A stretch of 64,000 nucleotides of DNA from Macrostomum lignano (lineage: Eukaryota): positions 15,262 through 79,261 of the forward strand of contig NIVC01003744.1 of NCBI GenBank assembly GCA_002269645.1, given 5' to 3'. Below are positions 1 through 64,000 of the stretch, piece after piece. Within the stretch, counting starts at the first letter, position 1, and every line of letters starts with the position of its first letter. The position numbers and the translations under genes were made by a program. The notes beneath the pieces are model-generated. The model ran no database searches. It was given only the letters and a program-made list of their open reading frames with translations, and was not told the origin of the DNA.

Positions 1-131
1 GATCAGGATGGTATTGAGATGGGATCAGGATGGGATTGAGATGGGATCGGGATGGGATTGAGATGGGATCAGGATGGTATTGAGATGGGATCAGGATGGT
101 ATTGAGATGGGATCGGGATGGAATTGAGATG
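1..131. repeat. 22-bp minisatellite (GATGGGATCAGGATGGTATTGA-type), about 6 copies, cut by the window edge
   Basis: Unit gatcaggatggtattgagatgg recurs every 22 nt from base 1. Confidence 0.9.
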
Positions 132-3100
132 AAAATCAGATTACAAATCAGGAAATATGCAATCAGTCGCACTTGCGTAATTAGAACTTTCTCAAATATA
201 AAATTTCTCATTGACAGCAGGAGAATTGCAGAAATTTGTCATTTGAGAATTGAAACAAGAAATTGATGGCCAAAGCCACTGATGGTTTTGTCGGCGCAGC
301 ATCAGCGGGAGTCCCTTTGATGAAGCCGAGCTGATCGATGGGATTCCCCCCCCCCAGGGATTCAGACGGGGAGCAGGGGATAAAAATCCCTCAGCAGGAA
401 GTGTAAAGCAAAACCTCAGGTGTTTTCGGGTCGCTGCCAATCTCGCACCCCCGGCCGGGGCAGCATTTTTATTGGTCATTCGAAAACAAGCAGGCCCGAG
501 TTCAAGCAGTCTTTTCTAGGAACATTCATTCCAGCTGCGAACTTTTGACTTCCTGGCGAACTTTATTTCGAAATGGAATGTTTTTCTAATCGTTTTTGAG
601 GTACTTTTCCTCTTTAAGTGCGGGCGCGTTCACCTTGAATTTTTCACCTTTGCTGTTCAAAAACCCACACAGGCACAAGAAGGCAGTGGCAGAGGCGCGT
701 TTGGCTCAAGCGCGCAGAGTTTATGCACAAAACCACAAAATACACAGGTGCACATATGCAAATGCGTGCCTTGCCTGGCGATAGGGCAAGTACCTTAACC
801 CCTCTGACAACCTATATGTACATCCCGTATGTCCACTCTATGTACAATCCGTAGTATTCAGGCAGCACAATCAATATATTTAACTGAGTTGTAGCCGAAA
901 GCCACAACTTGACCATAGACTAACAGCACAAATATGTACATCTCCCCCATGTACATTGCTAAAATCTCTACCCCTCTCCTGGCAGCCACCCCACTCCGCC
1001 AAGCAGGCGACGCTCCCCCATGCCCTCCTAAATTATCAGATAGAGATTTGGCATGCGTTTCTCTTAGGCCCAGCCGTGCAGTCACTCAGTGTCTGTCAAA
1101 TGTATCAATATCGCCTTAATGCGCCATTTTCTCTTTAGAGACAAGACAGGCAAGAGGTGAAGTAGCGGGCCCGTGCTAAGCGGCTTTCCTCGGATGCTGT
1201 GAAATGATTTCGTGCATAATAAAGAAGAAAAAAGAGAGAAATGTGAATAAGGCTGCGTCAGGCAAGCAAAGAGGAGCAGAGTGGTAAGCCGATACACCTG
1301 TGCGCCCGCGAGTGTTCGTGCGAATCCATCTGCGCCTCTCGGTGGCAGCCCGGGGAGGGCGGTGCCGGCAGCAGGCGAGAGGCGCCCCGCATCTGAGGCA
1401 GCCCTCGATCCGAGGGGAATCTTACATGCATCCCGGATCCGACTTTGCAAGCTGATGTTAAAGCAGCCCCTCCCCATGCATTCACTCCGCCCCCAAGCTC
1501 TTCTCCATCGAGCTTCCTCGCATATCAATTCCTCGTTGAAAAGAATTCGTAAAAATCGCCCAATGGGTTCGGAACGGCAGGCGTTGAAAACCGGAACTGC
1601 CTTCTAACGGCCCTGCCGATCTTCACTCCGCAGCCCCTGTCCAAGGGATGCAGCGCACGGGAGTTGCCATGCAAGCCGGCTCTCCGTGTCTCAGTTTCCA
1701 ATCCAAGTCCGAATTGCTGTCTAGAGAAGAGGGACAGAAGCAACACCGCATCAGAGCGGAAGTGCGGGCGGTGAGGCGGGCAAGCGGACTGCCGCTCACT
1801 GCTGCTGGGCGCCCAGAGGCAGATGCGGGAATCCAAAAGCCGTTGCTACCCGCTCGTGGAGGGGATCGTTTGTCAACTTCCTGGACAAAGTGTCTCCGGA
1901 GTGGGAAACGGGAAGATAGAGAGATACGAGGGGGGAGCTGGGATAGAGGGGAGAGAGGGGGAGCTTCTGAGCTGCCCTGAGCAACTCCAGTTGGCTGCTG
2001 TTGTTGTTGTGATGCAGAAACGGATCTCGTGAGCCTGTCTGAGGCAATGGGGGGGGGGGCGCACTGTGCAGTGCCAGACTATAAATCAAAATCTCGGATT
2101 GGGGTGTGAGTGGCTTTGTAATCTGTTATACCACAATGTGAGCTAAAGGATGGTGGGACGAGACATGATTTACCATCTGCTTCAGAACTGGGGGCTGCTC
2201 TGTCCGTACTGACTCTGTCTCGTATCTCTCCTGGATAAAAAATTTGAGCCAAAATTCCACTACAGTCGTAAATAAAGTGGCGCTGTTTAACTCGCTGCAG
2301 TTTTACAAGCTTGATTCAACACAGCAGAAGTGGGATAATAATGAGACTATTGAGCTGTTGTACCGATATGTTGCTTAACATAAAGACGCAGCAATGCCCC
2401 CATCAGAGAACGAACATCTTATCCGGAGATGGGGAGGAAAAGACAGATTGCTGTGAAGGATGCGAATGAATCTCACGGAAGCGACGGAGCGATGCGTCCG
2501 CGAATAGCCCTCAGGCCGAGGCAGCAGCCAAGCTTGATGCCGCCAGGTCACTTCATGACCCCCCCATGGCAACCCCCTGAGGTCAATGACCGCAGCTGAG
2601 CATTGCGCCTCGAATGCTAAGCGCCTCTGGGATCTGGGAATTTCTCCGGCCCTATTAATTCATCCGTCCAGATGCCGCAGAGTTTTACGAGGAAGCTTTT
2701 TGAATCATTAATTTTTGAAGATTTCTTCTTTGAAAAGAAGTCGGCGGCCGGTCGCAGGTCGGGGGGGGGGTCCACAAAAGTGCCGGGCTGAGGGGCTCCG
2801 GGAGCCGGTTGAAGAATCGATCAACCGGAGCGCGCGGCGCTTCTTTGAGACGACTCGGGCGTCCTTGATGGACTTGAGAGCGGAGGCGGTGGACTTTCTT
2901 AGAATGATGACTGGAATGAAAGCGGCGGCTCGGTTGAGACGAAGGAAATTAGGACATTGGGATTGGGTTTCCCAGGTATTGACTCGCGGTTCTGCGGCAG
3001 CTCAGAGTGCACCGATCCCGCTTCATGTCAGCCCTGCCCGGTTCTTGAGAGCTCAACCAGAAACTTTTAATCCGAAATTCCTCCCCACGCAGGGATTGAG

Positions 3101-3785
3101 GCACAGTGTTCATCAAGTAGAAAGTGAGCAAAGTCTCGTGAGCAAACCGATCCCAGCAAGCCGGCAGAGGCCAGGTGCATTGGAACCGCGCCTCTGTTAC
3201 CTTTTCTACCTTGGGAAGAAAATCAACTGAGGATTCGATTGAATGGCAGACCGGGGGACAGCGAGGAACCACTTAAGTCCCCGGTGTTTGCGAGAAAGGT
3301 CAGCGGAGGGAAAAGTCTCTCTTTCAAAGGGTTACGCTCGGAGAAATGCAAGCAGCAGATAAAATGAGAGACGGATGGATGGCAGCGGAAAGGCTGAGAG
3401 ACGGGTTGTTATGGGAGGCTGTCCCAGTGCGGCAGCTGGACGGATCTGGCGGATAAAGCCTGCAGCTGCGGAGACGTCACAAACGACAGCAGCCCAAACT
3501 CCGTTGTGGCGAAATTCAAACAGTGCGCCAGCCACCCACCGGCCTGTCAGTCACCGCAGCCTCCGCTGCACCTCCGGGTGCGCGATCCCTCGCGCGCCCC
3601 TTCCAGATCATCGCCGTCTGGAGGGGGTGCAGCGCGCGGCAGTCACGCACTCCTGACACCCGGGCATCGCAGAATTCATCCAGATACACTTTGGCCGCAT
3701 TCTTATGCCAGTTCATTTCTGCCTGCCATGCCCGGCCCTGTAACTTTGCCAATAAGCTTGCGGGGTGTGACGGAATGAAGGGGCG

Positions 3786-4537
3786 TGAAATGGCATGGGG
3801 CTCGGTCTCACTACACACTGAAATGGCATGGGGCTCGGTCTCACTGCACACTGAAATGGCACGGGGCTCGGTCTCACTGCACACTGAAATGGCACGGGGC
3901 TCGGTCTCACTGCACACTGAAATGGCACGGGGCTCGGTCTCACTGCACACTGAAATGGCACGGGGCTCGGTCTCACTGCACACTGAAATGGCATGGGGCT
4001 CGGTCTCACTGCACACTGAAATGGCACTGGGCTCGGTCTCACTGCACACTGAAATGGCACGGGGCTCGGTCTCACTGCACACTGAAATGGCACTGGGCTC
4101 GGTCTCACTGCACACTGAAATGGCATGGGGCTCGGTCTCACTGCACACTGAAATGGCACTGGGCTCGGTCTCACTGCACACTGAAATGGCACGGGGCTCG
4201 GTCTCACTGCACACTGAAATGGCACGGGGCTCGGTCTCACTGCACACTGAAATGGCACGGGGCTCGGTCTGACTGCACACTGAAATGGCACGGGGCTCGG
4301 TCTCACTGCACACTGAAATGGCATGGGGCTCGGTCTCACTACACACTGAAATGGCGGGGCTCGGTCTCACTACACACTGAAATGGCACGGGGCTCGGTCT
4401 CACTGCACACTGAAATGGCACTGGGCTCGGTCTCACTACACACTGAAATGGCGGGGCTCGGTCTCACTGCACACTGAAATGGCACGGGGCTCGGTCTCAC
4501 TGCACACTGAAATGGCATGGGGCTCGGTCTCACTGCA
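3786..4537. repeat. 33-bp minisatellite (AAATGGCACGGGGCTCGGTCTCACTGCACACTG), about 23 copies
   Basis: Direct tandem repeat; explains the 11-aa periodic ORFs (MARGSVSLHTE etc.). Confidence 0.97.
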
Positions 4538-5542
4538 AACTGCGGCTCGCACAGCCCATAGTGCAGCTGCGGGTAATAAAACTGGAAAAAGCTGCTCAAA
4601 AAAAAAGCAAGCAGTTGAGCTGGTGTAGCGAGACCCGAAGTCTTGCTTTTTTGAGCTCTACTGTGAGGCTGCGAGCCCCCCAGTTCGCTACATCAGTTAA
4701 CATACTGTGCGAAAGGCAGCGTGAAGCAGAAAATCGTGGGTAGAAACTCCCCAGAATTTCTTTGTTGCAGTCGAGTTCGGTCTCTGGTGAAAGTTTTTTG
4801 TGCTCGAGTCCAAGTTCCGAGCTCCGACTTGTGGGCAGTTTTTGAAAATTGACTCAGCCGAGCAGGCCACAGGCAAATCTGACTGCAATTCATTTCCCAT
4901 GTCCCATGCATTTTAGCTAGTAGGAATAATGCAGTTGTTTAACCTGCAGCTGGCAATGGGAGCCACTCCCGCTGTTCCCAGGGGCCTGTGTCAATACCGC
5001 TGGGTTTTTATTTTATGTCAAACTTTGTTGTAAGCGGCGGGTCGCTGCCGCAGCCGCTGCGGGTCGATGACGGGTCACTGGAGTCGGTTACGTAATCAAG
5101 TGGTTTCAAGTGATCTGGGGGAGCTCAGATCCGCGCAGGTCGATACAGATTCACGCGCTCTCCGTCCGGGCTGGTGAAGTGGGATGGGGGAGCGATGAAG
5201 GACAGCTGCATCTGGGATTCCGGGATATGCGCGCATCCGCGAGCAGAGAAGATGGAGGAGGCAACTGCGGGAGGCTGGCAAAGTGAGGAGACAGCCGGGG
5301 GTACAGAGAGAGCTGCTACTCCATCCCAAAGTGCCTACACAATGCAGCTGATTGCTTGCAGCTGGCACGGCGGATTGTAGCTTTCTGGATGGCGCCAGGA
5401 CTGATCAGCGAGGTTTTGATACCCCTGACAACTAGTCTGGCGCTCCTGACACCTGCTGAGCATTGCTCAGGGCAGAAATGTCAGGGCAGTCTTTACCATT
5501 GAATTGTACTGATGGTAAACTCCCAGCCTATGCTCCACGAAT

Positions 5543-5992
5543 ATTATGAAGTTTAGTCACGGGAACGGCTCTTTGAAAATGACTCTTGATCGATTATGAA
5601 GTTTAGTCACGGGAACGGTTCTTTGAAAATGACTCTTAATCGATTATGAAGTTTAGTCACGGGAACGGCTCTTTGAAAATGACTCTTAATCGATTATGAA
5701 GTTTAGTCACGGGAACGGTTCTTTGAAAATGACTCTTAATCGATTATGAAGTTTAGTCACGGGAACGGCTCTTTGAAAATGACTCTTAATCGATTATGAA
5801 GTTTAGTCACGGGAACGGTTCTTTGAAAATGACTCTTAATCGATTATGAAGTTTAGTCACGGGAACGGCTCTTTGAAAATGACTCTTAATCGATTATGAA
5901 GTTTAGTCACGGGAACGGCTCTTTGAAAATGACTCTTAATCGATTATGAAGTTTAGTCACGGGAACGGCTCTTTGAAAATGACTCTTAATCG
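5543..5992. repeat. 50-bp tandem repeat, 9 near-identical copies
   Basis: attatgaagtttagtcacgggaacggYtctttgaaaatgactcttaatcg starts at 5543, 5593 ... 5943; no spacers between units. Confidence 0.97.
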
Positions 5993-6727
5993 ACCGATCT
6001 GAGCAGACAGTGGAACAGTTTTGTTAGAAAATCTCCCAGTTGGCCTTCGAGTGGCCCATTGACTCAAAAGTGGACCCGCGGACTCAAATATTATCGTTAG
6101 CTAAGCAGGGGCGGGCGGGAGCACTGACTCACAATTGTGCAGCCGTTATCTTCCCAATGTCCCCCACCCAGCCCTGCCAAAGCACTCCAGGCAACCCCGG
6201 CAGGTCGATGGACTCGAGGCGAGGAGGCATTCAAGGGGAGTTTTTGACGGTCGCAAAGCCTGAGCAGGGAGAGCAAGGACTCATGCAGCCCTGTTGAGAG
6301 GCTGAGTACTGCCATATAGTGAGGGAGATTCACGCCTGACTTGAGTCCGCCTCTGAATGGCTGAGCGTTACTGAGGCGCACCTGATCAATTATTAAACAT
6401 GGCCGGGACAGCGGAGCTGCAGCTGCAATCAGGATGGGGACTGCGGGAGGGGGACGGTGATGACTGATGATGCGGCGGCTGCTGTGGCGCAAATTGGCTG
6501 GCGGACGGCTACCATTTTTTTATTTAATCTGCGCCTAAAACCTAATCTGTTAAATTATGTCAAAAATCTTCACAGTCATGTTTGGAATTTTTCACCTGCT
6601 GGGGAAAAAATTATTGACCCTGACCTGCTGGCGGGATGAGTCATAAAACTGTGGACGGAATAGCCTGAGACAGAAATGAATCCTGAGTGCATAGGAGCGT
6701 GGATAGATGCTAGGATAGAATTATAAA

Positions 6728-7313
<586 letters not shown>

Positions 7314-7341
7314 TGCATCGGTACATAAAGGTGGGCGGCTC

Positions 7342-9650
7342 ACCTGCAGAGCTCGGGAAAGGCCACAGCGGCTCAGAGCCCGCAGGCTGGCAGGCAACGA
7401 GTCGCTCTCGTTTGAGCCGCCGCCACCACCGCCGCCGCTGCCGCCGCCGCCGGCCGGACAACCGCCACTGCGCTTCAACGACACCGACGTGATGAAAATC
7501 TGCGACTTCTCTGGGCAGCTCAGCGACATGGAGTCGGGCCCTAGGCAGGTTGCCTCGTCGTCCAGCTTCACCAGTCGGCGGATGAGGCCTGGAAGTGCAG
7601 GAAATGCTGAGGTTTTCGATTCCAAGCAGCAGTGAGCAGATGGGCCAGAGAAGCCCGCACTCACAGCCTACTCTTTTCTATTACTCCATGGCATACATGC
7701 GCAACAGTCGGCCGAGTCGGCCAATCCGGCCGACCGATTTGGCGGCCAACCAATGAAGTCGCAAAAATGCCCACCCAAAAAACCCCCAAGTAGTAGTACT
7801 AAGTAGCTGACGAGACATTTTATCTTAATAAAACAGTCGTAGTTACTCCTGCCGTTTACCCAAAGTTGCGTTAATTTTGCTTTCGGGTTTTATTATATGT
7901 AAGTCGCATTTTTGGCCAAAAACTACGTCGCTTTTTTGTTAAAACTAAGTCGCACGGCTGACCGAATTTTGGAGGTTGCACATGTATGCTCCATGGAGAC
8001 CGTGCTTTCAGATAGCAAAGTTTCCGCATTCAGGAGTCGCGCCGCTTTTGAATGCGTAAATTTTACGAGACACCTGACCCTACTTGACCCCGAGATGCCA
8101 CAATTGATTACCCCCATTTTTGAGTCCTAAACCTGACATTTTCACTTTTTATAACGCACGGCTTCAAACCAAAACCTGAGACAAAGCTGGCAGACAAAGA
8201 CTTTGAAAAAAAGCACAAACAGCTGCGCAACTGCAGACTTTATGCTTGGCTGACAGTTTGACAAATTTAACTCCATGCGGCCTTGGAGAGCGTCGTTGGT
8301 CGCATCTGGCTGAGACACGCAGAAACTGCACTGCAGCGGGCCAGCAGCCGTGGCCTGCACTGCTCCGGCGGCAGGCAATAAATTCGGCTTGCTCCCCGGC
8401 CCCTAAACCCCAATTAAATGCCGATTGTAAACAGGTTCAAAACATGACAGGCCCGCCAGAGCAAGATAGCATTTGGGGACAGACGTTGTAAAACTTGCTT
8501 GGATGTCTGTTCTGCCACCAAATGTTTTCGGACCTGCGGCCTGTTTTGTCTGTGGAATCGGCCGTAAAGCTTGAATTATCGTCTGCCGCAGATGCCGCTC
8601 GGCGAACGAGTCGGAATGAGAGAACTGGGCAACCACTGATGCAGTGGAGAATCTGTGGCTGTTTACTGCAATCCTGCAGCATTGGTAATTCTTGCCTCGG
8701 ATTTGGTTCCGTCTGCTGCGGCTCTCTGCCTGCCTGCCAATCTGGCCAGAATTTCTCTAAATCTCTCATCTGAACCGCTGCTTTGCTAACGATAGGGGCG
8801 CACCGGCCGAATTTCCTTTTCGTTTGATTTGAATGACAAAAACACTCATTAAGGACGCACCGGGCGAAACAGGAATCGTCGGCGCGCAAACTTGGGAGCG
8901 GCCTGGTTTTTTTACGGCCCTGCCAATCTGCAGACAGAAATTGCGGAGTTCAGAGGATCCGCGGTGAAAGATTCGAGTTTATCTCATTTCACCGAGCCGC
9001 ATTCGTGGCAGCGGTCACTCCACTACTGTTGAAAGAAGGAGAATGCCATTTTCGGGAAAATGCCATCGATCTGGCTATCAGTCTAGCACTAATGGATGCC
9101 ACGGAGTTTTGGGCACCCTGGAGCAACGCCTTCGGCGACTTGGTCCCTGACTCCAGAGCACTTCCGAGAACTTCTTTTGCACTTACTTTTATATACGACA
9201 GTCTTTTTAACGGTTATGAAGTTTCGCGGTTGTGAAGTTTCGCGGTTTTGAAAGTAGGTGATTTAGCGGTTGTGAAATTTCCCGTTTGTGAAAGCAACCC
9301 GAGCAGCCTCTGAGCTGCTCTGCCCCTCCACAGACAGGATTATTATAAGTGCATAAGTGCAGTCAGTTAAGTTCTGCTCGAGGTATCTGAGAAACTCAGG
9401 AGAGAGGCATACCTTACGCTAAAGTACCCAAAGCAAACTTAACAAGACTCAAAAGCAGCTCACCTCGATAGAAGTTGAGCTTCTCCAGGTCGATGAACAC
9501 TTGACCTTTACTCGCGTCTCCCGGCTGCGATTGCGACTGGTCGGCGACTTCTCTGCCCGTCCTCGGAGAGTCCACGGGCTGTTGCGCGATGCTGTCAGCC
9601 ACCGGGAGCAGCAGGAGCAGCGGCAGCAGAAGTAGCAGAAGCTGCGCCAT
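7342..9650 (-). CDS. First two exons (9650-9464, 7588-7342) of a secreted protein with a possible SUEL/rhamnose-binding-lectin-like domain; 3' exons not resolved
   Basis: Exon 1: ATG 9650, signal peptide [20 protein letters not shown], donor G|gtgagc (phase 1). Exon 2: acceptor cacttccag|, donor CAG|gtgagc, phase matches, giving ...[41 protein letters not shown]...CGLSRALQ. The C-x6-LSCP-x4-I-x-I spacing resembles the start of Gal_lectin/SUEL domains (family call is inference). Confidence 0.55.
7692..7988. mobile_element. hAT-type MITE, copy 1 (297 bp)
   Basis: TIRs CATACATGCGCAAC / GTTGCACATGTATG; 8-bp TSD CTCCATGG at 7684-7691 and 7989-7996; homologous to 17408-17694. Confidence 0.9.
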
Positions 9651-10782
9651 GTAAGACGTCCGGGAAGGAAGACGAGGCATAAGCAAACTCGAACGAATTC
9701 CTTTCTGCTGCTGGCAGGCGGTGAGATCAGAGCTGAGTTAACAGAGGCCTCTCTCCCCCTCCTTATTAAGAGAGGAGTCTGTCCATGACTAGAGGCAGGT
9801 GCAAAAATAACAAGCCTTCCAGGCCTCACAAAGACAGCACAGAAGAGGGAGCCGGGAAGAAAGACAAGGAGTAGAGGGCAGTGACGTGTTTACGCACGTG
9901 TGTCTAGTGGATCTGGCTTGTAGAGGGGAAAGAGCTGCCCCCGGCTCCACTGCGTCTCCGCCTTATAACCCGGGGGTTCCCTCGCCTCTGCCTCCCCTCC
10001 CCAACCCTCCTTTCAGGATTTTTACCCCCCCCCCAAAGCTTCCCGCAGCCGCTCTGGCGCCTGGGACTCCCTCAGGCTGCCCACACCCACTCAGACGCAG
10101 TCTGGCGGCTGCCCCACTGCCATTGGCTGGACACGATGGGCCTGGTTGAGGCTCGGTGCAGTCCGCGTCGCGTGAATAGAAGCGAATGAGAACAGCGCGA
10201 ATGACTGAGCCCCCAGCCCGGGCCCAAAGGGTGAATTATGTGTGGTTGTAAAACTGCCCCCTCTCAGTTCTCTCCTTCTCTTGACCTCGGGATATCAGTG
10301 CTAAAGAGGGCATGGAAGCCTGGTACCTTCGGGGTGCGAGTTACACATGCAAGCAAATAAGCAAATGTTTGTGCTGCTGTTATATTGCCCCGGCGGGGCA
10401 ACGCGTGGCTGGGGGCCGCTCTGCTATTTTAAGCTGCAATCTTTCAGGGCGTGAGTCAGAGAGAGTCTATAAACAAAGGCCAAAGTTTTGCACCGCGGTC
10501 GAGCGAAATAAACTACAATTAGCGAGCTAACAAAGGCAGGGAGCTGCATGTGGACGCGAACTGCGTGTCCGCTTATGAGATCTCCCTTCATTGTTTGCTC
10601 TATCAGAAACCGCTTGCCGGTCCCCACGGTGTCATTTGGACCAAGCTTACACGGAGCTTTACAGCTTTGAAAAACTGTCACTTTATCTTGAAAAAGTTTT
10701 CCTATTCGATTTACATTCTTACCCTCGTGTGTTCGTTGCGTCTCCCATGCTTCTATTCCTATTCCTAGTTCCTGATCTCTCC

Positions 10783-11466
10783 CATGTTCCAATCCCTGCT
10801 CATGCGCCAATCCCTGCTCATGCTCCAATCCCTGCTCATGCTCCAATCCCTGCTCATGCTCCAATCCCTGCTCATGCTCCAATCCCTGCTCATGCTCCAA
10901 TCCCTGCTCACGCTCCAATCCCTGCTCATGCTCCAATCCCTGCTCATGCTCCAATCCCTGCTCATGCTCCAATCCCTGCTCATGCTCCAATCCCTGCTCA
11001 TGCTCCAATCACTGCTCATGCTCCAATCCCTGCTCATGCTCCAATCCCTGCTCATGCTCCAATCCCTGCTCATGCTCCAATCTCTGATCATGCTCCAATC
11101 CCTGGTTATGCTCCAATCCCTGCTCATGCTCCAATCCCTGCTCACGCTCCTCTCCCTGCTCACGCTCCAATCCCTGCTCATGCTCCAATCCCTGCTCATG
11201 CTCCAATCCCTACTCATGCTCCAATCCCTACTCATGCTCCAATCCCTGCTCATGCTCCAATCCCTGCTCATGCTCCAATCCCTGCTCATGCTCCAATCCC
11301 TGCTCATGCTCCAATCCCTGGTTATGCTCCAATCCCTGCTCATGCTCCAATCCCTACTCATGCTCCAATCCCTACTCATGCTCCAATCCCTACTCATGCT
11401 CCAATCCCTGCTCACGCTACAATCCCTGCTCACGCTCCTCTCCCTGCCCACGCTACAATCCCTGCT
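10783..11466. repeat. 18-bp minisatellite (CCAATCCCTGCTCATGCT), about 38 copies
   Basis: Tandem repeat; generates the spurious PIPAHA / LEHEQG / SRDWSM ORFs. Confidence 0.97.
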
Positions 11467-14078
11467 ACAGCGTGAATCATCCATGTGGGGCTCAGGTGAC
11501 TGTGCGGATAGTGACGGATTTGGTACAGAAGCGAGCATTAGTGCTGATTAATTGTCGTCTTTGTTTCTCAAAGCCCTCAATCGTCGTGTCGCTCTTTTTC
11601 AACTCATCATGCTTTCGTTTTTTGCACCGCAGCCTCCCGCTCAGCCTCTTGTCTGCGGGTAATTGCTCCCCAGACAGAGACAAGTGCGGATGAACAGACT
11701 GCCGCATGACGGCTTAGTGCTGCCTCCTTGATCCGCTTCAATGAGGATTAACAACTTTCCTTTGTCCCAGCAGAGCAGCTATTGTATTCCGCACGGGCTG
11801 CTTTCATACGCTCACAGAATCCCAACCAGCCGCTCGGCTCCATCACCCGCTCCTCCCGGCATCCCGGAAGCAGACATTGTTGCAAACTTCAGGGAGGTTT
11901 TCAGCCGTCTCGGTAATAAGCGAGTGACTAAGCCTGCAGCGCTGATTTCAGGCTGCTGATATTTATAGACCTGCATCATTCCGCAGCACCCGATGCCGCT
12001 GATAAGAGCAGCGGTTCCGCATAGCAAATGTCACCCGGTGCGCCAGCCTGTCTGAGGGAGCCCCCGGCCACCCTCCGCCTGCCCAGGTAGCTCTTGAAGC
12101 GCGGCGCACAAATCCCCGGCGTGATTGGCGGCCGCGGTCGCGGCAAATTTACAGATTGCAGTGCCACCGTCAGTTTATCCAAGGCTCCCACTGGCCCTGC
12201 CTGCCCTCTCCCCAAACAAGCAGCCCCCGGCAACGTAAATCTTTTTACAGTCTCCACTTTCCCAATAATTTCTTCTTTTCTTCCCCCCCAGCCCAGCCTC
12301 CCCGCGACTGCAGGTAAATGATGATGATGCATCGCTAGCTTCCCTCCAAAGCAGCCATTTGCCGTTCATCTTAGAACACTCAGACGAACAACAGCAGCTG
12401 CAGCAGCAGCCCAGCTGCCCACCTGAACACCCCGGCTGTCCGTGCGAGAGTGTAGCTGCTACCAATTATCTAGGATAAATAAATGCGTCATCAATACCAA
12501 TCATAGACTGAAAGTGAATGCGTATTAAGGCATTTCTTTGCTAAAGCAAACGAAAACAAAACCAACTAATCTTTGCGTTGGCATTTCTTCCCGACCCGTC
12601 AACTGTCATTTCCTCAGCTCTCTAATCAGTTGGTGAAGTTGCAGGGCAGAGCCTCCATACAGCTGAGTCTACTGAAGGTATTTAAAGTTATAGAAAATCG
12701 GGTTCAAAAATCTAAAACTACGAGCTTACGGTTAGCGACCTAACATAGGCGACAAACTATTTCCTAAAGCCGAGCTCGTACTCACGCCAGAAGCAATTCC
12801 AGACAATTACAGCCGAATGTAACTGAATGCACGCTGTTGCTGCTCTCATTTGTGGACCAATTACCAGCAATTGCAGTCGGCTGAGATCTCTCAGGCCACT
12901 ATAGCGGCACTCGGCAAGCATTTCTTGGCGCAGACCGCGGCGCAAAATCTTGCAACATCTGGCTTTCTGTCCTGCAAACACAGATTTAAGAACTTAGTCG
13001 CTCTGGCGTCTTCTGCTCCTCCTCTTATAGAAGAGGTCAAGAAATTGTCGCCAACCCGTCAGGCCCGCCTCAAGATTTTGCTTTCAGGGTCACAAAAAGA
13101 AGACTGGCTAGAGAAAAAAGTAATTGCTTTTTGTGGCTTTGGGATCGCTGCCCTGCCGGGTCTGGGACATGACATTGTGCACACAGGCCGGGCCGGACTG
13201 AATGCATAATAATAATTATGGGAGCGAGCCTTGGGTTGGGAGTGGGCGGCGCATGAGAACTAAGGAAAAGAATAAGATAAGAACTGGCCATATCTTTCTG
13301 GCCAAGGCTGTGTGATGCAATTTATTCAAAGGAACGCAAGCCTTACATACATGTAAGCTGCGTATCGGTGCTCCTGCGACTGACCCCTTCCCATTCGGCT
13401 GAGTCATTGCCAACAATTGTGCTGTAATACATGGCTATGCATATGTATACACATGTGTAGAGTGCACGGGTCTCGGGCTGAAATGAGATCTCTTTATAGA
13501 TATTCCGCTACAGCCGTTTAGCAAACCTCTTTGCTAAATGGATGCCTCCCGAGTCCAGCATAATTGGATTCGCTCGCTGGAGCTCGCTCAAATCGCTTAG
13601 CGAAGTGCTAGCGGAATCCATGCATGTACATTCGGAATTGAGCGCACAGCATGTCATTAAATGACAGCTATATTGCCATGCATTTGTATATCTGCATCTG
13701 CATTTGTGTGAACAACAGTTTTTATCGATTTGAGCCATAAATCAGCCATCTGTATCATTAAATTTGAAAGCAATAAAATCATGTTGCTAAATGGGTTCTC
13801 ATGTGTAATAGGCGTGACACGCTTGTCAAATGAAATTATTAATTGAAAATTCACTGCATAAGACGCATGTGCCTTGAATTATTTCTTTAAACTTGTATTT
13901 TCCCGATCAAAATCTACAGATCATCAAAAAAGTCCAACAACTTTAACGAGGAATGCTTAACAATTGATTTATTAATTTTCTCCAAATATTCTCCACACAT
14001 GAATTCCGGCGGATTTCCCTTAGTGTCCTACTTACAGTAGTGACGTAATTAGTAGTAACCAATATTTGACTTCTTAGC

Positions 14079-14175
14079 GGCGCCCCTGTCCCTTGGTGGG
14101 CGCCCCTGTCCCTTGGTGGGCGCCCCTGTCCCTTGGTGGGCGCCCCTGTCCCTTGGTGGGCGCCCCTGTCCCTTC
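14079..14175. repeat. 20-bp minisatellite (GGCGCCCCTGTCCCTTGGTG), about 5 copies
   Basis: Direct tandem copies. Confidence 0.9.
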
Positions 14176-14914
14176 CTTGGTGCAAGGACCACTAGGAACA
14201 CTTCGTTATTGTTTAGTAGTCCTTGTATCGAGTCTTAAACCATCTCACCCTAAACCCTAAAATCGAATGACAGATTTTCATTAGCTTTCAACAAGCGTTA
14301 AGTCGCCTGTAAAATCTTGCATCTCATGGGCTGATTATTGTTGAAGAATTTTCATGCGCCATGCAAACTAAGATTCTAAGTAGCTTTGTGGAACAAAAAA
14401 TCAATTAAACAATAGGGAGGCGAGATGGGTAAGCGAATACCCTAAGAATATCCTAGGATATGCCTTGTGCGGCGCTAAACCCAACTCCTCACTCCTCGCG
14501 TTTGTTGATCTCAAGCCATAATGGCTCACAGGCAAAGGACCCAGCTCACTTCTAATGTTGGAGCACAGGCTCCTACTCCTACTTAAAACAGGGGACTGCT
14601 GCAGTCCCTGCCAGTTAGAGCCTCTCTGCTGAGTTTGGCTTGCCTTTCTCGCCTTTCAATTGTCAGTTTTTTTCTAGCTTCTCCGAAACTACTTGGAATC
14701 TATAGCAGCTCCTGGCTTTTGTCTTTCGCACATTGTTCCCAGGGAGCTCGCTTGAGAACGCAGTGCCGTTCCGCTACAGTGACTGCTGCAGCATCCCCAT
14801 GCGGCTCAAAGCCTCTTTAACTCAACTTTTTAGAATGAGATAAAAAGGAGTCAAGCAGAGACGATCTGGTCGGCTTACTTTGAGCAGCAGTTCGCCACCC
14901 AAAACAGTCTGAAA

Positions 14915-15697
14915 ATGTACCTCTCAGGCCCTCTGCTGATGCTGCTGTGCGCTCGGCTCTGCTGGGCTGCTGAGTTCGTCTTTGTCGGCTGCTACAGGGA
15001 TTTCACGGGTGGCGCCAGGGACCTCGGCGGACTGGACGGCATGTCCTCCATCGGGCCCTACGCGGTAGCTGCAAAAGGCGTGAACAGGGCCGACATGACG
15101 CTGCAGCTGTGCAGCCAGATCTGCGAGCTAGGCAACTTCAAGTACTTCGGTGCGCAATACAGCAGCCACTGCTTCTGTGGAAACTCGTACGGCAGTCAGG
15201 GCGGTGCTCCAGTGAGCGACTGCAACATGAACTGCGCTGGCAACGCTAGCCAGATCTGCGGCTCGGGAAGCCGAAATTCGGTTTACCAGAACTTTTACCT
15301 CCGTCCAAGTGAGCAGCGGCAACTATTGTGGCTGAGGGATTTGATGGATTTGATGGGTTTGGATGAATTCGGATGGACCCACTTGTGGCCATTTTAGTCT
15401 TCTTTGTTTCCCTAAGCCAAACATTGATAATCAACTGCACTGAACTGCGTTTTGCTCATTGCAGTCGGCAACAAATTCGTCGAAACTCCCCGCGTCTACC
15501 TGAACCCGACCTCATCTGGCGGGCCCTTCTACAGCACCTTGCAGCCGGCCAGAAGCCTCATCGACTGCCTGCTGAGTTGCGACGCGAGCTGCCAGGCTGT
15601 CCTGTTCCACCTGGACACCTGCTACCTGCTGAAACTGCCGGCTCTGCCGCAGGAGCTGGTCGGCTTTGATGGTGGGAAGTTCGTTGTCCGTGGCTAG
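14915..15697 (+). CDS. Secreted WSC-domain + PAN/apple-like protein, 2 exons (14915-15308, 15465-15697), about 208 aa
   Basis: Signal peptide; WSC motifs FVGCYRD...MTLQLCSQIC...YFGAQYSSHCFCGN...CNMNCAGNASQICG. Donor A|gtgagc and acceptor ttgcag| share phase 1. Exon 2 has DCLLSCDASCQAVLF...TCYL (PAN-like). Confidence 0.88.
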
Positions 15698-17407
15698 AAG
15701 TCCTGATGATTCAGCTCGTACGTTGCGCTGCGATCAACTTGGTTGTGTGTTTTCTGTTAATCCTTATGTTAGTCACTGTGTGGTTTTTCAGTCTCTAAAA
15801 AACATTGGCTTGTTCCTAATTTACAAAATCCCGTGTTAGATTAATTTTAAATTTTATTAGTTTCAGTAATAACTGTTCAAACCTTCAAGACCAAACACCT
15901 TTATTGTGATTGTGAACACTGGCTAATGTGCAGGTGTACGCTAGTTCAGATTAAGTTGCAATTAAAGTGCAAAATAATAGTAAACCTAAAGAGACTGTAT
16001 ATTTACATGTACATGTATTTGTCTAGAAACTGGGCTCGACCATTGTGGAGGATCCTCCTCCTTTTTAATATGTAATGTAGAAAGTTAAATATACGGGTCT
16101 CGGCTTCGATCTTAGCCACTCTCCAGTATATGGACAAAGTGCGCCTTGCTTGTCGTATTTGAATTGGTGGCAGCGTTTGTCGAACCTGACAGTCGATCGC
16201 TCCCTTTGCTGTTGAATGCAAGGACAACTGGCTATATACAGTGATCCTTGGTTGAATGGTTTGGAGATACGTGGGCTACTACTATACCTACATGTAGTAG
16301 CGACATCCGTTGTACGAGTATCTGCACACACGTTCTATAGATCATGGCTAGACCACCAGCTGGGGCATGACTTTGGTTGGCCAAGATCGGCACAATGCCC
16401 GATGGGAAATACATTTTCTGTAATTGTCTGTTCAATGGCGCACATACACTGTACATGTACACATGCATGTGGAAAACAGGTAGATAGGAAGCGACAAAGT
16501 AACTGTCGAAGATAAACAAAAATGGTTGCAATCGACAGTTGTGGTAAAGATATATGATGAATATTGGCATATTTTATATGAAATAACTCTATATTTTGTT
16601 TACTGAAAATTTTATAATTTACACGAATGGCAAAACAAAAAAGCAAAGCTAGCTATAGGCTGAGTCCAGAGTGTGAGAAAACGAAGTACGTAGAAAGGTG
16701 CAAGAAAACGATTAGTCACGATAGAAAATAAGTTTAGTTTCATTTGATCGGCTGCTGACCAATTCGGCGATAAAAAAATTGGCGACAAAGATTTATCGTG
16801 GTCAAATTCGGCGAAAGCAAATTTGGCGACAATATAGTTAAATTCTGTGACAAAGAAAAAATTGTTTATAACCTTACTAAATCTCTGAAAAAATAGTATT
16901 AGTTATTGTATACCATATTAGCTTTCCTTTTTAATTGAGTTTGTTTTATCCAATCAATATGCTGTGTTTTCAAATGTGCTTTCCAAGAAACATTCAAGTT
17001 CAATTCTTTCTTGCAGCTTGCAGACTGCCCAATGGATCGAATTGCATTTTTTCTATCAAAGGTCATGTCAAACTGACAACCAGATAAGATAGTAGGCATT
17101 TGACTTGTCATTGATTGACTCATTGTGTCTGGGTTACTGCTTACTAGGTAAAAGTTCTTTACAAAGGCTTTATGTGGATTTCAAATTATGCATATTTATT
17201 CAAAAATTCATTATTCGAAATGTAAGAAAACGAATCAATAATTGTAAAAATATAGTTCTTTATAAATATTTTTTCTTCATAATCATAAGACATAGTTAAA
17301 ATACTGAACTTTCATTTAAAATAAATATTGAAAAAAAAGCTTTGACTTTTACTAGTTTTAGTGCATTGCTGCTAGTAATGCCAGTATTTTTTAAACATAG
17401 GCCTAGG

Positions 17408-17694
17408 CATACATGCACAACAGTCGGCCGATCCGGCCGACCGATTTGGCGGCCAACCAAGAAAGTCGCAAAAATGCCCACCCAAGAAATACCCAAATAG
17501 TAGTACTAAGTAGCTGATGAAGCATTCTGGCTTAGTAAGACAGTCTTAGTTACTTCTGCTGTTTACCCAAAGTTGCGATAATTTTGCTTTAGGGTTTTTT
17601 ACATGTAAGTCGCATTTTTGGCCAAAAACTATGTCGCATTTTTGTTAAAACTAAGTCAAATGGCCAACCAAATTTTCGAGATTGCGCATGTATG
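17408..17694. mobile_element. hAT-type MITE, copy 2 (287 bp)
   Basis: TIRs CATACATGCACAA / TTGCGCATGTATG; 8-bp TSD GGCCTAGG at 17400-17407 and 17695-17702; colinear with copy 1. Confidence 0.9.
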
Positions 17695-18109
17695 GGCCTA
17701 GGTCTAGAGAAAAATCTTTTTGTAATTATATTAGCTTTCAATAAATTGAAACAGGAAAAACTGTCATCTAGAAATAGCTGTCTTTTTATAGAAATAGCTT
17801 ATTAAAAATATGACATTTAAAAATAATAGGAGCTTTTGTATTTTTTAAATTAAACAAAAATAGTTAGCTATAGCATAAAACATCATTATTAATATGCAAA
17901 GCCAATGTATATAATAATAAGCTATTTTTAATTCTTATCTATATTAGATAATAAATACAATTATTATATTTCATATTTATTTTTATTTATAGAATTATAT
18001 TAAATAATTAAGGAAATGTGGGATAAAAATGTGGAAAATTAAAATACAAAATATAAAAAAGTTTTATAATATTTTTATAAATATTATATAAAAATAATAT
18101 TTATATTTT

Positions 18110-18398
18110 ACTGCCCGCCCCCCCCCCCCAAATAGCTTCAAGACCAAAAATATTGTGCCCCCTAAAAACATAAATTTGCGTCCTCTAAACTTGATTCTTT
18201 GTCCCCAAATGCCTTTTTTGCACCCTTAAGCTTGATTTTTTGCCCCCAAATGCATTTCTTGTGCCCCTAAGCTTGATTTTTTGCCCCCAACATGCATTTT
18301 TTGTGCCCCTTAGCTTAAAATTTAGTGCCCTTTACACTCGTGTTGGCGCCCCAAACTTGGACTGCCCCCCCCCCCAAAATGAAACTAGATCCGCCACT
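18110..18398. mobile_element. Probable truncated MITE end with internal degenerate subrepeats of about 37 bp
   Basis: Repeated ctaagcttgattttttgcccccaa units flanked by poly-C, ending in ACTAGATCCGCCACT (terminus-like). No matching left end was found. Confidence 0.35.
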
Positions 18399-18971
18399 AT
18401 TTTTTTTCTTTTACATTTAACAACTTGCATTATGAAATGAATTAGCAAAGCAGAAAACAAAACTTTTCAAATACAAGTTTTCAATTTAAATTTTTTTACT
18501 TTATGCATTGAATATAGCTTATAATATAACCATGCAATCACATGGAGAGGTGCACATAAGTTGCTGCAATTCACGGCCAACCCCTCCTCCCAACTTGAGA
18601 GATGACAGAGGAGAGTTGAGAGGTGAGGTAAGAGAGGCTAGGAGAGAAGAGATGAGTGAAAAGATAAGAGATGGAGATAGCAGGGAGTAGAGGAGATGAG
18701 ATGCGATGTGAGAGTAGAAGAGATAGTAGAAGAAAGGGGAGAGGAAAAGAAAAGTGGAGCAGAGGGAAGAGGAGATTAGAGAAGATAAGAGAGTCAGAGA
18801 GGAGAGGAGATAACTAACTGAGAAGATTCTAAAGTGCCCAAGGACCCCAAGGGCCAGATAGAGAGGCTTTGCGGGCTGGAGTTTGCCCACACCTGAATTG
18901 TAGGGGATATTGTGAGGGTAAAGAAGTTCATAAATGTTAGCAAAAAGTTGATTACTTCTCACAAATCTCTC

Positions 18972-19325
18972 ATGCCAATGAGCGACGTGAAAAGCTGCCT
19001 TGACGAGGCCCAGGCCGCTGTTCGCGAGGTCGCCTTCGCGGTGTCCAGCATTGAAATGTCGTCCGCTCTGCCAGCCGGCGGCTCGGAGGCCTTCTTGAAC
19101 ATCGTGACGCTGGAGGGTCGCCGGATGTGCGTGCGAATCGGCGAGGAGGGCTTCCGGGTGGTGTCCGACCAGCCAGACTGCCAGGACACCCCGGCGCCTG
19201 CCTGCTACGAGACTGTCTACGCCCTGCTTAGCGACCTCAGCGAGGGCTTCAGGAGCGCCTTCAGCGGGGCGCTGTCTGCCCGCCTGCTGGACCTGACTGC
19301 GGCTGCGGATGCTGACAAAAATTGA
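18972..19325 (+). CDS. GSKIP: GSK3beta-interacting protein (DUF727), single exon, about 117 aa
   Basis: EAQAAVREVAFAVSSIEMS...AFLNIVTLEGRRMCVRIGEEGFRVVS...YETVYALLSDLSEGFRSAFSGALSARL follows the GSKIP motif order. First ATG at 18972 (alternative 18978). Confidence 0.93.
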   Translation: MPMSDVKSCLDEAQAAVREVAFAVSSIEMSSALPAGGSEAFLNIVTLEGRRMCVRIGEEGFRVVSDQPDCQDTPAPACYETVYALLSDLSEGFRSAFSGALSARLLDLTAAADADKN

Positions 19326-19510
19326 TTGATTGACAATTGCGCCTGGCAAGTTGAACAGGTTAGACAGGTACTTAGATTGCTCCGCATTCGTAGGTAGTTT
19401 GTTGAGGAAACAAGTGGTTTAAAAGTGTAGACCGACAGGTAGTTGAATGAGTAGGCATGTAGTATGATGGATAAATTGGTTTGGTAGGTTTGATGGGTAA
19501 TGGTAGTTTA

Positions 19511-19808
19511 ATTGGTAGACAGGTAGTTTAGTAGGTAGACAGGTAGTTCAGTGGGTAGACAGGTAGTTCAATGGGTAGACAGGTAGTTCAATGGGTAGAC
19601 AGGTAGTTCAGTGGGTAGACAGGTAGTTCAGTGGGTAGACAGGTAGTTCAGTGGGTAGACAGGTAGTTCAATGGGTAGACAGGTAGTTCAGTGGGTAGAC
19701 AGGTAGTTTAATGGGTAGACAGGTAGTTCAGTGGGTAGACAGGTAGTTTAGAGGGTAGACAGGTAGTTTAATGGATAGACAGGTAGTTTAGTGGGTAGAC
19801 AGGTAGGT
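19511..19808. repeat. 20-bp minisatellite (GGTAGACAGGTAGTTCA[A/G]TG), about 14 copies
   Basis: Tandem copies just downstream of the GSKIP stop. Confidence 0.93.
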
Positions 19809-20731
19809 TGGCTGGTACACAGATAACATAATTAGAAACACAAATATATGCTTAGTATTTTAATGAGCAGATGAGTGGTTTAATGGATAGACAGGTAGTT
19901 TGGTGGCTTAGCTAGAGAGACAGGTGTACTGAGGCAGCAAGTATCGCGAAGACACTGTATTAAGAGTTCCAATACTAAATGTTTTTTTGATTTTCAATAA
20001 TAATTGTGCTTACCAAAATCTGTGTTTAATAATTATTTATATCTGTATAGCTCTATAGTTTTTGGCGTTCATGTTATTTTTAATTTATTATTTAATTAAT
20101 TATTAATTAAACTATTAGCATATGTCTATTGTAAATGATGATTTATTATTCAATTTGTTTCGTTGCTCTTCACTGCATCAGCCAAATTGCAGCCAAAAGT
20201 GTGCGTATCTACTTAGTGCAGCGTCTTGATGCATTTTAGAGTGGCACTCTGAGCTTGGAATCTCGCGATTACTATTAGTAGTATGTCATGGTGTTAATAT
20301 TTCATCTTTTAACCCTCTGGTCTAATTTTGGCGTTTTATAACTTTCTTACTTTGCAATTTTTTGCCTGATTGCTGCTCAGAAGGAATCTTGATGCGGAAA
20401 TATATATAAAAAGAACTGATTTTGTGCACTTGGATTGACAGTTCCCTTTGAACGCTATTGTGAACTTGAAATTGCTGTCAGTCAGGCTTCTCGGTAACTT
20501 TTCTCACTTTAAAGTGCTTCGGCTCTATGGGAGTCGTTTTAGCTAAATCTGCTACTGGCAGTAAAATCTTACTAATGTCTTAGCTTTGAATTCTGATACT
20601 CTTCGATTGACAGATTGAATTCGAAGTGCTTTTTATTCATCAAATAATCTGGGTAGTCAATAGGAAAAATTGATATATTATTTCATGTTGGGTAAATTTT
20701 TGAACATTTATAAAGGATGATCAACAGAATG

Positions 20732-21228
<497 letters not shown>

Positions 21229-24200
21229 ATAAAGGTAGCAGGCAGGTAGGTAAGTGCAGATCTGCAGGATCTCTGGGGATTTCGCAGCAGACTCCTGAAA
21301 ACCAGCGCAGCTTTTATTTCTCACCCCCCCCCCTCAAATAAGTCGCACCTGCCCCATCTAGCAAGCCTGATTAGCAACGGATTATGATTGCGTTGTGGCT
21401 CTGCTTTGCCTTGTGATTAGCCGCCAATCCGCAGTATCAGGAAAGGGTCTCCCCGCCCTTGTTACGGCGAGACCCTGTGGATTTAACAAGCAGAACAGGC
21501 AGGCTGCCTGAGCACTCGCTGTGTAGGGCCGAGTGCTGCACACTGAAGTTCAGGTGCCCTCTTGCGCTCGCACTCGCACTGTGCAGAGTTCACTATTATT
21601 CTTGCGGACTCGCTGCTGAGCTGCACTTTTCTGACAGTAGGCAGAAATCTCACGCGCCAGATTTTCTACACCTTTTCCGCGGCCCAACCTTGGGGCTGAT
21701 AAGCGCTGGCTTTGTGGGCCGGGGCTAGGGCTGTTTTTCTAATTCCCCACCTCGTGCCCTCTGCGGACAAAGTTTGCTCATTTCCTTATTTGGATTGGGG
21801 AAGACAGAATGGGAAGCAATGCGAAGGGCACGCCCGGAGCCTCCTGACCGAGTTTTCTGTTTTCTTATGGCAAAAACTCGCATATTTTTTCCCTCTGGTC
21901 TTACACGGCCTAAGATTGTGCGGGAAATTTCCCATTGGTTTGAAGCTCATGCTCATATTTTTCCCATGCCTACCTTTTTGGTGTGATATATTTCTGTAAA
22001 TGATCTTTAACTGACTGATAACTGGGTTGCTTGGATTCATGAAGGAATTGCTGATTGCCCATGATTGACGTCTTGAAAAATGAATAACTCGAATGACAAG
22101 AAAATTTGTGACAGACTTGTGTTGACCAACCTGTCGGTAATAATTTATGAATATCACAATAAAACGAATATTGAAATGAAACTTTTTTATTTTTGATTTT
22201 ATAACCAGAATTTTTCATTTGTGAATAACAATTGGTGTTACAAATAGAAGTGGGATTCGGGAAACGGCTATATATATATAGCAACATTTAACAAGCAAAG
22301 TTTCTTTTTGTGCTTTTGTCTATTGATTTTGACTTTTTTTTCAATTTTCCTTATTTAGAACCCAAGTTGAAAAGTAGTGCTTTGCGTTTGCGGCGTGCGC
22401 GGAAACGGAAGGACAACAATAAACTTTTGCGGTAGGCTTTCATGAGAAACTGATGAAAATCCGAAGAAAAATAGCGTCAACAAATTTAATACTCAGCAAG
22501 CCTGTGGATGGGATATGGGTCTGTCGGGGGGCTCTGCAGCTGTCTGTCAGATCGCTAACATTACAAAATGCGCCAAAGCTCTCGAACTTGCAGCGCCACG
22601 TGTCGGGCAGAATGGACCCAGAGCATGCGGGTTGCGGCACCCTGCTGCAGTCAGCACAAAAATCTCAGGTCTTTCAGAAGCCGGCGGCTTATCATATTTT
22701 TGGTGGAAGGGGGGGGGGGGCTGACAGCGCGGGGGACGCAACGCACAGCTTAGCGTGTAAAATCAATGGCAATTCATCGGTAACGCTGCTGCAGCATCAG
22801 GGAGATTTCACAGTTAGATACAAAATCAGGCGAAACTGCCGGCGCTTTCCACGCGAGCTTCTAGGAACTTTTTTTGACAGTTTTTAACCTTCAGTAACTT
22901 ATTTGTAATCAGTTTCACTTCGCGGGCAAGCGCTAGCAAAAATATAGAAGCATAATCTGAGTTTTTATGTACACAACATTTACAATTTTTGTTTGCTTTT
23001 TACAATTAGTTATTTACACGGACGATAAGTGAGTCAACAAGGACAGCATGTGAATAAATGGCTATAAAAACAACTTAGAATCTACATTGTTTGAAACTAA
23101 CAATATTTATATAGCTAAGGAGCATAGTTGTGCTTAAAACTGGATCTCTCCATATTAATATTGGCTGCCAATGTCATTAGGTTGCGGTGTTTTTGAACTA
23201 TAATACAAAAATGATTTAGCTGTCACTCCTGCTCCTCCGGCCAAAACTAGGACTCGTACAGTAAGGTCAAAAGTGCCGCGAATACCTTCCGGTTATTCGA
23301 ATACAAAACACTGACAAATCAAAGGAAAGAGCAATGGCTGACCTGACTTTTTATGCTTAAAACTTGAAAGAACAATCGACAGCAAAAAGGAGTGAGAATG
23401 GTAAACAAAGGCCTGCAAATACCGACAAAGTATAAAAATATGCGCGCATCCGCGATTACCTAAACAAAAATTGCACTGGTATCTTCAATGCTGCAAATCG
23501 ATGGTAACGGATGAGAATTAAATGTGTTCGCGCCTATCAGGTGGCCAGAGAAGCGACCGATGGGGCAGATGCGAACTGTGTAAACATCAACACTTCACAA
23601 AGCCAAGTGATGCGCTCGCAACTACTGCACTCCAAAATAGGATAAAAGTTACTGGGAGGGGCGCTGAAGGTATTGAATTCACTTGGGGTTCATCGACGTG
23701 GGGCTCCGATGGAGTATATAAAGCAGATGGAAAATGTGAAAATTCCGATGGACCTCATGAAGCAGAACTCGCTATTGCTTTCACACAGTTCGGTTACAGT
23801 GCAAATAAATAATTCTCACTAAGTGTGCAGACTGGGTCTAAGCGGGTGACTTCAGATAGATACATAAATATTCAATAACACACTCTAGAAGAGAATGAAC
23901 GACGCATTCAGATTTGCAGCGTGGGAGCTGCAGCGGGTGTCTGGTTCATAACTAAAACATAATTAGGAATAAATGAATAAATAAGTATGGAGTATATAAT
24001 AGTTGAACAGTACTGCTAATATTCACACACAGACAGACTGCACTGGATCGAGCTCTGCCTCTTCTGCAAGCTCCATGTAGCGTCTCCGTCTCCGACCTCC
24101 TACCCTTCTCTGTATTCCATCGCCCTGGCTCGAGTATCAATTTACAGAAGACACTGAGTCCGTCCCGACCCAGTCAAGCAGGTGAGGCAAAGCCGAACCA

Positions 24201-24389
24201 GTGCACACAAGAAGAGGGCACGCGCACTCTTCAGAGGGCAGACGCAGGCAAACTGCAAGCAAAAATTAACACAAAGAGGACGTCCAGTTTCAAGCAGAGG
24301 GCACTCCAATCCGTCCTCGCTTCCTCGCGTCTCATCGCTTACTTTTCTGTCGCCCAGTCTCCCAAGCAGCTTTGTTAATCCGCCATTGG

Positions 24390-26291
24390 TTAATCCTCTC
24401 GAATAGGGTCCAACAGCGAGGCCTGAGCGGAGGGCCGCATCAGGCTGACCAGAGTGCGGCGGCTGACCGCCCACACAAGAAGGCGCGGGGCCGGCGTTCG
24501 CGTCTGCAGGCGGCTCACGATGCCACTGATGGCCGCGTCAACTTCCGACAGGCTGTCTGAGGACAACTGAAGGTGTGGGGGTGAAAAACTCTGGTTTATA
24601 GGCTTAAATTCAGGCTTAAGCTGGCTTACAGATATTCAGTGTTGCACTGAACTGCAGCACTGGATCTCACCTGAAACAGATCGCACAGCTGCGACAGCAC
24701 CTCGTCAACAGCGTTCCGGTTCGCGGGCCCAGCGGCAGCCAGCAGGTGTTTCCGAGCGATGGCCAGCGCCAGCACGCACGGTCGGTGCTCGTAGACCGCC
24801 ACGGAGCAGAGGCTGGTCTCCAGCTCGCCCACGGCCCGCTGGAAGGCCTGGACGCTGGGGAAAAGCGACTGCAGCTCCAGCAGGAAGTGAAGCGGAGTGG
24901 CCGCCTCCTCCAAGCAGCGCTGGTCGCGCAGCTTGTTCCTGATGATGACCTCCATGCGCTCCAGGTCGTTGGCTGAGCCGCCGCACCTGGCCATGCAAAC
25001 CAGCTTCTCTGGCACCGGCCAATCCTGTTGGCGGAATATCGTGGCAGTGAGGCGATGTACATCTTTTTGCCCAAGTCCTTTGGCACTCAAGAGTCTCATG
25101 TGATGCTCTGTTGATGCGCCGAAGCAGATTCGATAACGCCTTCTTAACTGACTCACTCACTAGAGCCGCTAATTAGTAGATTCCCAAATTTTTCCCAGTG
25201 ATTAATGATGGATCAGCTCGACTAAGATCTTGGACAGGGAGACAAACCAGTGGGCCATAAATCAATCAATATTTGCTTACGCTCTGGTCCTCAATCATCT
25301 TGGCGGCTATCAGATAGGCAGCGGTTGCCAAGCAGGCCATGTACTTTGGCTTAACCTGGAATAAAATATTTTTAGAGCGTCATTCTATAGATTCGATCGC
25401 TGCCCTCCCTACAGTTGGTTTCCCAACGAACCAAATGTAGCTTTTATTATGTAAAAAGCATCTTAACTCACCTTGACCTTCACTACGAAGCGATCAGCAA
25501 TGTTCACGGCGTGGGCGAAGCACTCAGGCGACAGGTTGTAAAACTTGTGCAGGAAGCGCAGGTTGTAAATCGCCTCGTCGCGAAGCCTGGCGTCCACCTT
25601 GTCTTCGGAAGCCTGAGATTAGTAGTTAGGCTATTGCGTTACATTGCTGCCTAATCCTAGTTGTATTAAAATTTTCTGCTGGCAAACAACTCACCGAGTT
25701 GATCCGGAACAAGAAGTCAGTCTTGGGGTGATAATCCGGCTCCCTGGCTAGCAGCTCAATGAGACGAGCAATGGACTCATCCGTGAGGCTCACAGGCTCA
25801 GCGAGTCCCTGCAATAAGACGGTTGGGTGGCCCACGAATTGCAATCGCTCTGAAGATTAGTGAGTTCTCGTTCATATAAGCAACGAATAGATGAACTTCA
25901 TTACCTCATCATGCTGCAGCGGCTGGTCCTTTTCGCTGCACACTTCGCTTTCGCCATCAGAACTGCAGCTGTTGCTCCTTCCTCCATTGCTGCTGCTGTT
26001 GCTACTGTTGTTATTGTTGCCCTTGTCATTCTCCTCCACATTGTTGTTGTTTTCGAGTTCGTCACCGCCCGAGGCGCGGAAGTCCCGCCCTGCGGCGCCG
26101 CTAACACAGGCCTCGTCGCCTCGACGCGCCTCCTTGCTGCTTTTGGCCGCCCAGCTGTTGGCGGCGGCGCCCTGAGCTGCCGACTTTTTCGAACGCTTCC
26201 TGCGCACGCGTCTGTCATTGTGGACCATGGCGAACGGCTGCTGGGACTCCTGAGACTGCTGGCTGCTGATTTCTACAGTCGCGACTGGCAT
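24390..26291 (-). CDS. CCNG: Cyclin G/I-family protein, 6 exons (26291-25905, 25808-25695, 25612-25472, 25355-25281, 25024-24671, 24566-24390), about 415 aa
   Basis: All junctions are GT-AG and phase 0. Cyclin box RDEAIYNLRFLHKFYNLSPECFAHAVNIADRFVVKVK-VKPKYMACLATAAYLIAAK; ANDLERMEVIIRNKL; C-terminal LVWAVSRRT motif typical of cyclin G/I. The N-terminal acidic/Asn-rich exon is the least certain. Confidence 0.92.
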
Positions 26292-29200
26292 ATAACCAAC
26301 TGGACGCGAGTACTCTGTACAATTTCCTTGCGGAAATCAACTATGGAGTCCAGAGACTGGGGCGAGAGAGCGAGCGAAGCTGCGATCGGACTGTGCGGGA
26401 GATGCCCCGGGGATGCAGACTCACAGACAGGCAAAATGAAAGACTTGCGGGCAAGATGACGGTGATCTCCTGGTGCCAGTTCTCGCTCTCTCTCACTCGC
26501 ACTCTCACTCTCTCTGTGTTTCACTGTATTCAATTGGCCATGTTCGACTCCAGCTTGACGACTTAATGACAAAATAAAATAAGAAGAGGCTGAATCAAGG
26601 AGAGGAGGGTGCAGAAGCAGCTTTGACAAAGTGAGATCGCTCGGCGTCTGCGTTCCCGCTCCCTTCCCTGGCAGTGAAGAATCGCCTGCAGGGGCTGCGG
26701 GCTTCTCTTTTTAAGGCAAACTCGCTGGCCAATGGCCCGGCAGCAACCCCTCCGCGGCCTTCGCCCCCTGCCGCTGCCGCAGCCACCCTCCGCCTCAAGT
26801 CAGCTGATTCGGGGCTCTCACTGGGTGAACAGCTGATTGCCGACCGTAGTTGCCATGACAACGGCATTGAGCGAGTAACTTTTAGCTCGGGTACTTGCAG
26901 GGCAGAGATTTCACCCTGAGCCTTCTTGCTTTTCTGTCCCTCCGGCCTTGCCAGCACTGTACTGGCAAGTTGAACAAATGTACACAGTTGCTGAGTGCGC
27001 ATTGCCGTACACGCACTTCTGTACGCGCGGCCACTGCTTGGTTAAGGGTGGCCTTGAAATAGAATTCAGCGAAGGAAATCGCAGAGAGTGAAGAGTATTC
27101 AAGGCGCAATGCAAGTCTCTCACCCCGCTATTCTGGCCTCGCGATTCCTCCCACTGCTTCACTGCTGCCTCACGCACCCTGCATGAAAATCAAGTGCGCC
27201 CCCCTCGCCCCTCTTTCCCCGTTCCGTCCGACTCTCTTCCCCCTCGCGCAAACCCAAGTTCACAACATGGGGTGATCCTCAGCCTCCCTGCTCCCGCCCT
27301 GCCGCTAGGGAGACGGAACTAATGGGGGAGAGAGAATTTGGGGTACTGAATGAATGAAAGGCAGCGAGCGAGAGCGAGGCGGCTCTTCGGGGATTCTGCC
27401 CGGGTTGGCCAGGGCGAACAACTGAACTGGCGTACTCGCGTCCCGGGTTTGAACTTGGCCTTCCCTGCCTGCAGCGCAGCCTTGCCGCAGCCTTCCGCTT
27501 CCTCGCTCCCAATCTGCCTGAATTCTTTCTGGCTGCCTGCCTCTTCCTCTTATAGAGAGGGGCCTGTGGGAGCGCTTTTTCCCATTATTCCCCAGCTTTC
27601 CCCCTCTAAACACTTCTGTACTCGGTCCACTCAGTTCGTGCACTTTTCCAACACCGACAGCAGCTTGAGTGGAGCAGCACGGCTGAGGTGGCCCGCTATG
27701 GAATGGTCGGCTTGCGTGACAGGCCTCGGAGCTGGGTGGGGAGGGAGAGAGTGGCAGGGCACAGGGTGGTCTTCACGCGACCGAGGGCTGAGAGGCTTGC
27801 AGCGCAGCGTTTTGCTTTCTAAGGCCAGCTTGAAGAGAAACGGAGCCTTGTGTGACGCGCGCACAGAGCTCACTTGTTGTATTTCACTCGCTTAACACAA
27901 AATGCAAACCAGGGCAGTCAGCATAGCTGAGAGACCTGCGCGCACGAAGAGAGAATTTAAGGGTCAGACACTCGAATACAGATGCGTGCACTTTTCAAGT
28001 GGCGGCTTCAGGAAAAGAGATAGGGGCCTGGCCAGGCAAGATAGCTGGCTGGCTGGCTGACAAGCCCAGCAAGCCGAGCCCAAGGGTTTGTGGTTGTGGC
28101 ATTCCATTCTGCCTGCGCGGCCAGCATCTCTCTAACCTTGCAGCGATCGGCTGGCCATTGTTCAGAGGATAGGCGGGCAGAAACAGGAAAGGCTGACAGA
28201 AACAGGCGGCCATTTTTGGGAGTTGAGGGCAGAATTGGACACTGCACTGGCGGCTCTCAGCAACTCCGCTTTGTTTACAGCATAGAGAGAGAGGGCTGGC
28301 ATGGAGCGTCCAACTGAGCTGCCCCTGCAGTACCTGCGTGCGCACTCGCCCTACTCGCACTGCTCCATGCAGTTCCTTCTCTCTTTCTCTGCTTGTCAAG
28401 GAACGGGCTGGGAGAGCCTCAGTTCAGTGGGTGTGGCAAACGAGAGGCCACTTGGGCGCAGTTTACCCTGCAGGGTGGGTTTCCTGGGGCTAAATTTGAG
28501 CCGGCACTCGTACAACTGCGTGAGTGAAGTCAATGCAAAATGTCGGCAGTAGAGAAATTGGATCGATAAAGCAGTGAGTGCCCTCAGTGCATTGTTCTCA
28601 ACCTCGGGTTAGGAATGGAAAACAACAGGAATTTTCTTCGCTAAAAGTACATTTTCTTAGGAGAAACAAACCGCTGGCTCAAGCACGGCTAGGAAATTTG
28701 CTAGCAAAAATAGTTTCTAGCGAACTCTAATTATCGCTGGCCCACGCGGCGGTGCCATGCTAGGGTGGGGCAAACTGAGCTGCTCACTGCTGCTCAGGGG
28801 ACGAAGTTGCTCAGCTGCCTCAAAGCTAATATTTTCTCGGTCGCCTTTCTCACTTCCTCCTTAGGCAACTTGGATAACTTGAATCTTTGCCTGTCTTTTA
28901 TTTTCTCGATTCTCTCTTCGCCTCGCTTCCTTGGGGCTTCGTCAGAGAGAAGCGCATGCAGTGCACTTCCCTTCCTAGCCCCCGAGTGCCTGCCTCCCCC
29001 GCTGGGATTAGGCAGATAAGATTAATGAGGTTTCTTTCTTCCCTCACCCTTTGCGTGTTGACGACCCAAGCGGGTGGGGGCCGACGGGAAACGGTTGACT
29101 GACTGCTCCCGACTGGCCGGCCATTGTCAGGAGTTGGGGGAGTCAGACGGACAGTCAGACAGGCAGCTGCTGCTGCAAAGGCGATGGAAAATCCAGGCTG

Positions 29201-30847
29201 GCACGCAGTGGGTTCAAACTTTCTACATGCATTTTTTCAGGCTGGGGGAAAAACAAGTTTTTCTTCCTTTACCCGTCAGGCGCGACTGAACGCAGAGGGG
29301 CCCTCTTGGTCCGCTAGGATCCCGCAATGGCAATGCAGGCAGAGTGCGGCCCGATTTCAGTACAATTCCCAAATACTTTTCTCTTCCTAAATATGGGCTG
29401 GCAAAGCCGTGAGTGAGCGAGCGTGCAGAGGCGGCTGGAATCCGAACTGGGTGGGCGGAACCCGCGCTTTTTGGTAGCATGCACGGTTTATCTGGATTAG
29501 ACCGCAGCTACAGATTAAGGGGCACTGTAGTTGGGCTGGCACGGGTGCAAGTCAGGAATGCGAAAGCAAGGAGGTCGCGGTGGTCGGTTAGCATCGATTT
29601 TCGGGTAATTGCCTTTTCCATAGTAGCAAATGGTGCTGCTTATCTGAACAAAGTGTAAATATCAATTAGTTCCACATTGACTGAGGAAAAGGGTATTGAG
29701 CTTCGATAGGTTGAGTCGGATTATCCAGATTATTGCTTTTGTGGGAAAATAGTCAGTGACAGGGAAGCGAGTGGGGTGCTCAAGAGAGGCCCGCAGCGGA
29801 CTCGAGGGCAAAGGTGTGCCTCAGTTCTCGCTTCTTCTGGCTGATCCACAAGCCAGCTGAGCAGAAACTGCATTAGGATGAAATTAACGCAAGTCTGCCT
29901 GGTTCTTAGCAAACCGAGAATCAAATTAGAGCCATCCACTGGAACTGATTTCATTAGGACGGCTTCTAGGCAGGCAGACTCCTTCCGGATATTCAGTCTG
30001 GGCCAAGCATCGAGAGGCTGCCGATGTATTTGCGGCCTGGAACACAGGATTATAAATAAAAGATGAAGAATTGACAACAACAGGAAATTGAGAAATTCGA
30101 TCGAGCAGATTCTGTTTCAGGGTCTCAAAAGGAATTATGCTTGCTGAAAAAACGGGATGACAGGTGACGGGATGACATGCTGGGTGAGCAGCGGCCCTCA
30201 CTTCCTCATCACATGCACACAACATCGAGTTGCAGGAATGCAAGCGGCTTCAATGGCTTGCATGAAAAGATGCGACTGATAATTCCCAATGAGAGTCGGC
30301 TGTGATCAGTTTGCATCGCATCTGAGCTCTCGACCCCCCCCCTCAGATGATTGACGTCCACCTGCAGGTAATTGACAGCAAAGCTTGGATTAAGCTGAGA
30401 TGCTGGCTCCCCGCCACCGGCCATCCGTGCTGCCTTCATCCAACTGATTCCTTCTTAATCCCTTTTTACTTGCTTAGCTGCCCTCTAAACGCCCTCAACG
30501 CCCTCAAAGCCCTCAACAGTCCGTCACCTGTGCCGCTTCCGATAGATGCAAATTTTCTCCGAATCAATGCGAAATTGCTGGTGGCGTCCTTGCGTTCGCC
30601 TGGCCTGGCTCTTCTTTGCGTTTGTTTGCTTTTAGGCCCCAATCAGCGCCCTAAAATGACATTTCTGTGTCCCAAAGAAAGAAAAACTTGATTGAGCTAT
30701 TGCGAAAAAACCTTAATTTGGCTCTGAGCTTGTAAGCCATTTTTGAGAAGCCTCTTGAGCCCAATCTCATATTCTGGTCTCTCGGATAATTCTTGCTGGT
30801 GACTGAACTTCAGCTGGCATCCGCTTCCTCCCGGGTGATCTGGCTGA

Positions 30848-31144
<297 letters not shown>

Positions 31145-31845
31145 CATTGTTATATTTATTTATTTTTAAAACTTCAAACCGAAACGATAAAAATACTTTG
31201 AAAGACAACAAAGACCCAAAGCAGAAGAAGCTGCTGCTAGTAGCAGAGTTTTGGCATAGGACACAGCTGTTTTACGAGCTACATGCAAAAGTAACGTTAG
31301 TCAGACTGAAAACATGGCAGCGAACTGTACTGAATACTAGCAGGTGAGGCGGGGCAGGGAATACTCGTACTCTACATCTAGATGAAGAAGCGAGTCTGGA
31401 CTGAGCTGGGCCAGCTGCTCTTTTAGAGACCTCTTCAGCTGCTTGAAAAGAAGGCTTGCCATGCGTTTGGTTTTTCTATTTATAAAGTCTTCTAAATAAC
31501 AAAGCGGGGACCGCAGGGGCAGAGAGTAGCGCCAGAGTCGAAACCACAGGGCAGTCCGTGAGCGCAGCCAAGGAGAGATAAGAGTTGCGTCTTTGCTTGA
31601 CTTTTTTGCGCAGTCGGACCGCCACTCTCTGTGTGTTTGGCCGGTGAAGTTGAGGCGCAAGCGAAGGAAGTGGCGCAGCAAGGCTACTTTCAAGTCTATT
31701 TAACAGCACGCAACCTGTCCGTGTTACTTGTAGTAGTGCGTATGTGCATGAAAGCTAACATATTTGGTAGAGAATGTTTGTTTGAACGAGCGGAGCGCTT
31801 CTTTCTTTAGTTCTTAACTTTGCCCAAGCGATCCGTGGCTTCCCT

Positions 31846-32623
31846 TCTTCTTATTATTATTCTTCTTATTCTTCTTCTTCTTCTTCTTCTTCTTCTTCTT
31901 CTTCTTCTTCTTCGGGCGCGCTCGGGCCAGGGCCCATGGCACCGGCGTCAGACGGCGCCCGCCTTCCCGAGGAAGTTCAACACCGCGACGCAGTTCTCGA
32001 AAACTGCCGCGGGCTCCGGGCTTGGTCCCCAGAGGCGGCAGCGGTGTGGAGTCAGGGCGGGGCAGGAGATCAGCAGATGGGCCGCCGTCTCCTTTCCATC
32101 GCCACAGAAGCGGCAGGTGGGGGCCACGTCAACGCCGATGGCGGCCTGGAAGCCCCGCAGGGCCGGGCAGCGGTCGGCGCGCAGCTGGCAGATCAGCCGC
32201 TCCTGCCGCCGCGTGAGGTCATTCGTCGGCGGAGGCGGCAGGCGGCCCGCCGTGCAGGCAAGGTGCCAGACCAGCGAGCTCGTGCTCGCCGCCTCGGTGG
32301 CCGCCGCGTTGTAGGTCTGGTGCCAGCGGGCGAGGCAGTGGCGGCGGACGGCAGCCTGCGCGGCAGCCAACGGCACGGGCGCGGTGCCTTGCGCCAGCGT
32401 GGAGCCTCGCTTGACGATCTCGTCCACGGCCTCGTTGCCGGGGATTCCCGCGTGGCCAGGCACCCACTGCAGGTGGACCGAGGTTTTCCGGGCCGCGAGG
32501 TCGGCGAGGCTGGCCCAGACGGCGTCGATCATGGTGGCGCCCGTCGACCCAGGGCCGGACGCGAGCGCGCTGAGCGCGCTCAGGGAGTCAGAGCAGATGC
32601 GGACCGGCGACAGCTCTGCCGGG
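31846..32623 (-). mobile_element. 5'-truncated non-LTR retrotransposon (RNase H-bearing, I/Nimb/Ingi-like group) with (GAA)n tail
   Basis: ORF end has non-LTR RNase H motifs (ICSDSLSAL, LQWVPGHAGIPGNEAVD) and a CCHC knuckle (CRFCGDGKETAAHLLISCP). (TTC)n tail at 31846-31912. 14-bp TSD TCCGTGGCTTCCCT at 31832-31845 and 32624-32637. Confidence 0.93.
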
Positions 32624-32904
32624 TCCGTGGCTTCCCTCGGTGCATGTAACAATTGGCCTTCAATCACGTTTGCACGGGTAGGTAGGTCATAGTGACTGCT
32701 CAGGTGAGCGGGTCAGTTGCCGGTGTGACAGGCTTTTTCAAAAAGAAGTAGAGCAGCAATGAGAAGGCGTTGAAGAGGATAACGAAGGCGGAAGAAAAGA
32801 TGCAGATGGGTGCATGGCGGAGAAGGTTGCAGAGGAGGCAAGAGAATAGGCTCACTGTGACGTTCTTCACGTGTCCAAGAGTGAGGTATTCAAGAGCTAT
32901 TTTT

Positions 32905-33470
32905 GAGTGTGACAAATTCGAGAGTGACTTATTCGAGAGTGACATATTCGAGAGTGACATATGCGAGAGTAACTTATTCGTGAGTGACATATTCGAAAGT
33001 GATATTTTCAAGAGTGTTGATTTTTTCGAAAGTGACATATTCGAGAGTGATATATTCGAGAGTGACATATTCGAGAGTGACATATTCGAGAGTGATATAT
33101 TCGAGAGTGACATATTCGAGAGTGACATATTCGAGAGTGATATATTCGAGAGTGACATATTCGAGAGTGACATATTCGAGAGTGACATATTCGAGAGTGA
33201 CATATTCGAGAGTGACATATTCGAGAGTGACATATTCGAGAGTGACATATTCGAGAGTGACATATTCGAGAGTGACATATTCGAGAGTGACATATTCGAG
33301 AGTGACATATTCGAGAGTGACATATTCGAGAGTGACATATTCGAGAGTGACATATTCGAGAGTGACATATTCGAGAGTGACATATTCGAGAGTGACATAT
33401 TCGAGAGTGACATATTCGAGAGTGACATATTCGAGAGTGACATATTCGAAAGTGACATATTCGAGAGTGA
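32905..33470. repeat. 15-bp minisatellite (GAGAGTGACATATTC), about 37 copies
   Basis: Tandem repeat; source of the ESDIF / YSRVT / SLSNM ORFs. Confidence 0.97.
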
Positions 33471-33690
33471 GACAATCAGTCGCCTCATGCACTCCCAGTT
33501 GCCAATTTTTTGCCGCGTGTGCGAGCAAGTTGCCCAGGCGTTATAGATTAAAATAACGCACTAAATTTGTCTGTGGCCCAACCCGCTCGCCCTGGTCATG
33601 CGAGCTGAAGTGAAGCGCTGGCTCGCTGTGCTCAGTCCGGCGAACTCAAATCCCAGCACTCTAAAAGTACAACAGCAATCAACCAGCAAC

Positions 33691-34011
33691 ATGCCCAGCT
33701 GCTACGAAGGAATCTTGAAACGCATCCGCAGGCGCTTTGTGCCCAAACGCTACCGCTCGGATCAGGAGCAGAAGCAGGAGCAGAAGCAGAAGCAGGAGCA
33801 GAAGCAGGAGCAGAAGCAGGAGCAGAAGCAGGAGCAGAAGCAGGAGCAGGAAGCACCGAAGGAGAAACGTGAGGACGCCATTTTCGATGAGTTTCTGCGG
33901 CTTCAATTTGAAGTCCAGAGAAACTTCGAAGAACAGTTTAGGTGGCGGATGATGGCGGCCTGCGGAGCGCTCCCGTCGGTCGACAGTTACTTCTCCTTTG
34001 AGGAGTGGTGA
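33691..34011 (+). CDS. Candidate orphan ORF (106 aa) with 12-bp-coded (EQKQ)n repeat
   Basis: ATG at 33691, open to TGA at 34011; AATAAA at 34129 followed by an A-rich tract to about 34200. No recognisable domain. Confidence 0.3.
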   Translation: MPSCYEGILKRIRRRFVPKRYRSDQEQKQEQKQKQEQKQEQKQEQKQEQKQEQEAPKEKREDAIFDEFLRLQFEVQRNFEEQFRWRMMAACGALPSVDSYFSFEEW

Positions 34012-34479
34012 TTGCGGATTCCCGGTGAGCGAGGTGGCATTTTGCAAGGGCGTAGGCTAGGACTTCTTGATTGTGGCTGCAATTCGAGAGTTCAATTCTT
34101 CAAAAAAATCCTAAAAGCGCAAAAAAGCAATAAAACAAAAGCAAAAAAACAAAAAAACAAAAAAGCAAAAAAAACAAAAAAACAAAAAAACAAAAAAAAA
34201 CAATCACTTCTTTTCAATCACTAAAAATCAGACACTAAATGATTCCAATGATCCATAACAAATTACTCCAATTTTATTTCTGATTGATCATCTATTTAAT
34301 CAAAAATTCGATTCATTAATAACCCCCAACCCAGATTCCACCCTGCCCCTCGCTCCTCAATAAATCCCCAAACCCCACACCGCCCCGCCCCCCTCGCCCC
34401 CCCCGAAATTCGCCGCCCGCAGGTGCAGGTGGTACACCGGCGGCAGCGCAACGACTGGAATTCTCATTCACTCAAACTT

Positions 34480-36135
34480 TGCATTCATTTATTTACTCTT
34501 TAACATTTTCTCTAATCTCTTCTCCCCCTCCATTTCTAATATCTTTCCCGACATTCCCATCCCACTCTCCAGATCTCTTCTAATCCTTCTCTATCAACCC
34601 TAAAATAATTCCTCTTCTACTCTCCATCTCCCATTTATAACAAAATAACCAGTTTAAAATACACCTGTTCCCTCAATTTACTCTTTAATTTTTCTCTAAT
34701 CTCTTATTTCGCTACTCTTCCCTACAATCACGATTCTTTGCCATGGACAAGAATCGCGATAGTAAAGAAGAGTAGTGGGTCAAACCTGAAGGAGTTGGAA
34801 AGAGTTTGGCTGGCTCTTTTCAACTTCAGACAGGTTTCCCAAACTCTCTTTATATTAAAAAAATAAATTCTTCATTCCCATTATTTTCCATTCCCGCTAA
34901 ATTAATTGACCAATTCCAATCACTCACTCCCGTTATTCCCATCCCCCTCCCCGGATCTCTTCCAATCCTTCTTTATCAACCCTTAGATAACATAACATTA
35001 TCTGCTAATCTCCTTCTCCCATTTATAACAATCTACTAACCTGTTACAAATGCACCTGCTCCCTAATTTTACTCTAATTTTTTCATTAATAACTTCTCCC
35101 GCTTCTTTTTCTGCTACCTTTCTCAACATTACCATCCCACTCCCCGGAACTTTTTCAATTCTAACAAAATTTATCCCCTCCTCTCAATCTCCCATTTATA
35201 ACAAACAAACCCTGTTACAAATACACCTGCTCCCTCAATTTACTATTTAATTTTTCCGTAATCCCTTCTTTCGCTACTCTTCCCTACAATCACGATTCTT
35301 TGCCAAGAATCGGGATGGTGAGGAGGAGTAGCGGGTCAAACCTGAGGGAGTTGGAAAGAGTTTGGCTAGCTCTTTTCAAATTCAGACAGGTTTCCCAATA
35401 TTAACAATAGAATTTCTTCATCCCCCATTATTTTCCATTCCCACTAAATCACTCCACCCATTCCAATCACTCCCTATCCCGTTATTCCCATCCCACTCCT
35501 CGGATCCCTTCCAATCATTTATCACCCTGACATAATCTCTCTTCCACTCTCCTCTCATTTATAACAAACTAACCCTGTTTCAAGTACACCTGCTCCCTAA
35601 TATACTCTTCAATTTTTCTGTAATCCCTTCCTTTCGACTATTTTTCCGCCATTCCCATCATACTTCCCGGATCCCTTCCGATCCTTCCCTATCAACCCTA
35701 ACATAACATAATATTATTCTAACCTAAATTTACTCTCTCTATATGGTATTAACAAAACAATTTCATCATCCCCCGTTATTTTCGTTTCTTATTAAATTAA
35801 TTCACCATTCCAATTACTCCCTATCCCGCCATTCCCATCTCACTTCCCGGAATTTTCCCCACCCTAACATAATTTCTCTTCTCTTCTCCTCTTTTATCTT
35901 TTACTATTTATCTCCTATTTATAACAAAACAAACCCTGATACAAATACACCTGTTCCCTTATTTTCTCTTTAATTTTTCTTCTTCAACATCTCCAGCTCC
36001 TTTTCTACAATTACATGTATTCCGCCATTCATATCATTCCATTCATATTCCCCGGATCTCTTCCATTTCTCTCTATCTACCCTAAAACCATTTCTCTTCT
36101 ACTCTTAATCTTTTCAATTATTCTGCTCTTTTCTT
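34480..36135. repeat. Pyrimidine-rich, internally duplicated degenerate repeat
   Basis: Block ccctacaatcacgattctttgcc...acaggtttccc occurs at about 34720 and 35280; motif atttataacaaa...aatacacctg recurs about five times. Confidence 0.75.
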
Positions 36136-36142
36136 TGTCCAA

Positions 36143-37340
36143 CCGGCGGCAACAGCGGCATCTGCGGCGGCAACAGCGGCGGCAACAGCGGCGGCAACAG
36201 CGGCGGCAACAGCGGCGGCAACAGCGGCGGCAACAGCGGCGGATACAGCGGCAACAGCGGCAACAGCGGCGGATACAGTGGCAACAGCGGCAACAGCGGC
36301 GGATACAGCGGCAACAGCGGCAACAGCGGCGGCTGCGGCGGCTGCGGCGGCAACAGCGGCGGCAACAGCGGCAACAGCGGCAACAGCGGCGGCAACAGCG
36401 GCAACAGCGGCAACAGCGGCGGCAACAGCGGCGGCAACAGCGGCGGCAACAGCGGCGGCAACAGCGGCGGCAACAGCGGCGGCAACAGCAGCGGCAACAG
36501 CGGCGGCAACAGCGGCGGCAACAGCGGCGGATACAGCGGCAACAGCGGCAACAGCGGCGGCTGCGGCGGCTGCGGCGGCAACAGCGGCGGCAACAGCGGC
36601 AACAGCGGCAACAGCGGCGGCAACAGCGGCAACAGCGGCAACAGCGGCGGCAACAGCGGCGGCAACAGCGGCGGCAACAGCGGCGGCAACAGCGGCGGCA
36701 ACAGCAGCGGCAACAGCGGCGGCAACAGCGGCGGCAACAGCGGCGGCAACAGCGGCGGATACAGCGGCAACAGCGGCAACAGCGGCGGCTGCGGCGGCTG
36801 CGGCGGCAACAGCGGCGGCAACAGCGGCAACAGCGGCGGCAACAGCGGCAACAGCGGCGGATACAGCGGCAACAGCGGCAACAGCGGCGGCTGCGGCGGC
36901 TGCGGCGGCAACAGCGGCGGATACAGCGGCGGATACAGCGGCAACAGCGGCAACAGCGGCGGCTGCGGCGGCTGCGGCGGCAACAGCGGCGGATACAGCG
37001 GCAACAGCGGCAACAGCGGCGGCTGCGGCGGCTGCGGCGGCAACAGCGGCGGCAACAGCGGCAACAGCGGCGGATACAGCGGCAACAGCGGCGGATACAG
37101 CGGCAACAGCGGCAACAGCGGCAACAGCGGCAACAGCGGCAACAGCGGCGGATACAGCGCCGGCTTCGGCGGCAATAGCGGCGGATACAGCGGCGGATAC
37201 AGCGGCGGCTTCGGCGGCAACAGCGGCAACAGCGGCGGCTGCGGCGGCAACAGCGGCGGATACAGCGGCGGCTGCGGCGGACACAGCGGCGGACACAGCG
37301 GTGGATACAGCGGCAACAGCTGCGGCTGCGGCGACAACAA
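36143..37340. repeat. GC-rich triplet-based low-complexity array (GGC/AAC/AGC/TAC) with higher-order blocks
   Basis: Units such as ggcggcaacagc, ggatacagc and ggctgc; stop-free in several frames purely because of composition. Confidence 0.9.
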
Positions 37341-37344
37341 CGGC

Positions 37345-39480
37345 CGCAACACCGACACACTGGTGACAGCAGTGGGGAGGTGGGAGGACCTGTCGGCGGC
37401 GTCGGTGTCATCGGCGTGGTAAGAATCAGTTTGCTCCTCTGTGTCTCCGAGTTTCTGTTTTCACTTCAATTATTCAGCAAGCTCCTGTCTGTGGTTCTAT
37501 CGTCTTATCGAATACAGGCGGCAACTGCAGCGGCGATGGCAGCAGCAGCGGCAAAAGCGGCGGCAACAGCGGCGACGGCGGCAACAGCGGCGACGTCGGC
37601 AACAGCGGCGGCAACACCGACACACTGGTGACAGCAGTGGGGAGGATATTTTTTGGCGGCGTTGGTGTCCTCGGCGTGCAGTGGTAAGAATCAGTTTGCT
37701 CCTTTGTCTCTGATTCTCTCTTTGTACCCCAATTATTCAGCAAGCTCTTTCTGTGGATCTATCGTCTTATCGAATACAGGATGCAATAGCGGCGGCAGTG
37801 GTGGAGGCTACAGCGGCGGCAACACCGACACACTGGTGACAGCAGTGGGGAGGTGGGAGGACCTGTCGGCGGCGTCGATGTCATCGGCGTGGTAAGAATC
37901 AGTTTGCTCCTTTGTGCTCTGATTTTCTGTTTGTAACTTCAATTATTCGGCAAGCTCTGTCACTGACTCAATCGTCTTTTCGAATGCAGGCGGCAACAGC
38001 GGCGGACACAGCGGCGGACACAGCGCGGACACAGCGGCGGACACAGTGGCGGACACAGCGGCGGACACAGCGGCGGACACAGCGGCGGACACAGCGGCGG
38101 CAACAGCTGCGGCAACAGCTGCGGCTGCGGCGGCGGCAACAACGGCCGCAACACCGACACACTGGTGACAGCAGTGGGGAGGTGGGAGGACCTGTCGGCG
38201 GCGTCGGTGTCATCGGCGTGGTAAGAATCAGTTTGCTTCTCTGTGTCTCCGAGTTTCTGTTTTCACTTCAATTATTCAGCAAGCTCTTGTCTGTGGTTCT
38301 ATCGTCTTATCGAATACAGGCGGTAACTGCGGCGGCGATGGCAGCAGCAGCGGCAAAAGCGGCGGCAACAACGGCGGCGGCGGCCAAGGCGGCGGTGGCC
38401 ACAACAGCGGTGGCGGCGGAATCGGCAACAGCGGCGGCAACGGTGGCGGCGGCGGCAACAACGGAAGCGGCACGTGTGGCAAGAGCAAGGAACCGTGGAC
38501 CAGTAGCAGAAGGGAATAAATGAGCTTCAGAAGGATGCGCACAGGCCACTCGATCGAATTGGCGGCCTACAGGAAACGAATAGCGCTCCAAGAAGAAAGC
38601 TTGTGCCGGTGTTGCGGCTTGGAAGTAGATACTATGCAGCATGTGTGGGACTGCCCAGTGACGGAGGAAAGGAGGAGGGCGTGGTGCTGCAGCGGCATTC
38701 GGGCGGTTTGTGAGCAACCGGATGAAGCGCTGAAATACTGGGAATGGTGGAAAGGTCACCAGCCGGTGGGGGTGTCATGGTGGAGGCTCCTAGCCGTAGT
38801 TGACTGGTGGTGGTTGGCATCAACAATAACAACAACAATGGCAGTGGCGGCAACAACGGCGGCAGCGGCAACAACGGCGGCAACACCGACTGACTGGCGA
38901 CAGCAGTGGGGAGGTGGGAGGACCTGTCGGCGGCGTCGGTGTCATTGGCGTGGTAAGAATCCGGTTGCTCTTTTGTGTCTCCGAGTTGATCTTACCACTC
39001 CAACCATTCAGCAAGCTCTTGTCTGCGGCTCTATTGTCTTATCGAATACAGGCGGCGATTGCAGCATCAGTGGCAACAGCGGCGGCGGCGGCAACAGCGG
39101 CGGGGGCGGCAACACTGACAGACTGGTGACAGCAGTGGGGAGGTGGGAGGACCTGTCGGCGGCGTCGGTGTCATTGGCGTGGTAAGAATCCGGTTGCTCT
39201 TTTGTGTCTCCGAGTTGATCTTACCACTCCAACCATTCAGCAAGCTCTTGTCTGCGGCTCTATTGTCTTATCGAATACAGGCGGCGATTGCAGCATCAGT
39301 GGCAACAGCGGCGGCGGCGGCAACAGCGGCGGGGGCGGCAACACTGACAGACTGGTGACAGCAGTGGGGAGGTGGGAGGATCTGTCGGTGGCGTCGGTGT
39401 CATCGGCGTGGTAAGAATCAGTTTGCTTCTTTGTGTCTCTGATTCTCTCTTTGTACCCCAATTATTCAGCAAGCTCTTGC
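37345..39480. repeat. Seven copies of a composite unit of about 230-330 bp (triplet tract + constant GC tail + T-rich segment)
   Basis: gtg|gtaagaatc at 37419, 37684, 37892, 38221, 38953, 39182 and 39411; two adjacent units are an identical 229-bp tandem duplication (identical ORFs 38914 and 39143). Confidence 0.88.
38472..38765 (+). pseudogene. Decayed 3' fragment of a non-LTR retrotransposon ORF2 (RxRTGH + CCHC knuckle)
   Basis: SRRE*MSFRRMRTGHSIELAAYRKRI...CRCCGLEVDTMQHVWDCP...ALKYWEWW, with an in-frame stop upstream. Confidence 0.75.
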
Positions 39481-39895
39481 CTCTGTGGCTCTGTTTGGCT
39501 TCATAGTCCATTAAACTGGTTCGGCGCCTGACGTGACAAAATCAGTGTCTGACTTTTTTAGCCTTCAGCTCTTCACTTAGCTGCAGGACGCATTTCGTGG
39601 ACTTCCTGTGGTTTTGGAAGTCCCCTAGAGAGTCTGCCAGTGTTTTGGGCCCATAGGCCTGGCCCGTTTCATACGTCACTGGCGAGCTGAATACACCTTC
39701 GCGAGCTGGCCGGCAGCTCGGCCCCATAATAGTTTTTCATCTTTTTCATGAGCCGCTACGTTGTATGATTATTTTGATCAGCCAATGACAGAGCGGCACT
39801 GCGACTCTGGTCAAATGCAACCCTACGTGCTCATATTAAGCTTGCCTTCAGATTAAAAAATTTGCGTCTTGCGTCTGCAACATCATCTGAATTCA

Positions 39896-40636
39896 ATGAA
39901 TGCGAAGGCCGGTCTAATCCTTTGCAGTCTCTCAGCTGTCTGTCTCATTGCTGTTCAAGAGATTGAGCAGTGCTTCAGACAACTCACCAATGGCTCCCTC
40001 TGCATCCGCAGCGCCTTCACCCGCAACCTGAGCGGCATCACCTCGGACCTGCCGTGCTCTCTGCATTGCGGCTCCGATCAGCGCTGCCAGGCCTTCACCA
40101 CCGCCGACGGTCTGTGCCAGCTGTTCGTGTTCGACAAGTGCAGCAAGTCGGTGAGGGACTGCAGCTGCTCCAGGAGAGGCCGCCTGTTCGTGAAGCGGCA
40201 GCCGGGACTCTCGGCGGGCTCGCTGTGTCCTGTGGGCTACGGCGACGAGCTGTGCGGAGTGAAGTACCGGGTGCTGAAGAACAACGCAACTTGGGCGGTT
40301 CAGAGAGGAAGGTGCGAGTCGGAGCCGGGCCTGGTGATCATGGCCGATGTCGCTGACGCAGCTGAGCTGAGCCACGTGAATGCCCTGTTTGCCGCTCACT
40401 CCCCCACCAATCCCATGTACCTGGGCGGCTACCGGGTGTTTCCGGGAGCCCAGGAGACAGACGGCTGGTTCTGGGTCGGCTGCAACATCACGATCGGCTC
40501 CGTGTGGGGAACTGGTGAACCGAGTGGATTTAGCGAAATGGCCACCGCTCGATACCCGACCGTAACAAACGTAGTGGACATCACCGATATGGGTCTCTTT
40601 GGCGCCCTTTGTGAATGCGTATCGCCCTTCGACTGA
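39896..40636 (+). CDS. Secreted PAN/apple + C-type lectin domain protein, single exon, 246 aa
   Basis: Signal peptide MNAKAGLILCSLSAVCLIAV; PAN-like CSLHCGSDQRCQAF...CQL; CTLD features TW...RCES...MA.V....EL..V, YLGG, WFWVG, W..GEP and terminal LCEC. Confidence 0.88.
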   Translation: MNAKAGLILCSLSAVCLIAVQEIEQCFRQLTNGSLCIRSAFTRNLSGITSDLPCSLHCGSDQRCQAFTTADGLCQLFVFDKCSKSVRDCSCSRRGRLFVKRQPGLSAGSLCPVGYGDELCGVKYRVLKNNATWAVQRGRCESEPGLVIMADVADAAELSHVNALFAAHSPTNPMYLGGYRVFPGAQETDGWFWVGCNITIGSVWGTGEPSGFSEMATARYPTVTNVVDITDMGLFGALCECVSPFD

Positions 40637-41104
40637 GTCTGTCATCGCACACCGTCTCTGTTGAAAATGTCAGAAGCCACGTTTTGGAAACGGACCCTAA
40701 GAACTGGTTAAACTGAGTTTTAAAGATTGCGATTGCCGAAACGTATTTTGCCTTTGACGCACTGCCACCCGTTCCTCACAGGTTTCGCTGTGTTCTGAGC
40801 ATGCCCGCCTCACAACTGTCACTTTCAGTTGATCTCCTTGGCTGCCACATGGCTCCCACCGAGCCTGAAACGAATTTGCCTCTGGCTTTTCAAACAGAAT
40901 CGCAGCTTCTCTTTTCTAAGAATTCACAAATCGCCAAATTCTCTTGCAGATTTTCCTCCACTTCAATGAAGTTAGAATGCGACTTGACGCTTGTATTCTT
41001 AGCTATTTTTATGTATGCAGTGAGAACTACAGTACTTGTTGTAATTAATTTTTTTATCTGCTCTTGTTACTACAAACCGGTTGGATCTGAGATTTAATTT
41101 CACC

Positions 41105-41420
41105 TCCCACCTCGAGCAGATAACCTTGGCTGTTTCCCTTGAATCGTGTACCTGAAGCCGTGATCCTTGAACTTATATCATCTAAACCAAATATATTTTT
41201 GACTAGATTAATTGATTTTATCAAATGGACTCCACGCAGTTTAGCTCGTGTTTCTGGCAAACAGAAATCGATCATTTTTTCTGAAGCCCTGCGTTTTCTC
41301 CTGGGTCAGCATAAAGCACAAAAATACAGCCCAAATATGAGGAAACATCGCTGCATATTTGCATATTGACAGCAGCTGACTGTTACCCCTTACCCAAATC
41401 ACCTCCGGTTGCAGGTGCAC
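41105..41420. repeat. Diverged dispersed repeat, copy 1 (paralogue at about 42940-43290)
   Basis: Shared colinear blocks aatggact, tggcaaacagaaat, atcgctgcatatt and ccggttgcaggtgc. Confidence 0.7.
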
Positions 41421-42648
41421 CTGAATCGAATTTTTTATTGTGCTGATAATTACACATTAAACTTAGTCAGGATCATTTGTTTACGAGCGTGAGATAAGCA
41501 AAAAGTTGGATTAAAAATATTTTTTCTCCATTCTTCCAATCTCCAAATGGATTGACTTCATCTAGCTCTCCCAGCCTCATAATGCAGCCTCACAGAAATT
41601 ATCTTGTAGCTGTGCGGAGGTTAAAAAACAACTCAATATTTGATGGAGCAATTTTTGTATGGGCTCCACATCAGCCTCTTTAATAATTCATGCCAATATC
41701 TACCATCCGTAGCAGGATGAAGTTTCTATATCCGCTTCCAGAGACAACTGCTGTGGGATTTGGGGAGCCTGCAGCGTTCCGCTGAGGCGCTTAAGCTTGA
41801 CGATGGGCCATGCAGAGTCCCCCTCCTGCCCATTTAATCCCAGTTTGATCCCAGTTGATTGATTCTTTTTATGCAGGCAGATATTTATCGACGCATAGCT
41901 GAGACTCACATATAGATGCTGGCTTAAAACAGTTGCCATGCGCGGCAAGTGCATCGAAATTGTTGACAACGTAAATTTGTAGCTGGGGACAGCTTGGCCA
42001 GCACCGGCTAACAAGAGCGACTTTTTTCCGGCTTCTCTTCAGTCTTAAATCCAGTAACAATTTCGCCAATCAGCAGTTCACTTCAATTAGTATGCTCAAC
42101 TATGAGAATTGCGTGTATGAATCAGAAGCAGATCTTGGGGCCCAGTGACCACACGTTAAGGTCCTTGCGAGTCCCTGTGAGTGAGAACTCGTCAAAGTCC
42201 TCTTGCAGCATCTGGAGACATTGGAAAGCATTTTATCGGGATGAAATCATGGCCAGGGCCACCATAGCGCCGCGTAAATGCATTTAAACGATCTGAATGT
42301 GTTCTTTTATTTTACGGTAGATCGACAACAGCAATTTCATGTTAAGTGCTTCCATTCTAAGTAGAAAATAAATAAGGCCTTGAGTTACTTCATCCACTGA
42401 CTCCCCAGCAACAGATTAGTCTACTTTTTTTGCAGATACGCTTGTCAGAACTATTGTTCATTGGCAAGCTGGCACAAGTGGGTGCTGGTATTTTACCCGG
42501 CCCAGCCACTGCGGCCAAACGACCAAACGGCCCCCATGCCTAGCCGACATAATATGAGAGGCTTGTTTCTTATTTTAACATCAAATCTTAATATTTTAAT
42601 GAAAAACAAATGCATGAATTACTATTGCCTCCGTATTTATACCTGTAT

Positions 42649-43028
42649 ATCTTGTACCTGTAGCCGTGCTCCTTGAATTTATATCTTGTACCTGTAGCCG
42701 TGATCCTTGAATTTATATCTTGTACCTGTAGCCGTGATCCTTGAATTTATATCTTGTACCTGTAGCCGTGCTCCTTGAATTTATATCTTGTACCTGTAGC
42801 CGTGCTCCTTGAATTTATATCTTGTACCTGTAGCCGTGATCCTTGAATTTATATCTTGTACCTGTAGCCGTGATCCTTGAATTTATATCTTGTACCTGTA
42901 GCCGTGCTCCTTGAATTTATATCGGTTGTACCTGTAGCCGTGTTCCTTGAATTTATATCTTGTACCTGTAGCCGTGCTCCTTGAATTTATATCTTGTACC
43001 TGTAGCCATGTTTCTGGAATTTATATCT
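42649..43028. repeat. 34-bp minisatellite (TTGTACCTGTAGCCGTG[C/A]TCCTTGAATTTATATC), about 11 copies, at the start of dispersed-repeat copy 2
   Basis: Period 34 (42661 to 42695); a single homologous monomer sits at about 41143-41178. Confidence 0.92.
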
Positions 43029-43853
43029 TCTAAACGAAATATAAACGAAATATTTAAGCCAATAATCCTGAAACTCCTGAATAATGGACTTTACGCAATG
43101 TTTTATGGCAAACAGAAATATAGAATATATCTGATGCTCCTGAGTAGTGTTTATCCTGAGTCAGCAGTCAGGCTGGTGGAGCATAAATGCACCCCAAAGG
43201 ATAAGAAAACTTATCGCTGCATATTGGCAGCAGGATTGCCTGTTCCACCTCATCCGAATCGCTAATTGCCGGTACGGTTGCAGGTGCTAATAAAGATATA
43301 AAGATAACCTGTTTGATTATCTTTATAGCAAACAATTCATTTTTGCAAGTGTTAAAATTTTGGTCAGATTTCAAACTGCCGGCCGTAGGCGGGCATACAG
43401 AACCCAGTCAACAATCAATCAATGACTTTATATTTAATTATGATTATACAGAACTACATAGAGCATATAAGTATGTATGGCTTAGAGAAATATTTCTGCC
43501 CAGTAATCTAAAATTTAAACAAATAGATTTTTAAAAATTAAATAGAAAAATTCAATCGTTTGTTATACTTTCTAAGATAATTTTAAATGCTAACGTGACT
43601 ATAAGTGAATTAATTCATAAATGAAGAATGATATATGAATACGTAATGTTTGATATGATCAATACAAACTACAAAAATAGGACTGCAAAAAAGATTTTTA
43701 AGTACTGAGGTTAGAAAAACAGTCCACACCGCAGTCAAGTCTTATACATGTACTAAATATCAACAAATCAAGTGTGGCTCATACTTGAGTGTCCTACTGG
43801 TCAACGGACTATAAAAATTCAACGTATATTTCGGGGCACCACAGTACACAGCT

Positions 43854-44711
43854 TCATTGCAAGCTTCTGACAAGCCGTTCTACCACTTCAGCAACAGCAC
43901 ACAGTGCGATTAGCGGCAGTAAAATATAATAAGAGACAAAGCATAATAAAGTCCATGCTACAGCAAGTAGGGACAGGAAAATATTCCAAGAAAATGAAAT
44001 TACCAAGTAGAGTACGTAACAAGAAAAGGCGGCCGCCAAGAAGCCACAGAAGGCTTCAGGCCAGCTCTGCAAATCGCACTGAACTCCTTTGTCGACCATC
44101 GCACTCGTTTCGCCAGAGGTAAACGTCACCAAGTACCTTGGAGCCGCCTGCTCAGCTCGGTACACAATGTACTCATCGTTGAGCACACCTCCGCTGCTCT
44201 TGGTGGCCCGTTTGGCGAACACAGAGTCGAAGCCTCGAGTTGTCACCTGCTCAAGGTCAAGCCCAGGACTGGACGCTTTGCAAACCAAGGGTTTTCCGAT
44301 GGCTACGTAGCACAACAGCAGATACTTTGTTCCATTCTCTCGGCAGTACTGAGCACTCTTGGTGCTGTCGGTGGCAAAGTAGATCCCCGCACCGAACATG
44401 CCTCCCCGGCCGACCCGAAAGCCGTCTTCGATAATTTTTTCAGCATTTTGTCTCGTCGTCCCGTGAAAAAGCAGCTCTGGCTGGCGATCAGCGCTGTGCA
44501 GCTCGGGTTGGCAGTTCCTCAGCCTGCGATCCAGCTCTGGGTTCTCGATTCTCTCGATTGACTGAATCTGAATCCGGATCCGATGCTCCGGTTTGATGTA
44601 CCGCTCCACTCTGTCCCGAACTGTCAGATACTCTTGAACCGTGTCATCGCTGGCCTCGGTGAGGTGTGTCCGGCGGACTTTGCTTTGTGTCCAGTTTGGC
44701 GGAAGGTTGTT
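43854..44711 (-). CDS. Terminal exon encoding a PARP-type ADP-ribosyltransferase catalytic domain plus a C-terminal hydrophobic (TM) tail; 5' exon(s) not located
   Basis: Acceptor ttcttcag| at 44712; open 285 codons to the stop. LFHGT, GMFGAGIYFA, KSAQYC, LLLCYVAIGK, FDSV and NDEYIVY give an H-Y-E triad; followed by long hydrophobic segments. Confidence 0.9.
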   Translation of the reverse strand, partial: NNLPPNWTQSKVRRTHLTEASDDTVQEYLTVRDRVERYIKPEHRIRIQIQSIERIENPELDRRLRNCQPELHSADRQPELLFHGTTRQNAEKIIEDGFRVGRGGMFGAGIYFATDSTKSAQYCRENGTKYLLLCYVAIGKPLVCKASSPGLDLEQVTTRGFDSVFAKRATKSSGGVLNDEYIVYRAEQAAPRYLVTFTSGETSAMVDKGVQCDLQSWPEAFCGFLAAAFSCYVLYLVISFSWNIFLSLLAVAWTLLCFVSYYILLPLIALCAVAEVVERLVRSLQ

Positions 44712-45353
44712 CTGAAGAATTGTCGAGTTTAAATGAAAGTTTAGCCAGACAGATGGAGCCTATTTTAAGTACTTAAGTACATGCAGATCTTTCGATTCGG
44801 ATAAGCTTTAGAAATCAATTGATCAGCTACGTTATGCATTCAACAATTTAAGCAGTTCACACACCTGGAATGAGGACTCTGCTGTGGACGCTTGATTACC
44901 CATTCGGTGTAGTGTGAATACTCAGATAGGAAACTTCTGTATAATTCAGTGAGATCTTTACTTGACTCAATTGTATTTATTGTTTTTTCTCTGCTCAGCC
45001 TAACAGTCTCAAATGGTTGTAGAAATACGTCCGACCTACCATCGAGATGGGGAACTTCGAAATGAGGGCTAGATGGACATACAAGCACAGCTAGCCATCG
45101 TAATAGTCAATGTACAAGCATTACATTACGCTCGTGAGAGCGTGTTCTTACGTGGGTATTTCGCATACGAGCAACTGCTTTTCTCACTTTGTGCATACAC
45201 CTGCGTGTACAAGATTGTACAATAGCAAAGTAACTCGTAATTCGGTATGCTATTTTGCCCGTCTTTCGTCTGTTAACTGGTCAAGCATATTGCCAGTCAA
45301 GCGAAGTCTGCACGGCGAGTTTGGTCGGCTTTCGTCAAAAGGGGAACTTCAGT

Positions 45354-46386
<1,033 letters not shown>

Positions 46387-47680
46387 GTTAATGTCTGTGT
46401 GTTTAGTTGGACCTTTCGTCAGTATTTTTCCCTCCTTACATGGACCACCCGTTTTAACTGGACCCCTTACGTGGACCACCATATATATTTCTACATGAAA
46501 TGTTAAACATGTTTTACATAGACCTATGATGGAGTCTAGTAGAAAGCGATCGTGGTCCCTAAAGTTGCTCACTCGAAGTTCTTTTGGTTCCAAGTTACAA
46601 CGGTTTCAGTTTACCTGGACCTTTTACTCGGTCCACCTAAACCGATTTTCGAGGTCCACGTAAATCGAAATTTCACATGACCCATTTTCAAAAACTGTCT
46701 GTTTGGTGTCTGTTTTGTGTCTGTTAGATAAATTGGTAGCTAAATTTGTCGATTTGTTGTAATCGTGAAAACGTTGTTTTTTGCGATAAAATAACAAATT
46801 TGTTAGCAACAATATGTACGAGCGTATAATGGATTTGGGGCTTGGACGACAAAGACGGAACTATTATATGCTATTAATTTCAAGACAATTTTTATAAAAA
46901 ATCACGATATTGCATCACAGCATTGAGTCTCCTCTCCACCTTGAGTTACTAAAAATTCCTTTAAGATCGCAATTGTAAGTGATGCAACTGGCCACCTGTG
47001 CTGCAGGGAACGATGTATTTACACAATCACACACTATGAAGTAATGATTGATAACAGGCTGTTTCGTACGAGCTATATACCTGTATCTTATTATGTCAAA
47101 GCCAAAACGAAAGCCATATTTGTATCGCTATCTTTGAAAGTCGTAGCTTATCCGAACATTTAAGTGTCTTTAACCAAATTCATTGGACGGAAAATGCAGA
47201 GTACATCGTGTGATTGGACTAAGTGAGCCGCTCTTATGCTTAAAGGAGCCTCACACTCCTTGAAAGATAGCGGCCTTCAGTGGTTCCCCTAAAACGATGT
47301 CCTGTAGCACAGACTAATCTCTACCCCCTTATTTTAGCATGACTGCTTGTCTCATTGTACACAGCAATGAACACTAGTTGTTTGCTTTTTATTAAAACAG
47401 CTGATGTCGGGAGATAAGAATTCTAGAATTTTCTGTTTCAAGACTGTACAGTGTGAATAGACACTGGCCAACCAGTGGGGTTTCTCAATGGGCACTGTAC
47501 ATTTGCCAGCCACAGAATCTCGCTAACCAATAGGAAAAGGTCTAATGAAATTGGCGTGGGGTTGCTTGCCTATAGAAGCCTCGCAATCAGGTCCATTTAA
47601 ACCCAGACTTACTAAGACCAGAGTTTATTTAGGCCCCGTTGCAATTGCAACTGCAAGTATATAGGAAGAATATCCTGTAG

Positions 47681-50600
47681 AAAACGGCCAAAATATTTTA
47701 CTTCGAAAGGATTGAGAAGTGCTGCAAAAAGAAGTTTTTTATAAAGTGGACTGGCTATCCCAGGTAAGAAAATTTTCAAAAAGAATTACTTCTAATTCTA
47801 AATAATATTTTACTTAACTTGTAAAAAATTTAAGGCTTTACTGCTTTTCATTTTTAACATGCTTTGTAGGAGTAAAAACACATGGGAGCCGAAAAAAATA
47901 TCCCCGAGAACATACTAAAGGCTCTGCACTCTGAGTGCGGTAAGCTATCCTCTACAGTCAATATCAATAGCAAACAATAGCACATTTGCATCAACAACTT
48001 ATACAGTATTACATTATTTTATACATTTCAGGCAAGTGCTTCCCTAGAACAAAAGCTAAGGAAAAGTCAGTAGGTTTTGTTGTAACGTGTTATTAAAATT
48101 TCTGGTTTTTGCGCTTTACTTAAACTATGAACAAATATTGTGGACACAATTCTCCTTTACGTTTTTCTTTGATTCGAAATTCCTATACAGCTACAAAATG
48201 ATTAGCTTCATACTCGTGCTTCAAAGTAAACAAACAGTAATTGATTAGGGTCCAGCTAACACACCGTGACACCAACAGACAGACGCAGTCAGTTTAAGAT
48301 GGTGGCCCGATCTGGGGTCCAGCTAACACACCGTGACACCAACAGACAGACGCAGTCAGTTTAAGATGGTGGCCCGATCTGGGGTCCAGCTAACACACCG
48401 TGACACCAACAGACAGACGCAGTCAGTTTAAGATGGTGCCCCGACCTGGGGTCCAGCTAACACACCGTGACACCAACAGACAGACGCAGTCAGTTTAAGA
48501 TGGTGCCCCGACCTGGGGTCCAGCTAACACACCGTGACACCAACAGACAGACGCAGTCAGTTTAAGATGGTGCCCCGACCTGGGGTCCAGCTAACACACC
48601 GTGACACCAACAGACAGACGCAGTCAGTGTAAGATGGTGCCCCGATCTGGGGTCCAGCTAACACACCGTGACACCAACAGACAGACGCAGTCAGTTTAAG
48701 ATGGTGGCCCGATCTGGGGTCCAGCTAACACACCGTGACACCAACAGACAGACGCAGTCAGTTTAAGATAGTGCCCCGACCTGGGGTCCAGCTAACACAC
48801 CGTGACACCAACAGACAGACGCAGTCAGTTTAAGATAGTGCCCCGACCTGGGGTCCAGCTAACACACCGTGACACCAACAGACAGACGCAGTCAGTGTAA
48901 GATGGTGCCCCGATCTGGGGTCCAGCTAACACACCGTGACACCAACAGACAGACGCAGTCAGTTTAAGATGGTGGCCCGATCTGGGGTCCAGCTAACACA
49001 CCGTGACACCAACAGACAGACGCAGTCAGTGTAAGATGGTGCCCTGATCTGGGGTCCAGTCCAGCTAACACACCGTGACACCAACAGACAGACGCAGTCA
49101 GTTTAAGATGGTGCCCTGATCTGGGGTCCAGCTAACACACCGTGACACCAACAGACAGACGCAGTCAGTTTAAGATGGTGGCCCGATCTGGGGTCCAGCT
49201 AACACACCGTGACACCAACAGACAGAAGCAGTCAGTTTAAGATGGTGGCCCGATCTGGGGTCCAGCTAACACACCGTGACACCAACAGACAGACGCAGTC
49301 AGTGTAAGATGGTGGCCCGATCTGGGGTCCAGCTAACACACCGTGACACCAACAGACAGACGCAGTCAGTTTAAGATGGTGCCCTGATCTGGGGTCCAGC
49401 TAACACACCGTGACACCAACAGACAGACGCAGTCAGTTTAAGATGGTGCCCTGATCTGGGGTCCAGCTAACACACCGTGACACCAACGGACAGACGCAGT
49501 CAGTTTAAGATGGTGGCCCGATCTGGGGTCCAGCTAACACACCATGACGTGAGACTGACAACTAGAGACAGACACAAAAAGTCTAGCCAACTTACAAAAT
49601 ATTAGTTCGCAATTAGAGCTTTCGTTTTAACGGAAGGAATTTTTAATATACACACCAAGCAGCAAGACTCAACCAGTCAGTCTTCTCAGCTGCAACAAGA
49701 CACGGCCAGTCAGCAGAAGCAGCAACAGAACCCGGCCACTCAGTCTCCTCAGCCGCATCAAGACACGGCCAGTCAGCAGAAGCCGCATCAAAACTCGGCC
49801 AGTCAGCAGAAGCCGCATCAAGACTCGGCCAGTCAGCAGAAGCCGCATCAAGACTCGGCCAGTCAGCAGAAGCCGCATCAAAACTCGGCCAGTCACTCTC
49901 CTCAGCTGCAGCAGAACTCGGCCAATAAGTCAAAGAAGCAACGTCGCTCGACCAGTCAGCAGAAGCAGCATCAAGACTCGGCCATTCAGCAGAAGCAGCA
50001 TCAAGACTCGGCCAGTTTTTCTCCAGAGCAGCACGAATCGGCCAAGAGAGCTCGAAACAAGTCCAGATCGGTCAAGAGGAAAGGAAGCAAGCAGTCCCGA
50101 TGTGGAAGTGCTGACTCGTGTGAAGCTGGCTCCTCTCATCAAGCCGCTGCTAAAGGCAACTCTTCTGCTGTAAGTACTTTGTTGCGTTGCACTTTTACGC
50201 CTTTGTTCATAACTGCACTGCAACTCGCACAATTATTTCTCCTAACAGTGTTTGAATTTAAAGAAGACAGTCTTAGATTTTGCCCTTATCTAAGGTCCAG
50301 CTAACACACCGTGACACCAACAGACAGACGCAGTCAGTTTAAGATGGTGGCCCGATCTGGGGTCCAGCTAACACACTGTGACACCAACAGACAGACGCAG
50401 TCAGTTTAAGATGGTGGCCCGATCTGGGGTCCAGCTAACACACCGTGACACCAACAGACAGACGCAGTCAGTTTAAGATGGTGGCCCGACCTGGGGTCCA
50501 GCTAACACACCGTGACACCAACAGACAGACGCAGTCAGTTTAAGATGGTGGCCCGATCTGGGGTCCAGCTAACACACCGTGACACCAACAGACAGAAGCA

Positions 50601-51804
50601 GTCAGTTTAAGATGGTGCCCCGACCTGGGGTCCAGCTAACACACCGTGACACCAACAGACAGAAGCAGTCAGTTTAAGATGGTGCCCCGATCTGGGGTCC
50701 AGCTAACACACCGTGACACCAACAGACAGACGCAGTCAGTGTAAGATGGTGCCCTGATCTGGGGTCCAGCTTATAAGCTCTCATTCTCAGACTCTCTTAA
50801 GGTCCGATATTCCGCCAGTTCTGATTATCTCTTTAAAATAAATTGAAATGTAGTGCCTGTGAATAGTATAAGAATTTTTCCCTTTTGTTTTGTTTTGTAT
50901 GTTTTTAGTGGTACTTACATTTTAGGCAGTCGACAGCAGAAACGAGTTTTCAACGAATTGGTTTCAAGACAAAAAGTTTTTTCGCATATCCAAAGGCACC
51001 AACCGTGATCGGCTATGTGAAGAAGGCGTGAAGTATTTTGGTGGCACTATTGCTTCGTTTTTTTCAAATCAGGTAAGCGACTTTAGTATTTGTTTTTGTC
51101 GAAGTTAGTTTTGGTAGTAAACGTTAAGTTGTTTTTTAGTTCTATTGTTGGTATCAATTTAAGTGAGCGTATTCGAGCGTATCTTTTAACGCTTCTTAAT
51201 CCTAATGATAGAACAATTTGATTGCATTTTCCTGAACGTTATACAAGTATTTTATGTAATTTAATTAATTTCATAGGTGGACTTCGTCGTCTCAATTTCA
51301 ACACCTGCGAACTGTTCGGAAATGTCCATTTCGAACATATCGGCAACAGTGCAGTTGCCACGGGGATGTGCGATGCAAAAAATGGCTACCGCAGCCAGTG
51401 CATATTCTGGCTTTTGCTCTGCCGATGACGATGTTGCAGAAACAAGGCTCCTCGGAATTCCAAATATCAGTCTACTAGAGGTTCGAGACTATTTACGTGA
51501 CCGCGGCTATATTGCTAGTCGAGCCGACTCAGCTAATGCGGCAGGATCATTTGCATTAAATCACGGCAAAATCCTGTCTGGAACAGCAGTTGTTATTGGG
51601 GATGCAAGCCGTCGGGGTGGACCAATTTTTTCTGAAAATCTACAAGTGTTCGACTATTTTACTAATCCGGATTTATACGGCCTTCGAGAATCCAAGGAGC
51701 AGGATCAACGAATCCTGGAAAAAAATTTCAATGTTTTGTGTTTCTTTAAAATTGTTTCCTTTACGTTAAATCGATTATTTCCAATTGCCTCCGTCTGTGT
51801 TTAA
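47681..51804 (+). CDS. Spliced gene inside the TIR element: chromodomain + Q/S/K-rich linker + Dbf4-like BRCT (motif N) and motif-M-like region. Exons 47681-47763, 47870-47939, 48032-48069, 49660-50169, 50926-51072, 51277-51804; start exon not found
   Basis: GT-AG junctions are phase-consistent once one A is restored at 47892-47898. Chromo motif FYFERIEKCCKKKFFIKWTGYP-RSKNTWEP. BRCT-like FQDKKFFRISK...EEGVKYFGGTIASFFSNQVDFVVS, then QLPRGCAMQKMA, VAETRLLGIPNISLLEVRDYL and AVVIGDASRRGGPIF. Confidence 0.7.
48248..49548. repeat. 67-bp tandem array, about 19 copies, intronic; unit contains the element-terminus motif GGTCCAGCTAACACAC
   Basis: Period 67 (48251, 48318, 48385); unit ggggtccagctaacacaccgtgacaccaacagacagacgcagtcagtttaagatggtggcccgatct. 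Confidence 0.97.
50294..50770. repeat. Second array of the same 67-bp unit, about 7 copies, intronic
   Basis: Same unit as 48248-49548, in the next intron. Confidence 0.97.
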
Positions 51805-52096
51805 CCTTAGCTGTCAGTGTTAGGTTTACGCTAAATTTGGTCTATGATTTTGAATCGGTGTGAAGGTCCACCTAAAACACGTTCTGTCGGTGTCCATATA
51901 AACCGGTCCAGTTTAAGTAATAAAAATACTGGTGCAATTTCCACTAATGAGAGCCTCTGTCAGCTTCAAAAGTAAACAAACTTTTGAAGATCTTTCGTGA
52001 ACTAAAAAAAGGCTCTATTAAAAGTAAAAAAGTCGGTGGTCCATGTAATGCATTAAAACTTCTGAGGTCCAGCTAAACACACAGACACTTGTATGT

Positions 52097-53352
<1,256 letters not shown>

Positions 53353-53851
53353 GTCCGTCCGTCCATCCAAAAGTATCAATTTTATAGTGTAGGTTTTAGC
53401 TACATAAGGTTGTAAACCTAAATCCCATATATCAATATATACTAAAAAGACCAAAAATAATAGTAAACTCCTAAGGACTAAATCAGCTTGAGAACTTGAG
53501 AATTGAGCTTTGCTTAGCAGCTTTAGATTGAGCTATTATCTGAACCTCTGCTCTACTAGAGCCAAAAAAGTTGTTCAAAACTGCAGCAGCCTGAGCAGGA
53601 GCTCTGACTATGCATTTTCGACGGTTTGAAGCGAGCTTGCAAGCTTTTCATCCAATCCATTCAGTCGCACTCAAGCTTGGCGCCGCTCTCCCTCCACTCG
53701 AATCGAGGGCCTCTCATGTCGTCTTTGAGGACCAGCAATGAAGAGCCGGTGAAGCCAACCGGTTTGCCAGCGAGCCATTGTGTTGCTACCAGCAGCAGAA
53801 ATCTGAAGCCAAGTAAACCAAAGCAGTTTTAGAATCGAATGGAAATTTCAA

Positions 53852-64000: not shown

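What the first reader, a model, noticed from the sequence alone, without database searches (positions are those of the whole stretch)
46392..52087. 5.7-kb inverted-repeat element embedded between two (TCTG)n tracts, with no transposase or TSD
Seen: a 23-bp TIR (22/23 match), a second 14-bp inverted match about 45 bp inside, and TGGACC/GGTCCA motifs at both ends pointing in opposite directions. Kilobase (TCTG)n tracts in the same orientation lie on both sides, and the TIR itself ends in microsatellite-like TGTCTG/CAGACA. Inference: a non-autonomous, cargo-carrying DNA transposon that may target TCTG microsatellites. The superfamily cannot be assigned from the termini alone.
Basis: partly seen in the sequence, partly recalled or inferred. 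Interest (0 to 1): 0.75.

Follow-up and report, generated by a model that had tools for sequence, protein, structure and literature searches.

The report
Defective flatworm transposon in TCTG repeats
The 5.7-kb inverted-repeat unit is real and is a shortened, non-autonomous copy of a mobile-element family of Macrostomum flatworms whose 16-kb relative also sits in TCTG repeats and encodes a Dbf4-like protein joined to a probable tyrosine recombinase, which would explain why it has no ordinary transposase and no target-site duplication.

Summary
In detail: a 23-bp TIR (22/23), a 14/14 inner inverted match, opposed TGGACC/GGTCCA motifs, and 1.0-kb and 1.3-kb (TCTG)n tracts in one orientation. The motif extends to GGTCCANNTAAR: 10 copies in the window against 0.17 expected, all inside the unit.

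The interior is a five-exon gene for a 426-aa Dbf4-like protein (motifs N and M, no DBF zinc finger). Two of its introns hold 67-bp minisatellites whose unit begins with a near-copy of the right terminus.

A second, 16.3-kb member lies at an unrelated site in Macrostomum lignano (NIVC01000029.1). Its ends are homologous, the outer 14 bp are identical at all four termini, and it has TCTG repeats on both sides in the same orientation (about 400 bp on the left, about three and a half units on the right). Its introns carry 71-bp arrays. Its gene continues through zf-DBF, repeated exons and Cys/His fingers into a C-terminal domain carrying the tyrosine-recombinase residues R-K-xxR-H-Y.

So the "cargo" is the 5' remnant of the family's own gene, and the window copy is an internal-deletion derivative. 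Support for the recombinase is moderate: hhalign P 0.01 in register, but no Pfam hit. Copy number, empty sites and mobility could not be tested.

The parts
45354..46157 (+). Distal part of the left (TCTG)n tract. It is punctuated by TG runs, like the right tract, and is probably pre-existing genomic microsatellite.
   Evidence: blocks of 53-55 units separated by TGTGTGTG(TG) occur in both the left and the right tract.
46158..46391 (+). Proximal part of the left tract: TGTTAATG + (TCTG)55 + the linker TGTTAA. The same linker-plus-TGTCTG sequence that abuts the TIR is repeated here 228 bp upstream. It may be element-borne, or an empty or scar copy of the recombination site.
   Evidence: T[GC]TTA[AG]TGTCTG occurs only at 46158 and 46386 in the window, and five times in the left tract of the M. 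lignano copy. It is absent from the two element-free TCTG tracts.
46392..46414 (+). Left terminal inverted repeat, TGTCTGTGTGTTTAGTTGGACCT.
   Evidence: The outer 14 bp, TGTCTGTGTGTTTA, are identical at all four termini of the two copies.
46392..46730 (+). Left subterminal region. It holds seven GGTCCANNTAAR motifs (five inverted, two direct, including the pair at 46610-46641 that faces inward across 8 bp) and a (TGTCTGTTTGG)n mini-repeat at 46696-46725.
   Evidence: In the alignment with L009 1888-2262 the motif blocks are conserved while the spacers between them are not.
47882..51804 (+). Five-exon gene (47882-47939, 48032-48069, 49660-50169, 50926-51072, 51277-51804) for a 426-aa Dbf4-like protein. 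It has the BRCT-like motif N and motif M, lacks the zf-DBF motif C, and ends in a non-homologous tail. A probable 5' UTR exon ends at 47764.
   Evidence: GT-AG at all four introns, with consistent phases; phmmer E 1.8e-13 to 6.6e-10, with hits only to M. lignano DBF4-type proteins; the hits carry zf-DBF (E 6.5e-16 and 4.2e-12); no DBF zinc finger anywhere in the window.
48248..49548 (+). Intronic 67-bp minisatellite, 19.3 copies. Each unit begins GGGTCCAGCTAACACAC (right-terminus-like) and is followed by decayed CAGA units.
   Evidence: 20/22 identity to 52061-52082; local alignments of the unit to both termini; homologous to the 71-bp intronic unit of L009.
50294..50771 (+). Second intronic array of the same 67-bp unit, 7.1 copies.
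51865..52064 (+). Right subterminal region with GGTCCA motifs at 51865, 51905 and 52038, all in right-end orientation.
   Evidence: The alignment with L009 17950-18240 shows conserved motif blocks.
52065..52087 (+). Right terminal inverted repeat, AGGTCCAGCTAAACACACAGACA.
52088..52099 (+). Right linker, CTTGTATGTCTA. Together with the TIR end it forms the palindrome CAGACA-CTTGTA-TGTCTA. It is partly conserved in L009 (GTCGTAAGAGTG).
52100..53349 (+). Right (TCTG)n tract, in the same orientation as the left tract.

Best explanation
The 5.7-kb unit is a non-autonomous, internally deleted member of a family of TIR-bounded mobile elements in Macrostomum flatworms.

The full-length form, seen as a 16.3-kb copy in M. 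lignano, carries one long multi-exon gene. Its parts, in order, are a Dbf4-like N-terminus (motifs N, M and zf-DBF), repeated Ser/Arg-rich exons, two Cys/His fingers, and a C-terminal tyrosine-recombinase-like domain. The window copy keeps both termini, the promoter, the exons up to motif M and two intronic minisatellites. It has lost about 8 kb, including the recombinase part.

Inferred mechanism: a recombinase supplied in trans binds the TIR and the GGTCCANNTAAR motifs and excises a circle. In that circle the two TIRs abut as a palindromic core (...CACACAGACA-spacer-TGTCTGTGTG...). The core then recombines with a TGTCTG-type half-site in a TCTG tract. This produces the observed junctions, (TCTG)n-spacer-TIR on the left and TIR-spacer-TGTCT(G/A)TCTG on the right, with same-orientation TCTG on both sides and no TSD.

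Shown: the anatomy, the second copy at a different locus, the collinearity of the two copies and the deletion. Inferred: recombinase activity, a circular intermediate, target choice and any present-day mobility.
For: - The TIR and the motif arrays are far above chance.
- A second copy exists in M. lignano, L009 1911-18198. Both terminal regions are homologous, with motif blocks conserved and spacers not. The outer 14 bp are invariant at all four ends.
- The sequences flanking the TCTG tracts are unrelated between the two copies, so these are two different loci.
- Both copies have TCTG repeats on both sides, on the same strand as the gene.
- The interiors are collinear: Dbf4 motifs N and M at window 50977-51669 correspond to L009 about 9168-9761. 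The segment from L009 about 9760 to about 17990 is absent from the window.
- The window protein is homologous to the M. lignano DBF4-type proteins P0029 and P0030. P0029 overlaps P0033, the product annotated in L009.
- P0033 residues 806-960 match a tyrosine-recombinase pattern that also picks out the catalytic residues of E. coli XerD, with similar spacing. None of 300,000 shuffles matched.
- hhalign against 28 tyrosine-recombinase domains aligns 151 columns across the whole template, with the catalytic residues in register. Score 20.0, P 0.01; 1 of 300 shuffles reached this score.
- hmmsearch with the same profile ranks the real sequence 6th of 2001 against 2000 shuffles of it.
- No DDE or reverse-transcriptase domain was found in the L009 element.
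- Elements with tyrosine recombinases are known to insert without a TSD at short matching sequences (PMC3212892, PMC9977147) and into microsatellite-like repeats (PMC10871703).
Against: - Only two copies are known, and they are deeply diverged (about 32% amino-acid identity in the Dbf4 part). No empty site or polymorphism was seen.
- Pfam, NCBIfam, PHROGs and PDB sequence searches do not detect the recombinase domain.
- Pairwise comparison with XerD is not significant.
- The single-sequence AlphaFold model is unusable, with pLDDT 35.
- The first His of the HxxR motif is Thr.
- The spacers at the left and right junctions are not identical (TGTTAA against CTTGTA; TTCTAC against GTCGTAAGAG). A simple conservative exchange predicts that they would be.
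- Described Cryptons usually lack TIRs.
- In L009 the right flank has only about 3.5 TCTG units, so microsatellite targeting and element-borne TCTG cannot be told apart.
Confidence: 0.6

Rival explanations
1. It is a non-autonomous cut-and-paste (DDE) transposon, for example hAT-, CACTA- or P-like. An unseen transposase encoded elsewhere would mobilise it, and it would prefer TCTG tracts. The Dbf4-recombinase-like gene would be a passenger.
For: A short TIR plus subterminal motif arrays in both orientations is the classical architecture of En/Spm, Ac and P elements (established knowledge). The tyrosine-recombinase assignment is only moderately supported.
Against: Neither copy has a TSD. The 16-kb relative has no DDE domain. 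The linkers outside the TIRs are partly conserved between the copies, which is not expected of true flanking DNA. The same long gene fills both copies, which fits an element-encoded function better than a passenger.
Confidence: 0.2
2. It is not mobile. On this view it is a small family of duplicated Dbf4-like genes, perhaps derived from a domesticated recombinase element, with conserved palindromic flanking and intronic protein-binding motifs. The TCTG tracts would be ordinary microsatellites of a repeat-rich genome.
For: Only two deeply diverged copies are known. The window holds two further TCTG tracts with no element, so such tracts are common. No empty site was observed.
Against: The termini are inverted, and their outer 14 bp are invariant at four ends while the neighbouring spacers have randomised. 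The deletion derivative kept both ends. Both copies have the same orientation relative to the TCTG repeats on both sides. The tyrosine-recombinase-like catalytic residues are retained.
Confidence: 0.12
3. It is mobile as a circle, but it integrates by ordinary homologous recombination between an element-borne (TCTG)n tract and any genomic (TCTG)n tract (Campbell-type). In this case the TIRs and motifs would serve another role, such as replication or segregation of the circle with help from the Dbf4-like protein.
For: Direct TCTG tracts lie on both sides with no TSD. The proximal left tract carries element-type punctuation and the distal left tract carries genomic-type punctuation. The two junction spacers are not identical.
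Against: It does not explain the invariant 14-bp termini, or the palindromic arrangement CAGACA-spacer-TGTCT at the right junction in both copies. The right flank of L009 has only about 3.5 units.
Confidence: 0.08

Closest known systems
Crypton DNA transposons (tyrosine-recombinase elements; Goodwin 2003; Kojima & Jurka 2011, PMC3212892; active CryptonF-1_cRei, PMC9977147)
   Same: The long relative encodes a tyrosine-recombinase-like domain and no reverse transcriptase. There is no TSD. Short matching sequence in direct orientation sits at both boundaries (here TCTG units). Non-autonomous deletion derivatives exist.
   Different: This family has 23-bp TIRs plus subterminal motif arrays, whereas Cryptons as defined have neither TIRs nor long direct repeats (two of the listed elements do carry TIRs: CryptonF-2_PI, 602 bp, and the Mariner-Crypton composite MarCry-1_FO, 16 bp). 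It is much larger: 16 kb with more than 10 introns, against 2.5-6 kb. The recombinase is joined to a Dbf4-like module. Sequence similarity to Crypton recombinases is only at the profile or motif level.
Endogenous nimaviruses with tyrosine recombinases that insert into (TAACC)n repeats (PMC10871703)
   Same: A tyrosine recombinase is associated with insertion into a simple tandem repeat. The recombinase is accompanied by Cys/His zinc-binding motifs.
   Different: Those are giant viral genomes of crustaceans. No viral genes are present here. Relatedness of the two recombinases was not tested.
Micron, the (TA)n microsatellite-targeting MITE of rice (Akagi et al. 2001; recalled from memory, not checked here)
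   Same: A non-autonomous element found embedded in one type of microsatellite, with no recognisable TSD.
   Different: Micron is about 400 bp, non-coding, and has no known autonomous partner. This element is 5.7 kb, carries a gene remnant and has a candidate autonomous relative.
En/Spm (CACTA) and Ac/Ds (hAT) termini
   Same: A short TIR plus many copies of a roughly 12-bp subterminal motif in both orientations within about 300 bp of each end.
   Different: Those elements make 3-bp or 8-bp TSDs and encode DDE transposases. Neither was found here.
Pack-MULE-type gene-capturing transposons
   Same: A TIR-bounded unit that contains spliced gene sequence and no transposase.
   Different: The gene here is shared by both family members and runs on into the recombinase-like ORF in the long copy, so it is not a captured host fragment. 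The bona fide host Dbf4 gene of M. lignano (P0030, L008) lies elsewhere and lacks these termini.

Membership tests
Crypton (tyrosine-recombinase DNA transposon) | Encodes a tyrosine recombinase with the catalytic R..H-x-x-R..Y residues | tested here: inconclusive
   The window copy has none. The relative P0033 has R806, K854, T922-x-x-R925, H951 and Y960. hhalign gives P 0.01 in register, and 1 of 300 shuffles reached the score. hmmsearch ranks it 6th of 2001. Against this, Pfam, NCBIfam, PHROGs and PDB sequence searches give no hit, and the AlphaFold model is unusable.
Crypton (tyrosine-recombinase DNA transposon) | No reverse transcriptase | tested here: met
   Pfam scans of P0033 and of 14 ORFs or reading-frame segments of the L009 element found no RT domain. 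Not every reading frame of the element was scanned.
Crypton (tyrosine-recombinase DNA transposon) | No terminal inverted repeats or long terminal repeats | tested here: not met
   A 23-bp TIR (22/23) is present in the window, and a homologous TIR is present in L009.
Crypton (tyrosine-recombinase DNA transposon) | Short direct repeats at both boundaries that serve as recombination substrates, and no TSD | tested here: inconclusive
   TGTCTG/TCTG units lie in direct orientation on both sides of both copies. The exact crossover sequence cannot be defined, and the junction spacers differ between the two sides.
DDE cut-and-paste transposons (hAT, CACTA, P, MULE and others) | Target-site duplication of fixed length flanking the TIRs | tested here: not met
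   Neither copy has a direct repeat next to the TIRs. A TSD made only of TCTG units outside the linkers cannot be excluded.
DDE cut-and-paste transposons (hAT, CACTA, P, MULE and others) | Autonomous relatives encode a DDE/RNase-H-fold transposase | tested here: not met
   No such domain was found in the one long relative available. An ORF that looked hAT-like (L009 4983-5303) was not confirmed by Pfam. Whole genomes could not be searched.
Dbf4 / DDK regulatory subunit (for the encoded protein) | Motif N (BRCT-like) and motif M | tested here: met
   phmmer E 1.8e-13 to 6.6e-10 over residues 13-191 of the 224-aa query, to M. lignano DBF4-type proteins. tblastn locates motifs N and M at 50944-51075 and 51277-51669. 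The Pfam BRCT match on its own is weak, E 0.14.
Dbf4 / DDK regulatory subunit (for the encoded protein) | Motif C, the DBF4-type zinc finger (PF07535) | tested here: not met
   Absent from the whole window (tblastn; regex). Present in the L009 copy, at E 3.4e-9 for the ORF and 6.5e-16 for P0029.
Microsatellite-targeting mobile elements | Independent copies are all embedded in the same microsatellite, and empty sites show a continuous tract | tested here: inconclusive
   Two of two copies are flanked by TCTG repeats in the same orientation. The right flank of L009 has only about 3.5 units. No empty site was available. The genomes cannot be searched with these tools.
Pack-type cargo-capturing transposon | The internal gene fragment is a captured piece of a host gene unrelated to transposition | tested here: not met
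   The gene is collinear with the long gene of the 16-kb relative. The host Dbf4 locus (L008) lacks the termini.

The most novel reading that the evidence does not exclude
This would be an undescribed group of animal tyrosine-recombinase DNA transposons. Its features would be defined 23-bp TIRs, arrays of a 12-bp binding motif at both ends and in intronic minisatellites, site-specific integration into TCTG-type repeats through a TIR-spacer-TIR circle junction, and a recombinase fused to a Dbf4-like module. That module could couple the element to the Cdc7/DDK replication machinery, for example for replication of the excised circle or for timing of recombination in S phase.
Probability: 0.35. 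Interest if true: 0.8.

Novelty: new variant of a known kind. Interest (0 to 1): 0.6.

Why it matters
The boundaries and targets of animal tyrosine-recombinase DNA transposons are essentially unknown: every animal Crypton listed in PMC3212892 Additional file 1 has termini marked "n.d.". This family offers clear ends, a candidate core site, a simple-repeat target and an autonomous/non-autonomous pair in a transgenic model flatworm, so the mechanism could be tested directly. A Dbf4-like module on a recombinase has not been reported in the literature I could search. It would suggest a link between a mobile element and control of replication origins. The family also shows how terminal motifs of an element can seed intronic minisatellites and punctuate kilobase microsatellites, which bears on the very repeat-rich genomes of Macrostomum.

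Tried and rejected
- Other copies in the window: none outside the unit.
- Exact-protein look-ups of four window ORFs: nothing on record.
- Word-indexed homologue search with the last two exons: no hit. Only the exhaustive HMMER search found relatives.
- Metagenome scan with the 22-bp terminus: five contigs, all the same intronic locus of another AT-rich animal. This is suggestive but low-complexity, and I did not rely on it.
- Synteny with M. lignano PARP loci (L006, L007) and with the host Dbf4 locus (L008): no termini and no TCTG tracts.
- TSD search at several alternative boundaries, including TTAA (piggyBac), TA (Tc1/mariner), TWA (PIF) and 8 bp (hAT): none fits.
- Helitron/Helentron and foldback readings: rejected on terminal structure.
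- Recombinase confirmation by Pfam, NCBIfam, PHROGs, PDB sequences, tblastn against plasmids (the only hits, E 5-9, lie in unannotated DNA next to fieF and are spurious), BLASTP and Smith-Waterman against XerD, and a viral-contig scan: all negative.
- AlphaFold without an alignment: pLDDT 35, not used.
- The impression of a hAT dimerisation domain in L009 4983-5303: not confirmed.
- Species identity: the closest proteins are from M. lignano, but the PARP ORF is only 57-66% identical. Whether the window is M. lignano or a congener remains open.

Full report
**1. The observation**

The arms 46392-46414 and 52065-52087 match at 22 of 23 positions. The 18-bp core, TGTGTGTTTAGYTGGACC, occurs only at these two places in the window, even when three mismatches are allowed; 0.05 matches are expected by chance. 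The second inverted match, 46436-46449 against 52035-52048, is 14/14.

The TGGACC/GGTCCA hexamers are part of a longer motif, GGTCCANNTAAR. It has 10 matches in the 64-kb window against 0.17 expected, and all 10 lie inside the unit. Seven are in the left 270 bp (five in inverted and two in direct orientation), two are at the right end and one is internal.

The (TCTG)n tracts of 1033 and 1260 bp flank the unit on the same strand. Neither side has a direct repeat next to the TIR. A short non-TCTG linker separates each TIR from the perfect tract: TGTTAA on the left and CTTGTATGTCTA on the right.

**2. The organism**

The window is eukaryotic. It has spliced genes, many mini- and microsatellites and a non-LTR retrotransposon fragment. 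A PARP-domain ORF at 43854-44609 has its six best hits, 50-66% identical, in the flatworm Macrostomum lignano. Three short repeats are 86-90% identical to M. lignano DNA. The source is therefore M. lignano or, more probably, a congener. This stays open.

**3. The interior is one gene, not cargo**

Five exons with GT-AG boundaries at all four introns and consistent phases give a 426-aa protein. The exons are 47882-47939, 48032-48069, 49660-50169, 50926-51072 and 51277-51804.

A word-indexed search found nothing. An exhaustive HMMER search of 1.8 billion representative proteins found exactly three relatives, with E-values from 1.8e-13 to 6.6e-10. All three are M. lignano proteins. Two of them (P0029, P0030) carry the DBF4-type zinc finger and a weak BRCT match.

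The homology covers Dbf4 motif N (50944-51075) and motif M (51277-51669). The zinc finger, motif C, is absent from the entire window. The ORF ends in a non-homologous tail about 60 bp before the right subterminal motifs begin.

Two introns hold arrays of a 67-bp unit, at 48248-49548 and 50294-50771. Each unit begins with a near-copy of the right terminus, 20/22 identical to 52061-52082. This is followed by decayed CAGA units that align with the left junction read outward.

**4. A second family member**

One of the M. lignano relatives, P0029, overlaps the N-terminus of P0033 (BOX15_Mlig000236g2, 1222 aa). The P0033 locus is L009, NIVC01000029.1:548919-575932. It matches the window by blastn at only four places, and three of those are the left end, the left subterminal region and the right end of the unit.

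Reading the sequence gives this structure:
- about 400 bp of (TCTG)n;
- the linker TTCTAC;
- the left TIR, TGTCTGTGTGTTTACGTGGAC, starting at 1911;
- the element interior, running to the right TIR, GGTCCCGCTAAACACACAGACA, which ends at 18198;
- the linker GTCGTAAGAG;
- TGTCTGTCTGTCTG, then unique DNA.

The element is 16,288 bp long.

Alignments of the 300-bp ends show conserved motif blocks separated by spacers that have randomised. The outer 14 bp, TGTCTGTGTGTTTA, are identical at all four termini. Even the linkers outside the TIRs are partly conserved.

DNA beyond the TCTG tracts shows no similarity at the nucleotide or the translated level, so the two copies lie at different loci. The interiors are collinear: left end, then Dbf4 motifs N and M, then right end. 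About 8 kb of L009, from roughly 9760 to 17990, has no counterpart in the window.

L009 also has at least ten intronic arrays of a 71-bp unit that contains GGTGGTCCACCTAAC. This unit is homologous to the window's 67-bp unit, with 37 of 69 alignment columns identical.

By contrast, the other M. lignano Dbf4 gene (P0030, L008) sits between a ferlin-like gene (C2 and FerI domains) and an Ariadne-type gene and has neither the termini nor TCTG tracts. It is the likely host Dbf4.

**5. What the long copy encodes**

After the Dbf4 N, M and C motifs come repeated Ser/Arg-rich exons, two Cys/His fingers and a C-terminal region. That region contains, in canonical order, the following segments:
- RASEPFKL;
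- GKRAQRPVPLL;
- SPYVF;
- LSSTNLRKYIAT;
- LGHSLNVHHNFY.

I wrote a pattern from the tyrosine-recombinase consensus. In E. coli XerD, which I fetched with the tools, it picks out the known catalytic residues R148, K172, H244, R247, H270 and Y279. In P0033 it picks out R806, K854, T922, R925, H951 and Y960, with similar spacing. None of 300,000 shuffles of P0033 matched. The pattern was chosen after I had seen the sequence, so this over-states the significance.

An independent test used a profile of 28 tyrosine-recombinase catalytic domains taken from Additional file 4 of PMC3212892:
- hmmsearch without filters gives 5.4 bits, ranking 6th of 2001 against 2000 shuffles.
- hhalign aligns 151 columns over the whole template with the catalytic residues in register. 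The score is 20.0 and P is 0.01; 1 of 300 shuffles reached it.

Against this, Pfam, NCBIfam, PHROGs and PDB sequence searches find nothing. Pairwise comparison with XerD is not significant. The single-sequence AlphaFold model is useless. I therefore call the domain a probable tyrosine recombinase with moderate support. No DDE or reverse-transcriptase domain was found in the element.

**6. Interpretation**

The window's unit is an internal-deletion, non-autonomous derivative of this family. It kept both ends and the 5' part of the family's gene. A tyrosine-recombinase mechanism fits the anatomy. In an excised circle the two TIRs would abut as inverted arms around a spacer. Exchange with a TGTCTG-type half-site would then give (TCTG)n-spacer-TGTCTGTGTG on the left and CACACAGACA-spacer-TGTCT(G/A)TCTG on the right. 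Both copies show exactly this, and there is no TSD.

Cryptons are thought to integrate through short matching sequences (PMC3212892), and an active Crypton in Chlamydomonas shows this, together with clean excision (PMC9977147). Endogenous nimaviruses that encode tyrosine recombinases insert into (TAACC)n repeats (PMC10871703).

One further observation fits this model but does not prove it. The sequence T[GC]TTA[AG]TGTCTG is the left linker plus the first bases of the TIR. It recurs inside the left tract of both copies, at window 46158 and 46386 and five times in L009. It is absent from the two TCTG tracts of the window that have no element. These marks could be unoccupied or scar copies of the site, or products of unequal exchange.

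The distal left tract and the right tract share a different punctuation, TG runs between blocks of 53-55 units. This is expected if a genomic tract was split by the insertion.

Weak points of the model:
- The junction spacers on the two sides are not identical.
- Only two deeply diverged copies are known.
- L009 has only about 3.5 TCTG units on its right side, so target preference and element-borne TCTG cannot be separated.

**7. Comparison with what is known**

The closest known kind is the Crypton group, but the family fails one defining feature, the absence of TIRs. It is also far larger and intron-rich, and it has a Dbf4-like module. The architecture of the ends resembles En/Spm or Ac, but there is no TSD and no DDE enzyme. 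It is not a Pack-type cargo element. No paper in the searchable library links Dbf4 with a transposon recombinase, and none describes tyrosine-recombinase elements in Macrostomum.

**8. Verdict**

I classify this as a new variant of a known kind: a tyrosine-recombinase-type DNA element with TIRs and an association with a simple repeat, seen here as a defective copy. The genome-wide census, empty sites and circle junctions that would settle mobility and targeting could not be obtained with these tools.

Noticed in passing
L001-L005 (JGI metagenome contigs Ga0056130_1045768, Ga0056129_1038122, Ga0209680_1087377, Ga0056114_1038212, Ga0209787_1005812), e.g. L002 480-700: A MITE-like insert of roughly 100-170 bp (its left boundary is unclear) lies in the intron after a protein-coding exon (WD40-like by eye, not checked) of an AT-rich animal host. 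Its right end is GGTCCAACTAAACACACAGACA running straight into (CAGA)n/(GA)n. Its left end, ...CCTGTGTAGTGGGACTGTTTGGTAAT, resembles the left end of L009 (GTGGACTTTTTGGAAGT) and is preceded by TGTCTGTA-type repeats. This may be a distant family member in another species. Here the flanking repeats are inverted rather than direct.
   Followed up: partly
window 6729-7313 (- strand) and 30848-31144 (+ strand): Two further (TCTG)n tracts, of about 147 and 74 units, have no element beside them and none of the TTA[AG]TG punctuation. TCTG tracts in total make up about 5% of this window. The first tract ends ...TCTGTGTTTATAA, a weak echo of the start of the TIR.
   Followed up: partly
window 43854-44609 (-): A 251-aa ORF has a PARP catalytic domain (Pfam E 2e-27) and a hydrophobic C-terminal tail. 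It lies 750 bp from the left TCTG tract. It is 50-66% identical to six paralogues in M. lignano, two of which lie on a single contig.
   Followed up: partly
window 31948-32667 (-): An RNase H domain plus a weak zf-RVT match (E 0.001, below the Pfam cut-off): a probable fragment of a non-LTR retrotransposon.
   Followed up: no
window 7692-7988, 17422-17695 and 59498-59595: Dispersed repeats shared with M. lignano loci. The first two are 86-87% identical to L008 7741-8037 and the third is 90% identical to L007 19508-19605. The repeat families were not identified.
   Followed up: no
window 3786-4542, 5543-5993, 10783-11466, 32905-33470, 36144-37314, 42646-43029, 54313-54668: The density of minisatellites is unusually high, with periods of 33, 50, 18, 15, 12, 34 and 37 bp, each array 0.4-1.2 kb long. 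There is also a 500-bp (TAGA)n tract at 20732-21231.
   Followed up: no
window 46696-46725 and L009 2216-2257: A short (TGTCTGTTTG)n repeat sits about 300 bp inside the left end and is conserved in both copies. It resembles the outer part of the TIR. Its role is unknown.
   Followed up: partly
L009 3920-14160: The long copy's gene contains at least eight tandem modules, each made of a 76-aa Ser/Arg-rich exon and an intron with a 71-bp array. The modules lie both upstream and downstream of the Dbf4 domain. An extra segment of about 1.7-1.9 kb at roughly 4580-6450 interrupts one module and may be a nested insertion.
   Followed up: partly
window 61337-61975 (-), 14915-15397 (+): An ORF with a plakin-type SH3_10 domain (E 3e-5), and an ORF with a WSC domain preceded by a hydrophobic, signal-peptide-like N-terminus (E 1e-15). 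Both are ordinary host genes.
   Followed up: no

What the first reader, a model, noticed from the sequence alone, without database searches (positions are those of the whole stretch)
47681..51804. Chromodomain fused to Dbf4-like N/M motifs, carried inside a TIR element
Seen: six phase-consistent exons (one homopolymer correction needed) give a chromodomain, a repetitive Q/S/K linker and then a split BRCT-like fold. Inference from motif spacing: the segments FFRI..GG.IASFFSNQVDFVVS, LPRG..MQKMA, LLGIPNISLLEVRDYL and VVIGDASRRGGPIF mirror Dbf4/ASK/Chiffon motif N and motif M. The C-terminal zinc finger (motif C) is absent before the stop. Established: Dbf4 is the activating subunit of Cdc7 (DDK), motifs M and C contact the kinase, chromodomains read methyl-lysine, and in fission yeast the HP1 protein Swi6 recruits DDK to heterochromatin. 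Hypothesis: an element-borne protein that tethers or decoys the replication-initiation kinase on methylated chromatin, changing replication timing or silencing of the element. I know of no described transposon cargo with this architecture.
Basis: partly seen in the sequence, partly recalled or inferred. Interest (0 to 1): 0.9.

Follow-up and report, generated by a model that had tools for sequence, protein, structure and literature searches.

The report
Chromodomain–Dbf4-like gene inside flatworm TIR unit
In DNA of the flatworm Macrostomum lignano, a six-exon gene model joins a histone-methyl-lysine reader (chromodomain) to the front two-thirds of Dbf4, the activator of the replication kinase Cdc7, without Dbf4's zinc finger, inside a transposon-like unit; the architecture is real and unusual, but expression, intactness and mobility are unproven.

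Summary
The window is Macrostomum lignano DNA. Six exons with canonical splice sites (four of five donors GTAAG) read in one frame if one A is added to an A7 run at 47892-47898. Exons 1-3 give a chromodomain (Pfam E=7e-9; best solved relatives SUV39H1 and HP1). Exon 4 is a 30-bp-repeat Q/S/K linker. Exons 5-6 match only three proteins among 1.84 billion, all M. lignano DBF4-type proteins (E=2e-13 to 6e-10), across their motif N and motif M regions. One intron sits at the same codon and phase as in a host paralogue. Those paralogues carry the DBF zinc finger; this gene does not, and none occurs anywhere in the window. The gene lies in a 5.7-kb unit (46392-52087) with about 65-bp inverted termini. 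All 37 window copies of GGTCCANNTAA fall inside this unit, which interrupts one (TCTG)n array. No transposase or clear target duplication was found. Copy number could not be measured. Transcription, the fusion of the two halves and any Cdc7 binding are untested. Rivals are a decaying copy and two trans-spliced genes. Verdict: a new variant of the Dbf4 family, of moderate interest.

The parts
45354..46386 (.). Left flank: (TCTG)n microsatellite, about 260 copies
   Evidence: TRF. Same unit and same orientation as the right-flank array, so the 5.7-kb unit interrupts one direct array.
46392..46459 (+). Left terminal inverted repeat (tip GTGTCTGTGTGTTTAGTTGGACC ... TTACATGGACCACC)
   Evidence: 76% over 70 bp, E=1e-6; alignment; searches show the tip and inner block occurring only at the two ends.
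46403..46663 (.). Left subterminal cluster of GGTCCANNTAA motifs: five on the minus strand (46403-46621) and two on the plus strand (46630, 46653)
   Evidence: 37 matches in the window, all within 46403-52076, against 0.41 expected.
47681..47763 (+). Exon 1, chromodomain strand 1 (KTAKIFYFERIEKCCKKKFFIKWTGYP). It starts in phase 0 directly after cctgTAG and has no ATG. It is a candidate spliced-leader acceptor.
   Evidence: The SL ends in ATG (PMC8629364).
47870..47939 (+). Exon 2, rest of the chromodomain (RSKNTWEPKK/NIPENILKALHSEC). The A7 run at 47892-47898 breaks the frame unless it is read as A8.
48032..48069 (+). Exon 3 (GKCFPRTKAKEKS), 38 nt
48248..49548 (+). 67-bp satellite (19 copies) in intron 3. 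The unit resembles the TIR tip plus a (CAGA)n junction.
   Evidence: (score 32 against a shuffle maximum of 25).
49660..50169 (+). Exon 4, Q/S/K-rich linker built of 30-bp (10-aa) repeats with a basic hinge-like end. Alternative acceptor at 49663.
   Evidence: The same exon is present in UniProt model P0001.
50294..50771 (+). The same 67-bp satellite (7 copies) in intron 4. An AATAAA lies at 50837.
50926..51072 (+). Exon 5, first half of Dbf4 motif N / BRCT-like (KKFFRI...GGTIASFFSNQ)
   Evidence: It is homologous to exon 1 of host paralogue P0004.
51277..51804 (+). Exon 6, rest of motif N (VDFVVS...LLGIPNISLLEVRDYL), the motif-M region (GTAVVIGDASRRGGPIFSENLQVFDYFTNP), a 26-aa non-homologous tail and the stop. 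No zinc finger.
51865..52087 (-). Right subterminal motifs (51865, 52038, 52066, plus strand) and right terminal inverted repeat 52023-52087 (tip GGTCCAGCTAAACACACAGACAC)
52090..53349 (.). Right flank: (TGTC)n microsatellite, about 316 copies, the same repeat and orientation as the left flank

Best explanation
This is a third, old, lineage-specific paralogue of the Dbf4 family in Macrostomum lignano. Its two ancestral exons (motif N/BRCT-like plus the motif-M region, exons 5-6) are preceded by HP1/SUV39-type chromodomain exons and a repeat-built linker. It has lost the C-terminal DBF zinc finger (motif C). It lies in a 5.7-kb unit bounded by inverted termini and studded with GGTCCANNTAA motifs. 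That unit interrupts a (TCTG)n microsatellite and is most simply read as a non-autonomous TIR transposon or its remnant. The following steps are inferred, not shown. The mRNA is capped by the flatworm spliced leader, whose terminal AUG is in frame with exon 1. The chromodomain binds H3K9-methylated nucleosomes. Motif N offers the usual Dbf4 docking surface, and motif M binds the C lobe of Cdc7. Because motif C positions the kinase alpha-C helix and is missing, the protein would tether Cdc7 to heterochromatin with little or no activation. It would then act as a local modulator or decoy of DDK rather than as a full activator.
For: Shown: Chromo PF00385 at E=7e-9, and SUV39H1/HP1 chromodomains at 8e-7 to 6e-6 with homology running across the frameshift. 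By inspection the aromatic-cage positions F/Y, W and Y are present.

Exons 5-6 hit only M. lignano DBF4-type proteins among 1.84e9 representatives (E=1.8e-13, 2.9e-13, 6e-10; query 13-188). Those proteins carry zf-DBF PF07535 (E=6.5e-16 and 4.2e-12). Their profile hits yeast and human DBF4 chains (3.7e-6 and 1.7e-5), and its motif-N part aligns to yeast Dbf4 140-183 (conditional E=0.001).

The intron FFSNQ|VD has the same position and phase as FFSKQ|VD in the P0004 gene. The paralogues are about 30% identical to each other, so the lineage is old. Even so, 35 columns, including the motif cores, are invariant.

Motif C is absent from the window. The TIRs and the motif cluster are shown. The M. 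lignano SL ends in ATG (PMC8629364). Host paralogue P0004 also lacks its own ATG and is in frame with an SL acceptor.

Literature: motif M tethers DBF4 to the CDC7 C lobe, motif C controls alpha-C, and both are needed for activity (PMC7416108). An engineered Swi6-chromodomain-Dfp1 fusion restores early replication of heterochromatin in swi6-delta fission yeast (PMC5295031).
Against: There is no transcript evidence. One frameshift lies in the chromodomain exon, at an A7 run that could be an assembly error or a real mutation. There is no ATG of its own.

No NCBI gene model was found for the locus, although that annotation dropped transcripts overlapping repeats. The only other copy seen (P0001) lacks exon 5 and is frameshifted in exon 6.

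Direct similarity of the 'motif M' segment to canonical motif M was not detected. BRCT Pfam is sub-threshold (E=0.14). The AlphaFold model was useless (pLDDT 35).

The unit has no transposase and no clear target-site duplication, and its copy number is unknown.
Confidence: 0.45

Rival explanations
1. Decaying copy. The locus is a pseudogene or gene relic: a once-functional chromo-Dbf4 paralogue, or gene pieces picked up by the TIR unit, that now makes no functional protein.
For: Frameshift in exon 2. No ATG in exon 1. The zinc finger is replaced by a 26-aa non-homologous tail. Introns are swollen by a 67-bp satellite. The second copy, P0001, lacks exon 5 in its model and is out of frame after SISNI. 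No NCBI model was found. From the translated differences between P0001 and the window in exon 6 I count about 4 non-synonymous to 2 synonymous changes, which is not distinguishable from neutrality.
Against: There is only one disabling lesion, and it sits in a homopolymer, the typical long-read assembly error. The 175-codon exon 6 is open, which by my own estimate would happen by chance with a probability of about 2e-4. All splice sites are intact. Motif cores are conserved despite about 30-40% overall identity. The missing ATG is explained by the SL AUG, as in host paralogue P0004.
Confidence: 0.3
2. Two genes, not a fusion. Exons 1-4 encode a chromodomain protein with a Q/S/K tail. Exons 5-6 encode a separate short Dbf4 N+M protein. 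The two are arranged like an operon and resolved by SL trans-splicing at exon 5.
For: Exon 5 starts in phase 0 right after ttttAG. Its homologue in P0004 is the first exon and starts at a trans-splice-type acceptor (TTGCAG). An AATAAA lies at 50837, about 85 nt upstream of exon 5, and reading through the exon-4 donor gives a stop at 50302. About 15% of M. lignano genes are assigned to operons (PMC8629364).
Against: A consensus GTAAGT donor sits exactly in phase 0 at the end of exon 4. UniProt model P0001 joins exon 4 to exon 6 at the same sites, though that model may be ab initio.
Confidence: 0.2
3. An ordinary host gene colonised by repeats. The TIR-like ends are two independent insertions or solo ends of a small repeat family that also seeded the intronic satellite. 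The gene is not cargo and never moved.
For: No transposase in the unit. No clear target-site duplication. The 67-bp satellite shows that TIR-tip sequence amplifies locally. The left end also holds two motifs in the opposite orientation (46630 and 46653). The neighbours are ordinary host genes (PARP, SH3, GDSL lipase). The assembly is highly redundant, so P0001 may be a polyploid duplicate.
Against: The two ends are a matched pair with tips pointing outward. All 11 non-satellite motif copies lie between them and none lies in the other 58 kb. The pair splits one direct (TCTG)n array, as a single insertion would.
Confidence: 0.35

Closest known systems
Dbf4/ASK/Dfp1/Chiffon, regulatory subunit of Cdc7 (DDK); nearest relatives are the M. 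lignano DBF4-type proteins A0A1I8HXN8 (P0003) and PAA77783/PAA74425 (P0004/P0006)
   Same: A motif N (BRCT-like) and the following conserved block at the motif-M position, in the same order. One intron position and phase are shared. The probable use of the spliced-leader AUG is also shared.
   Different: No DBF zinc finger (motif C). An N-terminal chromodomain and a repeat linker are added. Only 29-35% identity in the alignments (40% to P0004 over matched stretches).
Engineered Swi6 chromodomain-Dfp1 fusion in fission yeast (Hayashi et al. 2009, as summarised in PMC5295031)
   Same: A chromodomain placed in front of Dbf4/Dfp1 to put DDK on H3K9-methylated chromatin.
   Different: The yeast construct is artificial and uses Dfp1 with motif C, so it activates Hsk1. 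This one is natural and lacks motif C.
HP1 / SUV39H1-type chromodomains (PF00385)
   Same: Sequence family; aromatic-cage positions; a basic hinge-like stretch downstream.
   Different: The hairpin between strands 1 and 2 is about 4 residues shorter. There is no chromoshadow or SET domain. The frame is broken in the assembly.
Gene-carrying non-autonomous TIR elements (Pack-MULE-type transduplication; from my own knowledge)
   Same: TIR-bounded unit without a transposase that contains intron-bearing host-type exons from two unrelated gene families.
   Different: No highly similar parent gene was found; the closest paralogues are 29-40% identical. No target-site duplication was found. The superfamily and copy number are unknown.
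Foldback/Tetris-like elements whose terminal repeats expand into satellites (from my own knowledge)
   Same: Internal tandem arrays derived from terminal sequence.
   Different: Here the arrays lie in introns of a gene, not in the termini themselves.

Membership tests
Dbf4 family (DDK regulatory subunit) | Motif N: BRCT-like domain near the N-terminus | tested here: met
   Homology to the motif-N region of M. lignano DBF4-type proteins. The family profile aligns to yeast Dbf4 140-183 (conditional E=0.001) and to the XRCC1 BRCT domain (E=0.04). Pfam BRCT on the single sequence reaches only E=0.14.
Dbf4 family (DDK regulatory subunit) | Motif M: Cdc7 C-lobe-binding segment between N and C | tested here: inconclusive
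   A conserved block (AVV.xDAxxxxxPIFxxNxxVxDxFxNP) is shared with P0003 and P0004 about 20-60 residues upstream of their zinc finger. No direct hit to human or yeast motif M or to any Pfam Dbf4 motif-M family was obtained.
Dbf4 family (DDK regulatory subunit) | Motif C: DBF-type CCHH zinc finger (PF07535) | tested here: not met
   Absent from the ORF and from all six frames of the window (tblastn; own zf-DBF HMM, best E=0.26 at an unrelated site). Present in P0003 and P0004.
Dbf4 family (DDK regulatory subunit) | Binds and activates Cdc7 | not testable with these tools
   Needs co-IP and a kinase assay.
Chromodomain (PF00385), HP1/SUV39 type | Profile score above the Pfam gathering threshold | tested here: met
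   35.9 bits against a 25.1-bit cut-off, E=7e-9. 52 PDB chromodomain sequences match at E<=0.1.
Chromodomain (PF00385), HP1/SUV39 type | Three aromatic-cage residues | tested here: met
   By inspection of the alignments: F/Y in FYFERI, W in IKW and Y in GYP. Methyl-lysine binding itself was not tested.
Chromodomain (PF00385), HP1/SUV39 type | Uninterrupted reading frame | tested here: not met
   As assembled, the frame stops at TAA 47908-47910, 9 nt past the A7 run. It needs A8 at 47892-47898.
TIR DNA transposon (non-autonomous) | Terminal inverted repeats | tested here: met
TIR DNA transposon (non-autonomous) | Subterminal repeated motifs in inverted orientation at the two ends | tested here: met
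   GGTCCANNTAA occurs 5 times on the minus strand at the left end and 3 times on the plus strand at the right end. It occurs nowhere outside the unit.
TIR DNA transposon (non-autonomous) | Target-site duplication | tested here: inconclusive
   The flanks are a degenerate microsatellite (TGTTAA on the left, TTGTATGTCTA on the right). No clean duplication is visible.
TIR DNA transposon (non-autonomous) | Multiple copies at unrelated sites, and a cognate transposase somewhere in the genome | not testable with these tools
   No searchable M. lignano genome was available. There is one further copy (P0001), whose locus could not be fetched. No motif occurs in L001.
Pack-type transduplicate | Captured fragments highly similar to a parental host gene | tested here: not met
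   The closest Dbf4 paralogues are 29-40% identical. No close chromodomain parent was found.

The most novel reading that the evidence does not exclude
A mobile TIR element of a flatworm carries its own expressed gene for an H3K9me-reading, zinc-finger-less Dbf4. This protein binds Cdc7 (and MCM through motif N) on methylated chromatin. The element, or heterochromatin at large, thereby controls when it is replicated or how it is silenced. It would be a natural counterpart of the synthetic chromodomain-Dfp1 tether and the first replication-kinase regulator described as transposon cargo.
Probability: 0.1. Interest if true: 0.85.

Novelty: new variant of a known kind. Interest (0 to 1): 0.55.

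Why it matters
Recruitment of DDK to heterochromatin by HP1 is known from fission yeast, where an artificial chromodomain-Dfp1 fusion was used to prove the point. A natural gene that hard-wires the same link would show that evolution has used this shortcut. Because the activating zinc finger is dropped, it would also offer a natural 'bind but do not activate' Dbf4 for testing the two-step model of Cdc7 activation. M. lignano is a transgenic, RNAi-amenable stem-cell model, so the idea is directly testable. If the 5.7-kb unit is mobile, this would be an unusual case of a DNA transposon carrying a chromatin and replication factor. If the locus is a relic, it still documents rapid diversification of the Dbf4 family (three paralogues about 30% identical) in this hidden-polyploid genome.

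Tried and rejected
1. AlphaFold2 of exons 5-6 with the 3-sequence alignment gave pLDDT 35 and pTM 0.25. The model was not used and no fold search was run.

2. The single sequence and the N-M profile (A3), searched against PDB sequences, gave no Dbf4 hit. Only the XRCC1 BRCT domain appeared, at E=0.04. The full-length family profile A2 hit DBF4 chains, but only through motif C.

3. Word-indexed protein searches with the C-terminal half, the N-M profile and the N-terminal half returned only P0001-P0003. No intact annotated orthologue and no other chromo+Dbf4 protein was found.

4. Exact-protein look-ups of P0001, P0003 and two versions of the exon-6 ORF found no contigs. Other copies of the unit could therefore not be fetched, and copy number and flanks remain unknown.

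5. The host Dbf4 locus L001 has no chromodomain upstream, no DNA similarity to the unit and none of its motifs.

6. Possible remnants of the zinc finger in other frames after motif M showed nothing significant.

7. Rfam and tRNA scans of the window found nothing.

8. The idea that the flanking microsatellites grew out of the TIR tips was rejected. Both arrays have the same orientation, whereas outgrowth from inverted tips would give opposite orientations.

9. 'Single-copy host Dbf4 with motif C in a downstream exon' was rejected. Separate host genes carry motif C, and none lies in the 12 kb downstream.
Full report
ORGANISM AND CONTEXT. Every protein relative recovered comes from the free-living flatworm Macrostomum lignano, so the window is M. 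lignano DNA or DNA of a very close relative. The window is rich in tandem repeats and holds ordinary host-type ORFs around the finding. These are a PARP catalytic domain at 43857-44759(-), a coiled-coil ORF at 55756-56805(-), an SH3_10 domain at 61340-62017(-), a GDSL lipase from 63563(+) and a WSC domain at 14834-15394(+). A retroelement fragment (RNase H + zf-RVT) lies at 31951-32712(-). Published descriptions of this genome report more than half repeats and 180 Mb of near-identical duplicated blocks. The GenBank annotation deliberately left out transcripts overlapping repeats (PMC5730564).

THE GENE MODEL. I re-derived six exons on the + strand: 47681-47763, 47870-47939, 48032-48069, 49660 (or 49663)-50169, 50926-51072 and 51277-51804. 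Four of the five donors are GTAAG, the M. lignano consensus (PMC8629364), and the fifth is GTAGG. All acceptors end in AG. GT[AG]AG occurs only 13 times on this strand of the 5.7-kb unit, and four of those are the in-phase donors.

The frame runs through all exons only if the A7 run at 47892-47898 is read as A8. As assembled, translation stops at TAA 47908-47910, 9 nt past the run. Similarity to solved chromodomains continues on the far side of the run in the shifted frame. The lesion is therefore either an assembly error or recent.

THE CHROMODOMAIN. Exons 1-3 score 35.9 bits on Pfam Chromo (cut-off 25.1, E=7e-9). The best solved relatives are SUV39H1 (8e-7), Drosophila HP1 (3e-6), LHP1, CBX3, Chp1 and Rhino, which is the H3K9me-reader branch. 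By inspection the three aromatic-cage positions are kept, and the first hairpin is about four residues short.

THE LINKER. Exon 4 is built of 30-bp (10-codon) repeats and ends in a basic, hinge-like stretch. Two of its three frames are open, so its ORF alone is weak evidence of coding.

THE DBF4-LIKE HALF. Exons 5-6 give no significant Pfam or PDB match on their own (BRCT E=0.14). An exhaustive phmmer search of 1.84 billion representatives found exactly three proteins, all from M. lignano. They are A0A1I8JFC0 and A0A1I8HXN8 (E=1.8e-13 and 2.9e-13) and PAA77783 (6e-10), matching query residues 13-188.

Two of them carry the DBF zinc finger PF07535 (E=6.5e-16 and 4.2e-12) about 20-60 residues after the matched region. 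A profile of the family hits yeast Dbf4 and human DBF4 chains in the PDB (3.7e-6 and 1.7e-5). Its N-terminal block aligns with yeast Dbf4 140-183, inside the BRCT-like motif N (conditional E=0.001).

The intron between exons 5 and 6 (FFSNQ|VD, phase 0) is at the same codon and phase as the only intron of the PAA77783 gene (FFSKQ|VD). This shows descent by DNA-level duplication and independently supports that splice junction.

The host paralogues are only 30% identical to each other. The window gene is therefore a third old lineage, not a recent copy of either.

NO MOTIF C. After the motif-M block the ORF runs 26 residues through sequence with no counterpart and then stops. Neither tblastn with the host proteins nor a zf-DBF HMM built from four species finds a zinc finger in any frame of the 64-kb window. 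No consensus donor follows motif M. The host clearly has separate Dbf4 genes with motif C, so the refuting scenario 'this is simply the host Dbf4' is excluded.

THE START. Exon 1 has no ATG but begins in phase 0 directly after cctgTAG. The 35-nt M. lignano spliced leader ends in ...TTGCATG, and about 30% of genes are trans-spliced (PMC8629364). Trans-splicing at 47681 would give M-KTAKIFYFERIEK in frame.

The host paralogue PAA77783 behaves the same way. Its annotated 'partial' CDS is open back to a TTGCAG acceptor and is in frame with the SL AUG. From my own knowledge, use of the SL AUG as initiator has been reported for flatworms (Cheng et al. 2006, J Biol Chem; not re-read here). This removes the 'no start codon' objection but is an inference.

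THE SURROUNDING UNIT. 46392-46459 and 52087-52023 are inverted repeats (76% over 70 bp, E=1e-6). They have a near-perfect 23-bp tip and a perfect 14-bp inner block. The 17-bp tip occurs exactly twice in the window, in inverted orientation, against 0.02 expected.

The motif GGTCCANNTAA occurs 37 times in the window against 0.41 expected, and every copy lies between 46403 and 52076. Five copies are on the minus strand at the left end, three are on the plus strand at the right end, three are internal, and 26 lie in the 67-bp satellite that fills introns 3 and 4. The satellite unit itself looks like a TIR tip joined to a (CAGA)n junction.

The unit is flanked on both sides by long (TCTG)n arrays in the same orientation. 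This is what one insertion into one array would produce.

There is no transposase ORF in the unit and no clean target duplication. I could not search the M. lignano genome for further copies. A second copy exists (UniProt model A0A1I8HLP1, P0001). It has a different number of linker repeats and several substitutions, has exon 4 joined directly to exon 6, and has a frameshift after SISNI. Its locus could not be fetched, and in this redundant polyploid assembly it may be a homeologue rather than a transposed copy.

MECHANISM (INFERRED). In DBF4, motif M is clamped onto the CDC7 C lobe and orders the activation loop. Motif C binds the N lobe and sets the alpha-C helix. Both are needed for activity, and motif N is a BRCT-like docking module (PMC7416108).

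In fission yeast Swi6/HP1 recruits DDK through Dfp1. A synthetic Swi6-chromodomain-Dfp1 fusion restores early replication of heterochromatin (PMC5295031).

A protein with chromodomain + N + M but no C would be expected to sit on H3K9-methylated chromatin and hold Cdc7 (and motif-N partners) there without fully activating it. That makes it a tether, a weak co-activator or a decoy. None of this is tested.

RIVALS. (i) A decaying relic. The evidence for it is the frameshift, the lost zinc finger, the satellite-swollen introns, the damaged second copy and the lack of an annotation. The evidence against it is the intact splice sites, the long open exon 6, the conserved motif cores and the homopolymer nature of the only lesion.

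(ii) Two genes resolved by trans-splicing. Exon 5 is homologous to the SL-accepting first exon of the host paralogue and also starts in phase 0 after AG. An AATAAA lies about 85 nt upstream, and read-through of exon 4 stops at 50302. Against this are the in-phase GTAAGT donor and the exon 4-exon 6 join in P0001.

(iii) A resident host gene merely colonised by a TIR-tip repeat family. I cannot separate these rivals without transcript and whole-genome data.

VERDICT. 'Transposon cargo' and the DDK-tether function remain hypotheses. I found no description of a natural chromodomain-Dbf4 protein. The nearest precedent is the engineered yeast fusion. I rate it a new variant of a known kind, with interest 0.55.

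Noticed in passing
L001 9986-10003 (NCBI NIVC01000723.1, gene BOX15_Mlig017237g1): The host Dbf4 paralogue PAA77783 has no ATG of its own. Its ORF is open back to a consensus trans-splice acceptor (TTGCAG) and is in frame with the terminal AUG of the M. lignano spliced leader. Its 'partial' status in GenBank may therefore be an annotation artefact of SL-donated initiation.
   Followed up: partly
window 43857-44759 (-): A 301-aa open frame with a PARP catalytic domain (PF00644, E=7e-29) lies just upstream of the left (TCTG)n array.
   Followed up: no
window 31951-32712 (-): An open frame with RNase H (E=2e-8) and zf-RVT (E=1e-3), probably a fragment of a non-LTR retrotransposon, lies next to a 15-bp tandem array (32905-33470).
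   Followed up: no
window 6729-7313, 30848-31144, 45354-46386, 52090-53349: There are four long arrays of the same tetranucleotide (TCTG/ACAG). Only the last two flank the TIR unit, and the borders of the other two show no TIR tip. This microsatellite is evidently common in the genome and may be a preferred insertion site.
   Followed up: partly
window 3786-4542, 5543-5993, 10783-11466, 19502-19806, 36144-37314, 38876-39492, 42646-43029, 54313-54668: There are many unrelated minisatellite arrays (periods 33, 50, 18, 20, 12, 229, 34 and 37 bp; 73-99% matches). Several of them create long spurious ORFs on both strands.
   Followed up: no
window 14834-15394 (+), 61340-62017 (-), 63563-64000 (+), 55756-56805 (-): Host-type coding pieces: a WSC domain (E=3e-15), an SH3_10 domain (E=2e-6), a GDSL lipase (E=1e-8, running off the window) and a 350-aa ORF with only weak Pfam hits (best E=2e-4) that I read as coiled-coil-like.
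   Followed up: no
window 47590-47600: One isolated GGTCCATTTAA motif lies about 90 bp upstream of the exon-1 acceptor, in the presumed outron or promoter region of the gene.
   Followed up: no
P0002 (UniRef A0A1I8JFC0) versus P0003 (A0A1I8HXN8): These two M. lignano models share an identical Dbf4 N+M region. One continues into the zinc finger and the other into unrelated sequence. This is either alternative gene models or a second natural Dbf4 form without motif C.
   Followed up: no
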